Part shown: piece after piece, positions 1 through 64,000 of the stretch
Layout: each line of letters opens with the position of its first letter
Position numbering within the stretch: the stretch's first letter is position 1
Source of the DNA: Candidatus Gottesmanbacteria bacterium
Lineage (GTDB): Bacteria > Patescibacteriota > Microgenomatia > UBA10105 > UBA927
DNA length: 64,000 nt
Assembly: GCA_030679255.1 (NCBI GenBank)
Contig: JAUXTO010000025.1
Coordinates: 8,719-72,718 of the forward strand
Direction of reading: 5' to 3'
Made by a program: the position numbers and the translations under genes
The notes under the pieces: generated by a model
The model's database searches: none
What the model saw: the letters and a program-made list of their open reading frames with translations, nothing else
What the model was told of the DNA's origin: nothing

Positions 1-502
1 CAAAGGACGCAGCAAGGGCATCTTTAATCGGAATAAAATCTCGCCGGACCGCGCCTTGGGAAATAGCAAAAATTTCCTGCTCGGCTTTATCCAATATTTC
101 CCGGGCGCTTCCTTCATCTTTAAATGCCATCGTCGTCACGCGGGCGGCTGTTTCGATAAGCCGGCGTTTGGTAAAATGCTCCACGATGATACGAGCGTAC
201 TGCTCGGCATGGGCGCTTGTGGGGACGGTGTTGAGAAGTTCGCTCACATAAGTCGCCCCCCCAACGGCCTTGAGATTACCGGAGGTTTTAAGCGCCGCAG
301 TGAGCGTGACGACGTCTATGGGATCATGCGCTTCAAAAAGCGTCACCATTGCCGCAAAGATCATCCCGTGCTGATCATTATAAAAGTGTGCCGGGCGTAA
401 AAACTCAGCGACGTCGATCATGGCGTCTTTATCGATGAGCACAGCGCCCAGCACCGACTGTTCGGCGACAGAATCATGAGGAGGAACTTTGGGATCTTGC
501 AT
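1..502 (-). CDS. dnaB: Replicative DNA helicase DnaB, N-terminal part. Partial: the gene continues past the left edge of the window.
   Basis: An open frame on the minus strand has its ATG at 502 and runs off the window. The translation MQDPKVPPHDSVAEQSVLGAVLIDKDAMIDVAEFLRPAHFYNDQHGMIFAAM... is a typical DnaB N-terminal domain. The supplied ORF track misses it because there is no stop codon in the window. Confidence 0.85.
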   Translation of the reverse strand, partial: MQDPKVPPHDSVAEQSVLGAVLIDKDAMIDVAEFLRPAHFYNDQHGMIFAAMVTLFEAHDPIDVVTLTAALKTSGNLKAVGGATYVSELLNTVPTSAHAEQYARIIVEHFTKRRLIETAARVTTMAFKDEGSAREILDKAEQEIFAISQGAVRRDFIPIKDALAASF

Positions 503-507
503 AACTA

Positions 508-636
508 ATTTACAAATCTGCAAATGGCAAATCTGCAAATAAATGAGGAAATGTACAATGAATGATTAAATCATTTTCACAATTTACTCATTACGTCTTC
601 ATTTATTTGTAGATTCGCAGATTTGTATATTTGCAG
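508..636. promoter_or_regulatory. Iteron-like array of TTGCAGATTT-type motifs in inverted arrangement, in the dnaB upstream region
   Basis: aaatctgcaaat occurs twice on the left and ttgtagattc / gcagattt / ttgcagattt on the right. Five copies in total. Confidence 0.4.
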
Positions 637-639
637 ATT

Positions 640-1284
640 TCACTGGAGCACAACGACCTGCATCTCTTCCGGGAGTTTGTCGCGGGTGACAGAAAATTTG
701 GGCTGGGGAGAAACTTCTGTCTTACCCATCTCTTTAAGAAATGCGTCAACGCCGGAAAGCTCTGCAAACATTTTTTGATCTAAGCCAGGACGGTTATAAT
801 GCATGGGGATGACGATCGTGGGTTCGATCTCTCCAACGATTTTGGCGGCCACCGAAGCGTCAATCGTGTACACGCCCCCCACCGGGACGAGCAGGATATC
901 TACGCCATCCAGGCTATCCACATCTGCTGCCGTAAGTTCGTGGCCCAAGTCACCCAAATGGACGACGGACAATCCGTCTATTTCTATGCGATAGATGGTG
1001 TTTTTTCCCCTTTTCGCTCCCTTTTGATCATCGTGATAGACCCCGAGTCCCACCACGCCGACTCCTTTGATCTCATACTCGCCGGGGCCGGTGACAATAA
1101 ATGGATTACCTTCTACTAAACGCAATGCATTGTGGTCTTCATGTTGATGCGAAACGGTGACGATATCAGCCTCAACATGCTTCGGAAACGTGAGTCCGAT
1201 GTTGCTGCCATACGGATCCGTGACCACCGTCGCAGCTTTTCCGCGGAGCTTAAATGATGAATGTCCAAGATATGTTATGTCCAT
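640..1284 (-). CDS. Metal-dependent hydrolase of the MBL fold (UPF0173/YtkL-like)
   Basis: 214 aa, with HxHxDH-like SHQHEDH and a beta-lactamase-fold pattern (DPYG...HLGDLGH). Confidence 0.7.
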   Translation of the reverse strand: MDITYLGHSSFKLRGKAATVVTDPYGSNIGLTFPKHVEADIVTVSHQHEDHNALRLVEGNPFIVTGPGEYEIKGVGVVGLGVYHDDQKGAKRGKNTIYRIEIDGLSVVHLGDLGHELTAADVDSLDGVDILLVPVGGVYTIDASVAAKIVGEIEPTIVIPMHYNRPGLDQKMFAELSGVDAFLKEMGKTEVSPQPKFSVTRDKLPEEMQVVVLQ

Positions 1285-1315
1285 GCTTGCAATTTATACC
1301 ACTTTCTCCTATCCT

Positions 1316-1789
1316 ATGACAACTGCCGCTTTTACTTCAATGAATAAAGACGCAATGCTCGCGACCACGATTGGCCTCATACTCGGACTCACGATTGCCG
1401 GGGTTTTCATTTTTGGACCGGGGATTGCCCGGGCTATACCAAAGTTCTCGCTCCCATCGTTCTCGTTGCCAAAACCCTCGACAAAAACATCTCCCCAGCC
1501 CACAAGTACTCCGAAAGAATTTTCGGTTACCATAACCGCGCCGCTTGCTGATGCGGTAGAGCCTAAAAAGGATGTGGTAGTTTCAGGGCTTACCATTACT
1601 GGCGCCACCGTGGTCATTCAGGGACCTATCGACGAGGATGTCGTCCTGGCTGGAGAGGGCGGCGCCTATGCAGGACGGGTCACCGCTCTAGAAGGCAAAA
1701 ATGATATCACCGTGACGGCCTATGCCCAAAACGGAACCAAACAAGCACAGAGCTCAGTCACTATTTTTTATACCGAAGAAAATTTTTAA
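1316..1789 (+). CDS. Hypothetical membrane-anchored or secreted protein
   Basis: The ORF at 1157 overlaps the upstream gene, so the likely start is MTTAAF at 1316. It has an N-terminal TM helix followed by an S/T/P-rich linker and a beta-rich domain. Confidence 0.45.
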   Translation: MTTAAFTSMNKDAMLATTIGLILGLTIAGVFIFGPGIARAIPKFSLPSFSLPKPSTKTSPQPTSTPKEFSVTITAPLADAVEPKKDVVVSGLTITGATVVIQGPIDEDVVLAGEGGAYAGRVTALEGKNDITVTAYAQNGTKQAQSSVTIFYTEENF

Positions 1790-1790
1790 T

Positions 1791-2588
1791 ATGAAAAAAG
1801 TATCTCTCTATCTATTCACCATTTCCATGATGTCTCTTCTATTTCCATCGCCGGTGGCGTTGGCTGCACTAGCCACTCCGTCAGCCGCGCCAAAGGTCAG
1901 TACAGCAAGCGCGACCACAAAAAAAATTGAAGACCTCAAGGATCGATTGGCGACCAAGGTTGCCGAGCTTCGACAGACTTCCCGCCGTGCAATCGTGGGC
2001 ACGGTCAAATCTACATCGATCACGAGCTTTGTTGTAGAAACAAAAACGAAAGACATTAAAATCGAGCTTATGGATGAAATCAAAGTAATACAATATCTTA
2101 AAGGCAAACGAACGATTCTTACTGGTGAAGATATAGCCAAAGGTGATCTCGTCGCGGTCTTTGGGGAACACGATGCCACGCTGGACCTACTCAAAGCCAC
2201 CATCGTCGTGATTCAATCCCGAAGTCCCGAGCGTATTTCGGGCACAGTCAGTGCACGCGACGACACGGAGTTTACGCTGACCATTACCACACCACAAGGA
2301 CAAACGATGATGATAGATATCGAAAAAGCAACGAAAACACTCGCCTGGAATCGGGAGAAGAAAGAAATTATCAAATCCGGATTTTCTAAAATCACCGTCG
2401 GGGCTACTGTCCACATCGTAGGATTCCCCGTTCCCAAAAAAGAAAATCGGATGAGCGCCGACCGGATTCTTGACCTTGGCAATCTTGCCTCCCCCGCGGA
2501 TCTTGCGATTCCGTCTACACCGACCCCTACGGAAAAACAAGCATCTCCTTCGGCCGCAGCCACCAAGAAACCTACTCCAACCCCGTAA
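1791..2588 (+). CDS. Hypothetical secreted protein (signal peptide, P/T-rich C-terminus)
   Basis: Start chosen at MKKVSLYLFTISMMSLLFPSPVALA (signal-peptide-like). The C-terminus is PSTPTPTEKQASPSAAATKKPTPTP. Confidence 0.5.
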   Translation: MKKVSLYLFTISMMSLLFPSPVALAALATPSAAPKVSTASATTKKIEDLKDRLATKVAELRQTSRRAIVGTVKSTSITSFVVETKTKDIKIELMDEIKVIQYLKGKRTILTGEDIAKGDLVAVFGEHDATLDLLKATIVVIQSRSPERISGTVSARDDTEFTLTITTPQGQTMMIDIEKATKTLAWNREKKEIIKSGFSKITVGATVHIVGFPVPKKENRMSADRILDLGNLASPADLAIPSTPTPTEKQASPSAAATKKPTPTP

Positions 2589-2697
2589 AGGCCTGGCCTT
2601 AGCCTTGTTTATCCTGAGCTTGTCGCAGGAGAAGGCCTGGCCTTGAGACTGTTACGATTTGACCGTTCTATTCTCGGTATGCTATCGTATTACCATA

Positions 2698-3054
2698 ATG
2701 AAACAATCGAGCGATACTTCCTACCCCACCCCCGCGATGAAAGAACTTTTCCACGCAATACTTCGGATCAAAACTCCCGATGAAGCATCAAACTTTTTCC
2801 GCGACCTTCTCACCATTGCCGAACTCAAAGAATTTACCAACCGCTGGCAGGTCGTGAAACTTCTGTATGAAGGCATGACGTATGAAGCAATTGCCAAACG
2901 CCTGATGATTTCTACGGCGACCGTCACCCGAGTCACCCACTGGCTCCACCATGGAATGGATGGGTACAAAGCCGTGGCAAACCGGGCGTTTCTAAAAGGA
3001 AAATTAAAAGTCGTTGATCGTCATCCTCGGGCCCGAGGATCCAGTTCAATTTAG
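2698..3054 (+). CDS. TrpR-like protein of the YerC/YecD family
   Basis: DLLTIAELKEFTNRWQVVKLLYEGMTYEAIAKRLMISTATVTRV matches the YerC/YecD TrpR-related family. Confidence 0.65.
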   Translation: MKQSSDTSYPTPAMKELFHAILRIKTPDEASNFFRDLLTIAELKEFTNRWQVVKLLYEGMTYEAIAKRLMISTATVTRVTHWLHHGMDGYKAVANRAFLKGKLKVVDRHPRARGSSSI

Positions 3055-3644
3055 AAATTTGACACCATCTGTTTTCTAATAGGTTCATACTTCGTTTTCA
3101 CCTCTCCATCAACAGTAATCTTTGAAAATTGAGCAGGCAGAGGTTTTGCTGTATGCATACTCGGTCCATCTTGAAGATGAAAATGAATATGCGGCTCACT
3201 CGTGTTGCCGGTATTTCCGCACAATCCCAACAGATTGCCTTGTATCACGTGATCCCCAACCTTTACCTGAATAGAGTTATATTTGAAATGACATAGCACG
3301 CTGAATTCGCCGTTTTGGTGATCGATGATGACGGTATTGCCCACGCCCACCGCCCGATCGCGCTCGCCGGGCAGGACATCTATCGCGCCATTTATTACCT
3401 GAATAATAACGCCGTCGCCCGGAGCAATGACCTCCTCACTGTACACGTCATATTCTTCAAGTTTTTCTCCAGCTCCCGTATGCCCTCTTCTGAAATCATA
3501 CGCATATATCTGGTTCTTCGGCCCATCCCCACTCGCAAATTTTACATGATTATTCGTCTCTCCCGTTCGCCCACCATTACTCACCATCCACGTCCCCAAA
3601 AATGGAAGTACAAGTTTCGTTTTTGTTTGATAATCCATACCCAT
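3051..3644 (-). CDS. M23 family metallopeptidase (LytM domain)
   Basis: GNTVIIDHQNGEFSVLCHFKYNSIQVKVGDHVIQGNLLGLCGNTGNTSEPHIHFHL is the peptidase M23 signature (HxxxD...HxH). Confidence 0.85.
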   Translation of the reverse strand: MGMDYQTKTKLVLPFLGTWMVSNGGRTGETNNHVKFASGDGPKNQIYAYDFRRGHTGAGEKLEEYDVYSEEVIAPGDGVIIQVINGAIDVLPGERDRAVGVGNTVIIDHQNGEFSVLCHFKYNSIQVKVGDHVIQGNLLGLCGNTGNTSEPHIHFHLQDGPSMHTAKPLPAQFSKITVDGEVKTKYEPIRKQMVSNF

Positions 3645-4014
3645 AGTATACTTGGTACCGGTACGTAAATTTTTTCCGCATCACTAATCGCGGCCAAATA
3701 TCTCTCTTGACATCATCATGGTAACATGTTAACATGCTATTATTCAATTAATTAATCATTCTACACTTCTCTGTAGGAGTGTAGAAATTTGTCTATGAAA
3801 CTTTTCAATCAATCAAATCAATTTTCTTACAACCAAGCCGCTTCCGACGCGGCTTCTTCCGCTCGCTCCCCCCGCCATCATACCTACTCCTAATCATCCC
3901 CCGCGCGTCGCGGAGTTCTGAAGTTTTTTTCCAATTTTCATTTATCATTCGTAGATTTACAGATTCGTAGATTCATCATTTCTTCATAACTCCCCCACTC
4001 GCAGGAACACTATT

Positions 4015-4086
4015 GGTGGCTGTAGCTCAAAAGTAGAGCATCCCGTTGTGGGCGGGAGTGAGCGGGAGCGTTACCCGTCAGTCACC
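4015..4086 (+). tRNA. tRNA-His-like element (anticodon GUG, with G-1), non-canonical D- and T-loops. Either a genuine tRNA-His or a tRNA mimic in the his-operon leader.
   Basis: Hand fold: G-1 then acceptor GGUGGCUG/CAGUCACC (one G-U pair), D-stem GCUC/GAGC, anticodon arm UCCCG-UUGUGGG-CGGGA with GUG at positions 34-36, T-stem GCGGG/CCCGU. The 5' half is near-identical to E. coli tRNA-His (GUGGCUAUAGCUCAG...). The D-loop lacks GG and the T-loop is AGCGUUA instead of TPsiC. It ends 14 nt before the hisG SD (taaggagg). Confidence 0.45.
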
Positions 4087-4100
4087 CTAAGGAGGAATTT

Positions 4101-4979
4101 ATGACAGCAATAAACAACAAAAATCTAAAATTAGCGATGCAAAAAGAGGGGCGGCTGACCGAAGAAACGCTTGAATTTTTGCGTAAATCCGGCCTGGAAT
4201 TTGAAAGCTACAACCAAAGGCTTTTCTCGACATGCAGAAATTTTCCATTAGAGATCCTCTACGTGCGAGATGATGACATACCAGACTATGTAGCCTCCGG
4301 AACGGTTGATCTGGGGATCCTCGGACAAAATATACTCTCTGAGGAGAGACCGAAGGTAAAAAAACTCCTCAATTTACGTTTTGGGTTTTGTACGCTTTTT
4401 ATTGCGGTCCCAAAGGAATCACAGATCAATAATCTCTCCGATCTCAATGGCAAAACCATCGCGACAACCTACCCTAACTCTACCCAAAATTTTCTTCTAA
4501 AGAATAAAGTTGAAGCAAAAATAGTAACAATAAGCGGATCTGTGGAAATCACCCCTGCCCTTGGCGTAGCCGATGCCATATCCGACCTTCTCTCTACCGG
4601 AAGCACCCTGGCTCTGAATGATTTGCGGCCACTGACTAAAGTCTACGACTCCGAAGCCATACTCATCGCAAATGAAGAAAGTGTCGCATCCAAAAATAAA
4701 ATGATGCTCCTTAATAATCTTCTGACGAGATTTAAAGGAGTACTCTCAGCAAAAAATTACAAATATATACTGATGAGCGCTCCCGAAGAAAAACTCACGA
4801 AAATTAAAAAAATGCTGCCATCTCTTATTTTCCCCACGCTCGCAACGATTTCAAAAAATGGTTTTACGACGCTTCAAACCGTTATAAAAGAAGATGTACT
4901 TTGGGACATAACAGGCAAACTCAAAGCCGCAGGTATATCGCAAATCTTCGTATTGCCGATAGAAAAAATTATTTCGTAA
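4101..4979 (+). CDS. hisG: ATP phosphoribosyltransferase, long form
   Basis: 292 aa with HisG motifs (LAMQKEGRL, DIPDYVASGTVDLGILGQN) and the C-terminal regulatory domain. A strong SD sits upstream. Confidence 0.9.
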   Translation: MTAINNKNLKLAMQKEGRLTEETLEFLRKSGLEFESYNQRLFSTCRNFPLEILYVRDDDIPDYVASGTVDLGILGQNILSEERPKVKKLLNLRFGFCTLFIAVPKESQINNLSDLNGKTIATTYPNSTQNFLLKNKVEAKIVTISGSVEITPALGVADAISDLLSTGSTLALNDLRPLTKVYDSEAILIANEESVASKNKMMLLNNLLTRFKGVLSAKNYKYILMSAPEEKLTKIKKMLPSLIFPTLATISKNGFTTLQTVIKEDVLWDITGKLKAAGISQIFVLPIEKIIS

Positions 4980-4982
4980 AAT

Positions 4983-6280
4983 ATATGAACATCTACTCAC
5001 TCAGCGCCATACCGAACACTGTATATGACCGTGTCATGAAGCGATCATATGGATCCAGAGCGGACATACTCCCTCGCGTTCAACAAATTTTTGAAGATGT
5101 AAGAAAATACAAAGACCGTGCACTTTTCCAAGAATATGAAAAGCGATTCGGCTTAACTCCTTCATTTTCTTTAAAAATATCACGCAAGGAAATAAAAAGT
5201 GCGTATAAGAGGGTTGACTCGTCTCTGGTTCAAGCGCTCCAACAGATGATAAAAAATATTACCAAAGTAACTACGGCTCAGATGAAGTCAAAAACTGAGA
5301 CTGCAGTATCTACGGAAAAAGGGGTCAGAGCATGGCGGGAATGGAGAGCAATAGAAAAGGTTGGCCTCTATATTCCCGGCGGAAAAGCTGTGTATCCATC
5401 TTCAGTGCTCATGAGTGGGATACCTGCGATGGTTGCCGGATGCAAAGAAGTCATTCTCTGCTCCCCTCCTTCGGATAAAGGAAAAATTCCAGCGATTATC
5501 CTCGTCGCGGCAGATATGATCGGTATTTCAAATATTTACTCCGTAGGCGGCGCTTACGCGATTGCGGCGCTGACGATTGGCACAGAAAGCATACCAAAAG
5601 TCGACAAAATTATTGGTGCGGGAAATGCGCTTGTCACGACCGCTAAAATACTAGCACTTGAAACCACAAGTATCGATATGCCGGCAGGACCGTCTGAGGT
5701 ATTCATCATCGCAGACGAATCCGCAAATCCTTCCTACATCGCTTCGGATCTTCTGGCAGACGGCGAACACGGAGATGACTCGGCGTGCGTCCTCGTCACA
5801 ACATCATCTGATGTCGCCAAGAGCACGATACTTGAAATAGAAAAACAATTAATACACTTGCCTACTGCATCTCGTGTTCGCGAATCGCTAAGAAAGTACG
5901 GACTCGTTGCCGTTGTCAATTCTCTAGAGCAAGCAATCATTTTTGCAAATGACTACGCACCGGAGCACTTGGAAATTATGACAAAAAATCCAGTCGCGGT
6001 ATCTAAAAAAATTAATAATGCTGGCTCTGTTTTTATCGGAAACTATACATCCAAATCGGCAGGAGACTATGCTACCGGTGCGAATCACATATTGCCGACC
6101 GGTGGCATGGCAAAATCATATCCTCCTCTAGGTGTAGACGCGTTTGGGAAATGGATGCAGATCCAAGAATGCACAAAACAGGGCTTAAAAAATATTCAAA
6201 AAACAATTGAAGCCATCGCGACAGTGGAACAATTGCCAGCACACAAAAATTCTACATCAATACGATTTCAAAGTATATGA
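4983..6280 (+). CDS. hisD: Histidinol dehydrogenase
   Basis: HisD family motifs (GGKAVYPSSVLMSGIPAMVAGC, NHILPTGG). Start chosen at MNIYSLS just after the hisG stop. Confidence 0.9.
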
Positions 6281-7839
6281 ATAATCTAGTATTACAAAGA
6301 ATACGAAATATGAAACCATACGCGCTTCCAATCTCTGAGAGGCGTGCGTATCGTGGAATGCTGTTAGACTTTAACGAGCGCACAGTATCGACTTCTCCTA
6401 TCATCAAAAAAGCTATATTAAACCTATTGAAATCAGACACATTGCAGCTATACCCAGAATACGGTGGACTTGAGGTAAAGTTAGCGAAATATGCAGGCGT
6501 CGATTCAGATCAGATATTAATTACAAACGGATCTGACCAAGGGATTGATCTTGTATTTCGTACATTTACAGAAACCGGAGACACTGTCATCATTCCAACT
6601 CCCAGTTTTGCAATGTTCTCTCAGTCTGCTTGTATATCAGGAAATAAAATTCTCCGTCCTATGTATGCTAAGAAGAATTTGTCGTTTCCTCTCGATGACG
6701 TACTGTCAATGATAAATGGATCCATAAAACTCATTGTCCTCTGTAACCCAAATAACCCTACCGGCACAGCAGTGTCAATTGATGGTATTGAGCAAATTGC
6801 GCAGAGGGCACCTAATGCAATAATTCTTGTCGACGAAGCATATTTTGAATTTTCAGCACTTACAGCTGTTACGCTCATTGAGAAATACCCAAACATTATC
6901 GTAATACGAACACTTTCAAAAGCCTTTGGCCTCTCGTCACTGCGTATCGGCTATATTGTTGCATCAAAAAATTACATTAATGAGTTTTCTAAAATTCGAG
7001 GACCGTTTGATGTAAATATGATCGCATACACAGCTTCACTGGCAGCACTTGAGGACCTAAAAGACATGCAAAGGTATGTGAATGAAGTAATGAAAAAATC
7101 CAAGCCGATGATTGAAAAATTTTTCTTTGAAAACGATATAAGATTTTATGCATCTGCTGCTAACTTTATTCTTTATAAACCAATTCAAGAACAGGAAGAA
7201 AAAATATTAAGAGACAACGGCATCTTAGTACGTGCACAAGATAAAACTAATATAGAAAATACCCTTCGTTTAACTATAGGAACTATTGAACAGATGAAAC
7301 AATTCATAAAAGTTTACCGAAATAAGATATTGAAAAAATCGAAATCAATAAAATACGCGTTTATAGATCGCGACGGAACATTAATTTTTGAGCCTCAAGA
7401 TACATTTCAGATTGACAGCATAGAGAAGTTAAAAATTTTAGACGGAGTAATCCCTTCACTCAATAAACTCAGTAAGAAAGGGTACGAACTTATTATGGTA
7501 TCAAATCAGGATGGCTTAGGAACGTCGGCTTTTCCACTTGCAAATTTTGAAGTGCCTCAAAACAAAATGCTAGAAATTTTTGAGAAAAATGGTATTACAT
7601 TTACCAAAATATATATCTGTCCACACATGCCATCGGAAAGCTGTATGTGCAGGAAACCAAAAATCGGACTTGTAAAAAAATTTCTAAAAGTGAACCAGAT
7701 AGACAAGAATAACTCCTTTGTCTGTGGAGATCGAGAGACTGACAGACGCTTTGCAAAAAATATCGGAATCAAATATGTCTCTATGAAAACGAATGGAAAT
7801 TTTCAAACAGCTCTATCACAAGGAGGTATAATTGTATGA
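6277..7839 (+). CDS. hisC: Histidinol-phosphate aminotransferase fused to a C-terminal HAD-type histidinol-phosphatase domain
   Basis: The first ~350 aa are class-II aminotransferase (NPNNPTG, SKAFGLSSLRIGY). The C-terminal ~165 aa is a HAD phosphatase (FIDRDGTL, GmhB/HisB-N-like). The start is ATGA-overlapped with the hisD stop. Confidence 0.8.
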   Translation: MNNLVLQRIRNMKPYALPISERRAYRGMLLDFNERTVSTSPIIKKAILNLLKSDTLQLYPEYGGLEVKLAKYAGVDSDQILITNGSDQGIDLVFRTFTETGDTVIIPTPSFAMFSQSACISGNKILRPMYAKKNLSFPLDDVLSMINGSIKLIVLCNPNNPTGTAVSIDGIEQIAQRAPNAIILVDEAYFEFSALTAVTLIEKYPNIIVIRTLSKAFGLSSLRIGYIVASKNYINEFSKIRGPFDVNMIAYTASLAALEDLKDMQRYVNEVMKKSKPMIEKFFFENDIRFYASAANFILYKPIQEQEEKILRDNGILVRAQDKTNIENTLRLTIGTIEQMKQFIKVYRNKILKKSKSIKYAFIDRDGTLIFEPQDTFQIDSIEKLKILDGVIPSLNKLSKKGYELIMVSNQDGLGTSAFPLANFEVPQNKMLEIFEKNGITFTKIYICPHMPSESCMCRKPKIGLVKKFLKVNQIDKNNSFVCGDRETDRRFAKNIGIKYVSMKTNGNFQTALSQGGIIV

Positions 7840-8426
7840 ACCGAAAAGCAATAATAAGCAGGAAAACAAACGAAACTGACATTTCAGTAGACCTGAACAT
7901 TGACGGAACAGGAAAAAGAACTATAGATATACCGATAGGATTTCTAACGCACATGTTGGATCTATTGTCCAAACACGGCATGTTTGATCTTTCCATAAAA
8001 GCTCGCGGAGATACAAATATAGACGAGCACCACACGGTCGAAGACATTGGCATTGTCTTGGGCGAGGCGTTCGCAAAAGCTCTTGGGGATAAAAAGGGCA
8101 TCAGTCGATATGGCTTTTTTATACTCCCGATGGATGAAGCAGTGGCGACGGTGGCTGTCGATTTTGCGGGACGATATGCGTTTACGCTCGACTGTCCATT
8201 TTCCCGAGAAAAGGTTGGTGATTTACCAACAGAGCTCGTCTATGATTTCTGGGATGCATTTGCCCAAAACGCAAAGGTAAATTTATTTATCAAAGTCGAA
8301 AACGGCCGGAACGATCACCACAAAATTGAAGGGGTATTTAAAGCAACTGCCCGGGCAATACGTATGGCGTGCGGATGGGACGAGCGGGCAATCAATCAAT
8401 TACCATCAACAAAAGGAACGTTATGA
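7836..8426 (+). CDS. hisB: Imidazoleglycerol-phosphate dehydratase
   Basis: IGPD motifs (IDEHHTVEDIGIVLGEA, GRNDHHKIEGVFKA). Confidence 0.9.
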   Translation: MNRKAIISRKTNETDISVDLNIDGTGKRTIDIPIGFLTHMLDLLSKHGMFDLSIKARGDTNIDEHHTVEDIGIVLGEAFAKALGDKKGISRYGFFILPMDEAVATVAVDFAGRYAFTLDCPFSREKVGDLPTELVYDFWDAFAQNAKVNLFIKVENGRNDHHKIEGVFKATARAIRMACGWDERAINQLPSTKGTL

Positions 8427-9037
8427 TAACCATCATTGATTATGGATTGGGAAATATCGGAAGCGTGGCAAACACGCTTACGCGACTTGGCCAAACGTAC
8501 CAAATAAGCGCTGACCCAGCAGAGATCAGATCTGCTGATGTGCTGTTATTGCCGGGTGTCGGCGCGGCGGGGGTTGGCATGAAAAATTTACGGGATCGAG
8601 GGCTCGACGTTGCTATTCGACGTGCAATACAAAACGGAAAACCATTTCTTGGAATTTGCCTCGGTATGCAATTGTTGTTTGACTATAGCGAAGAAGCCGA
8701 TACTCCATGTCTGGGAATACTCAAGGGATCGGTGAAAAAATTTCAGCGCGAACGGAAGGTGCCCCAAATCGGATGGAATCTAGTAATTCCGGTCAAGACA
8801 AATCCGAATGCTGTGCGATTGTTTGCCGGCATTCCGGAAAGAAACGCGTTTTATTTTGTAAACAGTTATTACCCAATTCCGGCTGATACGTCAGTCGTTG
8901 CGGCGACAACCGAATATGGCGAGCAGTTTGCAAGTGTCGTTGCGATAAAAAATATCGTTGCGACACAATTCCACCCGGAAAAAAGCGGCGAAACAGGACT
9001 CAGATTGTTACAAAATTTTATAAAGGAGTATGTATGA
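8423..9037 (+). CDS. hisH: Imidazole glycerol phosphate synthase, glutamine amidotransferase subunit
   Basis: [15 protein letters not shown]..., GICLGMQ and a catalytic H near the C-terminus. The start overlaps the hisB stop. Confidence 0.9.
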
Positions 9038-9798
9038 CAACCAAACGCATTATTCCATGTCTGGATATGACGCAAGGAAAAGTGGTGAAAGGGATTCAAT
9101 TCGTGGATTTCCGGGATGCCGGAGATCCGGTCGTGCTTGCCAAAAAATACAGTGAAACAGGAGCGGATGAATTAGTATTTTTGGATATCACGGCCACGGT
9201 TGAAAATCGGCCAATTCTTTTGGATGTTGTGGAGAGAACGGCAAAAAATGTAACTATCCCTTTTTCCGTAGGCGGCGGTATCAGAACTATCGAAGATATG
9301 CGTCAAATATTACTAGCCGGAGCGGATAAGGTATCGGTAAACACTGGAGCGGTAAATAACCCTGCGCTCATTACGAAATGTGCCAACGCATTTGGCAATC
9401 AGTGTGTAGTACTGTCTTTAGATGCAAAACAGATGGCACCAGGACAGTGGAATGCTTTTATTAACGGTGGCATGAAGGATTCTGGTAAATCAGCGATTGA
9501 TTGGGCAAAAGAAGCCACGCGGTTAGGTGCGGGCGAAATTCTTCTGACGAGTATCGATCAAGACGGTACAAAAAAAGGATTTAATATAGGTCTTACAAGA
9601 GAAGTTTCTCGGAACGTATCCGTACCGGTGATAGCTTCAGGAGGAGCCGGGAAAAAAGAGGATTTTTTAGATGTGTTTGTAAAGGGTGAAGCGGACGCTG
9701 CTCTTGCCGCATCATTGTTTCACTTTAGCGAATTGACAATCAAGGAGCTTAAACAATATCTCAAAGAACAAAATGTCATAATACGGGAGGCTTTATGA
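9034..9798 (+). CDS. hisF: Imidazole glycerol phosphate synthase, cyclase subunit
   Basis: [17 protein letters not shown] and ASGGAG match HisF. No hisA lies between hisH and hisF. Confidence 0.9.
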
Positions 9799-10115
9799 AG
9801 AATGTAACGATAGATTTTAGTAAAAGAAATGGATTGGTACCCGCTATTATTCAGGATTTTCAAAGCGGAGTTGTTTACATGCTCGGATATATGAATAAAG
9901 AAGCGTTCGAAAAAACAAAGGAAACCAGTTGGGTATATTTTTGGAGCAGAAGCAGAGAATGTTTATGGATGAAGGGAGAAGAATCAGGAAATAAACTAAG
10001 AGTAAAAGAGATTCTTATTGATTGTGATAACGATACAATTTTAGTAAAGATCAAATTGGATGGAAAAAACGCGTGTCACACAGGCAATATAACATGTTTT
10101 AATACGAAATTGTGA
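9795..10115 (+). CDS. hisI: Phosphoribosyl-AMP cyclohydrolase
   Basis: 106 aa with GLVPAIIQD and CHTG motifs. Confidence 0.85.
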
Positions 10116-10122
10116 GGAATAT

Positions 10123-10422
10123 ATGACATTAGAAGAACTATATAAAATTATCAAAGATCGTAAAAAGAACATGCCAGCAGGTTCTTATGTCGCTTCTCTT
10201 TTTCGGGGCGATGGAGATCGCATTGCTCAAAAGGTGGGAGAAGAAGCAATGGAAGTGCTGATTGCGGCGAAGAACGAGAGTAAATTACGCCAAGTCGAAG
10301 AGTTTACCGATCTTTTCTTTCACGCGCTGATTCTCATGGCACAACTCAATATATCGCTTATCGATATTTCTCGTGAGTTATCCAGACGAAATAAATCAAA
10401 AACAAAACGCGTGATACAATAG
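10123..10422 (+). CDS. hisE: Phosphoribosyl-ATP pyrophosphatase
   Basis: 99 aa, MazG-like (EEAMEVLIAAKNE...FFHALILM). Confidence 0.85.
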   Translation: MTLEELYKIIKDRKKNMPAGSYVASLFRGDGDRIAQKVGEEAMEVLIAAKNESKLRQVEEFTDLFFHALILMAQLNISLIDISRELSRRNKSKTKRVIQ

Positions 10423-10427
10423 CCCAT

Positions 10428-11627
10428 ATGGACCTACTAAAAAATATAGACGCCCTTCTCATTACTAACCCGACGAATATCCGGTATCTCACTGGATTCG
10501 TCGGTGCGGCGCCGGAGGAGAGGGAAGCATACTGCTTGCTTACCAACTCTCAAACGTATCTCTTCATTAATGCGCTTTATACTGAATACGCAAATACACT
10601 TGTTTCACCATCTAAGCAAGGCAGTAATAATCCAATAATCCAATTCTCAAATAATCCAATAAAAATAGTCAAAATTTCCCGCGGGGAACCTTTTGCAAAA
10701 AAACTTGGTGATGTTCTGAAAAGGTCTCACCTTGCCAAACCGCAAGGTGAGACCTTAAAAGGAATTCGCCTCGGATTTGAAGAGAGCAACTTGACCGTCG
10801 CAGAATTCGAAAAATTAAAAAAAGAATTGCCCGGCATCACCCTTGTCCCAACACAAAACAGAATTGAAGAACTCCGGATGATCAAGCGCGATGATGAAAT
10901 CGAAAACATCCGACAGGCTGCAAAGATTACGGATCAGTGTTTTACCTATCTTACCACCATACTAAAACCTCGTGTTACTGAACTTGAAATCGCCTGGAAA
11001 ATCGAGTCCTTCATTCGCTCCCGCGGCGCGGGTCTTGCCTTCTCCCCCATCGTCGCGTTTGGCTCAAACACCTCGCAACCGCACTATTCACCAAAATCTA
11101 GCCTTAAAAGGTCTCACCTTTTAAGGCTAAAAAATCAAGATATTGTGCTACTGGATTTCGGCGCGAAGATTAACGGCTACTGCAGCGACATGACCCGCAT
11201 GGTGTTTATTGGCAAACCCGAGGCTGAATGGGTGAACGCTTACGAAACGGTTTCGAGAGCGCAAACCATGGCTCTCGAGTATCTAGCCTCAAGGCCTGGC
11301 CTTGAGGCTACGGGTGATAAAGTCGATCAGATCGCACGGGATATCATTGAAAATGCAGGGTTCCCTACCTATCCCCACTCTCTGGGTCACGGGGTGGGAT
11401 TGGATATTCATGAAGCACCACGATTGAGAACCAATCCTTCAATAAATTCAGAACAACCAGTTACATCCCGCGCTTCGCAAAGACTCATGCCCGGCATGGT
11501 CGTCACGGTTGAGCCAGGAATATATATCGAAGGACAGTATGGCGTACGCCTCGAGGATTTGATACTCTTGAAAGAAGACGGGATTGAATTACTATCAAAA
11601 TCAAATAAACATATCACTATACTTTAG
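10428..11627 (+). CDS. M24 family Xaa-Pro aminopeptidase carrying three in-frame palindromic-element insertions
   Basis: M24 motifs (DFGAKINGYCSDMTR, HSLGHGVGLDIHE, VEPGIY). Palindromic elements are embedded at 10717-10762, 11098-11130 and 11283-11310; one of them encodes KSSLKRSHLLRLKNQ. Confidence 0.8.
   Translation: MDLLKNIDALLITNPTNIRYLTGFVGAAPEEREAYCLLTNSQTYLFINALYTEYANTLVSPSKQGSNNPIIQFSNNPIKIVKISRGEPFAKKLGDVLKRSHLAKPQGETLKGIRLGFEESNLTVAEFEKLKKELPGITLVPTQNRIEELRMIKRDDEIENIRQAAKITDQCFTYLTTILKPRVTELEIAWKIESFIRSRGAGLAFSPIVAFGSNTSQPHYSPKSSLKRSHLLRLKNQDIVLLDFGAKINGYCSDMTRMVFIGKPEAEWVNAYETVSRAQTMALEYLASRPGLEATGDKVDQIARDIIENAGFPTYPHSLGHGVGLDIHEAPRLRTNPSINSEQPVTSRASQRLMPGMVVTVEPGIYIEGQYGVRLEDLILLKEDGIELLSKSNKHITIL
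10717..10762. repeat. REP-like family 1 derivative (extended palindrome around ggtctcacc / ggtgagacc)
   Basis: tgaaaaggtctcaccttg-ccaaaccg-caaggtgagaccttaaaagg. It lies inside pepP and is in frame. Confidence 0.7.
11098..11130. repeat. REP-like family 1 element
   Basis: ctagccttaaaagg-tctca-ccttttaaggctaa. In frame in pepP (SLKRSHLLRL). Confidence 0.8.
11283..11310. repeat. Family 1b palindrome (same outer arms, centre aaggcctggcctt)
   Basis: ctagcctcaaggcc-t-ggccttgaggcta. The same 13-bp core appears twice at 2587-2644. Confidence 0.7.
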
Positions 11628-11658
11628 ACTTTAAAATTAAAACGTTAAACTTTTTTCT

Positions 11659-12087
11659 ATGAATTGGCTCGGACTCTTACTCATCTCTATTACCGGTTAT
11701 GGCGTAAGCAATACGCTTGTCCGCTACTATTCTACCCGCATTTCTCCGCTTGCAGGGGCTATCCTTCTTTCGGCCGGCGCATTGGCAACCGCATTGGTTG
11801 TATTATTTATACAAACAATCACTGGCGGAAAAATCCCGACACTTGGAAAAGATACGGTCATCACCGGACTCTTATCCGGAATGTTTTTTACCGGAGCAGT
11901 ACTTCTGTTTAACACGACTCTTTCCAGAAGTGTACCGCTTTCCATCGCCGTCCCCATCCTCGTCGGTGGTATTGGCGTTGCGGGTGTCATCTCCGGAGTT
12001 GCCGTATTTCATGAATCATTGTCCGTCATGAAATTCATCGGCGTGAGCGTCATACTCGTGGGCACCGTCTTGCTTGCCAAAGGATAA
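11659..12087 (+). CDS. Small 4-TM transporter (SMR/EamA-like, DMT superfamily)
   Basis: 142 aa and highly hydrophobic, with four predicted TM helices. Confidence 0.5.
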   Translation: MNWLGLLLISITGYGVSNTLVRYYSTRISPLAGAILLSAGALATALVVLFIQTITGGKIPTLGKDTVITGLLSGMFFTGAVLLFNTTLSRSVPLSIAVPILVGGIGVAGVISGVAVFHESLSVMKFIGVSVILVGTVLLAKG

Positions 12088-12092
12088 CACCT

Positions 12093-13298
12093 ATGATCAC
12101 ACCACAAACACTCAAAGGATTTCGCGATTTCTTGCCGGCTGACGCGCTCAAGCGGCAATACGCCATCAACATCATTCGGCGTACATTCGAGTCTTTTGGA
12201 TTTGAGCCTCTGGAAACTCCCGCTCTTGAATACTTGGAAACATTTGCCGGCAATATCGGTGAGGATGAAAAATTATTTTTCAAATTTAAAGACCAGGGCG
12301 ACCGGGATGTGGCGCTTCGGTACGATCAAACGGTCCCGACCTGCCGTGTCATCGCCCAATATCCGGATAAAATATCCCTCCCTTTTAAACGCTATCAGAT
12401 CCAGACAGTTTGGCGGGCCGAAAAACCCCAGCGGGGACGCTTCCGTGAATTTTTGCAGTGCGACGCAGACATCTTCGGCGTTGACCACCGCGCGGCGGAC
12501 GGCGAAACGATTGCCCTCACGATCCAAATATTTAAAAATTTAGGGTTTAAAAATCCGACCGCCATCATCAATGACCGCGCGCTCTACCAAGGTGTCCCGT
12601 ATAAAGCAATTGTCGCGATAGATAAGCTTGCCAAAATCGGAGAAGACGGCGTTGTTGCCGAACTCATAAAAAAGGAATATACGGAAAAAGACGCAAGAAC
12701 ACTTTTAGATACCGTCAAAAACAGCAAACCCAACGACGCTCTCAAAACGATATTCGCGTTTCTTGATGCGTATGGCATGAAAGAACAGTATCGCTTTGAG
12801 CCCACGCTTGCCCGGTCGTTTAATTACTCGACCGGCACCATCTGGGAAATTGTCGATCCCGCCTTCACCGCCGGTTCCATGGCCGGATGCGAACGCTTTG
12901 ACAGTCTCGTCGGAAAATTCAGTAACCGAAACGTACCCGCTGTCGGGTTTGCCGTTGGATTTGACCGGACGATGGTCGCCATGGAAGAACTCGGGTTATT
13001 CCCCGCCGTCACGACGACCACCGCCGTCCTCGTTACAATTTTTTCGGAAAACTCGCTTGCCGCATCACAATCCATGACACAAACACTCCGCGGGGCCGGG
13101 ATTAACACGGATCTCTATCCGGATCCGAACACGAAACTCGAAAAACAACTCAAGTACGCCGATCGAAAAGGCATCCCGTATGTTGTAATTCAAGGGCCGG
13201 AGGAAGTCTCACGGGGCGTTGTAAAATTAAAAGACATGAAAGCCAAGACGCAAGTAGAAATGACGGTTGAAAAAATTATTCAAAAACTTAAATCTTAA
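12093..13298 (+). CDS. hisS: Histidyl-tRNA synthetase
   Basis: Class II motifs (GFRDFLP, RYDQTVP, RGRFREFLQCDADIFG) plus a C-terminal anticodon-binding domain. The anticodon-binding domain means it is not HisZ. Confidence 0.85.
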   Translation: MITPQTLKGFRDFLPADALKRQYAINIIRRTFESFGFEPLETPALEYLETFAGNIGEDEKLFFKFKDQGDRDVALRYDQTVPTCRVIAQYPDKISLPFKRYQIQTVWRAEKPQRGRFREFLQCDADIFGVDHRAADGETIALTIQIFKNLGFKNPTAIINDRALYQGVPYKAIVAIDKLAKIGEDGVVAELIKKEYTEKDARTLLDTVKNSKPNDALKTIFAFLDAYGMKEQYRFEPTLARSFNYSTGTIWEIVDPAFTAGSMAGCERFDSLVGKFSNRNVPAVGFAVGFDRTMVAMEELGLFPAVTTTTAVLVTIFSENSLAASQSMTQTLRGAGINTDLYPDPNTKLEKQLKYADRKGIPYVVIQGPEEVSRGVVKLKDMKAKTQVEMTVEKIIQKLKS

Positions 13299-13355
13299 TT
13301 TCATAAGGCCACCCCTTGCAAACGACAAGGGAGTGGCCTTGTAAGACTCCTGCCC

Positions 13356-14285
13356 ATGAATCATCGATACACCGCTTATTTTCTCCTTTTGATAGTCTCC
13401 ATCATCTGGGGCGTCGCCGGACCGGTCATCAAATTTACCCTCTCGTCATTCCCACCGATTATTTTCCTTACCTACCGTTTCGCATTAGCATCTGCTCTGG
13501 GTGCTACCCTTTGGGCGATCCGGCCGCCGCAGTTTCGACTTAAAGCCAATACGGTTCCCCATATTATTGCCCACAGCGTCCTTGCCGTCCCATTGGGCCT
13601 CGGCCTCCTTTTCTTTGGATTTGATAAAACATCCTCGCTCACCGGATCCGTCATATCCGCAACCGGTCCGATTATGGTGGCAATTGCAGGGATGTTACTC
13701 CTCAAAGAACACATCACGAAGCCGGAGCGTATAGGAATATTCTTGGCGCTCCTTGGCACGCTCATTATTACGGTAGGTCCGATGGTGGGAGGTAATGGGC
13801 ATGCGTTGATTTCAATAGAAGGCAATCTGCTCATCATCGTCTCGCTTGCCGCCGACGCGATCGCCACGGTGATCGCCAAAGTCTCGCTTCGGGACCGCGT
13901 ACCCGCGATAGTACTCACCAACATTTCTTTTATGATCGGATTTGTCTGCTTCCTCCCATTTCTCCTCTATACCTACTCAATACAAGAAATCGTGACGACC
14001 ATTGCAAGTGCCCCGCTTTCGGCTCACATCGGAGTCCTCTACATGGCGTTTATCTCGGGGACGCTCGCCTATACACTCCAGAAGCTTGCAATGAAAAGTA
14101 TTGAGGTTGGTGAAGTCGCCGTCTTTAACTACCTCTTCCCCATTTGGGCCGCGCCCCTTGCCCTCTGGTGGCTGGGAGAAAAAATCACCCTCCCCTTTGT
14201 GATTGGCGCCGCAGTGATCGCGACAGGAGTCGTCATTGCGGAGTATAAAAGAAGACAAAAACGGAGACAGAAAAGAAGAAAATAA
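13356..14285 (+). CDS. EamA/DMT family transporter
   Basis: 309 aa with 10 TM helices and an EamA repeat architecture. The C-terminal tail is RRQKRRQKRRK. Confidence 0.7.
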   Translation: MNHRYTAYFLLLIVSIIWGVAGPVIKFTLSSFPPIIFLTYRFALASALGATLWAIRPPQFRLKANTVPHIIAHSVLAVPLGLGLLFFGFDKTSSLTGSVISATGPIMVAIAGMLLLKEHITKPERIGIFLALLGTLIITVGPMVGGNGHALISIEGNLLIIVSLAADAIATVIAKVSLRDRVPAIVLTNISFMIGFVCFLPFLLYTYSIQEIVTTIASAPLSAHIGVLYMAFISGTLAYTLQKLAMKSIEVGEVAVFNYLFPIWAAPLALWWLGEKITLPFVIGAAVIATGVVIAEYKRRQKRRQKRRK

Positions 14286-14300
14286 CCACAGGTGTCGTAT

Positions 14301-14669
14301 CTACGCCACATCGGAGGTGATAATTTCATTCGTAAAATATTTTTGCTCGCATACATGCCAGGTTTGCAGCGTGCCCCCACGACCATTTCTATACTTTTTT
14401 GCTGTATTTTTACGATGTTCCATCCAATCCCTATCTAATACGTTACGATCATTTATTTTCAAAGTCGAACTTTTCCAACCACATGGATCATCGCTTCCAG
14501 TAGGTGCTATGCAAACAATCTGCATGTGCGTAGCAAGGTCGAATTGAGCGTCTGGTAATGCTATGAGTTTAGAAACGTCACTTGGTGTTACTACTACAGC
14601 TTCTTTCATAGATTTCCCGATCCAATGGGGCAAGAGCATGATCATACTCTCTCCCTGCCCAAAATACAA
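14301..14669 (-). CDS. Hypothetical protein
   Basis: 122-aa ORF of non-low-complexity sequence (DDPCGWKSSTLKINDRNVLDRDW). No recognisable family, and the start is uncertain. Confidence 0.35.
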   Translation of the reverse strand: MYFGQGESMIMLLPHWIGKSMKEAVVVTPSDVSKLIALPDAQFDLATHMQIVCIAPTGSDDPCGWKSSTLKINDRNVLDRDWMEHRKNTAKKYRNGRGGTLQTWHVCEQKYFTNEIITSDVA

Positions 14670-14690
14670 ATTGTATGCTATAATTCTTCC

Positions 14691-15002
14691 ATGAAGTCAG
14701 ACATACACCCCAAATGGTACCCAACAGCCGTCGTCTCGTGCCAGTGTGGCAATACGTTTACCGTCGGGGCGTCCAAGCCCGAGATCAAAACCGATATCTG
14801 TGCCAAATGTCATCCGTTCTTCACCGGCGAGATGAAATTCGTCGATGCCTTGGGCAGGGTCGAACGCTTCCAGAATAAACAAAAAGTCGGAGCCGCTATG
14901 GCCAATGCTGTCGCGGATAAAAAGAAAAAGAAAAAAGACCACGAAGAAGCCGCCCGAAACGCCCCGAAATCCCTCAAAGAAATGTTGATGGGACTCAAAT
15001 AG
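14691..15002 (+). CDS. rpmE: Ribosomal protein L31 with a K-rich C-terminal extension
   Basis: MKSDIHPKWYPTAVVSCQCGNTF...CAKCHPFFTG is the L31 signature. The tail is ~35 aa longer than usual. Confidence 0.85.
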   Translation: MKSDIHPKWYPTAVVSCQCGNTFTVGASKPEIKTDICAKCHPFFTGEMKFVDALGRVERFQNKQKVGAAMANAVADKKKKKKDHEEAARNAPKSLKEMLMGLK

Positions 15003-15148
15003 CAATCCAATTAAATTCCAAGCATCAAGTACCAAGCATCAAACAAACGAATACAAATACCAATATACAAACAATTCTCGTTATTACCGTTTATTTTCAT
15101 TTGATGCTTTGATATTGTTTGGTACTTGAATATTGGAATTTGGTGCTT
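15003..15148. repeat. Family 3 long imperfect hairpin element (accaagcatcaa ... ttgatattgtttg ... ggtgctta)
   Basis: Inverted arms of about 45 nt share ccaagcatcaa / ttgatgctt and aattccaa / ttggaatt. It lies between rpmE and prfA. Confidence 0.7.
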
Positions 15149-15862
15149 ATGAATAATGATATCACGATTCTCGAACTCCGTCCCGGACCGGGTGGTGATG
15201 AAGCCAAGATATGGGCCGGCGATCTCATGCGCATGTACACGCGCTACGGGACTATCATGGGCTGGAAAGTAGAGAGCCTTGATGATTTAGTTATCCGCAT
15301 ACGGGGAACAGGCGTATTTACTAAACTCCAATATGAGGCCGGCACCCACCGCGTCCAACGAATCCCGTCTACAGAGCGCCATGGCCGGATCCATACCTCT
15401 ACGGCAACCGTTGCCGTCCTTCCCGAAATTCCGGAAAATGAAGTCACCATCCGCAACGACGACCTCGAGTGGGATTTTTTCCGCTCAGGGGGCAAAGGAG
15501 GACAAAACGTCAATAAGGTGAGTTCGGCCGTCCGACTTCGGCATAAACCCTCAGGCATCGTCGTGGCCTGCCAAACCGAGCGGGACCAATTTCAAAACCG
15601 CAGCGTAGCCCTCTCGATGCTGCGGGCCAAACTCTGGGAACGGGAACTCCTTGCCCGAGAGCAGACGATGACGGAGCAACGAAGTGTGATTGGTCGCGGC
15701 ATGCGCGCGGAAAAAATCCGCACCTATAATTATCCTCAAAACCGCGTCACCGACCACCGCATAAACAAATCCTGGCACAATCTGGAAGATGTTATGAGTG
15801 GAAAAATGCAAAAGATTTCCGAAGTGCTCTCTACTCTCCTTGATTCCCCAACGTCACCGTAA
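15149..15862 (+). CDS. prfA: Class-I peptide chain release factor (RF1-like, PST and GGQ motifs) lacking N-terminal domain 1
   Basis: It aligns to E. coli RF1 from about residue 105 onward. RIPSTERHGRIHTSTATVAVLPE carries the PxT-type motif and SGGKGGQNVNKV the GGQ. No N-terminal domain-1 coding sequence lies upstream. The 5' end abuts the hairpin element at 15003-15148. Confidence 0.75.
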   Translation: MNNDITILELRPGPGGDEAKIWAGDLMRMYTRYGTIMGWKVESLDDLVIRIRGTGVFTKLQYEAGTHRVQRIPSTERHGRIHTSTATVAVLPEIPENEVTIRNDDLEWDFFRSGGKGGQNVNKVSSAVRLRHKPSGIVVACQTERDQFQNRSVALSMLRAKLWERELLAREQTMTEQRSVIGRGMRAEKIRTYNYPQNRVTDHRINKSWHNLEDVMSGKMQKISEVLSTLLDSPTSP

Positions 15863-17033
15863 TATCTTTTTCCTTCTCATCACGCCAGACAGTAAGCTTG
15901 ACGGAATCACCGACTTTTTTCTTACTAATCGATTTTGCCAAATCATTTTTATCATCAAGTTTTGTGCCATCAATTTTGGTTATGACATCTTCTGCTTTGA
16001 GTCCCGCTTTATCAGCCGGCCCTCCCTTTACCACTTCCTGCACATACGCTCCCTCGGGAATTTCGTTAAGGATCGCCGTTTGCCGAGGAATCATACGGTA
16101 CTGCACGCCAAGAAATGGGCGGTTAAACTGACCCGTCGCGTTAAAATTGGCAAGCGCTTCTTTGACCACGTTGATGGGTAGGGCAAATCCGATATTTTGT
16201 CCCTGCGCTGACACCGCCGTATTGACCCCCACCACCTGGCCCGCAGAATTAAGGAGTGGTCCGCCGGAATTACCGGGATTGATCGCCGCGTCCGTCTGGA
16301 TGACGTTATCGAGGCGTTCTGCCGATCCCTCAAAGGGACTGCCTGCGTCTATCCCCCGCCCCACGCCGGAAATGACACCGGTCGTCACGGTATGACGAAA
16401 CTCGCCCAAGGCAGTGCCAATTGCAATCGCCATTTGACCAACTTTTATTTTATCCGAATCCCCCAATTCCACAGTCGGCAGCTCTCGCCCTGATCCGTCA
16501 GCTGACGGAGAAGGGTCAATTTTTAGAATTGCCAAGTCATTACTCGGATCGCGGTAAATCTTCTTAATTTCATAGGTTTTGTCATCTTTCGTGATTACGC
16601 GGTACGTCGCGTCGGTCATCTCGACCACGTGTTTATTGGTGACGATAAGGCCATCGCTCCCCACAATGAAACCTGATCCAATATCCTGCTCAAATTTTTG
16701 GGTTTTACCGGGCCGCCGCTGAAACGGACTAAAGGGATCAAAAGGATTAAACTCGAGGATATCACCGATCCGCCTGTTTTGCGTGATGCCGATTGTGACA
16801 ACGGCAGGAGAGACTTTATCCACGACATCAATGACCACCGATTCCTCCGTCACGACTTTGACTTTTTCATCTTCTGGCAGTGTGATCGTTTTGGAAGTTG
16901 AAAATTGTGGCAGTTTGATGGAAAGATACTTTTCTAAAAACTTCCAGTTGAGGCCAAACTGGCCGGAGCTCACCACGGCACCGCTGATCAACGCCAACGC
17001 TGCTACACTGATAAAAAATTTCTGTAACTTCAT
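15831..17033 (-). CDS. htrA: HtrA/DegP family serine protease (trypsin-like domain plus PDZ)
   Basis: GSGFIVGSDGLIVTNKHVV and TDAAINPGNSGGPLLN, followed by a PDZ domain. An in-frame 16-bp palindrome insertion at 16486-16517 encodes DPSPSADGSG. Confidence 0.9.
   Translation of the reverse strand: MKLQKFFISVAALALISGAVVSSGQFGLNWKFLEKYLSIKLPQFSTSKTITLPEDEKVKVVTEESVVIDVVDKVSPAVVTIGITQNRRIGDILEFNPFDPFSPFQRRPGKTQKFEQDIGSGFIVGSDGLIVTNKHVVEMTDATYRVITKDDKTYEIKKIYRDPSNDLAILKIDPSPSADGSGRELPTVELGDSDKIKVGQMAIAIGTALGEFRHTVTTGVISGVGRGIDAGSPFEGSAERLDNVIQTDAAINPGNSGGPLLNSAGQVVGVNTAVSAQGQNIGFALPINVVKEALANFNATGQFNRPFLGVQYRMIPRQTAILNEIPEGAYVQEVVKGGPADKAGLKAEDVITKIDGTKLDDKNDLAKSISKKKVGDSVKLTVWRDEKEKDITVTLGNQGE
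16486..16517. repeat. Family 4 palindromic insertion (tccgtcagctgacgga), copy in htrA
   Basis: cgccctgatccgtcagctgacggagaagggtc encodes DPSPSADGSG. Confidence 0.75.
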
Positions 17034-17046
17034 ACGTTCCTCCTGA

Positions 17047-18330
17047 TTATTTTAATAACACTTCCACCGCTTTTGCAAGCTGCGCATCCGTAGTCGCCGT
17101 ATACGCATCATCAAGTTTTACCTCTATATCCGGCTTGACCCCCACTTTGGCGATCGTTTCCCCTTTGGGAAGAAGCCACTTGCCCGTCGTGATATGAAGT
17201 CCCGCCCCGCCACGCAGTTCCTGTGGTGTCTGGACGGATCCTTTGCCGAATGTGGTTTCCCCGACGATCGTCGCGCGTTTATAGTCCCGGAGTGCCCCTG
17301 CGACGATTTCAGCGGCCGACGCGCTGCCGCGGTTAACGAGGACGACGAGCGGAATATCCAAGAGCTTTCCTTTCTTGTCTACCGGATAATCCTGTTTCGT
17401 TCCGTCACTATTTTTTTGTGAGACGACTACTCCGCTTTTGATAAATTCGCTCGCGATAAATACTGAGCCGTCCAGGTACCCACCCGGATTATTCCGGAGA
17501 TCAAAGATGAGCCCGGCGAGCGGACCATTTGTGCGTTGTTTGTCCAATATCTCCGCCACCGTTTTATCCCAATCTTCATTACTATGGTCCCCAAACCGGG
17601 AAAGACGGATATACGCAACCATTTTGGATGCATCAAGTTTGGCGGCATCAGCAGTACCGGATATTTCTGTGATCTCACGTACCTTTTTCACCCAACTCTC
17701 GACCGATGGCACGAGAATGGTTTGGCGCGTGATCGTCATATCAACGGGTTTCTGGCTGTTGTCATGGAGAATATTCAGTTTGACCGATGTCCCGCCTACC
17801 CCGCGGATTTTCGTCACCGCCTGCGGTACCGTCCAGCCCACCGTGTCCACATCATCGACTTTCAAAATATAATCGCCGGGTTTGATACCAGCCCGCTCTG
17901 CGGGTGTACCTTTGAGTGGGGCGATCACAATAATCCGGCTATCTTTCATCCCCAATTGGGCCCCGATTCCTTCAAACTCACCAGCGAGATCCTCCTTCAC
18001 ATCTTTATTTTCTTTCGGGGGAAGGAATACCGTGTATGGGTCACCTGCGGAGGCGACCATGCCGGAGATTGCTCCCCATACCATCTTTTGGGTATCCAAT
18101 CCAGCGGCATCGATGTAGTAACGGAACATCCGCTGCCATACGTCCCAAAAAAGGGAAAAGTCGACCGGGGTCGTGTCTTTGGCAGATTCCTGGTTGATGA
18201 CGATCCGTTTATCCCCGGTGACAGAAACACCTGCTTTCCGCTGCCCTAAATTGTATCCGATGCCACCCGCGAGGATGAGAAACGCGAAGAGTATGACGTA
18301 TTTACGGATGGAGGAAAATGGCAGGGTCAT
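17047..18330 (-). CDS. ctpA: Carboxy-terminal processing protease (S41)
   Basis: S41 motifs (NPGGYLDGSV, TFGKGSVQ) and a PDZ domain. Start placed at MTLPFSS, because the ORF's first M lies inside a hairpin element. Confidence 0.8.
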   Translation of the reverse strand: MTLPFSSIRKYVILFAFLILAGGIGYNLGQRKAGVSVTGDKRIVINQESAKDTTPVDFSLFWDVWQRMFRYYIDAAGLDTQKMVWGAISGMVASAGDPYTVFLPPKENKDVKEDLAGEFEGIGAQLGMKDSRIIVIAPLKGTPAERAGIKPGDYILKVDDVDTVGWTVPQAVTKIRGVGGTSVKLNILHDNSQKPVDMTITRQTILVPSVESWVKKVREITEISGTADAAKLDASKMVAYIRLSRFGDHSNEDWDKTVAEILDKQRTNGPLAGLIFDLRNNPGGYLDGSVFIASEFIKSGVVVSQKNSDGTKQDYPVDKKGKLLDIPLVVLVNRGSASAAEIVAGALRDYKRATIVGETTFGKGSVQTPQELRGGAGLHITTGKWLLPKGETIAKVGVKPDIEVKLDDAYTATTDAQLAKAVEVLLK

Positions 18331-18331
18331 A

Positions 18332-18433
18332 AAAAATAAACGAATAATGGAATAATCTACTATACGAATAATAGAATAAAATTGCAATTCCTCATTATTC
18401 GCTTATTTCTTATTCGTTTATTCGCTTATTCAG
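18332..18433. repeat. AT-rich hairpin element (aaacgaataatggaataat ... attattcgtttattcgcttattc)
   Basis: Inverted repeat arms in the ctpA-rpsR intergenic region. Confidence 0.55.
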
Positions 18434-18434
18434 T

Positions 18435-18680
18435 TCAGGCTCTCACGACATAAGGCAAGAGCGCCATAAACCGTGCACGTTTCACTTCGCGGGTCACTGC
18501 CCGCTGATGGGTACTGCAAATACCCGTTCGCGCTCGGCCCAAAAGTTTACCGCGCTCGCTTGCAAACCGGCCAATCGCCGCAACATCTTTATAATCCGGC
18601 ACGGTTTTATTTTTACAAAAACCACAGTTGGTCGGTACCGGGCGTTCTTTTATCTGAAATCGGTTACTTCGTTTCATCAT
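18435..18680 (-). CDS. rpsR: Ribosomal protein S18
   Basis: CGFCKNKTVPDYKDV...RFMALLPY is the S18 signature. Confidence 0.85.
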   Translation of the reverse strand: MMKRSNRFQIKERPVPTNCGFCKNKTVPDYKDVAAIGRFASERGKLLGRARTGICSTHQRAVTREVKRARFMALLPYVVRA

Positions 18681-18791
18681 ATAGTTGCGATACCAATCTA
18701 CGAATGCATACTAATGCAACGAATAAAATCTCACGCTCTTCTTTATTCGTATCATTGGCATCAATTCGTTGATTCGCATCGGATCTGTTCG

Positions 18792-19340
18792 TTAAAACGG
18801 TATATCATCCGGATTGACTTCTTCTTTCCCCTCCGGTGGTTTCACGGTTTTCGTATCATCCGGTGCCTGCTTGACGCTAGGCTGAGCAACACTTTGTGTG
18901 GTTCCAGATGGCGGTGGTGTCGATATTCCGGCCGCACTCCCCGCATGACTACTGCCGCTTTCTGATCCTGTATCTGCGCTACTCACTTCTTCTCCCGCCG
19001 GACGGCGAGAGTCCAAGAGTATCATATCCTCGATAACCACCTCTGTCGTCGTCCGCTGACTGCCGTCTTGCCCGGTCCAGGCGGCCGTCCGCAGTCTGCC
19101 TTCCACATAAATCTTCCGGCCTTTGGTGAGAAGCTGGCTACAAAGCTCAGCAAGCTTGTTCCAGGCGACCACGCGGTGAAACTCAACTTCTTCCTTTTTT
19201 TCTCCTGCCTCCGTCGTCCAATACCGGTTGGTAGCCAGACCAATGGTGCAGACTGCCGCGCCGCTTGGCGTATACCGGAGTTCCGGATCACGCGTCAAAT
19301 TTCCGATAAGTTCAACCTTGTTTAAGCTTCGTGATGCCAT
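18792..19340 (-). CDS. ssb: Single-stranded DNA-binding protein
   Basis: OB-fold N-terminus (VELIGNLTRDPELRYTPSG) and an acidic C-terminal tail ending DDIPF. Confidence 0.9.
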   Translation of the reverse strand: MASRSLNKVELIGNLTRDPELRYTPSGAAVCTIGLATNRYWTTEAGEKKEEVEFHRVVAWNKLAELCSQLLTKGRKIYVEGRLRTAAWTGQDGSQRTTTEVVIEDMILLDSRRPAGEEVSSADTGSESGSSHAGSAAGISTPPPSGTTQSVAQPSVKQAPDDTKTVKPPEGKEEVNPDDIPF

Positions 19341-19341
19341 G

Positions 19342-19617
19342 TTATTTCACCGTCAACATAAATCGCAAATAATCCGTACCCATACGTGCCTCTTTTTCCA
19401 AATCCGCAGTTTTGAGTGTGCCTTCAATCGTGGCCAATACATAGATCCCCTCATTCATCTTTTTGATGGGAAAGGCAAGCGTTCGCTTTCCCCATACGGA
19501 AACGGCCGACACAACCCCACCGGCTTTCACCAAGAGTTTATTGATTAACTCCACTGCTTTCTTTTCCGTGACGTCCAAGTCCGGCCGGATAATGAGCATA
19601 AGTTCGTAGGTTTTCAT
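19342..19617 (-). CDS. rpsF: Ribosomal protein S6
   Basis: MKTYELMLIIRPDL... in the conserved rpsF-ssb-rpsR arrangement. Confidence 0.85.
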   Translation of the reverse strand: MKTYELMLIIRPDLDVTEKKAVELINKLLVKAGGVVSAVSVWGKRTLAFPIKKMNEGIYVLATIEGTLKTADLEKEARMGTDYLRFMLTVK

Positions 19618-19651
19618 GATCCGCCCATGATATCACGGCTAAATATAAATC

Positions 19652-20815
19652 TCAATTGCCAACTTTAAACTCCACCACATCCCCATCTTGCATCACATAT
19701 TCTTTTCCTTCACTGCGCACTTTTCCTGCCTCTCTCGCCCCTTTCCAACCTTTAAGCGCCACAAGGTCCGTATACGCGACGACATCGGCCTTGATAAACT
19801 TCTTTTCAAAATCCGTATGGATGACGCCGGCCGCCTGAGGAGCCTTCATCCCACGGGTAATCGTCCACGCGCGTGCCTCGATAGGTCCACAAGTTAAAAA
19901 AGAGATGAGACCAAGCATTTCGTATGCTTTGGCGATCAACCGGTCTAAGCCGGACGCTTCCAAACCCAATTCTTTGAGATACGCCTTTTGCTCATCTTCA
20001 GAGAGACTGGCCAACTCCGTCTCTACCTTGGCACTGATGCCTAGTATGTCATTCCGGCCATCCATGTCATTCCGGGCTTGACCCGGAATCCAGTCTTTTT
20101 TTTCGCTGGATCCCGGCCCGCTTCGACGTAGCGAGGCGAGCGCGGAGGCCGGGACGACAGAATCCGTTGTCAATTGTTGTTCGCTGACATTCGCCACGTA
20201 AAGAACGGGCTTCATAGTCAAAAGCTGCAAATCCCGAACGGCTTTCTGTTCTTCCGGTGGGAATTCGAGTGATGATGCTGGTTTACCGTTATTTAAGATC
20301 TGAAAAAGCCGTTCTAATAGTTCTGGTGGCAGTGCGCTACCATCCTTTTGCCGTTTCCCATTATCTTTTTGCCGTACTATCGTTTGCAAATCAGCCAATA
20401 TGAGTTCGGTCTCAATAATCCCGCGGTCCCGCTCAGGGTTGACGTCCCCGGCTACGTGGACGACGGAAGGATCATCAAAATAACGGATGACGTTGACGAC
20501 CAAGTCAACCTCACGGATATGAGAGAGAAATTTGTTCCCCAACCCTTCACCTTCTGAAGCACCTTTGACGAGTCCGGCAATATCCACAAATTGTACGGTC
20601 GCGTGGGTGAGCGGTGGCTTCACATGCTCTTCTCTCTCCACGAGCGTTGCTAGTGTTTCTAACCTTTTGTCCGGCACGGGAACCACACCGATATTTGGTT
20701 CTATCGTGGTAAACGGGTAATTTGCCGCCTCCGCGACCTGCTTTTTGAGGAGCGCATTAAACAGCGTACTTTTTCCAGCATTAGGAAGACCAACGATCCC
20801 TACTTTTAAATTCAT
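19652..20815 (-). CDS. ychF: Ribosome-binding ATPase YchF carrying an in-frame multi-hairpin element insertion
   Basis: [22 protein letters not shown]... with a TGS-like C-terminus. The insertion at 20048-20157 encodes ...SSEKKDWIPGQARNDMDG.... Confidence 0.85.
   Translation of the reverse strand: MNLKVGIVGLPNAGKSTLFNALLKKQVAEAANYPFTTIEPNIGVVPVPDKRLETLATLVEREEHVKPPLTHATVQFVDIAGLVKGASEGEGLGNKFLSHIREVDLVVNVIRYFDDPSVVHVAGDVNPERDRGIIETELILADLQTIVRQKDNGKRQKDGSALPPELLERLFQILNNGKPASSLEFPPEEQKAVRDLQLLTMKPVLYVANVSEQQLTTDSVVPASALASLRRSGPGSSEKKDWIPGQARNDMDGRNDILGISAKVETELASLSEDEQKAYLKELGLEASGLDRLIAKAYEMLGLISFLTCGPIEARAWTITRGMKAPQAAGVIHTDFEKKFIKADVVAYTDLVALKGWKGAREAGKVRSEGKEYVMQDGDVVEFKVGN
20048..20157. 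repeat. Family 2 multi-hairpin element (TIR gtcatYcc...gggaYgac), in frame in ychF
   Basis: gtcattccgggcttgacccggaatccag...ggatcccggcc...ggccgggacgac. It carries a partial internal duplication. Confidence 0.75.
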
Positions 20816-20896
20816 GTCAAAATTGTATCAGGAAACAGACTAATGGCATAGACTGATGTTGACATTGATCGAATTCTCAGTGTTTAATAGTAGCTA

Positions 20897-21568
20897 ATGC
20901 CTATAAATACGTTAGCTGACTATATTCGTAACGCAAAAAATCAAGGCTTGTCAGATGAAACGATTCTTAAAAACCTTAAATCTGCAGGGTGGAATGATGC
21001 ACAAATTTCCGAAATTTATATACCCTTAACTGCTCATCTTTCACCTCCATCCCCACCGACAGCTTCTACGCAAACGGCGTACAAAACTTCAAGCAACTGG
21101 GATGCATTTGAACACATCCTTCTATTTATCAGCCTGTATGTACTTTATACGTCTCTGGCACTCACTTTACACTTTTTTGTAGATAAATACGTAGTAACCA
21201 ACATAAACAGTACAAACTATGCTTCCATGATACAAAATTTCTATGGTCTATCACTTCTTCGGGGATATTTAGCTGCTCTAATTGTCTCATCTCCTTTATT
21301 TTCATTTTTTTTCCTAAAAGTTACGAAACGGACTCTTGCCCATCCTGAAATACGTAACCTTCCAGCAAGAAAATTCCTGATCTATCTAACTCTCGTCATT
21401 ACTTTTATTGTGTTACTGATAAATGTTATCTCGATTATATTTAATTTCCTTAATGGAAATGTGACGTTTAATTTCGTTTTACACTTTTTTACCACGATAC
21501 TTTTAAGTGCCACTATATTTACCTACTACCTCAATGAAATTAAAGAAGACAGAAAAACTTATGTTTAA
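20897..21568 (+). CDS. Hypothetical membrane protein
   Basis: A soluble N-terminal part followed by 4-5 predicted TM helices. No family recognised. Confidence 0.45.
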   Translation: MPINTLADYIRNAKNQGLSDETILKNLKSAGWNDAQISEIYIPLTAHLSPPSPPTASTQTAYKTSSNWDAFEHILLFISLYVLYTSLALTLHFFVDKYVVTNINSTNYASMIQNFYGLSLLRGYLAALIVSSPLFSFFFLKVTKRTLAHPEIRNLPARKFLIYLTLVITFIVLLINVISIIFNFLNGNVTFNFVLHFFTTILLSATIFTYYLNEIKEDRKTYV

Positions 21569-22595
21569 ACACTATATTGCTATTACGGTCCTCAACATTG
21601 TCGTCTTCTGTAGTATTGTTGCTGGATTTATTATCGGTGGGTCACCCACTGAACTCAAAGACATAGGATACGATACGACCCGAATAAATGCATTTACCCA
21701 AATTTTCTATGCTATAGAAAATTACTATAGAAGCAACAAGGCTATTCCAGAAACCCTAACTTTGTTGAATATCCAAGCTTCGATGCTCAAAGATCCCCAA
21801 ACTAGCAAACTTTATGTCTACACAAAACAAAATAATAGCAAGTACGACTTATGTACCATCTTCTCTACAGATTCTGAAAAAATGAAACAAAAATATACGA
21901 GCACTGCTATGCCTCTATTTGATTATCAGGCTGGAGCCACAGACAATACGCATAAAAAAGGGTATGACTGTATTTCCTATGACATGTCGAAAATAACGTC
22001 AAATATCCCTACACAACAACTACAACAGGATTCGAGGCAACTTGAAAATCAAGCGCTATTTGCTCTCAAAGACGCAACATTTGACGCGACCCCTAGAGAT
22101 GCAATAAATAGGGAAAATGGGTATACCACTTCCGGAAATATAAAACTATTGATCACGACCAAACTATCGAATATCTATGAAATCAAAGATAATTCCAAAG
22201 AGTACCTTGTGGCACTACAAACTACTATCATGTCTGACGGAAATTATGAAGAATTCAAAACAAGATGTTGGAATAAATCCAATAGTAATATATTCGGTTG
22301 TCACTATAATATACAGGACATAGACTTTGTATCCTCTACAGGAAAAAGCCTTCGAAAAAATCGTGAAGGTTCTGCTGACTATACCGTATCAAAAAATTAT
22401 GGAAACCTGTCGACCTATGGAGATTTCTCGAATAACAACAAAGATCTTTTTGGGGGAAGTCTTCTATTTTACGCACCGAAACAAGATTTTACAGATGATG
22501 GAAAACCTGTAAAATTCTATATTAAAAATTTTAACAAGGGCTGGGATACCATTTCTCAACCAAATGATATAGAGATATCCATTCTCATTAAATAA
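21561..22595 (+). CDS. Hypothetical N-terminally membrane-anchored protein
   Basis: Start chosen at MFKHYIAITVLNIVVFCSIVAGFIIGG (a TM anchor), followed by a large extracytoplasmic N/S/T-rich domain. Confidence 0.45.
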   Translation: MFKHYIAITVLNIVVFCSIVAGFIIGGSPTELKDIGYDTTRINAFTQIFYAIENYYRSNKAIPETLTLLNIQASMLKDPQTSKLYVYTKQNNSKYDLCTIFSTDSEKMKQKYTSTAMPLFDYQAGATDNTHKKGYDCISYDMSKITSNIPTQQLQQDSRQLENQALFALKDATFDATPRDAINRENGYTTSGNIKLLITTKLSNIYEIKDNSKEYLVALQTTIMSDGNYEEFKTRCWNKSNSNIFGCHYNIQDIDFVSSTGKSLRKNREGSADYTVSKNYGNLSTYGDFSNNNKDLFGGSLLFYAPKQDFTDDGKPVKFYIKNFNKGWDTISQPNDIEISILIK

Positions 22596-22680
22596 ACAAA
22601 TTCCCCAATAGAAGAATGAAAAATAGAAAACGGAAAAATCTAAAAGACGGAGATTTTCTATTATAATGCTACTACAAGGA

Positions 22681-22830
22681 TTCATCCGTCATTGGTACCC
22701 ACTCCTATATTTGGCACAATGGTCGTGAACAGGTAATTAGCCGCCTCGGCGACCTGCTTCTTGAGCAGCGCATTAAACAGTGTACTCTTTCCTGCGTTTG
22801 GTAGCCCGACGATCCCTATGCGTAAGTTCA
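22681..22830 (-). pseudogene. Duplicated 5' fragment of ychF (about 41 conserved codons followed by a stop)
   Basis: The minus-strand translation [43 protein letters not shown]... matches the intact ychF N-terminus at 20815. The DNA is diverged (roughly 75% identity by eye). Confidence 0.7.
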
Positions 22831-22907
22831 TATCGCGTGTATGTCGCGTGTATTGACTATCTTTTAAATTTTTGCTACTATGTTGTTATCACGATGACTG
22901 GACTAGC

Positions 22908-23441
22908 CTAAGGTTTCGACCGACCGCGAATGCCAGTCTTTTTTTGCTCTAAAGAACCTCGTAACAAATCTATACGCACGATATATTGCTTTTGGTTAAA
23001 TCTGCGAAGCAAACTTGAAAAATGATTTGAGGGTACAAGCACCTTTAATAATTTTCCTTTACTGTCCAAATGTTCTATTAAACAATGAAAATCCCCATCA
23101 CCGCTTATAATTATCGCTTGGTGATAATTTTTGTATTGAATCATCGTATGAAGCACCAGTTCCGCATCCACGTTTCCCTTGATAATCACTTTATCCATAA
23201 CGTGACGATACAATATAGGTTTGAAAATTAGAATATATCCACATTCTTGCAAATACGCGTATAAAGCCTCATTTCCATCTAGATGACCAATAAATAAATA
23301 CGCCTTGGTGATGGCGTATTTGTTACGTAAATATTGACGAAATTTACGCCAATCCAGTTTCCAGCCCTGGGAACGAATCCCTAAATTCAAATTTTGACTA
23401 TCAATGAACGCGTAGTTCGCTACCATTTTCACATTTTTCAT
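22908..23441 (-). CDS. NYN/LabA-like domain protein (PIN-like nuclease fold)
   Basis: AFIDSQNL...GNVDAELVLH...IISGDGDFHCLIEHL matches the NYN (DUF88) pattern. Confidence 0.65.
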   Translation of the reverse strand: MKNVKMVANYAFIDSQNLNLGIRSQGWKLDWRKFRQYLRNKYAITKAYLFIGHLDGNEALYAYLQECGYILIFKPILYRHVMDKVIIKGNVDAELVLHTMIQYKNYHQAIIISGDGDFHCLIEHLDSKGKLLKVLVPSNHFSSLLRRFNQKQYIVRIDLLRGSLEQKKTGIRGRSKP

Positions 23442-23467
23442 TTGATGTCATTATCCCACAAAAAACC

Positions 23468-24322
23468 TCACCGGGCCAGCCTATTGACGCTTGCCCAGTC
23501 TTTATGTCCGCTTCCATGAGACAGTGCGTCCGAGTAGATCTTCAGCACGTCATCAAGGAACGGGACATCCAACTCTGCTGCATATTGCTTGACGTAGGTC
23601 AGATCTTTGACAATCCACTCGATAGAAAACGAAATCGGATCAGCATCGTTGAAATATCGGTCCCGCGCGATTTTAGTTATCACTCCACCCGGACGCTCAA
23701 CGAGCGCTTCTGAAACTTTTTCCAGATCCATATGATGCGCTTTTGCCATCTTCATCGCAGCTCCGAACCCGACGATGTGCAAGGCTTGCATGAAATTCAA
23801 TATCAGCTTGTACCGCATGCCGCGACCAGCCTGCCCGAAGTAAAAAACTTTTTTTGCTATCGCATCAAAAACCGGCTGCAATCCTTTTATGACGGTTGGA
23901 TCACCTCCACAAAGCAAGGTTAACGTCCCGGTTTCCGCACCTATACGACCGCCGGTGAGTGGGATGTCACAGAATTGAAACCCTTGTTGTGCACACAGGG
24001 CAATGAGCTCATCGATCCATTGGACGGATAGTGTCGCGCTGGCAATGAGAATTTTCTTGGCCTCGGCTCCGGCGAGTATGCCGTCCGGGGACTTCCATAC
24101 GGCGCGTGAAGATTCGTCATTGGCCGTCACTTCAAAAATGACATCGGCGCTTGAGGCGACCTCTTTCGGGCTTGCCATCAGTGTGGCTCCCTGTGCGACC
24201 AACTCATCTGCGACTGAAGGAGTTCTATTCCACACGTAAACAGGAAATCCGTGTTTAAGGAAATTGATTGCCATCCCCCGACCCATGATCCCCAACCCAA
24301 CAACGCCAATCTTGAGACTCAT
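23468..24322 (-). CDS. NAD(P)-dependent oxidoreductase of the 3-hydroxyisobutyrate dehydrogenase family
   Basis: An N-terminal Rossmann motif (IGVVGLGIMGRGMA) and a HIBADH-family C-terminal domain. Confidence 0.8.
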   Translation of the reverse strand: MSLKIGVVGLGIMGRGMAINFLKHGFPVYVWNRTPSVADELVAQGATLMASPKEVASSADVIFEVTANDESSRAVWKSPDGILAGAEAKKILIASATLSVQWIDELIALCAQQGFQFCDIPLTGGRIGAETGTLTLLCGGDPTVIKGLQPVFDAIAKKVFYFGQAGRGMRYKLILNFMQALHIVGFGAAMKMAKAHHMDLEKVSEALVERPGGVITKIARDRYFNDADPISFSIEWIVKDLTYVKQYAAELDVPFLDDVLKIYSDALSHGSGHKDWASVNRLAR

Positions 24323-24458
24323 GGGGAAATTGTATCACGGGAAACTATAGTTAGAACATCCTTCATTGTAGTGTTCACCACACCCCGGGGCATGTGATAG
24401 TATTCCATGTCTGTCTAAGAATCTTGACTTATCAATCCTATAGTAGGATAATCCCACA

Positions 24459-25016
24459 ATGAATTATGAAGGACCTATTATTCGAAAATTGGCGTTGGAA
24501 TTGCATAATAACGTTGATTGGAGTACACACCCCTGTCATTTAGGCAACGGAGATTGTTGTGAGGAAAATGTACCAACAGGCGCTTACGATAGACATGTAA
24601 TTTATAATGCAATAAGAACAGGTAACATATCCCAGGTAGTTGTCGCTCAAGCTAAAGAAAGAGCTGCTCAAAATGAGGAATCATGCGGATTTTTTAATCT
24701 AGATACAAGATCTTGTGATGTCTATAATTTTAGACCAGCAAATTGCATTATTGCTGGCACAGGAGGATTTGTTAACGAAAAGTCTCATAATGCAATTGAG
24801 TCGGTATTTAAATACCGCCATACAGGCGAAGACGATGGAGTTGCAATAATGCATATGGGAACATCAATGTGTAGAGGCTGTCACAACAAACTAGCCAAAC
24901 AAGGAAAACGCATACGTGTTGCAATTATTGAAGCGTATTGCACTGTAATTGATGACTATCGTAATAATTCTGCAGAAATTATGAAAATAAATGATTTTAT
25001 TACTGAAATTAAATGA
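24459..25016 (+). CDS. Cys-rich protein, YkgJ/UPF0153-like putative Zn/Fe-chelating domain
   Basis: CHLGNGDCCEE...CGFFNLDTRSCDVYNFRPANC...CRGCHNK. Confidence 0.4.
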   Translation: MNYEGPIIRKLALELHNNVDWSTHPCHLGNGDCCEENVPTGAYDRHVIYNAIRTGNISQVVVAQAKERAAQNEESCGFFNLDTRSCDVYNFRPANCIIAGTGGFVNEKSHNAIESVFKYRHTGEDDGVAIMHMGTSMCRGCHNKLAKQGKRIRVAIIEAYCTVIDDYRNNSAEIMKINDFITEIK

Positions 25017-25167
25017 ATACCACCCATGCAGACGCCTACTTCACCAATGATGTCCCCCCACACCCCGAGGTATGTAATCCTCTGTAAACATACACTCGCA
25101 ATCTATCAATTTATCGGCAGAACGACAAAATAAAAGCAAAAAAAAGAGCTGTGATATAATCACAATC

Positions 25168-25488
25168 ATGATCAAAATTCCCAAATCAAATGCCATCGTG
25201 CATGGTCGTAAAGGACTCAAGGCGAGTTATTATCAACTGCCCGACGTGTTAAACGGTATGACTCTAGCCACCGCAACATTTACCAGTGAACATGGACAAA
25301 GTACGATCGGCGACCGGCCAAGAATCTATTATGTTGTAAAAGGAAAAGGGAAATTTATCATTAACGGCGAGACGGTTCTCGCGGCATCCGGCGATGTAAT
25401 CATCATCCCGCCGAAAGCTACCTACAATCTCTGGCCGATAGGGAAAAAAATCGAAATTTTCCTCATCTCCGAACTATTATCATTATGA
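25168..25488 (+). CDS. Cupin domain protein
   Basis: 106 aa with a small cupin beta-barrel pattern (GDVIIIPPKATYNLW). Confidence 0.55.
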   Translation: MIKIPKSNAIVHGRKGLKASYYQLPDVLNGMTLATATFTSEHGQSTIGDRPRIYYVVKGKGKFIINGETVLAASGDVIIIPPKATYNLWPIGKKIEIFLISELLSL

Positions 25489-26004
25489 ACGTCATCCTTC
25501 GGATGGTCACCTCCCTCAACGGCATCATTGCCAGAATCCATAATGAGGAAGATTTCATTTCCCATGATAGTTGGCTCGTATGGCTTGAAAGCGCCCGGGC
25601 AAACGGCTGTGTCATTTACGGGAGAAAAAACCTATGAAATTATCAAAACGTGGGGGCAGGAGTATTTAGACGATCTCAAGGGTATAAAGGTCATCATTGT
25701 TTCTACGAATAATAAATTCGAGGTCGGAGAGGGTTTTACGCTCGCGCAGTCACCTCAAGACGCGTTGGCGCAAGCGCGACACTTTGGCGTCAAATGCGTG
25801 ACGTTAACCGGCGGCTCTCACATAAACAGTTCTTTCGCGAAGCTCGGCCTCATTGATGAAGTCATTCTCAATGTAGAGCCCGTCATCATCGGCGAAGGAA
25901 TCCCGCTCTTTGCGCCAACTTTTTTTGATCTGAAATTAGAATTATTATCGATGACTCAGTCAAAAGGAAAAACAATCCAACTCCACTACAAAGTGGTGAA
26001 ATAA
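25485..26004 (+). pseudogene. RibD-C-terminal/DHFR-like reductase interrupted by a +1 frameshift in an A6 run
   Basis: Frame A from 25485 gives MNVILRMVTSLNGIIARI...VIYGRKNL followed by a stop. Frame B from about 25600 continues ...GEKTYEIIKTWGQ... to 26004. The two frames join at gggagaAAAAAAcc (25624-25629). Removing one A gives the canonical GRKTYE. Confidence 0.6.
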
Positions 26005-26010
26005 GAAGAT

Positions 26011-26271
26011 TTAATAAATATTTCCCCGGTAATCTATTTTCCGTACCCAAATCTCTTTTTGTTTTTCTAACACTTCAAATAGGGCGCGGACACTCCCGGA
26101 TCGTAAGCGATAAAACCCAGGTGTGCCGACGATCTTTTTAATATCAAGATTCTTGGAAAAGGGAACCGTCAATTGTTGTAATCTACGAAGGATGTTTTTT
26201 GTATCGTAAGAAGCCAAACGGGCGAGATTCTTCTCCGCCTGCTTCGTGAACAATACATTGTATGCATTCAT
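26011..26271 (-). CDS. RelE/ParE family toxin
   Basis: 86 aa with C-terminal ...GFYRLRSGSVRALFEV...IWVRKIDYRGNIY. It follows the antitoxin gene with no gap. Confidence 0.7.
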   Translation of the reverse strand: MNAYNVLFTKQAEKNLARLASYDTKNILRRLQQLTVPFSKNLDIKKIVGTPGFYRLRSGSVRALFEVLEKQKEIWVRKIDYRGNIY

Positions 26272-26538
26272 TTATTGATACTTTTTTACAATATTTCGTA
26301 ATGGAATCCCAACACCGCGGTCCTCTTCTGCCAATTCAGCAGCATCCTGTTCGTCCGTACGGTCTTCTGCCAGTTCACGAAGCCTCGCAAATTCACGCAA
26401 TGACAACATGACAGCCCGTGGGTCGGAATGTTGAAAAAGATACACAAATCCGAGTGAGTCCACGTCAGATAAAACCTTAAGAGGATCTTCCCGAAGATCG
26501 GTAATATTTTTGGTGTTTTGACGGGTTGGTAATAACAT
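26272..26538 (-). CDS. Phd/YefM-type antitoxin
   Basis: 88 aa with ITDLREDPLKVLSDV...RAVMLSLREFARLRE and an acidic tail. Confidence 0.65.
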   Translation of the reverse strand: MLLPTRQNTKNITDLREDPLKVLSDVDSLGFVYLFQHSDPRAVMLSLREFARLRELAEDRTDEQDAAELAEEDRGVGIPLRNIVKKYQ

Positions 26539-26569
26539 AAGGTTATTATGTATAAAAACCTAAGGTTTG

Positions 26570-27229
26570 TCAAGAGGCATCCAGTAGCGAAATAACATCC
26601 TTCATTTTTTCCGCAGTGATATCCGCTCCCCTCTGCTCATACCCCACCGGCAAATGCTGCCGGTAGCCGATGGTAAATAATTCAGCGGCTTTGGCAGAGA
26701 CAATTCCAGGATTGGAATCTTCAAGCGCGACGCTTTGTTTGGAATCGGCATGAAGAATTTTCAATAAATGGAGATATCCATCCGGTGCGGGTTTAGGTCG
26801 CAGTTCCTTATGAGCATTGAGGGATAACACCATAGTGAGGTTCTTCCGCCATGACAAACGACACAACACCTGCTCAATCCAATGCATCGGAGAGGAAGAA
26901 AGCAGGACGATTTGCCAGTCATGCGTTACGAGGTAGTCAACAAGCATGTCAACTCCTTCACTAATGCTACAGCGGTTATAGACGCGCATCGCCGCTTCAT
27001 CAGACTTCTTGTTATATTGATCGTGGGTTATCTTTGATCCCAAGGACTTGGCCTTTTGATAAATGTCTTCAATAGATACCCCGACCATGTCCCCGATCGC
27101 CAACGCAATGTCTTTCCCAAATAGCTTCACATAAAAATCCGCCTCGTCCTCAATCCATGATTTTTCGCTCGCGACAAGGACCCCGTCCATATCAAAGACA
27201 AATAATCGTTTTTTGGTCACACAATGCAT
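26570..27229 (-). CDS. HAD-IA family hydrolase (beta-phosphoglucomutase-like)
   Basis: FVFDMDGVLV is HAD motif I; the other HAD motifs are downstream. Confidence 0.7.
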   Translation of the reverse strand: MHCVTKKRLFVFDMDGVLVASEKSWIEDEADFYVKLFGKDIALAIGDMVGVSIEDIYQKAKSLGSKITHDQYNKKSDEAAMRVYNRCSISEGVDMLVDYLVTHDWQIVLLSSSPMHWIEQVLCRLSWRKNLTMVLSLNAHKELRPKPAPDGYLHLLKILHADSKQSVALEDSNPGIVSAKAAELFTIGYRQHLPVGYEQRGADITAEKMKDVISLLDAS

Positions 27230-27294
27230 TGTATCACGCGCGATGAACACACCGTATTGACATATAATTATATGTATAGTAATATGTTCATCAT

Positions 27295-27576
27295 ATGAAT
27301 ACCATTCCCGTCATCGCAACGGTAGCCGATCTCCAACGTCGATACCGGCCGCTTGTCGATGAATTGAAAGAAACCGGTGAACCCTTGGTCATAGTAAACC
27401 ACGGCGAGCCAGATATAGTCATCTTAGACCCGACTGTCTACAACGCGCAGGTTCACCGACTAAAGGAAATTGAAGAGGCCTATCTCCTCGTCACTCGCGA
27501 CAGAGCACTCGAGGAATACAAAAAAGGGAAGACGATAAAACTTGGCAAGAGTCAAAAGCTCATCGACCTACTGTGA
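27295..27576 (+). CDS. Phd/YefM-type antitoxin
   Basis: 93 aa with PLVIVNHGEPDIVILDPTVYNAQV. A toxin gene follows 4 bp downstream. Confidence 0.65.
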   Translation: MNTIPVIATVADLQRRYRPLVDELKETGEPLVIVNHGEPDIVILDPTVYNAQVHRLKEIEEAYLLVTRDRALEEYKKGKTIKLGKSQKLIDLL

Positions 27577-27579
27577 GAT

Positions 27580-27840
27580 ATGGATGTTGAACTATCGTCT
27601 AACTTTCTCAAACGCGCACGCCGATTGTCCGCGAAAGAAAAAGGAAAGCTCTCCGAATCTACTGAGTGGTTCCGGCGCGATCCTCATGATCCCCGACTCA
27701 AAACCCACGCGCTCACTGGTAAACTCAAAGGAATCTACTCCTTCTCCGTGACCTATGGGAAACGGGTAACGTATATGCGGGTAGACGAGCATACTGCCCT
27801 CTTCACCGACGTCGGATCGCATGAGGATGTATATCGATAA
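27580..27840 (+). CDS. RelE/ParE-superfamily toxin
   Basis: 86 aa with LKTHALTGKLKGIYSFSVTYGKRVTYMRVDEHTALFTDVGSHEDVY, the pattern of the RelE/YoeB-type C-terminus. Confidence 0.6.
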   Translation: MDVELSSNFLKRARRLSAKEKGKLSESTEWFRRDPHDPRLKTHALTGKLKGIYSFSVTYGKRVTYMRVDEHTALFTDVGSHEDVYR

Positions 27841-27885
27841 ACCCCAAAAAAAATTCACTTGACAGAAAATCGTCCTCGTGGAACA

Positions 27886-28311
27886 ATGGAGACAATGAAA
27901 AAGAAACCGGTAAATAATAGTTTTTTCATTTTTTTTGGCAGTGTCGCGTTCATCGTGACAGCGGTCGTCGCAACGGCAATCCTCAACCGCACGAGCACTA
28001 CTACAACCTCCCAGGATGTCCGTGCCCGGGCAAGTGTCACATCGCTCATGCGTCTGACGGCAATTGTCGAGTCTATCGATGAATCAAAAAGTTTGGTCAT
28101 CGTCAATGGATTACAGTTTATGGGAAGTACACCCGAGGGGCTGCAGAGCGTCGCAAGAAATACGGGAGGCCTTTGGACCGTAACGATTTCGGCAGGTGTC
28201 AATCTTGGTACACTTCGCCCCGGGTCCCGCGTAGAACTTCAAGTTAACCCGTCGTCGTTTAATATAGCACAGAAAAGTTTAACAGCTGCCGCCATTACTG
28301 TTTCGCGCTGA
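27886..28311 (+). CDS. Hypothetical membrane-anchored protein
   Basis: METMKKKPVNNSFFIFFGSVAFIVTAVVATAIL (TM) followed by a T-rich linker. The antisense ORF is less plausible. Confidence 0.45.
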   Translation: METMKKKPVNNSFFIFFGSVAFIVTAVVATAILNRTSTTTTSQDVRARASVTSLMRLTAIVESIDESKSLVIVNGLQFMGSTPEGLQSVARNTGGLWTVTISAGVNLGTLRPGSRVELQVNPSSFNIAQKSLTAAAITVSR

Positions 28312-29740
28312 TCCGTACTCCTTCCGGTGTATCTTCGATCATGTAGCCTTTCTCTTTAATTATTTTTCTCACCGCATCGGCATCTCCAAACTTTTTCTCC
28401 CGACGATATTCTTCACGCTGATCCGATAGATTTTGAATTTCTTCCGGAATTTTTTCCTGAGTCCTACGTCCTACATCCTGAGTCAATCTCAGTCCCAACG
28501 CTTCGTCAAAATCCAAAAGCAGATCATACTTATCGGTACTAGGAATATTGGACTTCGCGACTTCCCACGCGACGGCCAACGCTTGGGGCATATTAAGATC
28601 GTTCCCGAGCGCCTGATCAAACTTCTGTCGAAAACCATCCACCTTTTCCAATTTTTCATTTGATAATGTATTTCGATTGGAAATTGGAAATTGGAAATTG
28701 GACATTGCGGCGCGAAGCTCTCCTAATGCGTTCTGCGCGCCGGATAGCGCTTCCCACGTAAAATTCATAGGTTTTTTATAATGCGCAGTGAAATAAAAGT
28801 ATCGAAGTGCCAACGGATCAAATCCTTTGGCGATTACATCGTCAACCGATACGATGTTTGCCAAGGATTTACTCATTTTCGTGCCATCAATCATCAGGTG
28901 TCCGTGATGGATCCAGAACCGCACAAATTGTTTACCCGTCGCCCCTTCACTTTGTGCAATTTCATTGGGGTGATGGACGGCCATGTGTTCCGTGCCGCCG
29001 GTATGGATGTCGATTGTATCCCCCAGATACTTCATCGCCATCGCCGAACACTCAATATGCCACCCCGGGAATCCATCGCCTTTACCCTGACGTCCCGGAA
29101 TGGGAAACGGGCTCTCCCAGTGCATGACGTGATCCGCAAACCGGCCAACGCGTTTGAACCAAAGCACAAAATCCGCGGGATGCTTCTTTGCTTCGCCGGT
29201 GTTAATATCATCGCGTACCGCTACATTTTTCTCCTCAAGTTTTTGGCCAAATAATGAGCCGTATCCGGGAAACTTCGTCACGTCAAAGTACACCGCTTCC
29301 GGCGTATCGTAGGCGATGCCCTTTGCCAATAGTTTTTCGATGAGAGCAATCTGTTCAGGCACATGCTCAGTTGCCTTACATATTACGGTGGGGCGAAGAA
29401 TGCCCAGCTTATCCATCGAATCGTAAAAATTTTTGGTAAAAAACTCCGCTACCTCCCACACGGTCTTCCCTGTTTTCTTCGCTCCCTTTTCCAGCTTGTC
29501 CTCTCCCTCATCCGCGTCGCTTACCAAATGCCCTACATCCGTCACGTTTTGGACGTGGGTCACGTCATACCCGAACCGCGTGAGCACGCGACGTAGAATA
29601 TCATCACCCACATACTTTCTCCCGTGCCCGATATGAGTATAATCATAGACCGTCTGACCGCACGTATAGAACCCTACCTTTGGAGGGTGGAGAGGAACAA
29701 ATTCTTCAAGCTTTTTCGTAAGCGAGTTATAAAGTTTCAT
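28295..29740 (-). CDS. cysS: Cysteinyl-tRNA synthetase
   Basis: HIGH ([10 protein letters not shown]) and KMSKS motifs. A 7-bp tandem repeat x4 at 28676-28707 encodes [10 protein letters not shown]. Confidence 0.9.
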
Positions 29741-29800
29741 AATTATATTCTTGCTCCATTCTATCACGGAACGAACGAATCACCATCAACAATTGATGCA

Positions 29801-30067
29801 CTAATTTTTGTCACTCGTATCTGTCAGGTCAAGATTGTCTCCAAGCAACACTTCATCACGAAATACCCATGCGTGATAATGACAAAGAACCTCTTTCGCT
29901 GCTTCCTCACTGACTTCTCCCGTCTCATCAAGAATGTCCATATCATGCACATCTTTCACATGTCGCACGGCATTATTCCAACGATACAAAACTATCGGAG
30001 ATGGATTCACCAAATCACCATAAGCCTCAAGTATTTGAGCTGCCATGAGCTCTTTGTGTTTCGACAT
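29801..30067 (-). CDS. Hypothetical small protein
   Basis: Start chosen at MSKHKELMAAQ, which has a perfect GGAGG 7 nt upstream. 88 aa. Confidence 0.45.
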   Translation of the reverse strand: MSKHKELMAAQILEAYGDLVNPSPIVLYRWNNAVRHVKDVHDMDILDETGEVSEEAAKEVLCHYHAWVFRDEVLLGDNLDLTDTSDKN

Positions 30068-30087
30068 AGTTCCTCCCGCCCGTTCCA

Positions 30088-30115
30088 CAAAAAAACCCGC
30101 CGATTGGCGGGTTCG
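30088..30115 (-). terminator. Rho-independent terminator on the minus strand, downstream of the PaaX-like gene
   Basis: Read on the minus strand: cccgccaatcggcggg followed by ttttttt. Confidence 0.6.
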
Positions 30116-30262
30116 TCTTGTGATCCTAAGGAAATTATCCCATGAAGCACACAACACAAACTCCCAATCGGGAGGCCGTTGTGCAACAACAAGATACAAC
30201 GTGTTTCATATGATGACATGCATCCTACCATGACTGACAAGATAAAAACAAGAATCAAAAAA

Positions 30263-31090
30263 TCATGCTAATTTCCCTCCGGTCGGGAGTAGATTAGCAA
30301 CGTTTTGAAAATATGGCTTCACGCGGACGTACGCGATGTCTCCTTTCCATGCAGGCGGTAAAATGGCAAATGGAAGCTGCGGGTCATCTTTGAGGATAGA
30401 AAGAAACTGAACCACTGCCCAATGATCCACGCCATCATCGGTTTCATCAAGCCATGTTTTATATCGATCGTTGAGCGCTTCAAGGTTATAAACTCGGGAA
30501 ATCAGAGCATGGACGTCTTCTTCTCCCACCGCTCCATCTTTACCCACGTCAGAAACGATGATGGTGCCCGAAAGTCCCCGCTTTTGAACAAATGTACGGA
30601 TGAGATCAATCGGATTGTACGGTGTAATCCATACGGAATCCTGAAGCCTGCCACAACCAATGCGCTTGATGTACTCCCGCAACATATACCGATCATCAGC
30701 GCGCACCTCCGGAATATCGTAGGTGATCAGATGTAACCGTCCATCCCACACCCGGACCGCATCATACCGGGGAATTACTGAAGCTAAGCGCGCTTTTCCT
30801 GCCTCTGTAATCTTCGGCCAAGATTTGCGGCCGGTAGTCTTGGAAAGATACCCGTACCGCCGGGCGGTTATTATGGCATTTTTTATCACGTCGTAATTGA
30901 CCTCCTGCAAAAATCGATCGGCTGCTGTTATCGCGCGCCATGATTTACCATATGTACCAAACGGCATACTCAATTCCCCAAAGTACGCCATGACCCAGAG
31001 CGTCATATCCACGGCATGAGAAAATACACCCTCGGTGAGCGCTAAAGCCGCACGACTAACCACCCTAGAAATTCTTTTTTTCTTTTCCAT
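30263..31090 (-). CDS. PaaX-like transcriptional regulator domain protein
   Basis: GRLHLITYDIPE...GCGRLQDSVWITP resembles the PaaX C-terminal domain. The gene is flanked by two copies of a roughly 32-bp hairpin repeat. Confidence 0.5.
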   Translation of the reverse strand: MEKKKRISRVVSRAALALTEGVFSHAVDMTLWVMAYFGELSMPFGTYGKSWRAITAADRFLQEVNYDVIKNAIITARRYGYLSKTTGRKSWPKITEAGKARLASVIPRYDAVRVWDGRLHLITYDIPEVRADDRYMLREYIKRIGCGRLQDSVWITPYNPIDLIRTFVQKRGLSGTIIVSDVGKDGAVGEEDVHALISRVYNLEALNDRYKTWLDETDDGVDHWAVVQFLSILKDDPQLPFAILPPAWKGDIAYVRVKPYFQNVANLLPTGGKLA

Positions 31091-31409
31091 ACTCCCAACC
31101 TACGACTTTTTATAAATCTTGTCAATTTTCCTCCGGTCGAGAGTAAATTAGCATGATTTATAAAAGAACTACTACAGGCTTGACAAACTCTCTCTCTCTC
31201 TGTAAAATCCTCACTATAGGTCATACAAGCCCCGCTCTTTGCTGCGGATTTTTTGTTGATCTACCAGTCTTATTTGCACTTTGACAGGTTGCGGAAAGTT
31301 GAGCTCTTTTCAAAGGGCGAAATCCTGAGCTGAACCGAAGGAACGCTCCTCTTCTTTCCATTGGATAGCGTTTTTGGCATGCATTACTCGTGCCTGATAC
31401 GCTATCGCA

Positions 31410-31808
31410 ATGGAGATAGAAAAAATAAAAGTAAGCTTAAAAAAGGAGATTGCAATGAAACCAGGAACACAAGAAGCAACGGAATACGCACGAATCTACA
31501 ATATCGAACCACAAAAGGAAGAAGAGGCGGATGCTGACTTTCGCGGTCGCGTCTCAGGCGTTCTACGAGATCGAAATTTGATCATCGAAGCGCACGAAGC
31601 GTTCAACAATGAACGCTTTGACCAAAGCGACGATGTCATGACCGGCATCATGGGCGCAATGGCGCAAAAGTTGCAGAACGCTGACTACGGATCCGAAGGC
31701 GAACGGCAAGTCGATGATGACTTTGCCGCGGGCATCGTTGTCCAAGCGCCAAAAAAGGATGCCAGCATGGCACTCCTTTCGCTCATGCTCTTTGGAGACA
31801 AACGATAA
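31410..31808 (+). CDS. Hypothetical acidic protein
   Basis: 132-aa ORF with AGGAG before an internal MKPG start. No family recognised. Confidence 0.4.
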   Translation: MEIEKIKVSLKKEIAMKPGTQEATEYARIYNIEPQKEEEADADFRGRVSGVLRDRNLIIEAHEAFNNERFDQSDDVMTGIMGAMAQKLQNADYGSEGERQVDDDFAAGIVVQAPKKDASMALLSLMLFGDKR

Positions 31809-31917
31809 CAATTTTCCGCACCACCGTGCAAAACCCCCGACGAATTTCATTTGACTGACGCATATTTTGTGTCGACAACAGTCAAGTGACGTTCCCGGGG
31901 GTTTTTATTTATCCCCA

Positions 31918-32142
31918 TTACAACAGCTTCTGCAGGTCTTTTGGCATAAGATTAATATCAGTCAGAATGGATCGAAGTAATCCTCTGCCAATGTCACGGC
32001 CTGAGTGAAACGGTACGACCGTTGTCCGGCCGTCTGCATGCTTAAAAAAGAAATGGCTTCCTTCTTGGCGAATATTTATAAACCCTACGCGCTTCAATAT
32101 TTTTATCAGTTTTCGGGCCGTAAGCGTCGGCAATTGGGTCAT
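31918..32142 (-). CDS. hicA: HicA family toxin
   Basis: LIKILKRVGFINIRQEGSHFFFKHADGRTTVVPFHSGRDIGRGLLRSIL is the HicA signature. Confidence 0.8.
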   Translation of the reverse strand: MTQLPTLTARKLIKILKRVGFINIRQEGSHFFFKHADGRTTVVPFHSGRDIGRGLLRSILTDINLMPKDLQKLL

Positions 32143-32435
32143 ATGAATTGCGGTGCGGGGACAAATACATCGCGGATACCCACAAAACCAGATGCGTTCT
32201 TATGGGGAAAATCTATGCTGTCGCGATACTGTTGATCATTTTGTGCAACATCAAGACAGAGGCTAATTGCTTCCTCTATGTGCTCTACTGCTTCTTCGTA
32301 CGTATTTCCTTGACTATGACATCCGGGGATGGCCGGACAATCCGCAACGAACACACCATCTTCATCCTGCGTCATAATAACCTTAAAATTTAAGATATTT
32401 GTCATAGATATATACTCCTCAAGGCATTGTATCAT
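32139..32435 (-). CDS. hicB: HicB family antitoxin (UPF0150)
   Basis: DEDGVFVADCPAIPGCHSQGNTYEEAVEHIEEAI. It overlaps hicA by 4 bp. Confidence 0.8.
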   Translation of the reverse strand: MIQCLEEYISMTNILNFKVIMTQDEDGVFVADCPAIPGCHSQGNTYEEAVEHIEEAISLCLDVAQNDQQYRDSIDFPHKNASGFVGIRDVFVPAPQFI

Positions 32436-32482
32436 GCAACTACTCCGTTGACAAAATAACTATCTGGGCCTACCATGATCAC

Positions 32483-33343
32483 ATGACGACAAATTCATCT
32501 TCAAGCGGTATTTTATCATCTCTTACTTCATCGTTCCGTCTGATTAAAACAATCGCCCTTATCATCTTCGGTCTGTTCATCTTCCGTTCAACGCTCATCT
32601 TTGTCCCTGCCGGACACGTGGGCGTTGTCTACGACAGCGGTCGGGGCGTCCTTCCGCAATCGATGAAGGAAGGCCTCAATTTCGCAATCCCCCTCTGGCA
32701 AAAGATCACACTCTTTGATACCCGGCTCCAGGAATACACCATGTCTGCGTCGCCGGACGAAGGAGCGCTCCGGCGCGATGATTCTCTTGACGCGCCGACC
32801 AGCGACGGACAAACCGTCAAGGTAGACGCGACCGTCCTTTTCAAAGTCAACGGCGAGAAAGCACCGGAGATCCTGAAAACAATCGGTGAAGATTATGTGG
32901 ACAAGATTATCCGTCCCTTTAGCCGGAGCCAAATCCGCATGGTCATCAGCCGCTATACCGCTCCTGCTATTTACTCCGAGAAACGCCAGGAAGCGGAAAC
33001 CACGATGACCAAGGAGCTCGGCGACATGTTGGAAGGGAAATACTTGATTTTGGATAAAGTATTGCTTCGTGCAGTATATTTTTCCCCGGAGTACTCCAAG
33101 GCAATCGAGCAAAAAGTCGTCGCCGGGGAGCGCGTCAAGCAGGCAGAATATGAAGTGAAGGAGGCGACCCAACGGGCCCAGGCAAAGATAGCCGAAGCCA
33201 AAGGACTGGCCGAAGCACAAGCACTCCAAAAAGCATCACTCACTGCGGAATATCTACAACTGGAAGCCATCAAAAAGTGGGATGGGAAACTCCCCCAGGT
33301 GACCGGGGGTTCCTCACCATTCATCAATATTCCTTTGAAGTAA
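32483..33343 (+). CDS. SPFH/band-7 (prohibitin/HflKC-like) membrane protein
   Basis: An N-terminal TM helix, an SPFH core, and a coiled-coil A/Q/E-rich C-terminus. Confidence 0.8.
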   Translation: MTTNSSSSGILSSLTSSFRLIKTIALIIFGLFIFRSTLIFVPAGHVGVVYDSGRGVLPQSMKEGLNFAIPLWQKITLFDTRLQEYTMSASPDEGALRRDDSLDAPTSDGQTVKVDATVLFKVNGEKAPEILKTIGEDYVDKIIRPFSRSQIRMVISRYTAPAIYSEKRQEAETTMTKELGDMLEGKYLILDKVLLRAVYFSPEYSKAIEQKVVAGERVKQAEYEVKEATQRAQAKIAEAKGLAEAQALQKASLTAEYLQLEAIKKWDGKLPQVTGGSSPFINIPLK

Positions 33344-33841
33344 TTAGTCTTGTCGTACGTTTCTTCCGACTTCGGTCGTATTCTTTTTGGCTTTCATGCC
33401 GTACAGGTCCCCGCGCTTACGTTTGGATGAGACGGCGGCAAGTTGTTGCGTGCTTGCTTGTTTCTGCTGCTGTTTAGCAAGTTCTTTCTTTTGTTCGGCT
33501 TCCTGCACTTGCCTCTCCCACACGCCCGGCTCTTTCTGCTTTTGCCCGCCCCCCGCAAGTTGAGCAAGTGCCGCGCGGGCAACTGCTTGCTTAGCTTGTT
33601 GGTCTTTGGCTGCTTTCATCGGGTCAAGCGGTCCTTTTTCCCCGCTCTTTTGGTCTTGTCCAGCGGAGCTGGATCCCGCTCTGCGGGATTGCTGTGGCTT
33701 TTTACCCGATGATACCCCCAAGCTCTCCATTGCTTTCCCCACGACATCCTTGGGGACGGCAACCGCCTCGCGGATAATATTTTTCCCAAGCTCCCCAAGC
33801 TCATCCGTAAATGCCCCGATCATGCTTCCAGGGTTAGGCAT
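33344..33841 (-). CDS. Hypothetical low-complexity (Q/K/A-rich) protein
   Basis: A 165-aa ORF. It may not be a real gene. Confidence 0.35.
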   Translation of the reverse strand: MPNPGSMIGAFTDELGELGKNIIREAVAVPKDVVGKAMESLGVSSGKKPQQSRRAGSSSAGQDQKSGEKGPLDPMKAAKDQQAKQAVARAALAQLAGGGQKQKEPGVWERQVQEAEQKKELAKQQQKQASTQQLAAVSSKRKRGDLYGMKAKKNTTEVGRNVRQD

Positions 33842-33857
33842 AGTATTATTCGTTCAT

Positions 33858-33933
33858 GTCACTCCCGCGAAGGCGGGAGTCCAGAATTTTCTTGAATTGT
33901 TTAACACTGGATCCCCGCGTACGCGGGGATGAC
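33858..33933. repeat. Family 2 multi-hairpin element, intergenic copy in opposite orientation
   Basis: gtcactcccgcgaaggcgggagtccagaattttcttgaat...tggatccccgcgtacgcggggatgac. Confidence 0.75.
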
Positions 33934-33945
33934 AACACTAAATCT

Positions 33946-34248
33946 TCAAAATCCAAGTTGTGCCTTCGCTTCCTCCGTCATACGGTCCATACTCCACGGC
34001 GGCTCAAACGTAAGTTCTACTTCCACACGTTTGACGCCTTTCAATTTCCCAACCTCCTCGCGGATCGGGCCGGCAATCAAGTCAAAGAGCGGGCATCCGA
34101 TGGTCGTGAGCGTCATGAGAATCCGGATCGTGCCCACCTTTTTGTCTATCCCAATCTCATAAATGAGCCCCAGGTCCCAAAGCGACACCCCTATTTCTGG
34201 GTCCGGAATGGTCTTCAAAATTTTTTCTACTTGTTTTTGGGTAATCAT
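33946..34248 (-). CDS. DUF59/MIP18-family Fe-S cluster assembly protein (SufT-like)
   Basis: IPDPEIGVSLWDLGLIYEI...TLTTIGCPLFDLI...PPWS. Confidence 0.8.
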   Translation of the reverse strand: MITQKQVEKILKTIPDPEIGVSLWDLGLIYEIGIDKKVGTIRILMTLTTIGCPLFDLIAGPIREEVGKLKGVKRVEVELTFEPPWSMDRMTEEAKAQLGF

Positions 34249-34257
34249 ACAGAATAA

Positions 34258-34385
34258 GCACCAAGCATCAAATCACAAATTCCAAACAAATTCCAATATC
34301 AAAATTCTAAATTCTAAACGTTTTGAACATTGGTGCTTAAAACCTTGATATTGTTTGTAATTTGGTGCTTGTGATTTGGTGCTTA
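34258..34385. repeat. Family 3 long imperfect hairpin element, second copy
   Basis: gcaccaagcatcaaatcacaa...ttgatattgtttgtaatttggtgcttgtgatttggtgctt. It shares ttgatattgtttg exactly with the 15003 copy. Confidence 0.7.
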
Positions 34386-35036
34386 ATATTCCCTTCTCCC
34401 TTCCAACGCCCGAGACAAGGTAACTTCATCAGCATACTCGATATCCGCCCCGACCGGCAGACCACGGGCAAGCCGGGTAATATTGAGCTTGGCTGGTGGC
34501 TGACCCGCTTCGCCGGAGCTTGAGCGAGGCGAGTAGCTGATGGCTGAAAGCTGTTTTTGTAAATACATCGCCGTTGCTTCCCCTTCCATGTTCGGGTTCG
34601 TCGCAAGAATAATTTCCTTAATTCCTACGTCCTGAGTCCTCAGTCTTTTCAAAAGGTCCGCAATATAAATCTCGTCCGGTCCGATATTATTGAGTGGATC
34701 AAGCGATCCATGGAGGACATGATACAGGCCTTTATACTTTCCTGTTTTTTCAAACGCTAAGACATCCGTGGGCTGTTCAACAACACATATGATAGATGGA
34801 TCCCGCGTCGCATCGCTACAAATGCTACAAGGATCCGACTCCGCGACATTTTTGCATACTGAACACAAAACGGTGTTTAATCGAAGAGTCCGTAAGTTTT
34901 CCCCAAAACTCTCGAGCTCACTTTGCGGGACATGCAAAAGATAAAACGCAAGCCTCGTCGCCGACTTCGGCCCGATACCGGGCAGCTTTTGAAACGATTC
35001 GATGAGACGCGAGAGAGCTTTGGGTAGAAGTGCCAT
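34383..35036 (-). CDS. recR: Recombination protein RecR
   Basis: An HhH N-terminus (LPGIGPKSATRLAFYLL), a C4 zinc finger (CSVC...CSICSD) and a Toprim domain. Confidence 0.9.
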   Translation of the reverse strand: MALLPKALSRLIESFQKLPGIGPKSATRLAFYLLHVPQSELESFGENLRTLRLNTVLCSVCKNVAESDPCSICSDATRDPSIICVVEQPTDVLAFEKTGKYKGLYHVLHGSLDPLNNIGPDEIYIADLLKRLRTQDVGIKEIILATNPNMEGEATAMYLQKQLSAISYSPRSSSGEAGQPPAKLNITRLARGLPVGADIEYADEVTLSRALEGRREY

Positions 35037-35045
35037 ACTGCGATT

Positions 35046-35960
35046 TTACTTGATCATTGAAGCAATAGCATCCGCGATAAGTGGCGCGACAGAAATAAAT
35101 CGAAGCTTGGGAAACAATTTTTCTTTCGGCAATTGGATCGTATCCGATACGATAAGCGTATCAATGGGAGCCGTGGATAGTTTCTCCTTTGCCTCCCCGG
35201 CAAACACCGCATGAGAAGCAAGGACCGTGACGCTTGCGGTTCCGGCCTCTTTGAGAGACTCAGCGCTGTGAGCAATTGTTCCGCCGGTTGAGATGACATC
35301 ATCGATGATGACCGCGTCCATTCCTTTTACATTTCCAATGATTTCAAATGATTCGCTGGTATCATGCCGGTCCAAAAACCGCTTTTTTTCCATGACGACC
35401 ATGGGAACATCGAGCGCATAGGCCAGATTTCTCGCCCGTTTGACCCCGCCCACATCCGGAGATACCACGACCGGGCGGGCGAGCGATAATTTTTTGACTT
35501 CCTCGGTTAATACGTCCATGGCCGTCACATGACTCACAGGAATTTGAAAAAACCCGACGATCGCATCGTTGTGAAGATCAACCGTGATCACCTCTTTGTA
35601 CTTGCTCACCTCGATAAACTTGGCTATCACCCGCGCACTGACCGGTTCTCCAATTCGATGTTGCTTATCCTGACGGGCGTATCCCATATAAGGAATGACG
35701 GCAATCATATTGCGTGGTGCACTCCGCCTGATCGCATCCCCCATAAGGGAAAGCTCCATGACGTGCTCATCCATGGGGTACGAGAGCGATTGAATAACAA
35801 ATACTGTTTTATCCCGGACATCTTCCTGGATCCATGGGCGCAGTTCGCCATCGGCAAACCTGCTTAAATCCACCTTCCCGAGGGTCGTGTGGAGGAGTTT
35901 GGCCACTGCTTGAGCCAGAGGAATATTGCTCGAGCCGGAGAAGAGAAGAAAATCCTTCAT
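35046..35960 (-). CDS. prs: Ribose-phosphate pyrophosphokinase
   Basis: A PRPP-binding loop (VIIDDVISTGGT) and the N-terminal Prs domain. Confidence 0.9.
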   Translation of the reverse strand: MKDFLLFSGSSNIPLAQAVAKLLHTTLGKVDLSRFADGELRPWIQEDVRDKTVFVIQSLSYPMDEHVMELSLMGDAIRRSAPRNMIAVIPYMGYARQDKQHRIGEPVSARVIAKFIEVSKYKEVITVDLHNDAIVGFFQIPVSHVTAMDVLTEEVKKLSLARPVVVSPDVGGVKRARNLAYALDVPMVVMEKKRFLDRHDTSESFEIIGNVKGMDAVIIDDVISTGGTIAHSAESLKEAGTASVTVLASHAVFAGEAKEKLSTAPIDTLIVSDTIQLPKEKLFPKLRFISVAPLIADAIASMIK

Positions 35961-35965
35961 TACAA

Positions 35966-36682
35966 TTATCCTAACAAAGTTAGTACCCGCTCGTCCATGA
36001 GGGAATCCACGACCAGATCGGCGCCTTCCTTAACCAAATCATCATGCCCATGAGTCATTCCAGTTGCGACCCCGATGGTTGTCGCTCCCACATGCTTCCC
36101 GCATCGGATATCGTAAATTGTATCTCCAATGATGACCACGTCGCGCGGCACGAAGGATTGGGCAAAATACTTCGTGGCTTTGGCAACGGCGTGACGGGCG
36201 AGCTCATTCCTGTCGTTTACATCATCAGCAAATGCACCAAAAGAAAAATACTCCCGCATGCCGGCGTGATCGAGCTTAAACCATGCGTTGATTTCAATGT
36301 TTCCCGTGATAAGTCCCAAGGCATGATCGTTCTTCGTATACAGAAGTTGCACGAGCTCAAGCGCTGCAGGATGCGCATGGTACAGTATTTCACCGCTTTC
36401 TACAGACGCTTTTAGCGTGTCATGGAACACCTGTCGGGCTTTGGAAAAGTGAGCATCAAATACTGTGTCATCCGTGACCCCTGCATCGCGGGCAATCGAG
36501 CGCAATACATTCCGATCGACCCCTCCGTTGTAGCGGTGTGTTTCGATTTGAAAATCTACTTCTTTGCCGTATACCTCTTTTATCACCTTGCCGATGCGGT
36601 GTTTCCAGTGTTGGACACTGTTACTCGTCGTCTGGACGAGCGTCCCGTCGATGTCAAAGAGGATAAGTTTGTTCTTCTTCAT
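35966..36682 (-). CDS. HAD family hydrolase
   Basis: LILFDIDGTLV is motif I. Start chosen at MKKNK. Confidence 0.7.
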   Translation of the reverse strand: MKKNKLILFDIDGTLVQTTSNSVQHWKHRIGKVIKEVYGKEVDFQIETHRYNGGVDRNVLRSIARDAGVTDDTVFDAHFSKARQVFHDTLKASVESGEILYHAHPAALELVQLLYTKNDHALGLITGNIEINAWFKLDHAGMREYFSFGAFADDVNDRNELARHAVAKATKYFAQSFVPRDVVIIGDTIYDIRCGKHVGATTIGVATGMTHGHDDLVKEGADLVVDSLMDERVLTLLG

Positions 36683-37896
36683 GGGTGGTACGCGTTGAGT
36701 GCTTTTGTGAGGATATCGATGCATCGGATGATATCGGGGATGGATAACACGTAGGCAATACGGACTTCGTTTTTTCCTTTACCAGGTGTTGCATAAAACC
36801 CCGCAGCGGGAGCCACCATGACGGTTTCGGCCTGTCCTGATCCGTCAGCTGACGGAGAAGGATCTCGAAAATCCGTAAGGAGCCACTGACAAAAATGCTC
36901 GGCATCCTCAACCGGCAGTCCCACGATTGCGTAAAATGCGCCCTCAGGTTTGGGGATGGTGACACCCGGAATATGACGCAATCCTTCGTATAATACGTCC
37001 CGACGTTTTTCATATTCATCATGGACTTCTTGAAAGTACGACACCGGCACCTTCGTGAGTTTAGCAGCCATCAACTGGTCGATGAGCCCCGCCGAAAGCC
37101 TACCTTGCCCGATCCGTAAGACGCCTGCCATAATATCTTGATTGAGCGAGATGAGCGCTCCGATTCGCGCTCCACAGACGCTGTAGCGCTTCGACAGACT
37201 ATCCAGAACTATCGCGTGCTCAGGAATTTCCTGCATAAAGGAAAGAAGGGACACCTGACGGGCGCCATCATAGGTAAATTCCCGATATACTTCATCGGAG
37301 AGAAGAAACAGTCCATGCTTTTTTGCGAGCGCCACGAGTGTTTCTATTTCGCTTTTTGAATACACGGTGCCCGTCGGATTGTTGGGATTGCAATAAAGAA
37401 TAGCTTTCGTCTTTTTCGTAATCTTGCCCTCTATCACCGATTGCGCCGGCAAATGAAATCCGTCAGATAAATTCGTTGGGATTGGTACTAATTGCACACC
37501 ATTGACCGCCGCGTACGTATTGTAGTTGGCATAAAACGGCTCAAAGACGATGATCTCGTCACCCGGATCGGCAACGGCAAAAAGCGCCCAGGAAATTGCC
37601 TCGGATCCTCCGATGGTCACCTGGAGATGTGATGTATCGAGAAATATCGCCCCAAGTCCGTGGTAATAAATTTTTAATGATTCTAAAAGACTCGGCTCTC
37701 CCTGGGACTGACTATACCCCACGGGATTACGGTCCCAATCCCGTAGAACCTGGAGCATCACCTCCGGCGTTTTGATGTCCGGGTCGCCAATATTAAAATG
37801 GTACACCTTCACCCCTGCTTTCTTTGCCGCCGTGGCGTACGGCACGAGTTTACGGATAGGAGAGGCGGGAACGCTCGATAGTCTTTGAGATGTCAT
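36679..37896 (-). CDS. Class I/II (AspAT-like) PLP-dependent aminotransferase with an in-frame palindrome insertion
   Basis: NPNNPTG and SLSKRYSVCGARIG motifs. The insertion at 36831-36866 encodes DPSPSADGSG, the same peptide as in htrA. Confidence 0.8.
   Translation of the reverse strand: MTSQRLSSVPASPIRKLVPYATAAKKAGVKVYHFNIGDPDIKTPEVMLQVLRDWDRNPVGYSQSQGEPSLLESLKIYYHGLGAIFLDTSHLQVTIGGSEAISWALFAVADPGDEIIVFEPFYANYNTYAAVNGVQLVPIPTNLSDGFHLPAQSVIEGKITKKTKAILYCNPNNPTGTVYSKSEIETLVALAKKHGLFLLSDEVYREFTYDGARQVSLLSFMQEIPEHAIVLDSLSKRYSVCGARIGALISLNQDIMAGVLRIGQGRLSAGLIDQLMAAKLTKVPVSYFQEVHDEYEKRRDVLYEGLRHIPGVTIPKPEGAFYAIVGLPVEDAEHFCQWLLTDFRDPSPSADGSGQAETVMVAPAAGFYATPGKGKNEVRIAYVLSIPDIIRCIDILTKALNAYHP
36831..36866. 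repeat. Family 4 palindromic insertion, copy in the aminotransferase gene
   Basis: cctgtcctgatccgtcagctgacggagaaggatctc encodes the same DPSPSADGSG peptide. Confidence 0.75.
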
Positions 37897-38198
37897 AGAT
37901 AGGAATACTAGTGTAGTCGATTCCGGCGATTTTTTCACGCGCTATGTTATACTCGATTTTCATATGTCCCCTGAAATTTCGTGTAAAGATTGTATTCACT
38001 TTGATCGTAGGGACTCGGATACAAATTTTGTTTCCCCTGATGGTCGAAAAGGATTTTGCAGAATAAACAACGGATTATTATTAGGAGAAAGGGATGAAGA
38101 TAGTATTTGTCCTCCTCATCAACAGCTGTATTTTATTTCTGTAAAATCAATATTTTCAAACACGACGCCAGAATAAATGCGGTAATGTTTAATGGCAA

Positions 38199-39071
38199 CT
38201 ATAACTTCAGGCTTTTGAGGTAGTCGCGGAAGTCGCCATTCAAGTCTTTGTGCTGGAGGGCAAATTCGACGACAGTTTTAAGGTATTCAAGCTTGTTGCC
38301 AGTATCAAAATACTTACCATCTTTTATCTCGCAGGCGTATACCGGACGAGTTTTCATAAGCTGACGGATCGCATCGGTAAGCCAGATCTCATCACTTTTA
38401 CCCGGCTTGAGAGACTCGAGGAGCGGAAATATATCCGGAGTCAGCACATAACATCCATGGGCGGCTAGATTACTGGGAGCTTCCTCCGAGGTCGGTTTTT
38501 CGATAAGGCGCTTAATCTGCCAAATATTCTTTTCGATATTATTTGCGTCTACTATACCATAGCGAGACACGTCTCCCTTCGGTACCCGCACGGCAGAGAT
38601 CACCGGATCACCGTATTTTTCAAACACGTCTATACACTGACGCGTACGAGGTGGCGTGCTATAGATGAACTCGTCTCCCCAGATAGCCACAAACGGCTCG
38701 TTGCCGATTACTGGTTTGGCGCAGAGTACCGGCGTCCCGTTACCGTACGGTCCTTTTTGACGAACATAGATAAAGTTAGCAAGCGATGAGGTACGTTTGA
38801 CTTCTTCCAAAAGCTTTTCTTTCTTTTGCTGTTCGAGCATTTTGATGAGTTCAAAAGGATAGTCAAAGTGATCCTCGATGGATCGTTTGTGCCAACCCGT
38901 CACGATGACGATGTCCGTAATCCCGCTTGCAACTAATTCCTCAACCACATACTGGATGACGGGCTTATCGACGATCGGCAACATTTCCTTAGGCATGGCC
39001 TTCGTCTGCGGAAGAAAACGGGTACCAAACCCAGCGGCGGGTATGACTGCTTTATGAATTTTTGTAGACAT
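38199..39071 (-). CDS. galU: UTP-glucose-1-phosphate uridylyltransferase
   Basis: AVIPAAGFGTRFLPQTKAMPKEMLPIVDKP is the GalU signature. Confidence 0.9.
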   Translation of the reverse strand: MSTKIHKAVIPAAGFGTRFLPQTKAMPKEMLPIVDKPVIQYVVEELVASGITDIVIVTGWHKRSIEDHFDYPFELIKMLEQQKKEKLLEEVKRTSSLANFIYVRQKGPYGNGTPVLCAKPVIGNEPFVAIWGDEFIYSTPPRTRQCIDVFEKYGDPVISAVRVPKGDVSRYGIVDANNIEKNIWQIKRLIEKPTSEEAPSNLAAHGCYVLTPDIFPLLESLKPGKSDEIWLTDAIRQLMKTRPVYACEIKDGKYFDTGNKLEYLKTVVEFALQHKDLNGDFRDYLKSLKL

Positions 39072-39137
39072 AAATACTTAATTACCGTGCTTTCTATTCT
39101 ATCCGTGCTGTATTCTGTTTGTCAATTTGGTAGTATG

Positions 39138-40901
39138 GAAAGAGTCATGAAACGCATTCTTTCTCTAGCGATACTCGTAGGATTTCTTCTCTTTATTCCC
39201 AAGGCAGCCCTCCACGCCGAAGTTACCGGCCCGCCGGATATCACCACACGGGTTTCGCTGCCCAACTCCATAGATTTTGCCGAAATTGGAGAAAGAAACG
39301 GTGTCTCCTTTCTCTCCGGAATAAAACCTTTTTTTAATCCTACAATCGTCGGAGAAGTAGGATTTGAAGGAAGTTCGCAAAATAAACCCCAAGGCGACGT
39401 TCCGGTTGTATTTTCCTGGCTGGGTCCGCAGTTGAAACTAACCTATCCATTCCTGACCCCAGAGGCCATAGCCACGCGCATACAGCCGATCAATACGGAT
39501 TATACCTACACAACCACCTCAACCTTATGTCTTGCTTCAGATAATGATAATAAACAGGCATTTCCACTCAAGGAACGGATTGTCATGCCGGCGGAGGGAC
39601 TCTCTCAAACCATGGAAGCAGGCGTTATGCTCTCGGGGCTGCTTGCCCCGCAAGTTACCGTGACAAAAGATACCTATGAACACCTCAATGAACTCTTTCC
39701 AAATGTATTAGGATCTATCCTAAAAAATCCAGCCTGCGATCAACCGCCGCCTACTCGTGCTGTAGCCAAAGAGCGTGTTGGTGCTTCGTCTCCGGAAGAG
39801 TATACAGTTCCACCCGATAAACTTCCCGTATATTTATTTAACAAATGGATTTCATCTCTGCCGAAAATCGGCGCGCTATGCTCCGAAACTAACTGCAATC
39901 TCACGGCAAATCCCATGTTTGACCTTCTGCTCAAGACGAAGATACCCTACATCGGAGAGATTTCAAAAAATCTGATGAATGACCCGCTCGATCCGAATAG
40001 TAAGCAGGTCGGCGCTTTGGCAACATTTGTATCAGATAGGTTTTCTATTCAAAACCGGCATGGTGCAGTGACCAATCAAATTATCGAACAAACCATCAAA
40101 TCAAGCAGTGAACCGTTGAAAACTCCCATAAACTATGCACTTGCCAAAACCGCTCAAGATTATTATCAATTTACTAATTGCTCGGTCTACCCCGACTCGC
40201 TTCAGTCCACGAAACTCGACTACAGCTGTAACTTTTCTGAAAATGATGCGACTTCTGATAGGTCGCTTGCTGGTTGGTATACAGATAGTAAACCGCTTGA
40301 TTCAAACTTCTCCTCAAATGTCTTTCAACAATCTACGCAAGACGAGATCAGGCTAGCAACCGATCGCAAAATCCCCGCCTGCGTCTTGGAAGCCGTCAAA
40401 TATATCGAAACTGGTACGCAAACAGATTTTTCCGGCGCCTGCCCAGTGAACGAATGTAGTGCCGCCGGCCCCTATCAAGTCACGACGGGAGCGGCTCCCG
40501 CAAGTGGTGGCGGATGGGATACAAAATGCACTCAATGTCCAGGTCCGGATTGGAGTAAAGGTATCAAAGATTGCCCGGATGGATGGCCAGGAGATTGGCC
40601 AAAAAATCAGAGCAATCCTTCACCATGTAGCGATACAAAGGCTGCCGCGCGGCGCGCCGTTGAGATGCTCCAGGAAAAAGCGGTAATACGATGCGAAGTA
40701 CTAAATGAACAACCGACGAGAGAAGCCATCATTACTGCCGCCGGGAGTTATTATGGAAGTAATGAGCGAGTTGCCCGCCTCGGAGGCTGTTCATACGGAG
40801 AATTTGTCTACAAGCATTGCGATGGCTCGTATGTCTGCGGTACGAAAAATGTAGATCTTGGAGTAAAATACGAACAGTGTCAGGCAAAAAAGAAACTCTG
40901 A
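39138..40901 (+). CDS. Large hypothetical secreted protein with a Cys-rich C-terminal region
   Basis: Signal peptide MKRILSLAILVGFLLFIPKAALHA and a 588-aa body. No family recognised. Confidence 0.5.
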   Translation, partial: ERVMKRILSLAILVGFLLFIPKAALHAEVTGPPDITTRVSLPNSIDFAEIGERNGVSFLSGIKPFFNPTIVGEVGFEGSSQNKPQGDVPVVFSWLGPQLKLTYPFLTPEAIATRIQPINTDYTYTTTSTLCLASDNDNKQAFPLKERIVMPAEGLSQTMEAGVMLSGLLAPQVTVTKDTYEHLNELFPNVLGSILKNPACDQPPPTRAVAKERVGASSPEEYTVPPDKLPVYLFNKWISSLPKIGALCSETNCNLTANPMFDLLLKTKIPYIGEISKNLMNDPLDPNSKQVGALATFVSDRFSIQNRHGAVTNQIIEQTIKSSSEPLKTPINYALAKTAQDYYQFTNCSVYPDSLQSTKLDYSCNFSENDATSDRSLAGWYTDSKPLDSNFSSNVFQQSTQDEIRLATDRKIPACVLEAVKYIETGTQTDFSGACPVNECSAAGPYQVTTGAAPASGGGWDTKCTQCPGPDWSKGIKDCPDGWPGDWPKNQSNPSPCSDTKAAARRAVEMLQEKAVIRCEVLNEQPTREAIITAAGSYYGSNERVARLGGCSYGEFVYKHCDGSYVCGTKNVDLGVKYEQCQAKKKL

Positions 40902-40940
40902 CTTTACAACACCAAAGTATTTTGATAGGATTATCCCAGT

Positions 40941-40959
40941 AACCCCGGGAGGGGTTTTT
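40941..40959 (+). terminator. Rho-independent terminator
   Basis: aaccccgggaggggttttt is a GC hairpin followed by a T-run, just after the stop at 40901. Confidence 0.7.
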
Positions 40960-41092
40960 GATTAGTTAGTTAACGAATGAATTCCGATTCGCGAGTTTAC
41001 TAACTATCAATCCCGTACCAGCGCTCTTAGCGGGCGCGTCGGCTGTAAGCCTCCGATACGAAGGAAGCTTGGTACTGGGATATATAATTACT

Positions 41093-41311
41093 ATGCAAAC
41101 ACCTGCCAAACCGGGCCTTCCGACGATTGCCAACCCAGTACAATTTGTGCGGGAAGTGATCACGGAACTTAAGAAAGTTACCTGGCCGACGCGCTCCGAA
41201 GTCGTCAAGCTGACGGCCGTCGTCATTGCCCTTTCGTTCATCGTCGGTGCATTCATCGGCACACTGGATGTGACATTTTTGAAAATCGAAACGCTGTTAC
41301 TGAAAAGATAA
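41093..41311 (+). CDS. secE: Preprotein translocase subunit SecE
   Basis: FVREVITELKKVTWPTRSEVVKLTAVVIALSFIVGAFIGTLD. It lies immediately upstream of nusG. Confidence 0.85.
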   Translation: MQTPAKPGLPTIANPVQFVREVITELKKVTWPTRSEVVKLTAVVIALSFIVGAFIGTLDVTFLKIETLLLKR

Positions 41312-41313
41312 GT

Positions 41314-41904
41314 ATGGATACTCAACCAACCGCATCTCTGTCAGAAGTCTTAGCCACACCGGCGCCAATCGTGCCACCGGCCAATTCCAAATGGTACGTG
41401 GTCCACACCTACTCGGGGCACGAAAATAAAGTCGCAACAAATCTCCGGCAGCGCATCGAAACGATGAAGCTTGAGGCCAAAATCTTTGACATCATCGTCC
41501 CGACTCGAAACACCGTTGTTGTGCGCCACGGCAAAAAAGAAGACATCAAAGAAAAAATCTTTCCCGGATACATCATCGTCCGGATGGTCCTCGATGACGA
41601 ATCCTGGCTAGCCGTACGGACGACCCAAGGAGTGACGGCATTCGTCGGAGCCGGTAATAAACCGACGGCCATCTCGGAGAAAGAAGTTGAGACAATCAAG
41701 AAATTTATGGCGCTTGAAGCGCCCAAGTACAAAGCGGCATTTAGCGTCGGCGAAGCCGTCAAAATCATCGACGGCCCCTTCGCTGATTTCCTGGGATCGA
41801 TTGACACGATAGATGAGGCCAAAGGAAAAGTGAAAGTCCTCGTCTCCATCTTCGGCCGCGAGACCCCGGTCGAACTCGACTTCCTGCAGGTAGCTAAGCT
41901 CTAA
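41314..41904 (+). CDS. nusG: Transcription termination/antitermination factor NusG
   Basis: WYVVHTYSGHENKV (NGN domain) and a C-terminal KOW domain (GEAVKIIDGPFADFLGSI). Confidence 0.9.
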   Translation: MDTQPTASLSEVLATPAPIVPPANSKWYVVHTYSGHENKVATNLRQRIETMKLEAKIFDIIVPTRNTVVVRHGKKEDIKEKIFPGYIIVRMVLDDESWLAVRTTQGVTAFVGAGNKPTAISEKEVETIKKFMALEAPKYKAAFSVGEAVKIIDGPFADFLGSIDTIDEAKGKVKVLVSIFGRETPVELDFLQVAKL

Positions 41905-42338
41905 TGTTTATGCCTCTAGAACACCCCAAATATCCAGACTGGAATAGACTAGGCGTTCCCCCCGAACCAATGCCAAAGCATGATTATGAATTTTTTGACG
42001 GAAGTTTTTTTCAATTGCCCACCCATGACCCTAATTTTGAAGCTGACCATCGACAATGGGTTGAAAATCTTTCCCCAAAACATCGAGCGATATATGATGA
42101 ATATCTGCTAAACGTGAGGAATTGGGTAGAACAGGGTGAAAATGAATTACGAGCAATGCAAGATGCGGAATATGAAGCGTCCGGACTTGAAGCTGGAGTG
42201 AACACACCCCACGAGTTACAAGTAGCACGCAATCAAGCTATACTTTTTAAAACGTTAGACCAAATACGAACTGAAGCAAATGGACGTGAGGCTAATGCGC
42301 AATTAGAGGACTTTTTTCGTCACCGATCAGAGAGCTAG
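41904..42338 (+). CDS. Hypothetical protein
   Basis: A 144-aa ORF between nusG and rplK. No family recognised. Confidence 0.4.
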   Translation: MFMPLEHPKYPDWNRLGVPPEPMPKHDYEFFDGSFFQLPTHDPNFEADHRQWVENLSPKHRAIYDEYLLNVRNWVEQGENELRAMQDAEYEASGLEAGVNTPHELQVARNQAILFKTLDQIRTEANGREANAQLEDFFRHRSES

Positions 42339-42433
42339 CGTGTCCCCTGCCCGGATTGCAGGGGGAAATTTGATGATTCTCACAATCCTAATACCGTTAA
42401 CAACTTACAGTATATATCCGCTATAATACTAGT

Positions 42434-42658
42434 ATGTCTGAAAATGATGGACCAGAAGTGGTTATGGTTGAGGAAACAGATGCAGGATTAACAACTGATG
42501 CGATTAAGGCAATGAAAGATACAGGAAAAGTTGAATTTTATGCAGACGCAAGCGCAAAGCTTACCGGAAGAAAACAGGCTCAACTCCATACAAGAATGCC
42601 TTGGCTGAATCGTTTATTTAGTCGAGTAAAATTAAGACCTCCAGATGAAAATAGCTAG
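42434..42658 (+). CDS. Hypothetical small protein
   Basis: 74-aa ORF. Confidence 0.35.
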   Translation: MSENDGPEVVMVEETDAGLTTDAIKAMKDTGKVEFYADASAKLTGRKQAQLHTRMPWLNRLFSRVKLRPPDENS

Positions 42659-42963
42659 CCACCAATTTCCCGCCGGCGAGGACAATTTGCGCAAGGTTTC
42701 ATTTCACATGCCTCTTCCCATGCTTCGTCTGCAGTCGCTTTAATTTTTGCTGCTGCTTCACCTGTTTCTATAGCATTATTATGATCAATTGAATCAACAT
42801 TTTCTTCCCAAGTCTGATCAGCGAGTTCATTGAGTGTTTCTGCCCACCCTAAAGTGTTAGTTATGGCGCAACTCCCATTTACCGTAAATAAACAATGTGG
42901 TTCATTCGTCCCTCCAGCTTGCGTTGAAGACGCTTGATCGTTCATATACAGAAAGTATATCAT
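42655..42963 (-). CDS. Hypothetical protein
   Basis: 102-aa ORF, acidic, with C-terminal Cys residues. Confidence 0.35.
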   Translation of the reverse strand: MIYFLYMNDQASSTQAGGTNEPHCLFTVNGSCAITNTLGWAETLNELADQTWEENVDSIDHNNAIETGEAAAKIKATADEAWEEACEMKPCANCPRRREIGG

Positions 42964-43146
42964 AATTTCTATGTATTTCCTATAGGTCTATTGCATTAAT
43001 TTTCTGTCTCGTGCTATACTTCCACTACCACAAAAATGTGGGAGAGACCGGGAGAGGTTTCGGACAATCAGTATCATAAACTTCACTGATATTCTTCGTT
43101 TCCTCTTCCTAATAATTAAGTAGCTAACTAACCAATAACTATTTAT

Positions 43147-43572
43147 ATGGCAGTTAAAAAGATAAAAACAACGATCACGCTCCAGCTCAAAGCCGGAGAG
43201 GCAACGGCTGCCCCGCCCGTGGGGCCGGCTCTCGGACAGCATGGACTCCCGATCATGGAGTTTGTGAAGGCGTATAACGAAAAGACGGCCAAACTCAAAG
43301 GCGACATCATCCCGGCCGTCATCACGGTGTACGTCGACCGCACGTTCTCTTTCATCACCAAGCTCCCGCCGGTTTCGGCGATGATCAAAAAAATGCTTAA
43401 ACTCGATAAAGGCGGCGGCAAAGCAGGCCGGGAAGTGGCCGGTAAACTCACAAAAGAACAGCTCACTCAAATCGCCACCGATAAACTCGCTGATCTTAAC
43501 ACCGACTCTGTCGAAGCGGCCGAAAAGGTCGTCGCAGGAACGGCGAGGAGTATGGGAATACAAATCGAATAA
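43147..43572 (+). CDS. rplK: Ribosomal protein L11
   Basis: MAVKKIKTTITLQLKAGEATAAPPVGPALGQHG. Confidence 0.95.
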   Translation: MAVKKIKTTITLQLKAGEATAAPPVGPALGQHGLPIMEFVKAYNEKTAKLKGDIIPAVITVYVDRTFSFITKLPPVSAMIKKMLKLDKGGGKAGREVAGKLTKEQLTQIATDKLADLNTDSVEAAEKVVAGTARSMGIQIE

Positions 43573-43639
43573 AGTCTTCAGTCGTCAGTCTTCAGTCATC
43601 AGATAATCTGATAGCTGATAGCTGATAGCTGATAGCTGA
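43573..43639. repeat. Tandem and palindromic repeats in the rplK-rplA spacer
   Basis: agtcttcagtc appears twice, tcagataatctga is a palindrome, and gatagct appears four times. Possible L1 leader structure. Confidence 0.6.
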
Positions 43640-43643
43640 AAAC

Positions 43644-44510
43644 ATGGGAAAAATCAGAGTCGCCACACTGGGCGATGAATCAGAAAAGGAACAAAAACGC
43701 AGGGCCGATGCCCGGCGCCAGACCAAAAAAAGCAAGAAAGCTAAGGTCGAAGGCGTCGGCATGAAGGGCGGCGAGCGCGTGGCGGTCGTCGAAGGCGGAG
43801 ACATCAACCCGGAGTTTAAAAGGCTTGTGGCAGAAGTGGAAGCAGGATCCGCCTCCGCCGACGCTACGGCGGGCGAAGCAAAGAAAAAAAAGGAAAGGAA
43901 AGCGAAAGTCCGTTCTAAACGCTACAAGGAAGTGGCAGGGATGGTCGATAAAACCAAACTCTATCCGCTGACCGACGCCGTGGCCCTCGTCAAAAAAACG
44001 AGCGTCACGAAATTTGACGGCACCGTGGAACTCCATATCAATCTCAATCCCATGAGCTTGGGCGATGCCAAAGGCGACTACCGGGGATCAGCAAGTCTCC
44101 CTCACGGCACGGGCAAAGAAGTAAAGGTGGCGATCGCCGACGATGCGCTCCTTACGAAAATCGAAGCCGGAACCATAGACTTTGACGTCCTGGTCTCCCA
44201 CCCCTCTATGATGGCCAAACTTGCTAAATACGCCCGCGTATTAGGTCCCAAAGGCCTCATGCCCAATCCAAAAAACGGCACCGTATCGCCGGATCCGGAA
44301 AAACGAGCTAAAGAACTCGCCCACGGACAAGTTAATTTCAAAGCCGAACCAGGGATCCCGATCATCCACATGGGGATCGGCAAGGTGAGCTTTGAAGATA
44401 CGAAGCTGATCGAAAATATTCAGGCTATCCTTACGGCAATCGGAACCCATAAAATATCCCGCGTGACCATCGCCTCCACCATGGGGCCGGGCGTCAAGTT
44501 GCAACTGTAA
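43644..44510 (+). CDS. rplA: Ribosomal protein L1 with an ~90-aa K/E/A-rich N-terminal extension
   Basis: The canonical L1 begins around KLYPLTDAVALVKK, followed by GKEVKVAIADDALLTKIEAG. Upstream lies a charged extension. Confidence 0.9.
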   Translation: MGKIRVATLGDESEKEQKRRADARRQTKKSKKAKVEGVGMKGGERVAVVEGGDINPEFKRLVAEVEAGSASADATAGEAKKKKERKAKVRSKRYKEVAGMVDKTKLYPLTDAVALVKKTSVTKFDGTVELHINLNPMSLGDAKGDYRGSASLPHGTGKEVKVAIADDALLTKIEAGTIDFDVLVSHPSMMAKLAKYARVLGPKGLMPNPKNGTVSPDPEKRAKELAHGQVNFKAEPGIPIIHMGIGKVSFEDTKLIENIQAILTAIGTHKISRVTIASTMGPGVKLQL

Positions 44511-44534
44511 GCCATTCTCCCGTACTATAGACCA

Positions 44535-46103
44535 ATGGTCCCTCTTTTCGTCTCTTTGTGGAATAAGATGCTCTACGCGACACTCCTATTCCGGTTAAGA
44601 CTTCTCAACGTCCACGACAGTACTATCCCGATAGATGAACCCGGCGTCATCGTTATACAAATTGATGGATTGGGCCATGACGTCCTGGTTCAGACCATGA
44701 AACGTGGAGCCGCCCCGTTTCTCCGATCACTCATACGTCGAAATAGATATACATTCGGCTCATACTTCTGCGGTGTCCCGTCTATTACGACTGCTGTAGA
44801 AGCCGAACTCATCTTTGGAAAAAGTGACCAAATCCCCGCCTATAGTTGGTTTCACCGCAAACTCGGTAGATTTATCCGGGGAGACACGGCAGGTCAAGCC
44901 AAACTCCTGGAAGAAACAATGTTTGCCGGGGTCACCCATCCGCTTATCAAAAACGGATCAGGGATCGCGAGCGCCTATTCGGGACGCGCAACGATGACGA
45001 ATATCTCCCCGCAGTCACAGGCCGAAAAAAGCCAACTCCATCGCTACGTACGCCTCCGGATGCTCCTCGTTCCGCTTCTCAATCCGTTCCGCTTTTGGCG
45101 TATGATTCTCGTTCTTGCCGGTTCCGTCATAGTTATGATAGTCCAAGCAATAAAAAATAAATCAAAAACGCTCTTTTGGGATGAATTTTGGACCCTCGTT
45201 ATCCGGTTATTCCTCTGTGATTTAGCGGTGGCTATCGCCGTTAATGATCTTTGGCGCAAAACACCGGCACTGTTTATCAATCTTTCGCTTGTGGATAAAG
45301 TGAGCCATACGCATGGTATACGCAATCGTATTGTCTCCCAGTCTATCCGCCTCATCGACCTCTACTGCAAAAAGCTCTACGACAGCGCGCGGGTGGCCAA
45401 ACGCAAGTATCAATACATTGTCCTCTCCGACCACGGACAATCCCCCGGGATTCCATTTGAAACCATCACAGGGGAAACACTTCCTCAGCTTGTCAATCGC
45501 GGGATAGGTGATGACGGCCCCAAAACCCTCCTCACCTATGGCAATGAGGATACACTCGCTCAAAATAAAACATCTGATACGATCTTTGCTCTGCCCTCAA
45601 GTAGTATCGCGCATCTCTATTTTTCCCGTTGGTTACCCGACCAAGCTACCCGAGAAACGATCGAAAAATACTTTCCCAATCTCATCCCCACGCTTATGAC
45701 TCACCCCGGCATCGGATGGATCATGGTGAAAAATAATGACGGGACGACCACTCTTCTCGCACAAAACAATGCGTCCGCGACATTTCAAAAAGGAGCCATT
45801 TCTTCCGTACACGGTAAACCGATAAATCTTCCGGATGCAAAATTACTTCTCTCAGCGCTCGCACGGCTTTCGACGTGCGACAATAACGGTGACCTCGTCC
45901 TTTTTGGGGGGAAATACGGCAATGCGTGGGCCTCCTTTGAACCCTACATTGGCACGCACGGCAGTTTTACCGGAGAGATGGTCAAACCTTTTCTGTTGAC
46001 CAATGACCCCAAATTGAGTACACTCCTCACAAACGGCGCCTCGTACCGCGATTTGTTTAAAAGGATTCGGGAGATGAGAGGAAAAAAATCAGATATTGCG
46101 TAA
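44535..46103 (+). CDS. AlkP-superfamily membrane protein (type I phosphodiesterase/nucleotide pyrophosphatase-like) inserted between rplA and rplJ
   Basis: VIQIDGLGHDVL and VLSDHGQS metal-ligand motifs, plus internal TM helices. Confidence 0.5.
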   Translation: MVPLFVSLWNKMLYATLLFRLRLLNVHDSTIPIDEPGVIVIQIDGLGHDVLVQTMKRGAAPFLRSLIRRNRYTFGSYFCGVPSITTAVEAELIFGKSDQIPAYSWFHRKLGRFIRGDTAGQAKLLEETMFAGVTHPLIKNGSGIASAYSGRATMTNISPQSQAEKSQLHRYVRLRMLLVPLLNPFRFWRMILVLAGSVIVMIVQAIKNKSKTLFWDEFWTLVIRLFLCDLAVAIAVNDLWRKTPALFINLSLVDKVSHTHGIRNRIVSQSIRLIDLYCKKLYDSARVAKRKYQYIVLSDHGQSPGIPFETITGETLPQLVNRGIGDDGPKTLLTYGNEDTLAQNKTSDTIFALPSSSIAHLYFSRWLPDQATRETIEKYFPNLIPTLMTHPGIGWIMVKNNDGTTTLLAQNNASATFQKGAISSVHGKPINLPDAKLLLSALARLSTCDNNGDLVLFGGKYGNAWASFEPYIGTHGSFTGEMVKPFLLTNDPKLSTLLTNGASYRDLFKRIREMRGKKSDIA

Positions 46104-46211
46104 AAGTTAGTATCTCTGCTATACTTGTCATTATCCTAAAGACCGTAGGTGGAGCCAAGCGACATCCCGAGCGAACGCGAAGGACCTCCATAAATCCTAC
46201 CGAGGGAACAT

Positions 46212-46724
46212 ATGGCTACACAAAAGAAAATCGATACCGTTACTCTCCTCAACGATAAAATCTCCCGTGCTAAATCCATGGTATTCGTCGACTACCGCGG
46301 CCTCAAGCATAAACAGATGGAGGAACTCCGACGGACGCTCAAAAAGCACCAAGGAGAGCTCACGGTTGCCAAAAACCGGCTCCTCCTGCGAAGCCTCTCG
46401 GATAAAGCCGAGTCACTCAAATCCGTCCTCTCCGATACCACCGCGACCCTATTCGCTTACGCAGACGAAGTTGCCCCGCTCAAAGAACTCCTGAAATTCC
46501 TTAAAGTAGCAGGGTTCGGAAAAACGAAGGGTGGACTTCTTGGCAATGCAGTGCTTACCGACGCAGAAGTGACGAGGCTTGCGGTACTCCCCACGCGGGA
46601 CGTCCTATTAGGAAGATTGGTCGGGCAACTTAATGCACCGATTCAGGGCCTCCACTATGCGTTATCTTGGAATATCAACAAGTTCGTGTGGGCGCTCAAT
46701 GCGATTCAATCTAAAAAGAACTGA
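46212..46724 (+). CDS. rplJ: Ribosomal protein L10
   Basis: Typical L10 N-terminus (KAMVFVDYRGLK...). Confidence 0.9.
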   Translation: MATQKKIDTVTLLNDKISRAKSMVFVDYRGLKHKQMEELRRTLKKHQGELTVAKNRLLLRSLSDKAESLKSVLSDTTATLFAYADEVAPLKELLKFLKVAGFGKTKGGLLGNAVLTDAEVTRLAVLPTRDVLLGRLVGQLNAPIQGLHYALSWNINKFVWALNAIQSKKN

Positions 46725-46741
46725 AAGTGAGGTGAGTTATT

Positions 46742-47131
46742 ATGGCAAAACTAACAAAAGATGAAATTATGAAGGCGGTAGAAGAGATGACCGTTTTGGA
46801 ACTTTCCGATTTGGTCAAAGCTTTGGAAGAAAAATTCGGCGTATCCGCAGCCCCAGTGGCAGTCGCAGGCGCGGCAGCACCGGCATCAGCTGACGCAGGT
46901 GAACCAAAAGAGGAACAGACGGTCTTTAATGTTATGCTTTCAGAAATGGGCGCCAACAAAATCGGCGTCATTAAAGCAGTCCGTGAACTCGTCCCGACGC
47001 TCGGACTTCAGGAAGCCAAGACTCTCGTTGAGTCAGCTCCAAAAGAAGTATTAACGGGTGTCAATAAAGCGACGGCAGAAGAAGCCAAGAAAAAACTGGA
47101 GACAGCCGGTGCTAAGGTAGAACTCAAATAA
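46742..47131 (+). CDS. rplL: Ribosomal protein L7/L12
   Basis: Ala-rich hinge and C-terminal domain ([13 protein letters not shown]...LKEAKDLVE-like). Confidence 0.95.
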
Positions 47132-47329
47132 CAGATAGCGCAAGAAGAAGTGCCGTGGCAGTTTTCGAGTCATCGAGAAAATACTGCCGCGTGCATCCCG
47201 TATGAGCGCTCTTTCACGGCGAGGACGTAGACCTCGCGAGAAAGTAAGCTTCATACGGGGCCAAGAAGAAACTGGAAACGGCAGATGCGAAAGTTGAATT
47301 AAAATAATCAGTTATTTATTTTCTCTATA

Positions 47330-47368
47330 AAAAATCCCGATGACTATCGGGATTTTTTATTATCTAGC
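47330..47368 (+). terminator. Rho-independent (bidirectional) terminator
   Basis: aaaaatcccgat-gact-atcgggatttttt is a perfect 12-bp stem flanked by A/T runs. Confidence 0.7.
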
Positions 47369-47989
47369 CATCCTGGGGCATCTGAGGGGTCCTAGTGAAA
47401 ACGACGAAACCTGGCGCTCTAGGATAGGCAGTGCTAATAAGAATTTTACTCATGAGAGCAAAAGCCAGGCTTTTGGAAGATCAAAGCCTGGCTTTGAAGG
47501 ATCGATAGCGCTCTCCGGCCTCTTCTGCCAACCTACTGTCTATTGACTCATACTCTAGGCTGATCGAGTTTGATACACTCTGGCACGTACGGGAATGACG
47601 CGGAAGTTAGGTAATGACGTATAACGAACAAACTCTCCATTGCAAGTTGGGACGAATTCTCATAGTGAACATATTTACTGTTCATAAATCGCTAGCTTCA
47701 AATTTTCCGGGTATTTTCCGTCTCCAATACACATTTCTGTTTTCTAAACTACTAAAGGACGTTTATCGTAACGCAAAATCTTCCACAAACACTGAAAGGA
47801 TAGTACGGGTAGACAAATTCCCTACCCTTCCATAAATGATAAAATATTCGGCTTTTTCGCACACGTCGCAAAAATAATTCCCGAATGAACAAGTTATCCA
47901 CATTGCATCTCTTTGATCCCTCTTGACTTTGTTTGACCCCAGGTGTACTGTTACGACTGATATCGATACTGTCCAGAAAGTGAACTCCT

Positions 47990-48190
47990 ATGTCTCTCGG
48001 TGATGAATGGCCAGAACTATTAACCGTCCGTGAAGTCGCAAAAATACTGCGCGTCTCGCCTCTTACCATCAAACGATGGGGTAAACGCGGGAAGCTCCCA
48101 GCAATCCGCATTAACTCTCGCGGGGACCGGAGATACAAAAAGGAAGCCGTGATGTGGCTTTTGGGTATGCAACAAAAGGGCGCGTTATAG
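47990..48190 (+). CDS. Excisionase/MerR-family HTH DNA-binding protein
   Basis: LLTVREVAKILRVSPLTIKRWGKRGKLPAIRI matches the HTH_17 pattern. Confidence 0.6.
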   Translation: MSLGDEWPELLTVREVAKILRVSPLTIKRWGKRGKLPAIRINSRGDRRYKKEAVMWLLGMQQKGAL

Positions 48191-49093
48191 CGCTACATGC
48201 TTTAGTATTTCTGAGGCAGAAACCGGATCCACGACATTCACATTAAGCCCCGTCCCCAACTCAAACCCTGCGCGGTGGATGAAACGCGGGATGATGCGGA
48301 TATACCAATTTACTCCGTGATACATATAAAAATTATAGCCAAAGGGCATCTCTGCATGATGGATAACTGACGCAGGATCATCATATACGGCCCGCACCCG
48401 ACGGAGCGCCTTCTGAAGTACCTCTGCTAAATCCGGGACCTCCTCATCCGTCAGATCCCCAAACTTAGTGCCTACGCCTTTGGGAGCAATCCAGACTTCG
48501 TAGGGCCACTGAGAAAAATCAGGACAGTAGGTACGGTAATACGTATTCTCTTCGACCACATTGGCCAACGGCTCACGGGAAAGGGTATCAAGATTTATCT
48601 GGCGCGGGACAACGACAAGTTGGCTATGCGGATGATTGAGGCTTGCTCCCGCGTGGAGACCGTGATTGCAAAATATCATCACCTGCCCGGTATCCTGATG
48701 CGTCCGGTAGCGCTGCCTGTAGGTCTCCATCACGCGTACAACCTGATCAAGAGGAAGATCTTCTAAATCTTTTTGATCATCCGTACTATGGATGATCACT
48801 TCATGGATATCGGTGATCGGATAGAGGTTGGGTACCACGCGCACGAGCCATCCCGGACCGTCTTTGACGCCTTCCCCAATCCGGAAGACTTCCGGAGGAG
48901 TAACGCTTTCATTACCCGGACAGAATGGACAGACATGGGTTTTAACCGGAGTGGCATCATCGGGCTTGCCCGCCGACCTGTCCACCGAAGCCTCGGCGGA
49001 GGAGGAAGCTTCAGCGAAGGTGGGGCGTTTAGTCCGGCTTGGCGCAATCACTACCCACCGCTGCGTTTTGACATCAGGAACGTATTTGGCCAT
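48185..49093 (-). CDS. galT: Galactose-1-phosphate uridylyltransferase (HIT family)
   Basis: CPFCPGNE and HPHSQ motifs. Confidence 0.8.
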   Translation of the reverse strand: MAKYVPDVKTQRWVVIAPSRTKRPTFAEASSSAEASVDRSAGKPDDATPVKTHVCPFCPGNESVTPPEVFRIGEGVKDGPGWLVRVVPNLYPITDIHEVIIHSTDDQKDLEDLPLDQVVRVMETYRQRYRTHQDTGQVMIFCNHGLHAGASLNHPHSQLVVVPRQINLDTLSREPLANVVEENTYYRTYCPDFSQWPYEVWIAPKGVGTKFGDLTDEEVPDLAEVLQKALRRVRAVYDDPASVIHHAEMPFGYNFYMYHGVNWYIRIIPRFIHRAGFELGTGLNVNVVDPVSASEILKHVAL

Positions 49094-49118
49094 ATACTCA
49101 CAATACTACCAATATCCA

Positions 49119-50270
49119 TTATGAAAGGAATTGTGTGACAATTGCAAGTACTTCTTGTTTTTGTACTTCTGTAACCACCACTTCCACGATTCCCTCCTCG
49201 GGCCCGCCTGCAACGCTATGCGTACCCGTCTGCAGCGATGCAGCAGCTTCGGGCAGGGCATTGCGGGCAGGCTGACCATAATAAAGAATACTTCCCAATG
49301 GAGCGTATTGGATGACCGGTAGGACTAAGAGGTCTTCTTCGCCGTTCACGATGATGGCGTGATGCGTATCTCCTGGTCTTACTTTTCTGGCAAGCGCTGC
49401 TTGTATTGCCACCACGGCATCACGACTAATAAACCCCGGTCCACTATGCAAAAATTTAGCCTTAAAAGGTGAGACCTTTTGAGGCTGAAGTCTGTTTACT
49501 ATTTCCGGGAATGGTTTCCGGCCTACTTGGCCATCAATGACGGCCAAGCACGGCATGACGCCGAGATCCAACACGGTCTTCGTCGATAAATCCCCGACCG
49601 TTATGACGAAATCGTGTTCGTGTGACCGTATCGAGACGTCTATCGCTTTTCCACGGAGAATCTTCCCCATCGGCTTGCCGAGCGCGGCGCGCAGCCTCTC
49701 CGGCATGATGAGTCTCCCGTCCCCGTCAATCTCTCCCTTTCGCAGCCGTGTCGAAGAAATCGGCTTTCCATCCTCGGCCGGTACGATCGGCACTTCGATG
49801 AGCGCGAGCGGTGACAGGGCCAGGCCCTGTCTGAGACCATTGATACGCTCTCCGGTCGAACGGTTCTCATATGTGACAATGAGCGCAGTGAGATCCCTCA
49901 TGCTCGCCGCAGGTTCGTGAGGATCAGAGATCGGGATAATGGTCGTCCGATTGAAATATCGTCGCTTGTGCAACCATGCTATGAGATAGCATTTCCTTTC
50001 TTTATATGTGCTTATTTTTTTTTGAATTTGCACATTGGGATTTGTTTGGTCATTGGGATTTGGAAATTGGGATTTATACTTTACAACAAACTCGTCTGTT
50101 GTCAGCCCGATAGTCACCCGCTCGCCTACCCGAAATGCCTCAGATAGAATTGATCGGTGCCCCGCGTGGAGCCCGTCAAACGTCCCGGCGACGAAAATGT
50201 GGTGATATAAATAATCTTTTAGAAGTTTATTATTAAGGATAGTCACAGAGGAATAATACAATATGATCAC
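49119..50270 (-). CDS. Fusion: archaeal-type phosphopantetheine adenylyltransferase-like (HxGH) N-domain plus a DUF359/dephospho-CoA kinase-like C-domain
   Basis: The N-domain has FVAGTFDGLHAGHRSIL...IGLTTDEFV. The C-domain has VITVGDLSTKTVLDLGVMPCLAVIDGQVGRKPF. It hosts a 10-bp repeat block at 50032-50075 and a REP-like element at 49447-49478. Confidence 0.5.
   Translation of the reverse strand: MIILYYSSVTILNNKLLKDYLYHHIFVAGTFDGLHAGHRSILSEAFRVGERVTIGLTTDEFVVKYKSQFPNPNDQTNPNVQIQKKISTYKERKCYLIAWLHKRRYFNRTTIIPISDPHEPAASMRDLTALIVTYENRSTGERINGLRQGLALSPLALIEVPIVPAEDGKPISSTRLRKGEIDGDGRLIMPERLRAALGKPMGKILRGKAIDVSIRSHEHDFVITVGDLSTKTVLDLGVMPCLAVIDGQVGRKPFPEIVNRLQPQKVSPFKAKFLHSGPGFISRDAVVAIQAALARKVRPGDTHHAIIVNGEEDLLVLPVIQYAPLGSILYYGQPARNALPEAAASLQTGTHSVAGGPEEGIVEVVVTEVQKQEVLAIVTQFLS
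49447..49478. repeat. REP-like family 1 element
   Basis: ttagccttaaaaggtgagaccttttgaggct. In frame in the PPAT/DPCK-like gene (QPQKVSPFKA). Confidence 0.8.
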
Positions 50271-50307
50271 GGGAACAACAATTCTGCATTAAATTATCTG
50301 TCGCTGT

Positions 50308-50610
50308 TTATTTTTGACTGAATTCAAATAAAGATACTTGCGCAGCCCTTTGAGGAAATGCTTTTGGGTTTTTTAAGTAATCAAGATAATGATCTGGATA
50401 ATTATGCAATGCATAAAGAACCATGTGAACTCCATGAAGACGCTCTAAATCCTCTAGTTGAAGTTGGGTAATTTCAATTCCAAATTCTTTACAAAAATGT
50501 CCAGCATCTGTGGCAACGGCTTTATCTATTTCTTCCTGAATAACATGTACATCTCGAGGGCGTGGAATTCCCTGTTCTACACGTTCATTCAAATCTACTG
50601 CTTGTGGCAT
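50308..50610 (-). CDS. Hypothetical protein
   Basis: 100-aa ORF. Confidence 0.35.
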   Translation of the reverse strand: MPQAVDLNERVEQGIPRPRDVHVIQEEIDKAVATDAGHFCKEFGIEITQLQLEDLERLHGVHMVLYALHNYPDHYLDYLKNPKAFPQRAAQVSLFEFSQK

Positions 50611-50676
50611 AGCACTCCCCTTTCATCGACAAAGTCCACCAAAAAAGAGTCTATTTTTATGTGTTATACTCTCTCT

Positions 50677-51396
50677 ATGACACAAAGTCTACAGGAGATT
50701 GCTGCTCACCTTGATCTTGCCAACCACCACGCCGGCGCCACAGCGGAGGATGTGAAGGAAGTCTGTGCAAACGTCATCAAATACGGCTTCAACGGCGCAT
50801 TCGTGAATCCCTGTTATATCAGCCTTGCGAAAGCAGAACTTGGTGACCGCGCCAAAGTCGGAACGGCATTTTCTTTTCCACTCGGACAGGATACATTGGA
50901 TATGAAATTATTTGCCACTCGCGAGGCGATCAAACTTGGAGCCGATGAACTGGATATTGTACCCAATAATGGGCTACTCCTCACCGAAAGTGGCTTTGGA
51001 CAGTACCGTGATGAACTCCGTGTGATTGTCGAGGCGGCCCATGAGGCCAGGGCGGATATCGTCGTAAAATTTATTATCGAAACAGGACTCTTCCTTGAGG
51101 GTGACGTGTCCGCATCAATAGATGAAAAGGATCGGGGAGAATTTCTCATTAAACGGTCTGCTGAAGCAATACTTGCCAGTGGCGCAAACTTCGTAAAAAT
51201 CTGCTCGGGGATGGGCAAACGCGGCGCGAGCCTCAATGACGTACGTCTCGTGAAGGAGGCTATCGGGACGGCCCCCATTAAAATCAAAGTCGCCGGCGGG
51301 ATTGATACCATTACAGAAGTTCGCGGATTCCTAGATGCCGGTGCCCAGAGAATCGGGACTTCAAAAGCCGTGGAGATCGTGGAGCAAATAGTCTAA
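50677..51396 (+). CDS. deoC: Deoxyribose-phosphate aldolase
   Basis: Start chosen at MTQSLQEIAAHLD. DeoC pattern (FVNPCYISLAKAEL...GADELDIVPN...KVAGGI). Confidence 0.8.
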   Translation: MTQSLQEIAAHLDLANHHAGATAEDVKEVCANVIKYGFNGAFVNPCYISLAKAELGDRAKVGTAFSFPLGQDTLDMKLFATREAIKLGADELDIVPNNGLLLTESGFGQYRDELRVIVEAAHEARADIVVKFIIETGLFLEGDVSASIDEKDRGEFLIKRSAEAILASGANFVKICSGMGKRGASLNDVRLVKEAIGTAPIKIKVAGGIDTITEVRGFLDAGAQRIGTSKAVEIVEQIV

Positions 51397-51397
51397 G

Positions 51398-52039
51398 TTA
51401 TTTCCCCTGCAATGCCTCTATCGTTGCGTCTATACTTCCCGGATCTTTAAGAAGCATATCTGCAGAAATGACGATCCTTGAGACCCCGACGTCGACGAGG
51501 AGCGAAGCATTACGTTCATCGATATTTCCCTCCGCTACGATGGGCAAATCCGGATAATGATGCCGGATGGACTTCATCTTTTCCATGGATTCGGGCAGAA
51601 ATGGCGCATCGGCGACCCCAGCCTCGACCGTCATGACAACGACCAGATCGACGGTCTCCAAAAATGGCTCAATCGCGTCAATTTCGCTCGCTCCATCCAG
51701 AGCCAATCCCACCTCGACGCTTTCTATCTGGGCATCTTCCATGAATTGCCGGGGATCGGCCGCTTCGACCTGGGCGATGATGCGCTTAAATCCTGCGTCA
51801 ACTAAGGGTTTGAGGTACTTGACGGGATTATCGACCATCAAGTGGGCTTCAAATGATATGGTAGGGTGGGACACAATGACCGCTTTTAACTTCTCGATAT
51901 CCATGATGGTGGCATCCGGCACCATCGTACCGTCAGAGAGATCAATTTGGATCCAGGGAGCGTGAGGTGCTAATTGATTTGCCTGACTGGCAAGGACGCC
52001 TTCATCATTGGTAAATATCGCGGGAGTGACAACAATCAT
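51398..52039 (-). CDS. rpe: Ribulose-phosphate 3-epimerase family protein
   Basis: IQIDLSDGTMVPD...HLMVDNP is the RPE TIM-barrel pattern. Confidence 0.7.
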   Translation of the reverse strand: MIVVTPAIFTNDEGVLASQANQLAPHAPWIQIDLSDGTMVPDATIMDIEKLKAVIVSHPTISFEAHLMVDNPVKYLKPLVDAGFKRIIAQVEAADPRQFMEDAQIESVEVGLALDGASEIDAIEPFLETVDLVVVMTVEAGVADAPFLPESMEKMKSIRHHYPDLPIVAEGNIDERNASLLVDVGVSRIVISADMLLKDPGSIDATIEALQGK

Positions 52040-52092
52040 GTTCTCTACGATACGGGTTTTCTGCTCGCCAGGTCAAGAGGGAAAATCCAGAC

Positions 52093-52473
52093 TTAGCGGA
52101 ACGTTTGGAGAGATTCGGAGAGTTTGGCGTATTTATCATCGATCCCACGAAATGTTTCATCGTCCATACTTCCCCGCCCCCAGGCAACCGCCAGGTGGGT
52201 ACGAGTTTTAGCCACTTGCCCCACCGCTTGCATCATGAGATCACGGCCTACGCGCCGGTCTGCCCGCGTCAGGCTGTCGGCAATCGTCGCCGCGACATTT
52301 TGTGCGGATGAAAGCAATCCTTCAATCACGTCGTTATCATGAGATTGGCCCTCTTCGGAACTATCAAGCATCTCATGTATATCCATGAGTGCCACGTAGG
52401 ATTCCTGCCAAAGTTTATGTTCGTGAAAGTTGATCATAAAACGATTATAATCGTTCTCACGCATGAAATCCAT
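52093..52473 (-). CDS. Four-helix-bundle protein (23S rRNA intervening-sequence protein-like)
   Basis: Start chosen at MDFMRENDYNRFMINFHEHKLWQESYVALMDIHEML. The N-terminal ~66 aa of the longer ORF look non-coding. Confidence 0.45.
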   Translation of the reverse strand: MDFMRENDYNRFMINFHEHKLWQESYVALMDIHEMLDSSEEGQSHDNDVIEGLLSSAQNVAATIADSLTRADRRVGRDLMMQAVGQVAKTRTHLAVAWGRGSMDDETFRGIDDKYAKLSESLQTFR

Positions 52474-53635
52474 CCCCTTTTGGAATCCCCTGCCCGAGTA
52501 CGAGAAAATTGCGACCGAAGTGCATACGGCAATCGCCCGCGTCCTCTCCTCGGGCACGCTCATCCTGGGGCCGGAAGTCGCAGCGTTTGAAACATCCTTT
52601 GCGCAATACATTGGCTGCCGGTATGGTATTGGGGTGGGTAATGGGACGGATGCCATCATTCTCGCCCTCAAAGCGCTCGGAGTGGGTCAGGATGACGAAG
52701 TGATTACCGCCGCCAATACAGCTATCCCCACCGTCGCGGCAATCATGGCGGTTGGTGCAGTACCCAAGCTCGTTGACGTACTCCCTGATTCCCTGCTTAT
52801 GGATCCCGCCAAACTTCAAGGCGCCATTACAAAGCGTACCCGCGCAATAATCCCCGTCCATCTCTACGGACAATCGTGCGATATGGACACGATTATGAAG
52901 ATCGCAACATCCAAAAAGGTATTCGTCATCGAAGACTGCGCGCAGGCGACGGGGGCCGAGTATAAGTCAAAAGTCTCCGCCAAAGGCGGACCAGCCTATG
53001 GCCGGAAAAGTCGAAAGTCAAAAGTTGGTTCGATGGGGAGTATCGCAACATTTTCGTTTTATCCGACCAAAATCATCGGCTGCTACGGCGATGGGGGGAT
53101 GATTACGACCAATAATCCCGCTCTTGCCAAGCGGGTACGAAGTTTACGCATGTATGGCACCGAGGGAACGTACAACGCTATAATCGAAGGAGGAATTAAT
53201 TCACGACTCGATGAACTCCAGGCTGCCATCCTATCTGTCAAATTGAAAAACATCAAACGCTGGATCAAGGAGCGGCAACGTCTCGCCCATCGCTACAATC
53301 AGGGTCTCAAGAGTACACCACTTATTCTTCCGTCTCAGCCTCAAAAGGTCTCACCTTTTGAGGCTAATTCCCATGTTTTTCACCTCTATATCATCCGACA
53401 CACGAAACGCATAGAAATTCAAAAATATTTAAGAATGCACGGTATCGGCACGGCTATCCACTACCCGGTCCCCATCCACCTTATGCCCGCGTACAGCAAA
53501 TTAGGATACGAAAAAGGAGATTTTCCCGTCGCCGAAGGGGCGTGTCATTCTGTGCTTTCGCTTCCGCTCTATCCGGGGCTGACTGACGACGATCAGGATC
53601 GTATCATCAATGCGCTTCGCGCGTACTTCAAATAA
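52463..53635 (+). CDS. DegT/DnrJ/EryC1/StrS family sugar aminotransferase with an in-frame REP-like insertion
   Basis: IPFWNP...GNGTDAI...SFYPTKIIGCYGDGGMITT. The element at 53336-53367 encodes SQPQKVSPFEAN. Confidence 0.85.
   Translation: MKSIPFWNPLPEYEKIATEVHTAIARVLSSGTLILGPEVAAFETSFAQYIGCRYGIGVGNGTDAIILALKALGVGQDDEVITAANTAIPTVAAIMAVGAVPKLVDVLPDSLLMDPAKLQGAITKRTRAIIPVHLYGQSCDMDTIMKIATSKKVFVIEDCAQATGAEYKSKVSAKGGPAYGRKSRKSKVGSMGSIATFSFYPTKIIGCYGDGGMITTNNPALAKRVRSLRMYGTEGTYNAIIEGGINSRLDELQAAILSVKLKNIKRWIKERQRLAHRYNQGLKSTPLILPSQPQKVSPFEANSHVFHLYIIRHTKRIEIQKYLRMHGIGTAIHYPVPIHLMPAYSKLGYEKGDFPVAEGACHSVLSLPLYPGLTDDDQDRIINALRAYFK
53336..53367. repeat. REP-like family 1 element
   Basis: cagcctcaaaaggtctcaccttttgaggctaa is a perfect palindrome. 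In frame in the DegT gene. Confidence 0.8.
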
Positions 53636-55069
53636 TCATGACGATCCTTTGACAAGATCTTGATATAACGCCAAATACTCTTTCGCACTCCTCTTCCACG
53701 AAAAATCCTGCCGCATCGCCGTCTTGACCATGCTATGCCAGGTCGTCTTGTCATTCCATGCCGCCATTGCCCGTTCCATCCCCACAATGAGCGCCGATGC
53801 CGTGTATTCTGTAAAGACAAATCCCGTGACACCATCATGGACGGAATCAGCAAGCCCTCCTGTTTTGCGGACAAGAGGAATAGTCCCGTAGCGCATCGCA
53901 ATCATCTGCGTCAACCCGCATGGTTCAAATTTGCTGGGAATAAGCATGATGTCTGCCCCGGCGTAAATGCGTTTGGCAAGCCGCTCATCAAAGGTATGAG
54001 TAAATGAAATAGTATGGTGTTTGCGAGCGAGTTGGATAAATTCCTGGATCAATGATTTTTGTCCCGTACCCAGGAGTGCGAGCTGGTACTGGCCATCTGG
54101 GATAGCAGCAATGGCTTTGGCCACTAAATCCAACCCCTTCTGACGGCCTTCAAACCGTCCGACGAACCCAAACAAAGGCACATCCAATTCGGGCAGGTGT
54201 AATGAATGCTGTAATGATTTTTTGATTTCAGCTTTGGCAGCGATCACCGTGGTTGCGCTATACGTCCGGGGCAGTTCTTTGTCCGTCCGCGGATCCCACG
54301 CATCACTGTCTATGCCGTTGAGGATGCCACGAATACGGTCTCCCCTCCGGGTAAACACATCCACCGTACTTTTTCCGTGCTTCCCTGCCATAATTTCTTT
54401 AGCGTAGGTCGGAGACACGGTCGTCACGCGGTCGACATACTCCATCCCTTCTTCCATAAGCCGAATTGCGGGGCCCAAAGGTGTCTGAAATATATGCAAC
54501 ATGGACTGCGGAATTCCAAGCTTTAACGCGATTGAGACCCCGCTTTCTCCGGTATAGAGAAGATTATGAATCGTCAGGATCGTTTTGGCCTGCTTCGATT
54601 GGATCGTCTCCTCATGCCGGTGGTGTCCGACTTTCGTGTGTTCGCCGACCAAGAGCGGAATGAGCGCCGTATGCCAATCCTGACAATGAACGATATCGTA
54701 GGGCCCGCCCATCGTATCCTGGGAATACAAATAGAGTTGCGTGACGGCTTTGGAAAAAAAGGCAAACCGCTCGACGATCTTCTCGCCGTCATATTGGTTG
54801 AGGATCGGATGCCGGAAAAGATACACCGGTACTTTTGTCCCCGGAAGGGTGGTGCGAAAAATAAACACGAGTTCGCGCCGGCGGTCATAATCAAGGGCGA
54901 GTTGGCCCACACAAATGACATTCTTTGTAGACATGGACTCATAAAACGGCATCGCGATGGCAATCGCGACCCCAAGCCGCGCAAGGGCCGCAGGGAGCGA
55001 ATAGCTCACGTCAGCCAGTCCCCCGCGTTTATAAAGTTTTGTGACTTCACTCGTGACAAAAAGAACTTT
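53636..55069 (-). CDS. glgA: Glycogen/starch synthase-like GT5 glycosyltransferase
   Basis: MKVLFVTSEVTKLYKRGGLADVSYSLPAALARLG. The ORF track's first M is a GTG inside the REP element; the true start is probably the ATG at 55069. Confidence 0.75.
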   Translation of the reverse strand, partial: KVLFVTSEVTKLYKRGGLADVSYSLPAALARLGVAIAIAMPFYESMSTKNVICVGQLALDYDRRRELVFIFRTTLPGTKVPVYLFRHPILNQYDGEKIVERFAFFSKAVTQLYLYSQDTMGGPYDIVHCQDWHTALIPLLVGEHTKVGHHRHEETIQSKQAKTILTIHNLLYTGESGVSIALKLGIPQSMLHIFQTPLGPAIRLMEEGMEYVDRVTTVSPTYAKEIMAGKHGKSTVDVFTRRGDRIRGILNGIDSDAWDPRTDKELPRTYSATTVIAAKAEIKKSLQHSLHLPELDVPLFGFVGRFEGRQKGLDLVAKAIAAIPDGQYQLALLGTGQKSLIQEFIQLARKHHTISFTHTFDERLAKRIYAGADIMLIPSKFEPCGLTQMIAMRYGTIPLVRKTGGLADSVHDGVTGFVFTEYTASALIVGMERAMAAWNDKTTWHSMVKTAMRQDFSWKRSAKEYLALYQDLVKGSS

Positions 55070-55105
55070 CATAAATCTAGCCTTAAAAGGTCTCACCTTT
55101 TGAGG

Positions 55106-55843
55106 CTAATCTTCATCAATTTCTGCTTTTGCAATATACCGAATACTTTCAACTTCAAAATCATAATCCTGTATCTCGACAAACTCTTTATATGACTGTA
55201 ATCCCGTTTTCGCTTTAGAGAAATAAGAAAGAATTGTCTTTGGCTTCACCCACTCTTGATGAATCTCTCCCAGGTAATTGGGATACGATGACGGTTGTAA
55301 CCGCAATATTTGAGATCGCTTTTTTGGATCTAGCCTTAAAAGGTGAGACCTTTTGAGGCTAAACGGATTACGGTGGATATATCGGGATACATGAAGAAGC
55401 TGCGCGTCATTAGTAATCAAGACTGCCTTATACGTTCCTTGAAAGACAGACCCTACTCGCTTGTGCCGGCTGTTTTCATACATCGTAAACCGAGTCATCA
55501 CAGATTGTACAAATTCACTCATGTCTGACTCCCCTTTTTGCTGGAGAAGAAAATGGAAATGATTGGGCATCAGGCAATAGGCCAAAAGATCAATCTTACC
55601 AGTAAAATTCTTTAGTCGAAGCTCTCGTGCTGCTACCCCACGTTCTTTATAGGAAAGGGATTCCTCTGACGCCATCTCCCGAAGTTTTTTTTCATCTTTT
55701 GGACGTAATGCGGTTGCAATATAAGAAAGGAATACTCGATAATCCTGATCATCAATGAATATATCCGCTTTATTCACTCCTCGATTATAGACATGATACA
55801 CCCCATCAGAGACGTACGATTTGATGATATTTTTGGCAGGCAT
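55106..55843 (-). CDS. REP-associated tyrosine transposase (RAYT; IS200/IS605-like HuH Y1 transposase), with a REP copy inserted near the catalytic Tyr
   Basis: YHVYNRGVNKADIF, HuH MPNHFHFLL, and RYIHRNP (the Y motif). SLKRSHLLRL is inserted immediately after NPF, via the element at 55330-55362. Confidence 0.8.
   Translation of the reverse strand: MPAKNIIKSYVSDGVYHVYNRGVNKADIFIDDQDYRVFLSYIATALRPKDEKKLREMASEESLSYKERGVAARELRLKNFTGKIDLLAYCLMPNHFHFLLQQKGESDMSEFVQSVMTRFTMYENSRHKRVGSVFQGTYKAVLITNDAQLLHVSRYIHRNPFSLKRSHLLRLDPKKRSQILRLQPSSYPNYLGEIHQEWVKPKTILSYFSKAKTGLQSYKEFVEIQDYDFEVESIRYIAKAEIDED
55330..55362. repeat. REP-like family 1 element inside the RAYT gene
   Basis: ctagccttaaaaggtgagaccttttgaggctaa. 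Confidence 0.8.
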
Positions 55844-55906
55844 GCCATCAGTATGCGCGAAGTGATAAAAAAATACAATAGCCTTAAAAGGTGAGACCTT
55901 TTGAGG

Positions 55907-57031
55907 CTAAGTCTTCAAAACCTTCTGATAGACTTTTTCGTAACCCTCGACCATTTTCTCTACGGTAAAGTTTTCCTCGACATGCCTCCGGCAAGCGGCG
56001 CGGTCGATTTCTCCGATGCGTTTGACGGCTTCGACCAGCCCCTCTACCCCACGTTTTTTGATGACCCACTTCCCGTCTTTATTGGTAGTATTGGTAGTAT
56101 TTGTCTGATTTGTAGTATTGGTAGTATTATCATTTGGTTCTACGATAAACCCCGTCACTCCGTCCTTGACGATTTCAGAAACTGACCCCCGGTTGTAGGC
56201 GATGACCGGCGTCCCGCACGCCATGGCCTCAATCATCACGAGCCCAAACGGCTCTTCCCAGTGGATGGGGAATAGGAACGCTTTCGCATTACCTAAAAAA
56301 TCATACTTCAACGGACCAATCATTCGATCTAATAGACGAATCATCGCGCCATCAACTTCAGCGTTTATGCGTTTCAGATATGCTTCCTGGCCCTTTTCCT
56401 CAAAACCAACAAGCGTCAGCACGTCTCCAGTTTTTTTTGCCGTCATGATTGCATCAATTGCCCCTTTATTTTCCGAAAAACGTCCCATCCAGGCTACATA
56501 CGATGGTTTCTGTGGATGGAAAACAAATGGAACGTTTAAAGCGTCAATACCGTTGTAAACTACGCTCGAGAAATGGATGTAGGGCAACGCTCGTTTGGCG
56601 CCTTCGGATAATGCTATAAAAAATTCATGAGGAAATCGTTCGAATACTTTCTGTTCCCGCATCGCAAAATTAGCGCCGTGTGTGGTTGAAACGACGGGTG
56701 GACGAACCGCATGGATATAGGGTAATAATACGTGCTCTATATGACTATGTACGATATCAAACTGACCGAGCTCCGGAACTATTTTTTCTGCATACGCATG
56801 CTGAAGCGCAACACTTTCACGATCAAATAGTGATCGACCGGATTCTTTGAGCGATGGGCCACTAAAGCGCAGCAATACACGCGGAAACACTGACTTATCC
56901 GGAGCAAACACCGTAACCGTGTGGCCTCTCGCCTTGAGCCCCAAGGTGACATCCCGCACCACGGCTTTTATACCGATTGCCTTCTCAGAATCAAACGCAG
57001 ACCAATTGGGTAAAATTTGCGCAACGTTCAT
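55907..57031 (-). CDS. GT4 family glycosyltransferase
   Basis: EEPFGLVMIEAMACGTPVIAYNRGSVSEIV. An internal TNTTNQTNTTNTTN stretch comes from ttggtagtat repeats at 56081-56129. Confidence 0.85.
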   Translation of the reverse strand: MNVAQILPNWSAFDSEKAIGIKAVVRDVTLGLKARGHTVTVFAPDKSVFPRVLLRFSGPSLKESGRSLFDRESVALQHAYAEKIVPELGQFDIVHSHIEHVLLPYIHAVRPPVVSTTHGANFAMREQKVFERFPHEFFIALSEGAKRALPYIHFSSVVYNGIDALNVPFVFHPQKPSYVAWMGRFSENKGAIDAIMTAKKTGDVLTLVGFEEKGQEAYLKRINAEVDGAMIRLLDRMIGPLKYDFLGNAKAFLFPIHWEEPFGLVMIEAMACGTPVIAYNRGSVSEIVKDGVTGFIVEPNDNTTNTTNQTNTTNTTNKDGKWVIKKRGVEGLVEAVKRIGEIDRAACRRHVEENFTVEKMVEGYEKVYQKVLKT

Positions 57032-58188
57032 GCTGTAAGTAACTTCTCATATACTGCTTCGTGATCCGTTACCATGCGCGAAATAGTAAAATGTTCTTCA
57101 ACGTGGCGGCGGCATGCCATACGGTCAATCTCTCCGATGCGCTTCACGGCTTCAACCAGTCCTTCAACCCCTGTTTTTTTTATCACCCAACTCCCCTTAT
57201 TCCTCCAAGCTCCCGTTTCATCCGGATCGATGATAAAACCCGTAACACCATCGTTTACTATCTCCGCTGCACTTCCCCTGTTATACGCGATGACCGGTGT
57301 CCCACACGCCATCGCTTCAATCATGACCATTCCAAATGGCTCTTCCCATCGTAGGGGCATGATAAATGCCTTGCCTTTTTTTATAAAATCTGATTTCTCT
57401 TTCCCGGCCAGATATCCTGACAGACATACGGATGTTCCGTCGATATGAGGCGCTATTTTCGTATCATAAAACTCCTGCGACTGATTACCGCGTATTGAAC
57501 TCGTTGCGACATGGAGTGGCAATCCTGCGGCGTGAGCCACCTCTATAGCAATATCCGCGCCCTTATCTTCCATGACCCTGCCGAAGTAGATGAGATGATT
57601 ATCGGGGGTAAGGTCGACGTCATATTCATCCAAAGCCAAACCATGATAAATTGTTGCTATAAAATTCATTGGGATTATACTGTGTCGCTGCGAATCGCTG
57701 ATTGATAGATAGTTGTGATGCAAAAACCGGTGATAACGAAAATACTCAAGGGTCGTTGGCAACTGAGGGAGCGGATCGTGGATGGTGTAAACGGTCGGAA
57801 ATGACGTCAATTCATTAAGGTAATGCGCACCAAAATCATGGTACGAGTGAATGATATCAAGCTTCCCATCTCGCGCATCGTTGTATGCTTTCAAAGTTAA
57901 GTCATACTCAAAGTCCCTTTTAAGAATTTCAAAAGCTGCAAACTTTTGCTCCGCTGCTTCACGGTACCGGAATTGATAATAATACGGGTCATGCGCGACG
58001 AGCTCACTGTCTCCACTGACAAGTTGAGCTTTTGTGACAACTTCAGAAGCAGAATAAAAACGTACCGTATGACCTCTGTCTACTAAAGAATCAGCTAATT
58101 GAATCGCAAGAGGAAGTGGGGCAAATATTCTCCCCTCTCCGTATCTTTTTGTGGCATAAATGGAAGGGAGGAGCATGCCGATTTTCAT
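57028..58188 (-). CDS. GT4 family glycosyltransferase, a tandem paralog
   Basis: EEPFGMVMIEAMACGTPVIAYNRGSAAEIV. The C-terminal ~50 aa are near-identical to the neighbouring GT4. Confidence 0.85.
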   Translation of the reverse strand: MKIGMLLPSIYATKRYGEGRIFAPLPLAIQLADSLVDRGHTVRFYSASEVVTKAQLVSGDSELVAHDPYYYQFRYREAAEQKFAAFEILKRDFEYDLTLKAYNDARDGKLDIIHSYHDFGAHYLNELTSFPTVYTIHDPLPQLPTTLEYFRYHRFLHHNYLSISDSQRHSIIPMNFIATIYHGLALDEYDVDLTPDNHLIYFGRVMEDKGADIAIEVAHAAGLPLHVATSSIRGNQSQEFYDTKIAPHIDGTSVCLSGYLAGKEKSDFIKKGKAFIMPLRWEEPFGMVMIEAMACGTPVIAYNRGSAAEIVNDGVTGFIIDPDETGAWRNKGSWVIKKTGVEGLVEAVKRIGEIDRMACRRHVEEHFTISRMVTDHEAVYEKLLTA

Positions 58189-58193
58189 AATGC

Positions 58194-59153
58194 TTATATT
58201 GTAGCACGAGCAGGAGCGAAATTTTTTTGAAGATATCGCGACAATATTCCGTTTCCCATTTTTGCTTGAGCCCTCTCAAGATCATCTTGAGTTGGTGGTG
58301 TTATACCATCCCAATCAGCAATTGCTTTTTCGGCAACCATCCTGAGATCGGGACCACCTGACCAATGTTCCAGGATGTGACGGGCTTCCTCAAGCTTCAT
58401 CGTCGGGAGCGTTACCGGACCGGTATCGGGAATATAGACATGAAAATAGCTGTAGGTCTCTATTTTTTCGTCATCACGTGCAATATCTGGCCTGTGTAGT
58501 CTTTTTTCTACCTTTCTATTCTCGACAAACCCTCTGCTCGAGATCCTTCCTTTTTCCGCGTCATCTTCACGCAGCTTAAGATTGGCCGCCCAATTGCCGC
58601 TATTATGAATTTCTCCGGTGCCCCCCATAAGTGTTTGCACCCCCAAGGCAATGGCAACTCCTTCTGCAGATTGATGTATATAGGGCTGTTCACTGCCCCT
58701 CACAACGGTTTGCCATTGCCGAGCATAACCCTTTTTTGGACTAACGACAAAATGAAATCCCTTGACATGGGGTTCTTTTTTGATAAGAACAAGATCAAAT
58801 GCATCATTTTCCCACAATTTATAGGCATGTCCGAGCACTTCAAAAACGTCCTTTCCCATTGGTTTATCTCCGTACGAGTCAAACAACGTGAGGTCTCGGG
58901 CATACGATTCCCACTTTGGGAGATACTTTGTGAATAATCGTCTCAGATTAGTAAAGTCGTACTGTGTTTTCTCAGGATGTATGGGTGCAACCATTCGATT
59001 GATCGTATCAACAGGCCGCCGCCATGACGCGGTATTGAGATTCCTGCCATAGATAGACACCTGAGTACCATTTTTTTCTATTCGGGTATTCGCCCACGGC
59101 TCGGTCGTTACCCCGCTTTCTGCAATCGCTTTTGCAACGCCAAGTCCAACCAC
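58194..59153 (-). CDS. Hypothetical protein, possibly a HIT-like nucleotidyltransferase or phosphorylase
   Basis: 319 aa with His-rich motifs (GHAYKLW, FHVYIPDTG). Low-confidence family call. Confidence 0.35.
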   Translation of the reverse strand: MVGLGVAKAIAESGVTTEPWANTRIEKNGTQVSIYGRNLNTASWRRPVDTINRMVAPIHPEKTQYDFTNLRRLFTKYLPKWESYARDLTLFDSYGDKPMGKDVFEVLGHAYKLWENDAFDLVLIKKEPHVKGFHFVVSPKKGYARQWQTVVRGSEQPYIHQSAEGVAIALGVQTLMGGTGEIHNSGNWAANLKLREDDAEKGRISSRGFVENRKVEKRLHRPDIARDDEKIETYSYFHVYIPDTGPVTLPTMKLEEARHILEHWSGGPDLRMVAEKAIADWDGITPPTQDDLERAQAKMGNGILSRYLQKNFAPARATI

Positions 59154-59326
59154 AAAACGTTGAACTATTGCCTTGGGGATGTATCCTGCCCATGAAGTCC
59201 CCTTACGACAACGTGCAGACCTTCTTTGAGTGGAATGTTGGGCGGATTAGGAAAAATTACTTCAGTCGTTTTTCCGACTATCGGATGCACAATACCATGT
59301 TCTATACCATTCATGAATGCAGTTGT

Positions 59327-60496
59327 TTAACTTTTTTTACTGAATTTCTCATAGATATGGACAAACTTCCTCCCGATGATCTCCCACGAAAATTTTTCCT
59401 CTGCAATCCGCCGGGCATTCTCGCCCATTTTCAGGCGCAACGGCTCATTATCGAGTAATTTATTTACTTTCTCCACAATCTCCTCGCTATTTCTCGCGCG
59501 GATAAAGAGTCCGTTGACGCCTTCCTTCACTGCGAGTGGGATTCCGCCTTTGCGCGTCACGACGACCGGCGTGTTACACGCCATCGCTTCTAAAATAACT
59601 AGCCCCAAGGGCTCATCCCAGACGGACGGCGCGACGAAGACATCCGCCCGCGAGTAGTACGGCACGAGCTTTTTGACACCAGCCCCCAAGTGCCCCACCC
59701 AGTGGACGTTGGTCAGACCCAAATTCTGCGCTTTCAGCTTAAGTTTCGGCAGTTCCGGCCCGTCGCCTAGGATGACGACCTCTCCATGGATGCGTTTAGC
59801 CGCCCCGATGAGAAACTCGACCCCTTTATACTTCGTGATCTTGCCGGCAAACACAACCACCGGTTTCCCATGAAGGTTCAGCTCGCGATCGACTTGCGCA
59901 GCACCCGACTCACTATAGACAAATTTATTGATATCCACACCCCCCGGGATCACGCGGCATTTTTCATGAAAGTATCCATGGAACACCCGCAGGAACCAAT
60001 CGCGCGTGTAGCCGCTATTGGGAATGATGCGCGACGTGCGATACATCGAATAGTACGTGGCTCTGCCATACCGCCGGTCTTTCTCGATCGTCGGAAGTTC
60101 CGATCCGTGGATGGTCGTAATGAAGTTGATGCCGTACATATCCTTCACAAACGCTGCCGCCCAGGTGAACGGAAACGCGTGATGGACGTGGATGATGTCC
60201 GGATGAAAGTCTTCGACTGCTGTAATAGTCGCATCAAGAAATGTTTTATATATAAGCGCTACCTCAACGTTCGTCAGCTGCGTATAAAATTTACAATCCG
60301 GCCACTCCGGGTGTCCGGTGAAGGCGACGGGGAACGGAAGTTTCACCGTATAAAGTTTCGCTTTATCTATCGGCCGGTCATCAGGAGCGAGAATGGCGAC
60401 TTTATGCGTCCGCCCTACCACAGAAGCCAAATGCCGGGCATAGGTCCCCGAGCCGCTCCCCCAAAAAGGAAATGTCTGTAAATAAAGTATGCGCAT
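59327..60496 (-). CDS. GT4 family glycosyltransferase
   Basis: LGLVILEAMACNTPVVVTRKGGIPLAVKEGVNG. Confidence 0.85.
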   Translation of the reverse strand: MRILYLQTFPFWGSGSGTYARHLASVVGRTHKVAILAPDDRPIDKAKLYTVKLPFPVAFTGHPEWPDCKFYTQLTNVEVALIYKTFLDATITAVEDFHPDIIHVHHAFPFTWAAAFVKDMYGINFITTIHGSELPTIEKDRRYGRATYYSMYRTSRIIPNSGYTRDWFLRVFHGYFHEKCRVIPGGVDINKFVYSESGAAQVDRELNLHGKPVVVFAGKITKYKGVEFLIGAAKRIHGEVVILGDGPELPKLKLKAQNLGLTNVHWVGHLGAGVKKLVPYYSRADVFVAPSVWDEPLGLVILEAMACNTPVVVTRKGGIPLAVKEGVNGLFIRARNSEEIVEKVNKLLDNEPLRLKMGENARRIAEEKFSWEIIGRKFVHIYEKFSKKS

Positions 60497-60614
60497 TGGT
60501 TATGATTATACACGAGCTCCCACCCCGCGGGCTAGAAGGGATCATACGAACCGAGATTTGCATAATGATGCAAAACCTACTCCGGATTGCTATAATAGCC
60601 CATCTTGTATTTCT

Positions 60615-61256
60615 ATGTGGAATCCCAATTGGTTACGCCCCTCCCCAATTATTGACCATATTAAAAACCAATATCGGACTGGTCTTCGCCCGGATGGGTG
60701 TTTAGGATATCACGGTACAAGCATACAAACACTCCAGAATGTATTAGAGACTGGTGTCGTACCTGGAGTCACTGGAAAAGAAAATCCGACACGTTTCAAC
60801 CGTCCGCATAACGGCGATCTGTATTTCTGGCCATCAGATTACGAAGAATTAGATCAAAATGCTATTGCCCTCGCGGCTTCATACGCTACGGCGATAGCCC
60901 AAAGCCATGCTTTATTACAGCTTCTGAAGCTTGATGCAACACATGATACATACGCCAGAGCAGCACGGAATATATTACGTGATTCTCCTGAATTTCAAAA
61001 TGAATATATGGAAATGTTAGGAGTATCTCTGGACCCATCAGCGCTACAAGAATATATGCGACAGGCAATGCAGTATAAAGGCGTGGTAATAGGAATTAAC
61101 TCATATGCACAACTCAAGTATCATGTCGTTGATGTAGAACCTGACGATGATGGTTGCCGACTGGAAACGAATGGTGAAGGTCTACCGTATCATTTCATCC
61201 ACGGAATTGAGGCAATGGGTCCGATGGAACGGGAATTTCTCGATACACTCGCGTGA
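60615..61256 (+). CDS. Hypothetical protein
   Basis: Start chosen at MWNPNWL. No family recognised. Confidence 0.35.
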   Translation: MWNPNWLRPSPIIDHIKNQYRTGLRPDGCLGYHGTSIQTLQNVLETGVVPGVTGKENPTRFNRPHNGDLYFWPSDYEELDQNAIALAASYATAIAQSHALLQLLKLDATHDTYARAARNILRDSPEFQNEYMEMLGVSLDPSALQEYMRQAMQYKGVVIGINSYAQLKYHVVDVEPDDDGCRLETNGEGLPYHFIHGIEAMGPMEREFLDTLA

Positions 61257-61402
61257 CTCTGTATATCTCCACCTAAATCTCCACCTCCAGTGTGGCAGAA
61301 CCTCGCCAGCTATTATCTCTTCTTGTCTTGTATGTTGCAACCCGCGACCGCATTTTGCAATGGACATATGGAATAACCCCGACCATACTTGACAAAACAT
61401 AA

Positions 61403-61846
61403 TTAAAACTTTTCATATAACACCACGGCATCCCGTTTGACATTTTGCATAAATATACGATATTCAGGAGAAATATCGCCCACGCCATCCGGATCCTTGT
61501 ACACCTCCGGACGAATAAAATGAAACTCACACGGTAAAAATTGGGCATGCTGCCCCTTTTTATACCTAGCACGCCTCATGATTTCAAAAATGGCATCAGT
61601 GAATTCGCCAGGATCATCGGTAACGAACCCAATGTCAGTATCCGAACACTCATACTGAAATATACTGTATTTTGCCTCCCCACGCGCTACAGATCCAAAC
61701 AATACGATCTTGACGACTTTGGGGCATTTATTTCCTACGCCAGCTGCGGCTTCGGTGAGTGTCTCCGTTATCCACTCATAATCATCAGCAGTTAAATCCC
61801 ATTCTGAAATGTTGCCTGATGAATCCCTCCATTCGCTGATTCCCAT
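61403..61846 (-). CDS. Nucleotidyltransferase-domain (Pol-beta/MNT superfamily) protein
   Basis: VVKIVLFGSVARGEA...SDTDIGFV is the NTase motif. Confidence 0.65.
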   Translation of the reverse strand: MGISEWRDSSGNISEWDLTADDYEWITETLTEAAAGVGNKCPKVVKIVLFGSVARGEAKYSIFQYECSDTDIGFVTDDPGEFTDAIFEIMRRARYKKGQHAQFLPCEFHFIRPEVYKDPDGVGDISPEYRIFMQNVKRDAVVLYEKF

Positions 61847-61991
61847 TCGGAAATTATACCCTATAGCATATTAATTTCAAAATAACCCCGTCCATACTTG
61901 ACAAAACGTGGTGTGAGAGAGGCTATCCAGAATATTATCCGATCAACCGAACTCATATGAATCGTGAAACAAATGCTATATACTGTCCGAG

Positions 61992-62426
61992 TTGCGAACT
62001 GAGACTATGGGATTATTCGAATACCTCCATAATATATGGTCATCACCAGGGGACTCGATACGAGATCCCCTTGATATAATAATTCAAAATGCTCAACCAG
62101 ATGAACTTGAGTCTCTTCTCCCACAGTTGTCTGGGAGATCCTGGAAGGAACTACAAAAACGATTCGAATATTTATTTATGAGTACTGAAATAGCGGAACA
62201 CGGACGTATTGCTGACGCTCTAGAATTATGTGAATATACGTTGATGCTACAAATATTAGACGACCCGGATGCGCCGCCACAAGTTCGACGAGAGGCTGAA
62301 AAGTTCGCTCAACAAATAAAAAAATTGAATAAATATTATGCGCTTAAATTACCAGAACCAGATGATGAACGCGCATGTATAGTGGTGAACGGTGAAACCT
62401 TGTTTATCGATGATATATTTTTATAA
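61992..62426 (+). CDS. Hypothetical protein
   Basis: 144-aa ORF. No family recognised. Confidence 0.4.
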   Translation: MRTETMGLFEYLHNIWSSPGDSIRDPLDIIIQNAQPDELESLLPQLSGRSWKELQKRFEYLFMSTEIAEHGRIADALELCEYTLMLQILDDPDAPPQVRREAEKFAQQIKKLNKYYALKLPEPDDERACIVVNGETLFIDDIFL

Positions 62427-62449
62427 CAGTACGTCAAGAAAACAATGAT

Positions 62450-63430
62450 TTAGCTTCGCCAAGTTTGACTTGACGAAGCTAGCTTTTTCCCGAGCACCAG
62501 CCAAAGGAATTGGAGCAACCGTAGTTGTCTCCCAAACCGCCAAGGTTCAATGACCAGCCGCCAGAGCCACTCGAGGCCAAGCGATCGGAAAAAATGCGGT
62601 GCGCGGGGCACTCGTCCGGCAATGATGTCAAAACTGCCGCCGACGGACATGAAAACGATGCTTTTCCTGTCATCCCGGGCTTGACCCGGGATCCATTCTT
62701 TTTTCTCTGGATTCCGGCTCAGAGGCCGGAATGACAAAATATGGGCAAGCTGCTCTATAAAAAATTCCTGCTTCGGTGCCCCCAACCCCACGAAGACGAT
62801 GCATATCCTTGTTTTTCTTATCTTTTCAATAATATCTTTCGTGTATTGGTAGTATTTGAGTATTGTCCCGCTGCTGTTTCCGATATTTATTGGATTACAG
62901 CAGCGTGGATCCCGCTTCGCGGGAGTAGCATTTGACATTGGTAGTATTGGCATTTCCTCCGGCTCCTCCGCCCACCCCACCAACCCCGGATACTTTATTT
63001 TCAGTTGCCCGAGCGCCTCCTGCGCCACTCCATCTCTCCCGCCGATGAGCGCGACCGGCCAACCCTTTGCCGCGGCCATCGCCACCAGATCTTCCATAAA
63101 CTCCACACCGGGGATTCTTTGCAAACCTATGTCCTGAGTCTTATGTCCTACGTCCTTCCCAAGAAAACGCAGCGCGGCGACAAGACCTATCCCGTCCGGG
63201 ATTGCCACATCAGCACCATTAAGGATCTCAGCAAAATGTTTATCGGTTTGCGCGGCGATGATCTGTTCCGGATTCGGTGTGACAATAACGAGGGGTTTCC
63301 GGTTTTTATTGGATAATTGGATAATTGGATAATTGGATAATTCTAAGTACTTCCGTACATGTTCTACTATTTCATCCTTTGGACTCGCCGTCACCGATAT
63401 TCCGAGTATTTTTGTTGATGCCAACTTCAT
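62450..63430 (-). CDS. WecB/TagA/CpsF (GT26) family glycosyltransferase with in-frame repeat insertions
   Basis: LVIVTPNPEQII...DVAIPDGIGLVAALRFLG...GLGAPKQE. The element at 62669-62735 encodes EKKEWIPGQARDD. An 8-bp repeat x4 sits at 63309-63342. Confidence 0.7.
   Translation of the reverse strand: MKLASTKILGISVTASPKDEIVEHVRKYLELSNYPIIQLSNKNRKPLVIVTPNPEQIIAAQTDKHFAEILNGADVAIPDGIGLVAALRFLGKDVGHKTQDIGLQRIPGVEFMEDLVAMAAAKGWPVALIGGRDGVAQEALGQLKIKYPGLVGWAEEPEEMPILPMSNATPAKRDPRCCNPINIGNSSGTILKYYQYTKDIIEKIRKTRICIVFVGLGAPKQEFFIEQLAHILSFRPLSRNPEKKEWIPGQARDDRKSIVFMSVGGSFDIIAGRVPRAPHFFRSLGLEWLWRLVIEPWRFGRQLRLLQFLWLVLGKKLASSSQTWRS
62669..62735. repeat. Family 2 multi-hairpin element, in frame in the WecB/TagA gene
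   Basis: gtcatcccgggcttgacccgggatccattcttttttctctggattccggctcagaggccggaatgac. Confidence 0.8.
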
Positions 63431-63491
63431 AGTAATTGTTCTGTTGGTAGTATTTGTAGTATTTGATTATTTGATGATTGGTAGTATTACT

Positions 63492-64000
63492 TTATCGTTT
63501 ACTGATGCTCCTCTTATAAAGTTCAATATTCTCAAGAGCGACCCCGGTGCCGCGTACGACACAAAGAAGTGCGTCTTCGGCAACATGACAGGGCACCCCC
63601 GTCATTTGAGTAAGAAGTTTATCCATATTGCGCAGTGTAGACGTTCCTCCGGCCATAACGATACCTTTATCGATGATGTCTGCCGCAAGCTCCGGCGGTG
63701 TTTCCTCAAGCGCGGATTTGACGGCCCCAACGATGAGCAGAAGTACCGGCATGATGGCCTCCGTGACCTCGCCGCGTGTGAGCTCAATCATCCGCGGCAT
63801 ACCGGTGTAGAGGTCCCGCCCCCGGACTTCAATGCTATCCTGATTTGTCATCCCAGGCTTGACCTGGGATCCATCTTTCTGGACCCCAGCCTTCGCTGGG
63901 GTGACATCGGGATTGCCCATCGCATCCCCAATCGTCACTTTGATCGTCTCACTCATCCGTTCGCCGATAATCAGATTAAATTTTTTCTTTACAAAACCGG
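63492..64000 (-). CDS. mreB: Rod shape-determining protein MreB, C-terminal part. Partial: the gene continues past the right edge of the window.
   Basis: EVRGRDLYTGMPRMIELT...IVMAGGTSTLRNMDKLLTQMTGVPCHVAEDALLCVVRGTG. The element at 63847-63905 inserts in-frame and encodes VTPAKAGVQKDGSQVKPGMT. Confidence 0.85.
   Translation of the reverse strand, partial: GFVKKKFNLIIGERMSETIKVTIGDAMGNPDVTPAKAGVQKDGSQVKPGMTNQDSIEVRGRDLYTGMPRMIELTRGEVTEAIMPVLLLIVGAVKSALEETPPELAADIIDKGIVMAGGTSTLRNMDKLLTQMTGVPCHVAEDALLCVVRGTGVALENIELYKRSISKR
63847..63905. repeat. Family 2 multi-hairpin element, in frame in mreB
   Basis: gtcatcccaggcttgacctgggatccatctttctggaccccagccttcgctggggtgac. Confidence 0.8.

Follow-up and report, generated by a model that had tools for sequence, protein, structure and literature searches.

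The window, by which we mean the whole stretch of 64,000 nt that was analysed, belongs to a MAG of Candidatus Gottesmanbacteria and carries short tandem arrays in several genes and intercistronic spacers. The essential gene cysS, located on the minus strand at 28295..29740 and encoding a cysteine--tRNA ligase of 481 aa (NCBIfam TIGR00435, 432 bits versus a cut-off of 340), was called identically on a Logan contig, and its closest homologs (65-89% identity) derive from the Candidatus Gottesmanbacteria / Patescibacteria group. It contains a heptamer array at 28676..28707 (minus strand), which reads GCAATG(TCCAATT)x3.9 on the coding strand and is translated into the peptide SNFQFPISN. This 7-nt array, originally predicted from the letters alone, was recovered by TRF and by a perfect-repeat scan, on the plus strand as ATTGGAA x4.6 with 3.86 perfect units and one mismatch in the last unit; its offset-match fraction is 0.96. 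A second, decayed heptamer array lies in the same gene at 28461..28479 (minus strand; TRF 7 nt x2.7; peptide QDVGRRTQE) and consists on the coding strand of the consecutive units TCAGGAT GTAGGAC GTAGGAC TCAGGAA. In the AlphaFold model of CysRS (mean pLDDT 79), both array sites are located in inter-helix loops with pLDDT <50, the first of these low-confidence loops comprising residues 347-355.

The gene encoding a glycosyltransferase of the WecB/TagA/CpsF family (wecB; 326 aa, NCBIfam TIGR00696) is found at 62450..63430 on the minus strand. Its product is identical to P0121, a protein of an NCBI Gottesmanbacteria MAG; an exact look-up of the WecB protein returned no record. Codons 31-41 are made up of a perfect octamer array at 63308..63342 (minus strand), (TTATCCAA)x4.4 on the coding strand with the peptide LSNYPIIQLSN, scanned as ATTGGATA x4.4 and showing an offset-match fraction of 0.90, and the predicted 8-nt repeat was thus confirmed as well. 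The mreB-wecB intercistronic spacer (63447..63488, minus strand) is likewise composed of 8-9-nt units (AAATACTAC and similar; TRF 9 nt x4.9), and this array stops shortly before the wecB start codon.

The repeat predicted in a gene for a GT4-family glycosyltransferase (374 aa; 55907..57031, minus strand; protein identical to one of an NCBI Gottesmanbacteria MAG) is real but imperfect, and its unit had been misjudged. At 56080..56128 on the minus strand, AATACTACC is repeated 5.3 times in coding-strand orientation with 80% matches, yielding the peptide NTTNTTNQTNTTNTTN; the period is 9 rather than the 10 nt originally assigned, with an offset-match fraction of 0.72 at 9. Since 9 is a multiple of 3, a change by one unit cannot shift the reading frame here. 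The translation represents five N-X-T motifs (NTT NTT NQT NTT NTT) and sits inside an insertion of 30 aa that the nearest solved structures (PDB 8x3q/7fg9) lack. Within the window, AATACTACC occurs 8 times compared to 0.28 expected occurrences.

A fourth repeat, described as a 10-mer present four times in tandem, could not be reproduced. The gene concerned is a fusion of an archaeal-type phosphopantetheine adenylyltransferase and a GTP-dependent dephospho-CoA kinase (PPAT/DPCK; ORF limits 49119..50270, minus strand; true start probably near 50210). Its degenerate repeat patch at 50032..50075 (minus strand; peptide FPNPNDQTNPN) contains AAATCCCAAT three times with gaps of 4 and 8 nt, that is, three dispersed 10-mers, the start positions of ATTGGGATTT being 50034, 50052 and 50066, at spacings of 18 and 14 nt. 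The top offsets were 7, 14 and 18, each reaching only ~0.5, and offset 10 was absent from the top ones, leaving a weak 7/14-nt periodicity. The translations of all four peptides quoted in the original prediction were correct.

It had also been proposed that the repeats in cysS and the CoA gene reflect a tendency seen genome-wide, and further arrays in the window support this. Besides the mreB-wecB spacer, a pepQ-like gene for an Xaa-Pro peptidase (10428-11627) carries an octamer array at 10626..10662 on the plus strand (AATAATCC x4.6; peptide NNPIIQFSNNPIK), which together with its 3' flank shares 88% identity with the wecB array and lies within a stretch that PDB 5cdl does not have. The GT4, PPAT and pepQ arrays are thus all situated in insertions relative to solved structures. 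The rplK-rplA spacer (43573..43639, plus strand) consists entirely of heptamers, AGTCNTC x4.3 followed by CTGATAG x4.6, its last base being 4 nt before the rplA ATG. Perfect tandem repeats with units of >=7 nt and >=3 copies were detected at three positions of the window (28676, 43608 and 63308), compared to ~0.5 perfect repeats of any unit of 4-15 nt expected from second-order Markov simulations. The cysS and wecB arrays, each formed by one short unit repeated head-to-tail far above chance, therefore represent simple sequence repeats (SSRs).

As the window derives from a MAG and short-read assemblers can mis-size repeats, an origin of the arrays as assembly or sequencing artefacts was considered, but is hardly credible. 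With 32-49 nt the arrays are below read length, and two Logan contigs from run SRR13727518, probably assembled from the same reads, are 100% identical to window positions 20069-34528 and 55881-62695, running unbroken across the cysS and GT4 arrays. Equivalent in-frame arrays are moreover present in orthologs from unrelated samples and at 80 metagenome loci (among the matches listed). Logan contig L082 ends within wecB at a dispersed element, short of the array.

Copy states at the array sites of orthologs

The low-complexity segments are missing from many orthologous proteins. In cysS, a segment of similar length is present in most of the 33 aligned orthologs and in many of them corresponds to a heptamer translation. 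On the DNA level, one ortholog (P0001) is the same as the window at the first array site, GCAATG(TCCAATT)x3.9, whereas others carry different units at this position: a 14-mer, (AATATCCAATTTCC)x2.2, in P0003, (TCAAATT)x4 in P0004, (TCAAATA)x4.6 in P0010 and (CAAATTT)x5.0 in P0033. A non-expanded state is represented by P0030, which contains two imperfect units (CAAATTTCTAACTT) and falls short of P0033 by exactly 21 nt, and relatives consequently differ by whole units, 2 imperfect versus 5 (+21 nt). A single-base change in the cysS unit recurs in all copies, although it alters the amino acid in two of the frames and is silent only in the third. The same change in every copy argues that the copies are kept alike at the DNA level and not via selection on the peptide. 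The second cysS loop is occupied by unrelated heptamers depending on the lineage, namely GTAGGAC, CTATCAG/CCGTCAG, GAGACAA, AAAGTCA x4.9 and ACGGCAA x4.7, the latter two forming perfect arrays. Judged by these alignments, the cysS array site is a hot spot and not a foreign insertion. Both cysS arrays of the window are unchanged in a relative at 85% nucleotide identity.

A comparable picture was obtained for wecB. Behind the conserved ...KYLE helix, WecB orthologs possess either no insert or a periodic insert of 7-8 aa, and repeats are present in other variable WecB loops too. The ortholog L083 (60% protein identity) contains (TTATCCAA)x4 with one mismatch and L084 contains (TCTACAAA)x4 with flanks as in the window, whereas L086 has a single copy, TTATCCAAT, with related arrays in its mreB-wecB spacer. 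Four copies instead of one add 24 nt and thereby 8 aa, and every state observed at the cysS and wecB sites is in frame. For the remaining two genes, the GT4 array is absent from an ortholog 84% identical to the window protein (P0242), and the PPAT/DPCK loop is hypervariable among orthologs, with a gap of ~12 residues against PDB 3do8.

Insertion of a preformed 30-nt cassette was examined as a source of the arrays and rejected for cysS and wecB, because at those two loci the ortholog pairs differ by +21/+24 nt around an already existing seed.

Spread of the arrays across relatives and metagenomes

The 7-mers in recR, mreB, ahcY, cysS and wecB from seven additional Gottesmanbacteria loci are concentrated at 4.3-5.0 copies. 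These loci had been chosen for bearing arrays, so that a comparison of their repeat density with the background, taken from distant relatives (<=65% identity) among the matches listed by a cysS-alignment search of genome contigs, is biased; only the counts for the window were relied on. Among arrays of >=3.5 copies in the other loci, heptamers are far commoner than hexamers or octamers. The arrays in recR, mreB, ahcY and the second cysS site of relatives, together with the occurrence of the heptamer in metagenome housekeeping genes, further support the genome-wide tendency mentioned above.

When JGI metagenomes were scanned for exact (TCCAATT)x3, at least 120 contigs matched, and 81 arrays on 80 loci among the matches listed were analysed. 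Within these listed matches, 65/81 arrays are located in ORFs of >=150 aa. The intragenic arrays comprise 3.0-5.14 copies, with 49/65 at 4.29-4.86 and none (0/65) above 5.2, whereas the 16 arrays outside such ORFs range from 3.0 to 11.4 copies, three of them exceeding 5.2; for the 81 arrays among the matches listed, the proportion above 5.2 differs between ORF and non-ORF locations with Fisher p = 0.0066. Nevertheless, 9/16 of the listed non-ORF arrays also cluster near 4-4.6 copies, which hints at an intrinsic length preference beyond frame selection. The commonest array length among the matches listed is 30 nt. As to orientation, the intragenic arrays listed divide into 40 in sense (SNFQFPI...) and 25 in antisense direction (GNWKLEI...), with each of the three registers represented.

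The arrays might be selected elements, acting either as protein linkers and disordered regions, a role proposed for the Borg repeats, or as RNA/DNA binding sites (S1, Csp or CsrA-like proteins; unstructured A/C/U-rich leaders). That arrays occupy the mreB-wecB and rplK-rplA spacers as far as the start codons, as described for TAACTGA repeats (PMC4679880), would fit such a role, as would the reuse of the same loop sites by many lineages, the identity of the cysS arrays in the relative at 85% nucleotide identity and the five N-X-T motifs of the GT4 loop. Yet the peptide at any one site varies freely by lineage, the heptamer occurs in all registers and both orientations within ORFs, and the whole segment is missing from many orthologs. 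The units of different sites have no motif in common, and a search of the whole window against Rfam at gathering thresholds matched no family. We therefore regard selection for such a function as unlikely.

The host genes of the TCCAATT arrays among the matches listed include, according to Pfam, genes for LeuRS, an Ile/Val-type tRNA synthetase, RecG, UvrD and UvrC, for LepA, GuaA (GMP synthase), the CCA-adding enzyme, a GatA-type amidase, MiaA and TsaD, and for a P-type ATPase, a DNA methylase and DUF2298. This spectrum is not that of contingency loci: no preference for genes of the surface or envelope, of restriction-modification or of virulence was found, hosts including recR, mreB, GuaA and UvrC.

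These findings bear directly on the proposal, put forward in the original prediction, that both glycosyltransferases are phase variable, and on a rival reading in which the wecB array serves as contingency locus and that of GT4 as length-variation locus, slippage by one unit switching the envelope glycosyltransferase on or off within the population. The wecB array does resemble the contingency loci of Haemophilus, Neisseria and Campylobacter in that a perfect repeat with a non-triplet unit lies in the 5' part (codons 31-41) of an envelope glycosyltransferase gene, a class typical of phase-variable genes, and copy numbers at this site vary between orthologs. In simulations, loss of one unit led to a stop after 38 aa and gain of one unit to a stop after 83 aa, the protein being truncated in either case; loss of three units left an intact protein of 318 aa. 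A change by a single unit would alter the frame in wecB (unit of 8 nt) and, formally, in cysS (7 nt), but neither in GT4, whose 9-nt unit provides no on/off capacity, nor in the PPAT patch, which is not in tandem. Hepta- and octanucleotide tracts considered candidate mediators of phase variation in H. influenzae, intragenic or promoter-proximal, comprise 8-15 copies (PMC2651432), a tract length not reached by the arrays of 4.4-4.6 units observed here, with only four full copies in wecB. Moreover, the same architecture is found in essential genes in which an off state would be lethal (cysS, LeuRS, recR, mreB, TsaD), and the states of the wecB orthologs, 1 or 4 copies, are all in frame, and neither an out-of-frame allele nor a copy-number variant came to light. 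On this comparison of sequences, phase variation of the glycosyltransferases appears unsupported, and a switch at these two loci is, in our estimation, quite improbable. The attractive but unsupported notion that an uncultivated CPR bacterium has glycosyltransferases subject to phase variation is thereby removed from the annotation; it is replaced by a testable regularity, namely non-triplet arrays in loops of essential genes, built as a seed plus three units.

Possible origin and relation to known repeats

Taken together, the arrays are probably SSRs of 7, 8 and 9 nt which arise as slippage-type by-products and are tolerated in loops and leaders, rather than regulatory switches. A short local seed would expand through slipped-strand or misalignment-type replication errors, and arrays would survive solely where the added sequence is harmless, as in intercistronic leaders and disordered surface loops. 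Within genes, selection for the reading frame would permit 7- and 8-nt units to change by three units only, corresponding to +21/+24 nt or +7/+8 aa. Such a stepwise constraint would result in arrays of ~4.3-5.0 copies, consisting of one to two ancestral units plus three, and in peptides that represent the unit read through all three frames (SNFQFPI; LSNYPIIQ). Arrays would be renewed on the DNA level, either by homogenisation or by collapse and re-expansion, and would decay through point mutation, with the consequence that orthologs differ at one and the same hot-spot loop, carrying other units, a decayed array or none. The sequences and models themselves show how the arrays are built, the in-frame states of one or four copies, the hot spots, the position in loops and the distribution over housekeeping genes; slippage as the mechanism, a gain of three units at one step and neutral products are what we infer here.

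Slippage requires at least two copies and usually adds a single unit. The jump from one to four copies is unlike the prediction of simple slippage, and intermediates would be lethal in an essential single-copy gene. It is conceivable, though rather doubtful, that CPR bacteria such as Gottesmanbacteria possess a distinct repeat-generating process by which a seed of 7-8 nt grows to about four copies within one event (+~21-24 nt). As changes by one or two units would be lethal inside genes, non-triplet intragenic arrays would then be 'frame-locked' and persistent. If amplification in a single event proved true, the arrays would regularly supply the essential proteins of reduced genomes with new disordered loops, and a general account of the heptamer excess and the four-unit preference, independent of G-quadruplexes, would be at hand. 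The recurrence of particular units at unrelated loci and in different genomes, and the 3' flank common to the pepQ-like and wecB arrays, could point to sequence-specific amplification or to array transfer. The arrays offer a handle on repeat-mutation rates and step sizes in organisms beyond cultivation, and a partial account of the lineage-specific low-complexity inserts that make CPR proteins harder to align and annotate.

No description of arrays of this kind turned up when the literature was searched for SSRs and tandem repeats of CPR/Patescibacteria. In prokaryotes in general, heptameric SSRs are over-represented (PMC4692102), and the GGGNATC repeats of Xanthomonas and Nostoc show a four-unit preference ascribed to G-quadruplexes (Rehm et al. 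2015, PMC4692102). Heptameric SSRs such as GGGNATC, TAACTGA and the STRR of heterocystous cyanobacteria have in common with the arrays of the window 7-nt units arranged head-to-tail with partial units at the flanks, and the preference for about four units is shared with GGGNATC. The G-quadruplex explanation is, however, not applicable here and was rejected as a cause of the four units, because the ortholog arrays of TCAAATT, TCAAATA and like units are devoid of G tracts, even though the plus strand of the window array contains GG. A rule of a 'G-less sense strand' was likewise discarded, since many units conform to it but ACGGCAA, GTAGGAC, GAATCAG and CTGATAG do not. The present arrays also bear on an old question, the dominance of heptamers, frequently with about four copies, among long prokaryotic SSRs.

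TAACTGA repeats of Beggiatoaceae are located just upstream of start codons, including those in ribosomal-protein operons, with few in ORFs (MacGregor 2015, PMC4679880); such spacer arrays often go without a Shine-Dalgarno sequence, and binding sites on the RNA or DNA level have been proposed as their function (PMC4679880). The rplK-rplA spacer resembles this placement, its array ending a few nt upstream of a start codon in a ribosomal-protein operon. In contrast, only a minority of the known heptameric SSRs lie in ORFs, with a 7-aa period, whereas the majority of the TCCAATT arrays among the matches listed (65 of 81) do so. Further differences are the essential housekeeping hosts, the AT-rich and diverse units, which do not constitute one family, and the CPR lineage.

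The tandem repeats of Borgs give rise to disordered protein regions, and every intragenic unit is divisible by three (Schoelmerich et al. 2023, PMC9879509). Like them, the present arrays are perfect, recent and independently arising, are flanked by partial repeats, form low-complexity segments and occur between genes as well. Unlike in Borgs, units measure 7 or 8 nt (7 in cysS, 8 in wecB and pepQ) and the frame is kept via steps of three units, only the 9-nt unit of GT4 conforming to the Borg pattern, and copy numbers are low and almost constant.

The arrays further share with Rickettsia palindromic elements and small dispersed repeats the habit of settling in frame in permissive loops of housekeeping proteins. 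In 2000, Ogata and colleagues reportedly described the former as selfish short DNA residing in frame in protein genes, and the same is said of the cyanobacterial small dispersed repeats studied by Elhai and colleagues in 2008. The tandem arrays differ from Rickettsia palindromic elements in being non-palindromic, and those of cysS and wecB, the two cases with a non-expanded ortholog to compare, are derivable from a local seed and need no insertion of a whole unit. In addition to the tandem arrays, the genome contains two dispersed palindromic elements within ORFs.

Dispersed elements

A palindromic element of 31 nt with the sequence TAGCCTTAAAAGGT-CTC/GAG-ACCTTTTGAGGCTA is dispersed in six copies across the window (11099-11129, 49457-49488, 53337-53371, 55078-55108, 55331-55361 and 55879-55909), several of which are contained in long ORFs. 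The copy in the pepQ-like gene, encoding a Xaa-Pro peptidase (10428-11627), is translated as KSSLKRSHLLRLK and represents an in-frame insertion of approximately 7 aa in comparison to PDB 5cdl. Another copy is translated as QPQKVSPFKAK in the gene at 49119-50270 (reverse strand), which fuses an archaeal-type phosphopantetheine adenylyltransferase with a GTP-dependent dephospho-CoA kinase; this fusion is widespread, with 218 cluster representatives matching at E ≤ 1e-30. In-frame selfish palindromic elements are known from Rickettsia, and the 31-nt element is similar to elements of this type.

A second dispersed element (TGTCATCCCGGGCTTGACCCGGGATCC...) was detected in four copies (3892-3931, 20065-20104, 62668-62707 and 63846-63885), one of them in mreB. 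The two Logan contigs from run SRR13727518, which are 100% identical to 20069-34528 and 55881-62695, each terminate at a copy of this element. The copy in WecB encodes SFRPLSRNPEKKEWIPGQARDD, a segment common to many WecB orthologs.

Repeat arrays in wecB and in intergenic regions

Within wecB (62450-63430, reverse strand), the 9-mer AATACTACC occurs twice with a spacing of 92 nt (62848-62856 and 62940-62948), and the two copies flank a lineage-specific WecB segment (...ATPAKRDPRCCNPINIGNSSGTIL...). The corresponding site in wecB of a relative (locus L086) carries an array of AATACTACC x4.6, and the lineage-specific segment may represent an insertion into a former array.

Further imperfect arrays of 7-8-nt repeats were found in intergenic regions at 513-640, 3717-4068, 18342-18431 and 34276-34384, with the units CAAATCTG, ATTTGTAG, ATTCGTAG, GAATAATA, TTATTCGC and CAAATTC. 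The wecB unit of a second relative (locus L084) is the reverse complement of ATTTGTAG. The rplK-rplA spacer (43573-43644) consists entirely of heptamers, AGTCNTC x4.3 and CTGATAG x4.6, the latter in rotated form (TAGCTGA) differing by one base from the TAACTGA repeat of Beggiatoaceae (PMC4679880). The rplA ATG is located 4 nt past the end of this spacer with no obvious Shine-Dalgarno sequence preceding it, and the L1 domain of the ORF is preceded by an N-terminal extension of ~90 aa (43644-43910).

Inserts in aminoacyl-tRNA synthetases

CysRS of the window contains the 8-aa insert PIPGRQGK at residues ~212-219 (~29080-29105), which was present in none of the 32 aligned orthologs. Other orthologs possess short G/R/A-rich inserts of their own at other positions (SRGAGSRFAG, SAKGGSAYGR and KPARQRGR), one of them located within the heptamer array of cysS. 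In cysS of two relatives the unit is (CAAATTT)n (L087, 11012-11046; L090, 1642-1672); it contains AAATTTC, which by its X XXY YYZ pattern is a candidate slippery heptamer for -1 ribosomal frameshifting. In two metagenome loci (L118 and L135), leucyl-tRNA synthetases bearing an array of TCCAATT, the cysS unit of the window, additionally possess an inserted NUDIX domain that follows the editing domain.

Follow-up and report, generated by a model that had tools for sequence, protein, structure and literature searches.

Whether a single gene of a Gottesmanbacteria contig joins archaeal versions of the last two enzymes of coenzyme A synthesis, PPAT (phosphopantetheine adenylyltransferase) together with DPCK (dephospho-CoA kinase), and how such a gene came to be there, is the question that this locus raises. 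Within the window, the 64-kb stretch of DNA that was analysed, the gene is an uninterrupted open reading frame on the minus strand (49119..50270) that encodes 383 aa from a GTG (50268-50270) to the stop codon at 49119-49121, and it contains both peptides quoted in the original prediction. A Gottesmanbacteria protein at NCBI matches it with 100% identity; NCBI places the start at another GTG (50244-50246), giving 375 aa. Residues 1-20 form a poorly conserved N-terminal extension of low confidence; in most homologues the start corresponds to residue 21, and the gene has no canonical start codon at this usual position. The AlphaFold model of the protein (mean pLDDT 84.2, pTM 0.75) has pLDDT values of 95-98 over most of the PPAT core and of 80-97 in the DPCK core, and its low-confidence stretches, besides the extension, are the inserts described below. 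In a Foldseek search with this model, 8jvg, 8jvc and 8jvf rank first, followed by 3do8.

The N-terminal domain (residues 22-188; 49707..50207, minus strand) has the HxGH nucleotidyltransferase fold of the archaeal/eukaryotic-type PPAT. In particular, the NCBIfam model for archaeal-type pantetheine-phosphate adenylyltransferase (NF001985) scores 125 bits versus a cut-off of 104, aligning residues 22-189 with model positions 4-154 of 157; in contrast, the bacterial coaD model TIGR01510 yields only 12 bits versus a cut-off of 103.3. The Pfam family CTP_transf_like (PF01467) covers residues 27-178 (38.1 bits, GA 21), the A. fulgidus PPAT (3do8) matches residues 26-187 in a PDB sequence comparison (E 1.6e-14), and the predicted fold has TM-scores of 0.79-0.81 versus 3do8 (normalised to 3do8), whereas bacterial CoaD structures reach only 0.58-0.65. 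Moreover, the nucleotide-binding signature HAGH (H35-x-G-H38; 50157..50168, minus strand) has its H35, G37 and H38 invariant across the 81 homologues over which motif conservation was scored. A second conserved nucleotidyltransferase motif, ISSTR (residues 171-175; 49746..49760, minus strand), aligns to the ISSTR of 3do8, with S172, S173 and R175 either invariant or at least 90% conserved in the same set. FAD synthetase was considered and rejected as a family for this domain; PF06574 scores 21.3 bits, below its GA of 27, and covers only residues 24-53 around the HxGH.

The C-terminal domain (residues 189-383; 49122..49706, minus strand) is a member of the DUF359/arCOG04076 family of DPCKs. Pfam DUF359 (PF04019) covers residues 230-336 with 79.5 bits (GA 25), the T. 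kodakarensis GTP-dependent DPCK (8jvc), which along with 3do8 heads the PDB sequence matches, covers residues 191-337 (E 3.7e-16), and Foldseek aligns the model to 8jvg, 8jvc and 8jvf at 26-28% identity, with E-values from 2.8e-13 to 1.4e-10 and TM-scores (normalised to the target) of 0.76-0.83. The Thermococcales DPCK equivalog model NF041125 matches residues 189-336 at 76.6 bits, below its cut-off of 300; since this model is clade-specific, the shortfall counts against strict equivalog status and not against family membership. Because the Thermococcales-specific PPAT equivalog model also scores far below its cut-off (73.1 bits versus 290), exact equivalence is unestablished for both domains under NCBI's strict criteria.

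Further, three residues of the T. kodakarensis enzyme, Asp48, Asp67 and Asp125, have been proposed as catalytic, and its D48A and D67A mutants have impaired growth in vivo (PMC6650551). According to the 8jvc alignment, their counterparts are Asp227 (49590..49592), Asp246 (49533..49535) and Asp313 (49332..49334), all on the minus strand, the last of them within a GEEDL motif; all three are invariant, and the motifs G310-E-E-D313-L, SGPG and YYGQP are invariant or nearly so in the 81 homologues. No CoaE (PF01121) or P-loop signal is present in the fusion protein at E<=1 in searches of Pfam and NCBIfam; the fold of CoaE, a P-loop kinase, differs from that of DUF359. The original prediction had read the protein as a fusion of archaeal-type CoA enzymes, with an N-terminal domain of the archaeal/eukaryotic type rather than CoaD and a C-terminal domain of the DUF359 family; that observation is confirmed, and HMM searches (including those with CTP_transf_like and DUF359), PDB sequence matches and the predicted fold bear out both assignments. 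A weak match to MraZ (18.1 bits versus 23, residues 180-213) was set aside; in the alignment these residues correspond to the N-terminal segment of the T. kodakarensis DPCK.

The protein is most likely a functional two-domain CoA synthase that is built from archaeal versions of both enzymes, vertically inherited, and interrupted by inserts only in its surface loops. The HxGH nucleotidyltransferase domain would convert 4'-phosphopantetheine and ATP into dephospho-CoA, and the DUF359 domain, a thiamine-pyrophosphokinase-like Rossmann variant, would then phosphorylate its 3'-OH to produce CoA, with GTP as the probable phosphate donor, to judge from the T. kodakarensis enzyme. What was computed for the fusion is the identity of its domains, the conservation of its motifs, its fold, its distribution, its synteny and, in other CPR genomes, its linkage to CoaBC and pantoate kinase; its PPAT and DPCK activities are predicted from the sequence. 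Two loci (L051 and L068) have the fusion clustered with CoaBC (TIGR00521, 385 bits) and with a GHMP kinase that resembles pantoate kinase. Dephospho-CoA may be channelled between the PPAT and DPCK domains, salvaged 4'-phosphopantetheine may be the substrate, and the fusion may be the organism's only route through the last two steps of the pathway.

Three segments, all in frame and totalling about 54 residues, are inserted in loops of the fusion protein and leave the catalytic residues untouched. Insert i (residues 67-85, SQFPNPNDQTNPNVQIQKK; 50016..50072, minus strand) is an AT-rich low-complexity segment with short TTGGGAT-type repeats, the simple repeat itself extending over 50053-50075, and is contained in a 75-nt stretch (50007-50081) of 31% GC; it occupies a PPAT-domain loop after the helix at 59-66, where length is variable among homologues and pLDDT is about 50. 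Insert ii (residues 264-274; 49457..49487, minus strand) is a REP-like palindrome with a 14-bp stem and a 3-nt loop that is read in frame as QPQKVSPFKAK in a DPCK-domain loop, and its hairpin has an energy of -13.7 kcal/mol (z -4.4). Insert iii (residues 335-358, ARNALPEAAASLQTGTHSVAGGPE; 49197..49268, minus strand) is a GC-rich nested hairpin of -43.2 kcal/mol within a 93-nt stretch (49188-49280) of 66% GC; it lies between the YYGQP and GxVEV strands, has pLDDT values of 52-57 and is missing in most homologues, and a search for it as a repeat family found no second copy in the 64-kb window. The two repeat insertions noticed in the original prediction are real, namely the TTGGGAT-type repeat and a palindrome with six copies, and the GC-rich hairpin is a third that had gone unlisted. 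The three insertions could lower the activity of the fusion protein.

Other functions have to be weighed against a two-step CoA synthase. The PPAT half might alone be active, with a regulatory or degenerate DUF359 half and a canonical P-loop CoaE encoded elsewhere for the last step, as would suit the NCBI name of most members, which is just 'pantetheine-phosphate adenylyltransferase', and the presence of two of the three insertions in the DPCK domain. However, both of these insertions are in low-pLDDT loops, of the two Pfam matches the one to DUF359 has the higher score, the predicted fold superposes on the T. kodakarensis DPCK, and the three proposed catalytic Asp residues are invariant in 81 sequences together with GEEDL, SGPG and YYGQP, all of which argues that a PPAT-only protein is unlikely. 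The search for a separate kinase, which covered the 64-kb window and flanking sequence of related genomes (about 1.3 Mb), agrees with this at low power: tblastn with E. coli CoaE has no match in the window and 82 loci (1.33 Mb), a null that does not demonstrate absence because one randomly placed coaE per ~1 Mb genome would give only about 1.3 expected matches. The same search with E. coli CoaD gives two marginal CoaD-like matches (L055 and L034). Within the window itself, none of the 40 ORFs scanned has a CoaE, CoaD, Dfp or PanK domain, tblastn finds no CoaE, CoaD or Dfp, and no CoA genes for the upstream steps are found; bacterial coaD and coaE may lie elsewhere in the genome, in the remaining roughly 1 Mb. 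Alternatively, the protein would act on another substrate pair outside the CoA pathway, as a RibL-like FAD synthetase or a cytidylyltransferase joined to a thiamine-pyrophosphokinase-like kinase; sub-threshold matches to FAD_syn (21.3 bits), ribF, glycerol-3-phosphate cytidylyltransferase and RfaE models lean towards it, as does the distant relationship of DUF359 to thiamine pyrophosphokinases (PMC6650551). Yet those matches span only about 30-45 residues around the HxGH and are far below their cut-offs, the NF001985 cut-off is passed over residues 22-189, the fusion sits beside CoaBC and pantoate kinase in L051 and L068, and it was a PPAT-DUF359 fusion that served as evidence leading to the experimental identification of DPCK (PMC6650551); a role outside the pathway is accordingly highly improbable.

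The origin and integrity of the gene bear on the same reading. Its homologues form 235 clusters at 50% identity (E<=1e-30), both Pfam domains are present in 120 of the 120 best homologues, and at least 497 species-representative genomes have the fusion; most are Patescibacteria, and marine Poseidoniales and DPANN archaea are also among them. In the archaeal loci the alignment extends over both domains, with query residues of about 22-334 aligned at 29-32% identity in the Poseidoniales loci (L062-L077). A recent horizontal transfer from an archaeon, or misbinning of an archaeal contig into a bacterial MAG, would explain why both domains are archaeal-type and why DPANN and Poseidoniales archaea have the same fusion; MAG labels are also unreliable, as a locus labelled archaeon (L041) and another labelled Kaiserbacteria (L043) share 99.3-99.6% identical DNA. 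In contrast, the neighbouring genes in the window are typically bacterial (NusG, L10, L7/L12, an RF-1 domain protein and RecR), and 28 related loci, with fusion proteins 35-58% identical to that of the window, share the conserved block RPE-DeoC-fusion-GalT-HTH...L7/L12-L10. The GC (0.50 versus 0.482±0.039) and GC3 (0.516 versus 0.503±0.074) of the gene are less than 1 SD from those of the other window genes, and the Gottesmanbacteria-type sequences form their own clade in an NJ tree with 81% bootstrap, separate from a Poseidoniales clade with 100%. A recent import or misbinned contig is very unlikely on these grounds. The least credible alternative is a decaying gene inactivated by its insertions, as the three lineage-specific inserts (about 54 residues), the 20-residue N-terminal extension and the missing canonical start codon could suggest; the reading frame, however, is intact with all inserts in frame, every invariant residue is kept, and the REP insert has been long tolerated, since it is common to fusion orthologues at 56-60% (L085, L087) and 53% (L001) identity.

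The fusion is, then, an old core gene that Gottesmanbacteria and many other Patescibacteria have inherited vertically, and not a recent import. Of the two origins that had been offered, the one that fits the wide occurrence and the synteny is a lineage employing the archaeal solution; recent horizontal acquisition is unsupported, because the gene is found in at least 497 genomes, mostly Patescibacteria, has a syntenic context in 28 loci and has normal GC and GC3. An ancient exchange between the domains of life may have taken place, and no direction of transfer is claimed because the placement of the DPANN sequences relative to CPR has an NJ bootstrap of only 25%. A broader proposal, to which we give somewhat less than an even chance, is that Gottesmanbacteria and much of the Microgenomates/Patescibacteria lack bacterial CoaD and CoaE and rely wholly on the fused synthase, that lineages without CoaBC use it to make CoA from 4'-phosphopantetheine that they scavenge from their environment or a host, and that the gene family, accompanied in some CPR by a pantoate kinase of archaeal type, was anciently exchanged between CPR and DPANN or other archaea. 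If true, the 'archaeal' DPCK would be a trait common to two ultra-small radiations and not an archaeal signature.

The architecture itself has precedents. A fusion of PPAT and arCOG04076 has been described in uncultured marine group II/III Euryarchaeota, for example AIF21550.1 (Shimosaka 2019, PMC6650551), with the same two domains in the same order, PPAT N-terminal and DUF359 C-terminal; the window gene differs in that it belongs to a CPR bacterium and a separate clade and has three extra loop insertions. Because the fusion is known in these archaea (PMC6650551) and the CPR proteins are named PPAT by NCBI, it is less unusual than the original prediction assumed. Compared to the T. kodakarensis enzyme TK1697 (GTP-dependent DPCK, EC 2.7.1.237; 8JVC, 8JVF and 8JVG), the window DPCK shares the DUF359 family, the fold and the counterparts of Asp48, Asp67 and Asp125; at about 176 aa, TK1697 stands alone, whereas the window DPCK is fused. 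Likewise, the HxGH and ISSTR motifs of archaeal/eukaryotic-type PPATs (COG1019; TK2128; 3DO8) are kept and the NF001985 cut-off is passed, but here the PPAT is fused to a DPCK and has a 19-residue low-complexity insert. Eukaryotic COASY also combines PPAT and then DPCK in one polypeptide for the last two CoA steps, with a PPAT domain of the same broad type, but its kinase is a P-loop CoaE homologue that is non-homologous to DUF359 (general knowledge and PMC6650551); COASY and the PPAT-DUF359 fusions therefore arose independently. Bacterial CoaD and CoaE catalyse the same two reactions, and the window protein has no CoaE signal and a CoaD score of 12 bits versus 103.3.

In 2019 the DUF359 DPCK was presented as the means by which archaea carry out the last CoA step (PMC6650551). 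Our literature search for DPCK, DUF359 or arCOG04076 in connection with CPR/Patescibacteria found nothing relevant and no paper on the fusion in CPR. Hundreds of CPR species have the same DPCK, fused to an archaeal-type PPAT, as a conserved core gene; the annotation is corrected accordingly, as the NCBI name covers only the PPAT half. These reduced bacteria would be able at least to finish CoA synthesis themselves, using a compact bacterial CoA synthase that is experimentally tractable. The gene adds one more clear case to those common to CPR and DPANN or other archaea, and its fusion in CPR is a solid but modest extension that does not overturn current understanding.

The palindrome of insert ii (49458-49486) has six copies in the 64-kb window, versus 0 expected by chance, with hairpin z-scores from -3.8 to -5.1 across the copies. 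One copy lies directly 3' (55079..55107) and another directly 5' (55880..55908) of a gene for a Y1/IS200-like, RAYT-like tyrosine transposase (55106..55843, minus strand; 245 aa; PF01797 35.2 bits, GA 23). The two flanking copies are inverted with respect to each other; the terminal TAG of the 3' copy is the stop codon of the transposase gene, and the TAG end of the 5' copy is the stop of the ORF at 55907..57031. The remaining copies are in frame within genes, as SLKRSHLLRL in the RAYT-like gene itself (55332..55360) and in an M24 peptidase gene (11100..11128), and as QPQKVSPFEA in a DegT-family aminotransferase gene (53337..53365). Since the same palindrome is on both flanks of its gene, the RAYT-like transposase is the likely mobilising enzyme, and insert ii, 5.6 kb away from it, was probably mobilised by it. 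A syntenic RAYT-like ortholog with the same REP-flanked arrangement is found in L085 and L001. At gathering thresholds, Rfam has no match anywhere in the 64-kb window. A single tRNA is counted in the window.

Short multicopy palindromes of this kind are known from REP/RAYT systems (REPtrons), intragenic REPs and Rickettsia palindromic elements (Di Nocera et al. 2013, PMC3733652). Like these, the window REP is short (29-31 nt), inverted copies of it flank a Y1 transposase gene, some copies are in frame within functional genes, and the TAG termini supply stop codons. It differs in its tag, [C/T]TAG and not GTAG, in having a CPR bacterium as host and in the narrowness of its family, and the transposase is below the RAYT cut-off, scoring 50.6 bits versus 80 with NF047646 (REP-associated tyrosine transposase), its sole family match. 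Across copies, the ends read [C/T/A]TAGCC, so that TAG is conserved and the preceding G is not, which departs from the GTAG (or CGTC) tag. In-frame REP insertions indicate that mobile palindromes reshape loops on the surface of essential CPR enzymes, and they affect gene calling and alignment in CPR lineages. The family is very narrow, with seven matching stretches in the metagenome collection and none in the first 82 loci under a strict search; relaxed hairpin searches show REP variants, as well as unrelated palindromes, at the same protein loop in relatives.

The fusion gene (49119..50270, minus strand) is an uninterrupted ORF of 383 aa, counted from its most upstream GTG, that joins an archaeal-type phosphopantetheine adenylyltransferase (PPAT) to a DUF359-family dephospho-CoA kinase (DPCK), as the original prediction had proposed. 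In particular, Pfam places both domains over their GA values within this one ORF, with CTP_transf_like at residues 27-178 (38.1 bits versus 21) and DUF359 at residues 230-336 (79.5 bits versus 25). The NCBIfam model of the archaeal-type PPAT subfamily (NF001985) scores 125 bits over residues 22-189, above its cut-off of 104; in contrast, TIGR01510, the model of bacterial coaD, gives just 12 bits versus 103.3. The Thermococcales GTP-dependent DPCK model matches residues 189-336 with 76.6 bits, under its clade-specific equivalog cut-off of 300. Among solved structures, the nearest in sequence are 8jvc (T. kodakarensis GTP-dependent DPCK; E 3.7e-16) and 3do8 (A. fulgidus PPAT; E 1.6e-14). Moreover, an AlphaFold2 model calculated from an alignment of 81 sequences (mean pLDDT 84.2, pTM 0.75; block means of 95-98 in most of the PPAT core and 80-97 across the DPCK core) retrieves 8jvg, 8jvc and 8jvf as the top Foldseek ranks in the PDB (TM 0.76-0.83, normalised to target), followed by 3do8 (TM 0.79-0.81), while bacterial CoaD structures reach TM values no higher than 0.58-0.65. 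An identity as FAD synthetase only does not hold, as the FAD_syn match is local and sub-threshold (21.3 bits versus 27 in Pfam); a Pfam match to MraZ (18.1 bits versus 23) is likewise local and sub-threshold.

The PPAT domain carries H35-A-G-H38 and I171-S-S-T-R175; in the 81-sequence alignment, H35, G37 and H38 are invariant, and S172, S173 and R175 are conserved in at least 90%. In the DPCK half, the invariant positions are G226-D227, D246, R251, S276-G-P-G279, G310-E-E-D-L314 and Y331-G-Q-P334. D227, D246 and D313 align to Asp48, Asp67 and Asp125 of TK1697, the T. kodakarensis GTP-dependent DPCK (HMMER alignment to 8jvc), which Shimosaka et al. put forward as catalytic, reporting much slower growth of D48A and D67A mutants (PMC6650551). 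Nothing in these sequences suggests that either half is degenerating. From family membership, the N-terminal domain would move AMP from ATP onto 4′-phosphopantetheine, yielding dephospho-CoA, and the C-terminal domain would then phosphorylate the ribose 3′-OH to give CoA, with GTP probably the phosphate donor, as in TK1697. Eukaryotic COASY also fuses consecutive CoA steps, but its kinase domain is not homologous to the DUF359 domain, and the two fusions are therefore convergent.

Fusion proteins of CPR are already in public databases, annotated in part. One NCBI entry (P0001), encoded on a 75 kb contig in a MAG of a Candidatus Gottesmanbacteria bacterium, is 100% identical to the window's fusion, which marks the source as a member of the CPR/Patescibacteria; it is named "pantetheine-phosphate adenylyltransferase", and has 375 aa, starting at a GTG eight codons downstream of the longest-ORF GTG. 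In most homologues, the protein starts at what is residue 21 here (MYHH...), a TTA codon in the window gene; the 20-residue N-terminal extension has low confidence in the AlphaFold2 model. Within the library searched, no paper treats the fused enzyme in CPR/Patescibacteria. Further, two relatives (locus L046, 9509-11053, and database protein P0260) are three-domain variants of 514-530 aa, in which an extra, NMNAT-like CTP_transf_like domain (GRFQPFHKGH) precedes PPAT and DUF359 in one ORF, and four others (L058, L040, L052 and P0136) are extended at the N-terminus by 55-120 residues that match no Pfam family.

Pfam scans of 40 window ORFs found no CoaE, second PPAT, DFP or PanK domain, and E. 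coli CoaD, CoaE and Dfp as tblastn queries had no match in the window. In two loci of another Patescibacteria lineage (L051, 1286-8319; L068, 7707-14744), the fusion is clustered with CoaBC (TIGR00521, 385 bits) in the order fusion, GreA, LPG_synthase_C-like, CoaBC, GHMP kinase, GNAT and an acyl-CoA-synthetase-like AMP-binding enzyme, which is positive support for a CoA role of the fusion. The GHMP kinase, which NCBI names pantoate kinase, matches the archaeal pantoate kinase model by far the best (NF040725, 154.6 bits); among named proteins it is closest to those of Woesearchaeota and Nanoarchaeota (DPANN) at ~50% identity, and the named matches include no Gottesmanbacteria. This archaeal-type kinase suggests that further archaeal-type CoA genes are present in some CPR. 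A gene for a ~300-aa protein that neither Pfam nor NCBIfam models match lies directly upstream of the fusion, overlapping its start, in L051 (391-1302), L068 and L037; in L054 the two are about 4 kb apart. The protein could be an unrecognised pathway partner.

Both Pfam domains are present in all 120 of the best database homologues, whose named members belong to Gottesmanbacteria or are labelled "Patescibacteria group". When 1.84 billion cluster representatives were searched exhaustively with phmmer, 235 clusters matched at E<=1e-30 and 1321 did so at E<=1e-10; at least 497 loci in GTDB species-representative genomes encode a relative. The best 80 of these include Gottesman-, Woese-, Roizman- and Levybacteria, Parcubacteria and Saccharibacteria, together with Micrarchaeota, other DPANN and Poseidoniales/Thalassarchaeaceae (marine group II/III). 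The window gene lies in a block of ribulose-phosphate epimerase, DeoC, fusion, GalT-like and HTH genes ... L7/L12 and L10; this block is found again in 28 loci, with fusion proteins that share just 35-58% identity with that of the window. In GC (0.50) and GC3 (0.516), the gene deviates by less than one standard deviation from 33 other genes of the window. In a neighbour-joining tree (100 bootstraps), a Poseidoniales clade (100%), a Gottesmanbacteria-synteny clade (81%) and a DPANN group (78%) are recovered, all archaeal sequences are monophyletic in 0 of 100 replicates, and deep nodes have no resolution. The shared block, ordinary composition and tree argue that the fusion has long been inherited vertically in this bacterial lineage. 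Thus, where horizontal acquisition or a lineage using the archaeal solution had been suggested, the evidence favours the second; the gene may have been exchanged with archaea in ancient times, in a direction that the tree does not fix.

Many loci (L003, L004, L008, L012, L015-L019, L024 and others) are TPA_asm MAGs titled 'uncultured Gammaproteobacteria bacterium' that carry the Gottesmanbacteria synteny block and cluster within CPR clades; these titles appear to be wrong placeholders. L041 ('Candidatus Norongarragalinales archaeon') and L043 ('Candidatus Kaiserbacteria bacterium') share 99.3-99.6% identical DNA; a class I CCA-adding enzyme of archaeal type (PF09249 and PF21133) is encoded on the contig, and so the bacterial label probably stems from a binning error.

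In the homologue alignment, the fusion has three variable or inserted segments, every one in frame and in a low-pLDDT loop. Two repeat insertions had been predicted; the repeats themselves, a palindrome and TTGGGAT-type units, are present, and a third segment, a hairpin, comes in addition. Insert i (50016-50072, residues 67-85, in the PPAT half) is AT-rich low complexity built on TTGGGAT-type short repeats, and its site holds other low-complexity strings in relatives. AT-rich short tandem repeats of the same kind (TATTGGTAG, AATAATCCAAT and ATTGGAA types) are scattered over the window (56071-56139, 10626-10665, 28660-28700 and 63303-63342), and within genes they encode N/T/Q/P-rich low-complexity inserts, for example in the glycosyltransferase 55907..57031 (NDNTTNTTNQTNTTNTTN). 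Insert iii (49197-49268, residues 335-358, in the DPCK half) is a nested hairpin rich in GC (-43.2 kcal/mol) with no second copy within the window, and only a few relatives have it. Similar-looking GC-rich, hairpin-prone inserts occur in the neighbouring GalT/HIT-like gene 48185..49093 (at 48960-49020) and DegT gene 52463..53635, where they read as low-complexity peptide (ASSSAEASVDRSAGKPDD; SAKGGPAYGRKSRKSKVGS).

Insert ii (49457-49487, read as QPQKVSPFKAK in the DPCK half) is a 29-31 nt palindrome with a perfect stem, present in six copies in the window versus none expected by chance. Three copies are in frame within genes (M24 peptidase, fusion and DegT aminotransferase), one is in frame inside a Y1/IS200-like transposase gene (55106..55843, minus strand, 245 aa), and two inverted copies flank that gene, forming a REPtron-like unit at 55079-55908. 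The transposase matches PF01797 (35.2 bits, GA 23), and its sole NCBIfam match is "REP-associated tyrosine transposase" (50.6 bits, below the cut-off of 80); both this gene and the adjacent glycosyltransferase ORF 55907..57031 take their stop codons from the TAG ends of the palindromes. Together, palindromes and Y1 gene make up a system resembling REP/RAYT (REPtrons) that includes intragenic copies, which for REP-type elements are already on record in other bacteria and Rickettsia (PMC3733652). A 60%-identical relative (L085) has the palindrome at the same five syntenic positions, and the transposase ortholog with its flanking palindromes is syntenic in L085 and L001. In L001 and L087, the same DPCK loop contains variants (GAAGGGT.../...ACCCTTC) with compensatory stem changes, the L001 variant being that found around the RAYT gene of its own genome; L008, L010 and L006 have different palindromes there, and most remaining relatives have none. 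This variety at one loop points to a permissive site, held by palindromes repeatedly or persistently. In the metagenome collection the exact palindrome is rare, with 7 stretches that come chiefly from one groundwater site.

The M24 peptidase gene (10428-11627) contains at least four in-frame repeat-derived segments: the AATAATCCAAT simple repeat (10626-10665), a second palindrome type (TCTCACCTTGCCAAACCGCAAGGTGAGA; 10725-10752), a REP copy (11100-11128) and a REP-like variant (TAGCCTCAAGGCCTGGCCTTGAGGCTA; 11284-11310). The DPCK loop of L010 holds a relative of that second palindrome type. Elsewhere in the window, a histidine biosynthesis cluster (4101-9798; HisG, two ORFs, IGPD, glutamine amidotransferase and His_biosynth) is preceded by a tRNA-His (4016-4087); CPR genomes are usually considered poor in amino-acid biosynthesis, and the cluster is notable in such a genome.

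Follow-up and report, generated by a model that had tools for sequence, protein, structure and literature searches.

A probable REP/RAYT-type system in Candidatus Gottesmanbacteria (Microgenomates, CPR), with palindromes in frame inside housekeeping genes and the RAYT gene

REP/RAYT (REPIN) systems are the best-studied long-lived, vertically inherited intragenomic replicators. They have been described mainly in Proteobacteria, as extragenic DNA. The comparisons made here draw on PMC2817692 (Nunvar 2010), PMC3116915 (Bertels & Rainey 2011), PMC3479197 (Messing 2012), and PMC5581495 (Bertels 2017). RAYT proteins carry the signature motif NP(L/V)(R/K)xG after the Tyr, and have also been described with a conserved N-terminal Thr (Nunvar 2010, PMC2817692). 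The repeats that flank RAYTs of Groups 1 and 4 occur 12-14 times (Bertels 2017, PMC5581495). The C-terminal tail of the E. coli protein, TnpAREP, is auto-inhibitory, and its removal yields a hyperactive enzyme (PMC3479197). Intragenic REPs have already been described (Di Nocera 2013, PMC3733652). Rickettsia palindromic elements (RPEs) other than RPE-1, as well as CGTC-type repeats, have no associated transposase (Di Nocera 2013, PMC3733652), and the classical RPE-1 (Ogata 2000, as cited there) is described in that paper only as longer insertions.

The 64-kb stretch of DNA analysed as a whole here (the window) contains a single RAYT gene (Table 1). Its predicted product carries the motifs VYHVYNRG, NHFHFLL (HUH = NHFHF), and SRYIHRNP, which holds the catalytic Tyr; HUH (H95, H97), Y155, and the N-terminal YHxYNRG show no variation among 41 homologs. 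The protein is 100% identical to a Ca. Gottesmanbacteria 'transposase' at NCBI. A reading made earlier from the sequence alone had identified it as a RAYT and proposed a check against RAYT profiles. The protein passes Pfam PF01797 (Y1_Tnp; 35.2 bits, cut-off 23), but stays under the cut-off of the NCBIfam RAYT equivalog REP_Tyr_transpos (NF047646; 50.6 bits against 80). Profile and single-sequence searches of the PDB returned no Y1 relative, and only the fold search found any. With an AF2 model (pLDDT 86.8, pTM 0.85) as the query, the best Foldseek match in the PDB was 4er8_A, E. coli TnpAREP with a REP hairpin (E 6e-6, target TM 0.68), followed by the TnpA proteins of IS608 and ISDra2. The Pfam hit and the match to 4er8 support the earlier identification of the gene product as a Y1/HUH protein of the RAYT type. 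After the Tyr only the NP of the NP(L/V)(R/K)xG signature is kept, because a REP occupies that spot, and a REP-encoded hypervariable linker follows. The protein belongs to a large clade, with 6,402 proteins in the database at E<=1e-10; those of its members that are named belong to the Patescibacteria/CPR.

Table 1. The RAYT-like gene and the palindromic elements of the 64-kb window
Feature	Position	Strand	Description
RAYT-like Y1/HUH gene	55106..55843	-	245 aa, intact ORF
Full REP	55879..55909	.	36 nt upstream of the RAYT start; ends in the GT4 stop
Full REP	55331..55361	-	In frame within RAYT (FSLKRSHLLRL), right after YIHRNP; 'site 2'
REP, decayed tandem second copy	55298..55330	-	33 nt, DPKKRSQILRL, within RAYT
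Full REP	55078..55108	.	RAYT 3' end; terminal TAG is the RAYT stop
Full REP	53336..53366	+	In frame in the DegT/DnrJ aminotransferase gene (SQPQKVSPFEAN)
Full REP	49457..49487	-	In frame in the PPAT + GTP-dependent DPCK fusion gene (LQPQKVSPFKAK)
Full REP	11099..11129	+	In frame in pepP (Xaa-Pro peptidase, M24), SSLKRSHLLRL; 'site B'
REPIN-like doublet, two inverted 13-nt cores	10721..10756	+	In frame in pepP (KRSHLAKPQGETL); 'site A'
Second-type REP	11284..11310	+	In frame in pepP, LASRPGLEAT; 'site C'
Second-type core AAGGCCTGGCCTT, two intergenic direct copies	2588..2644	.	2588-2600 and 2632-2644

The palindrome that brackets the gene recurs in the window. A pattern search for the 31-bp form, TAGCCTYAAAAGGT-(CTC|GAG)-ACCTTTTRAGGCTA, found the six full copies of Table 1; 100 dinucleotide-shuffled sequences gave no match. 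The core of 13 nt, AAGGT(CTC|GAG)ACCTT, occurs eight times, and the core of a second tip type, AAGGCCTGGCCTT, three times, with none expected in either case. The recurrent family and the two loop states (CTC and GAG) reported by the sequence-only reading are thus real, and the variant at 11283 and the cores at 2587-2644 are present as well (at 11284, 2588, and 2632), as members of the second tip type. The list of positions, however, required correction: the copy placed at 49447 starts at 49457, what was taken for a copy at 10717 is the inverted core doublet, and the total of 'at least 9 copies' mixes two tip types and one doublet. The doublet forms a nested palindrome, AAGGTCTCACCTT-GC-CAAACC-GC-AAGGTGAGACCTT, and folds at -16.4 kcal/mol. 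The second-type REP in pepP, TAGCCTCAAGGCC-T-GGCCTTGAGGCTA, has the tip GGCCTGGCC between outer arms (TAGCCTCAA...TTGAGGCTA) that are the same as those of the first type, and its core also flanks other RAYT lineages (L020, L024, L026, and L028). Folding energies of the single-stranded hairpins lie between -9 and -16 kcal/mol (z -3.8 to -8.4), and a search of the window at Rfam gathering thresholds gave no match. The GC skew and a T.G wobble in window copies were considered as guides to the strand that forms the hairpin: the skew is uniformly negative, and the wobble is present in four copies, which are probably related and too few to indicate a strand. The BsaI site (GGTCTC) in the tip was rejected as a meaningful feature, since tips differ between genomes.

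Four of the six full copies lie inside ORFs and the other two overlap stop codons; the RAYT is located within 6.5 kb of five of the six. As had been proposed, the terminal CTA/TAG of the flanking palindromes supplies the stop codons of both the RAYT (55106-55108) and the GT4 gene (55907-55909, in a gene spanning 55907-57031 on the minus strand). On the other side, a gap of 5 nt separates the downstream REP from the ATG (55072) of a GT5/starch-synthase-like gene.

Within genes, the palindrome is translated as SLKRSHLLRL in pepP and RAYT, and as QPQKVSPF(E/K)A in the DegT gene and the PPAT/DPCK fusion gene (domains CTP_transf_like and DUF359). The SLKR frame is open with the loop CTC and the QPQK frame with either loop; the third frame contains TGA or TAA, and is used only with a mutated arm, for example in L011. 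The in-frame copies claimed for the three enzyme genes, and the SLKRSHLLRL reading in pepP and RAYT, were confirmed. In the enzymes, the segments are missing from solved homologs: the REP of pepP site B accounts for 7 gap residues relative to PDB 5cdl, that of DegT for a 6-residue gap relative to 7b0d and 3frk, and that of PPAT/DPCK for 8 gap residues relative to 8jvc. Element-free alleles, a check that the sequence-only reading had suggested, were found among Gottesmanbacteria orthologs of pepP (site B; P0132, P0136, P0137, P0147, P0157, and P0190) and of PPAT/DPCK (P0260, P0268, P0270, and P0291, with tip variants in others). The likeness to Rickettsia RPEs and intragenic REPs that it had drawn is apt, as the elements are in frame and missing from part of the orthologs.

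Where the elements are shared, they occupy the same positions. The DegT and PPAT/DPCK REPs are 29/29 identical at the orthologous sites of the related genome H41. The palindromes of pepP have identical boundaries in five genomes with the tips CTC, GTC, CGG, and TAA; site A in particular has the same nucleotide boundary in five genomes and genome-specific tips. In three of the four genomes with more than one element in pepP, the tip is common to the sites of the gene. L098 carries two different tips within one pepP gene, which indicates that homogenisation is incomplete. Site C is a perfect palindrome in L095, and its LASRPGLEA peptide is widespread among Gottesmanbacteria orthologs. Palindromy is kept through compensatory changes while the encoded peptide changes. 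This last observation is hard to reconcile with the proposal that the in-frame segments are no insertions but normal coding sequence of the lineage, palindromic only incidentally. Such a proposal could appeal to the wide occurrence of segments such as LASRPGLEA, and to the short RAYTs, in which the REP-filled linker is no longer than the linker of REP-free relatives. But no matches are expected by chance, identical stretches of 29-31 nt are shared by four unrelated genes and by two sites between genes, and the segments are missing from solved homologs and part of the orthologs. We give this explanation next to no weight, and consider it to be effectively refuted by the shuffles and the element-free alleles.

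The RAYT ORF is a host in its own right. Site 2 is located in the linker that joins the catalytic core to the C-terminal region, where the pLDDT of the model falls to 63 (residues 161-170). The same in-frame REP is retained by RAYT orthologs at 88% and 71% identity, and cognate REPs were found at site 2 in 17 cases among related loci. Altogether, 27 cognate copies were detected within RAYT ORFs, in 22 of 85 loci, compared with 11 of 7014 non-cognate control pairs, and all 27 lie at aa 47-62 or aa 160-176 (numbering of the window protein). The linker from YIHxNP to QPSSY is 2-29 aa long, and resembles a REP translation in most of 116 homologs. RAYT-like relatives presumably run on into a YPWSS-like motif, which would match QPSSY. 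The decayed tandem REP of the window, recognised from an 11-aa tblastn gap relative to L003 and from protein alignments, reads DLDKRSHVLRS in H41, and is missing as exactly 11 codons in H43. The sequence-only reading had suggested that the internal copy might leave the transposase self-inactivated. This suggestion was not supported: the ORF is intact, as are the full-length ORFs of 84 of the 85 related loci, the orthologs keep the REP, and a cognate linker REP is found clade-wide. If the locus is a REP/RAYT-type system, the copy behind the Tyr motif would not be disabling, and would sit in a permissive hypervariable linker. An origin of site 2 by 'fusion', with translation running on from a former 3' REP into the next ORF, was rejected on the grounds that an NP-led motif directly follows the Tyr in classical RAYTs (the Nunvar signature), together with the presumed match of QPSSY to the YPWSS-like motif.

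It is conceivable, although we consider it doubtful, that the internal REP serves as a built-in control element of the RAYT, in which inversion or excision of the hairpin toggles the protein between an inhibited full-length form and an active truncated form, coupled to in-place overwriting of REPs. Auto-inhibition by the tail, as known for TnpAREP, would be the precedent. A change of the loop from CTC to GAG in the SLKR frame creates AGG-TGA, and thus a stop codon, and a REP-to-REP deletion would likewise cut the RAYT at the junction of core and C-terminal region. Loop flips between orthologous REP copies do occur. If the idea were correct, overwriting of REPs in essential genes by the RAYT would amount to transposase-driven gene conversion on coding DNA. 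One relative, L031, ends naturally at the toggle point: its RAYT stops at site 2, after 168 aa, at a TGA in the REP, and looks like a secondary truncation.

Comparison of about 85 divergent related RAYT loci showed that flanking palindromes are lineage-specific, with each RAYT paired with its own. In the RAYT flanks, the density of hairpins with a stem of 10 bp or more is 5.37/kb, versus 0.38/kb elsewhere in the loci, an enrichment of 14 times over background in the 85 loci (p about 1e-70). The lineage-specific palindromes and the excess of cognate over non-cognate internal copies (22/85 versus 11/7014) point to co-evolution of REP and protein. Inverted REPIN-type doublets were also found in L048, L078, and L087. 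The related representative genome H41-bin149_1 has 10 exact copies, of which 7 are on the 21-kb RAYT contig, and the flanks of the metagenome loci, whose contigs are short, contain just 10 extra cognate copies, 7 of them inside ORFs of at least 150 aa, which is too small a number for a census.

The gene order GT4-RAYT-GT5 is common to the window, L009 (H41), L003 (H43), and L015, at protein identities down to 56%. A REP is also present at the position equivalent to 55879 in H41 and H43, and flanking palindromes were found in the window, H41, and H43. The loops of the upstream, internal, and downstream copies, read along the RAYT sense strand, are CTC, CTC, and GAG in the window, GAG, CTC, and CTC in H41, and CTC in all three positions in H43. 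The 'classical inverted orientation' that had been ascribed to the flanking pair is not clearly supported: with (near-)perfect palindromic arms, only the 3-nt loop orients the copies, and the flanking loops are opposite in the window, arranged differently in H41, and all alike in H43. The synteny also bears on the possibility that REP-RAYT-REP (55078-55909) is an autonomous element of the IS200/IS605 type, with the palindromes as its ends, solo ends, or MITEs. The Y1_Tnp match, the fold, which resembles IS608 and ISDra2 TnpA, and the hairpins bordering the gene, as in IS200, would all be expected of such an element. However, it would have to have stayed at one locus in four genomes, in one copy per 64 kb in the window, with REPs fused to the stop codon and start region of its neighbours; both of its ends are the same near-perfect palindrome in place of distinct imperfect left and right ends, its 245-aa protein is extended by an additional C-terminal region, and tnpB is missing. 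IS200/IS605 members are multi-copy and non-syntenic with distinct imperfect ends, and the gene has none of these features; it is a single-copy, vertically inherited RAYT (one in 64 kb; four syntenic loci). We regard the mobile-element explanation as highly improbable.

Copies at orthologous positions stay palindromic, mostly share one tip per genome, and differ between genomes. Tips differ among RAYTs that are 70-88% identical (SLKRSH, SLKRPR, SLEGSH, and SLKRLN), and in H43 the arms have changed from AAAAGG/CCTTTT to GAAGGG/CCCTTC, in a compensatory manner, in all three copies of the RAYT locus. When the window is compared with H41, a different species, 127 of 130 positions in the REP arms agree (98%), but only 1053 of 1326 in the 150-nt flanks (79%), which points to concerted evolution in place. 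L096 (21 kb) and L098 (15 kb) have their sole copies in pepP with no RAYT nearby, which shows that proximity is not the whole story. One explanation for this pattern is that the palindromes are fixed cellular sites (structural, regulatory, or replication/repair hairpins) and the RAYT a domesticated hairpin-specific nuclease or binder, the genome-specific tips arising from site-by-site selection that tracks the drifting specificity of the protein. The low copy number, the long persistence of copies at unchanged sites of pepP, PPAT/DPCK, DegT, and the RAYT locus, the conservation of the arms far above that of the surrounding coding DNA, the syntenic, single-copy RAYT, and the copies of L096 and L098, confined to pepP and far from any RAYT, agree with it. 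We nevertheless find it unlikely: the element is found both between genes and within genes that are unrelated, and orthologs differ in whether they carry it, the host genes are without a shared functional context, the tandem duplicate and its decay in the RAYT look like insertion and turnover, and co-adapting about 10 sites singly is less parsimonious than copying. In addition, a T.G wobble in four window copies is on the plus strand, antisense to the host genes, and a role as an mRNA hairpin is therefore not favoured.

The evidence as a whole, which is comparative, makes it probable, in our judgement, that the locus is a REP/RAYT-type system (a 'REPtron') of CPR bacteria (Microgenomates; Ca. 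Gottesmanbacteria), and the sequence-only reading was essentially right on this point. Such a system would consist of a single, vertically inherited gene for a Y1/HUH ssDNA nuclease-ligase between two cognate hairpin-forming palindromes, with the same palindrome elsewhere in low copy number and mostly close to the RAYT. By analogy with E. coli TnpAREP, the RAYT would bind the hairpins on single-stranded DNA, and cleave and rejoin at their feet. REPs may be copied or exchanged preferentially in cis, producing the clustering around the RAYT, and resident copies may be overwritten in place, producing concerted evolution. The identical insertion boundaries across genomes fit in-place conversion, although precise target-site re-insertion is a possible alternative. 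Selection would remove insertions that break frames or structured parts of proteins, and as hardly any intergenic DNA is present in the genome, the copies that survive would be those that sit in frame, as multiple-of-three units in the surface loops of housekeeping enzymes and the RAYT.

This locus, the roughly 85 related loci, and the three host-gene families reveal a large RAYT clade with named members in the Patescibacteria/CPR, and in these gene-dense, reduced genomes the palindromes reside in proteins, including the enzyme thought to move them. On the REPtron reading, each RAYT would carry a readout of its own genome's REP type, and shared tips at orthologous codons would provide a culture-free comparative signal of ongoing copying or conversion. 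The reading would also account in a simple way for some of the unexplained short insertions by which the CPR protein families examined here are enlarged. RAYT-driven spread of REPs would become testable with short, well-defined substrates.

With the described REP/RAYT systems (E. coli TnpAREP/YafM with REP/BIME; Pseudomonas REPIN-RAYT), the locus shares a Y1/HUH gene that is single-copy and syntenic and lies between copies of a hairpin-forming palindrome also found elsewhere in the genome, co-variation of palindrome and protein between lineages, REPIN-type inverted doublets (10721-10756; L048, L078, L087), and TnpAREP as the best fold match. The low-copy flanking repeats agree with those of Groups 1 and 4 (PMC5581495). 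It differs in its host, which belongs to the Patescibacteria/CPR; the literature searched, which was not exhaustive, held no report of RAYTs in CPR, or of REPs inside RAYT ORFs, and here cognate REPs lie within the RAYT ORF at two fixed sites. The copies are mostly intragenic and in frame, compared with high-copy extragenic repeats, and orthologous-position copies show concerted evolution. The hairpin foot lacks an unpaired 5' GTAG/GTGG guide tetranucleotide: copies start with (T/C)AGCC and end with GGCT(A/G), the TAG pairs with the 3' CTA, and the preceding nucleotide is never G but C, T, or A. Only the 3-nt loop sets the orientation of these near-perfect palindromes. They number about 10 copies rather than hundreds, an order of magnitude below classical REPs, and the protein lies under the NCBIfam RAYT cut-off and has only the NP of the signature. 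The score, the reduced signature, the failure of sequence searches to find a PDB relative, the low copy number, the copies of L096 and L098 with no RAYT nearby, and the two tips of L098 count against the REPtron reading.

Like intragenic REPs and RPEs (PMC3733652), the elements are short palindromic repeats in frame in conserved protein genes, tolerated in loops, and found as doublets and as multiple insertions per gene. They differ from RPEs in that they are 27-36 nt long and have a cognate RAYT, whose gene also serves as a host, and in that tip variants share one codon position in orthologs. The TnpA proteins of IS200/IS605 elements (IS608, ISDra2) have the same HUH/Y1 catalytic fold and, to judge from homology, probably the same recognition of hairpins on single-stranded DNA. 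Here, however, the gene is neither multi-copy nor mobile as a unit, the same palindrome is present on both flanks, and the protein exceeds these TnpA proteins in length, having a helical hairpin inserted at aa 47-76 and some 80 aa of C-terminal region.

The palindrome was searched for as TAGCCTYAAAAGG-N5-CCTTTTRAGGCTA with at most three mismatches, and six matches were found in the window, compared with a match in 0 of 100 dinucleotide-preserving shuffles. Each REP consists of a 14-bp stem closed by a 3-nt loop, CTC or GAG. The 13-nt core, AAGGT(CTC/GAG)ACCTT, occurs eight times versus none expected, and the two cores beyond the six REPs form a nested palindrome, an inverted pair around GC-CAAACC-GC, which is a REPIN-like doublet. 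The sequence-only reading had listed this doublet as a REP copy at 10717, which it is not in full, and had by a slip placed the copy at 49457 at 49447. Its items at 11283 and 2587-2644 proved to be real repeats, but belong to a second type of hairpin tip, AAGGCCTGGCCTT, present in three copies versus none expected, one of them inside REP-type outer arms (TAGCCTCAA...TTGAGGCTA). Folding of the elements as single-stranded DNA gave -9 to -16 kcal/mol (z -3.8 to -8.4). The AAGGCCTGGCCTT core flanks RAYTs of other lineages (loci L020, L024, L026, and L028); since the window carries this tip without a second RAYT, such a gene, or relics of one, may lie elsewhere in the genome.

Coordinates of palindromes, genes, and insertions in the window
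Position	Feature	Details
2588-2644	Second tip type	
10721-10756	REPIN-like doublet	pepP site A
11099	REP	pepP site B
11284-11310	Second tip type in REP-type arms	pepP site C
18670-18799	Long imperfect inverted repeat	58-nt arms, 72% complementary; 14-nt spacer; unrelated to REP family
49119-50270 (-)	PPAT/DPCK gene	CTP_transf_like + DUF359
49173-49274	GC-rich in-frame insertion, PPAT/DPCK gene	About 22 aa (ARNALPEAAASLQTGTHSVAGGPEEG)
49457	REP	In PPAT/DPCK gene
52967-53014	48-nt in-frame insertion, DegT gene	16 codons (VSAKGGPAYGRKSRKS)
53336	REP	In DegT gene
55073-55108 (minus strand)	REP-arm AAGG	8 nt upstream of GT5 gene ATG (AAGGCTAGATTTATG)
55078	REP	Flanks RAYT; ends 5 nt before ATG of GT5/starch-synthase-like gene
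55106-55843 (-)	RAYT ORF	245 aa
55106-55108	RAYT stop	Terminal TAG of flanking palindrome
55298-55330	Decayed tandem second copy in RAYT	DPKKRSQILRL
55331	REP	In RAYT ORF
55879	REP	Flanks RAYT
55907-57031 (-)	GT4 gene	
55907-55909	GT4 gene stop	Terminal TAG of other flanking palindrome
56063-56140	Low-complexity insertion, GT4 gene	NDNTTNTTNQTNTTNTTNK, of ACTACCAAT-like tandem units
57028-58188	Adjoining GT4 paralog	Without the low-complexity insertion
62451-62481	31-nt palindrome, TAGCTTCGCCAAGT-TTG-ACTTGACGAAGCTA	Overlaps stop of ORF 62450-63430 (-); outer arms resemble REP flanking another RAYT lineage (L026: TAGCTTCGCAAGGCCTGGCCTTGCGAAGCTA)

The ORF between the flanking REPs bears the motifs VYHVYNRG, NHFHFLL, and SRYIHRNP. 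Its product scored 35.2 bits with Pfam Y1_Tnp (cut-off 23), but 50.6 bits with the NCBIfam model of the REP-associated tyrosine transposase, below the cut-off of 80. PDB sequence searches with the protein revealed no relative. A confident AlphaFold model (from 41 homologs; pLDDT 86.8, pTM 0.85) had as its top structural match 4er8_A, E. coli TnpAREP with a bound REP hairpin (E 6e-6; TM 0.68, normalised to the target), followed by IS608 TnpA and ISDra2 TnpA. A 100%-identical protein is recorded as 'transposase' on a 75-kb contig of a Candidatus Gottesmanbacteria MAG, and those of the 6,402 database matches (E<=1e-10) that have a source name are from Patescibacteria/Microgenomates. As had been proposed, the flanking copies provide the stop codons of RAYT and the GT4 gene. 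The AAGG-ATG arrangement at the GT5 gene is also seen in H41-bin149_1 (H41), a related Patescibacteria MAG; the palindrome may supply the putative ribosome-binding site of this gene, and hide it when folded.

The copy inside the RAYT ORF had been suggested to inactivate the transposase, a proposal that did not survive comparison with relatives. An in-frame REP follows YIHRNP at the same codons in H41 and in a second related MAG, H43-bin113_1 (H43), and full-length ORFs are found at 84 of 85 RAYT loci, 80 of which were further loci taken from metagenomes (34-56% identity). The internal REP is a clade-wide feature, not self-inactivation. The decayed tandem copy reads DLDKRSHVLRS in H41 and is absent from H43 as exactly 11 codons. 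With hairpins defined by stems of at least 10 bp (selection thresholds were set by this analysis), their density across the 85 loci was 5.37/kb in RAYT flanks versus 0.38/kb in the rest of the loci (14x, p about 1e-70), and about 2x inside RAYT ORFs. When the flanking palindrome of each locus was used as the probe, 27 cognate copies were found inside the RAYT ORFs of 22 of the 85 loci, every one of which maps to aa 47-62 (site 1, 10 copies) or aa 160-176 (site 2, 17 copies) of the window protein; control probes, dissimilar palindromes from other loci, matched in 11 of 7014 pairs. In the model, a helical-hairpin insertion that separates the first helix from strand 2 forms site 1, and site 2 is the linker that follows the helix of the catalytic Tyr, modelled at low confidence (pLDDT 63). 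The residues that separate the invariant YIHxNP and QPSSY motifs number 2-29 in the 116 closest homologs and are mostly REP-translation-like (SLKRSHLLRL, SLKRPRLLRL, SLKRLNLLRT, SLEGSHPSRL, ASKGETLQG). Classical RAYTs have the signature NP(L/V)(R/K)xG at this linker (PMC2817692), of which this clade retains NP alone.

The in-frame copies in three housekeeping enzymes are missing from solved homologs. They correspond to 7 gap residues in pepP (Peptidase_M24; versus PDB 5cdl), a 6-residue gap in DegT (versus 7b0d and 3frk), and 8 gap residues in the PPAT/DPCK gene (versus 8jvc), for which the solved matches are PPAT (3do8) and GTP-dependent dephospho-CoA kinase (8jvc). In Gottesmanbacteria orthologs of pepP and PPAT/DPCK, empty alleles (including P0132, P0136, P0137, P0147, P0157, and P0190 for pepP, and P0260, P0268, P0270, and P0291 for PPAT/DPCK) exist beside filled ones, whose peptides correspond to translated tip variants (QPQKVSPF, LQKVKPF, QPRRVRPF, QPEKVTPF, and QPQKASPF; and SLKRSH, SLKRPR, and KRSDLLRLKGPTL). 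At least three insertion hot spots (A, B, and C) are present in pepP. Which frame is used depends on stop codons. SLKR can be read through with loop CTC only, because GAG gives AGG-TGA, and QPQK with both loops, provided that C replaces the first T; the third frame, which has TGA or TAA, is used only in L011/L017-type RAYTs, with one arm mutated. Two further insertions were observed in these genes. That in DegT, absent from solved DegT homologs, has an 11-nt direct repeat, AAGTCAAAAGT, at its bounds and a small hairpin (TCCGCC-AAA-GGCGGA) inside, and differs in kind from REPs. The GC-rich insertion of PPAT/DPCK is found in a minority of orthologs only, in variants including ATHNVAGGPGEG and ATQSVAGGPGQG, and may represent another palindromic insert family.

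Between the window and H41, 127 of 130 arm positions (26 in each of five orthologous copies) are identical, as are 1053 of 1326 positions (79%) in their mostly coding 150-nt flanks, and two of the five copies carry a flipped loop as the sole difference. All three copies at the H43 RAYT locus show a compensatory change from AAAAGG/CCTTTT to GAAGGG/CCCTTC. When pepP DNA of the window and four further orthologs (L095, L096, L097, and L098) was compared, the site A doublet was found to begin at an identical nucleotide in each of the five genomes, following ...CTGA(A/C), with differing tips: AAGGTCTCACC in the window and L098, AAGGTGTCACC in L095, AAGGTCGGACC in L096, and AAGGTTAAACC in L097. In the window, L096, and L097, pepP carries the genome-specific tip at a second site as well, and L098 has two different tips. 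RAYT lineages carry matching internal 'barcodes' (SLKRSD for CGG, SLKRLN for TAA, SLKRPR for CCTCG). Independent drift does not account for copies that agree within a genome and differ from one genome to another at fixed positions; this pattern implies copying among REP copies, which could be by conversion or by precise replacement.

A scan for the exact pattern, with one genome per species and no complete genome among those examined, gave 14 loci. H41 has 10 copies, seven of them on one 21-kb contig with synteny to window 48-64 kb; H43 has one, and of four further MAGs with a single copy each, three are Levyibacteriota and one is Shapirobacteria. Two H41 copies 671 nt apart (L001:4882-4910 and 5553-5581) share an identical 12-nt left flank (TTGCAGAAAATT), which suggests a longer repeated unit or a REP-bracketed segment. 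Three short contigs labelled 'uncultured Gammaproteobacteria', L002 (CAZLDC010000072.1), L008 (CAYHFH010000134.1), and L012 (CAYVAR010000040.1), carry the Patescibacteria-type palindrome in frame, and are likely mis-binned. L002 and L008 are probably so because their REP-bearing ORFs are orthologs of H41 genes; no H41 ortholog was seen for the L012 host ORF. An insertion sequence was considered for RAYT itself, but GT4 and GT5 genes border it in the window, in H41 and H43 (88% and 71% protein identity), and at metagenome locus L015 (56%), and the window holds one RAYT. RAYT behaves as a domesticated, vertically inherited gene.

Beyond the protein-palindrome pairing, anatomy, selection filters, clustering near the gene, and concerted evolution established here, a mechanism can be proposed from work on E. 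coli TnpAREP (PMC3479197, PMC8266576). The RAYT protein would bind the hairpin on single-stranded DNA, cut near its foot, and be able to rejoin strands. It would act preferentially in cis, seeding copies nearby, and swap hairpins between resident copies. Five of six copies in the window lie within 6.5 kb of RAYT, and the RAYT contig carries 7 of the 10 in H41. With almost no intergenic space in the genome, the survivors would be insertions that are a multiple of three long, stop-free, and in loops; given cis seeding and this filter, sites 1 and 2 would be two permissive loops of the gene nearest the enzyme. The tail that follows the Tyr helix at the C terminus of E. coli TnpAREP blocks the active site, and without it the enzyme is hyperactive (PMC3479197). 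A switch between full-length and truncated RAYT is conceivable, because the site-2 REP sits at the junction matching the start of this tail, a stop codon would arise if the loop flipped in the SLKR frame, and one RAYT homolog (L031:286-792; 168 aa) ends at site 2, with its TGA within the palindrome. The latter is a naturally occurring enzyme without the C-terminal region, and its palindrome also holds the end of a convergent 340-aa gene.

Intragenic in-frame REPs and RPEs (PMC3733652) and RAYTs with low-copy flanking repeats (PMC5581495) have already been described, so the system is of a known kind. In the searched, partial literature, we did not find a Patescibacteria/CPR RAYT clade, RAYT ORFs with cognate REPs at two fixed sites, tips that vary at one codon position among orthologs of housekeeping genes, or evidence of in-place homogenisation from such variants. 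The arrangement had been called classical REP/RAYT, but its protein scores below the NCBIfam cut-off and lacks the NPxRxG motif, and its palindromes have no GTAG head, are few, and lie mostly inside genes. Because several defining features are absent, the system is best placed as a variant that probably works like a REPtron, without being a classical member.
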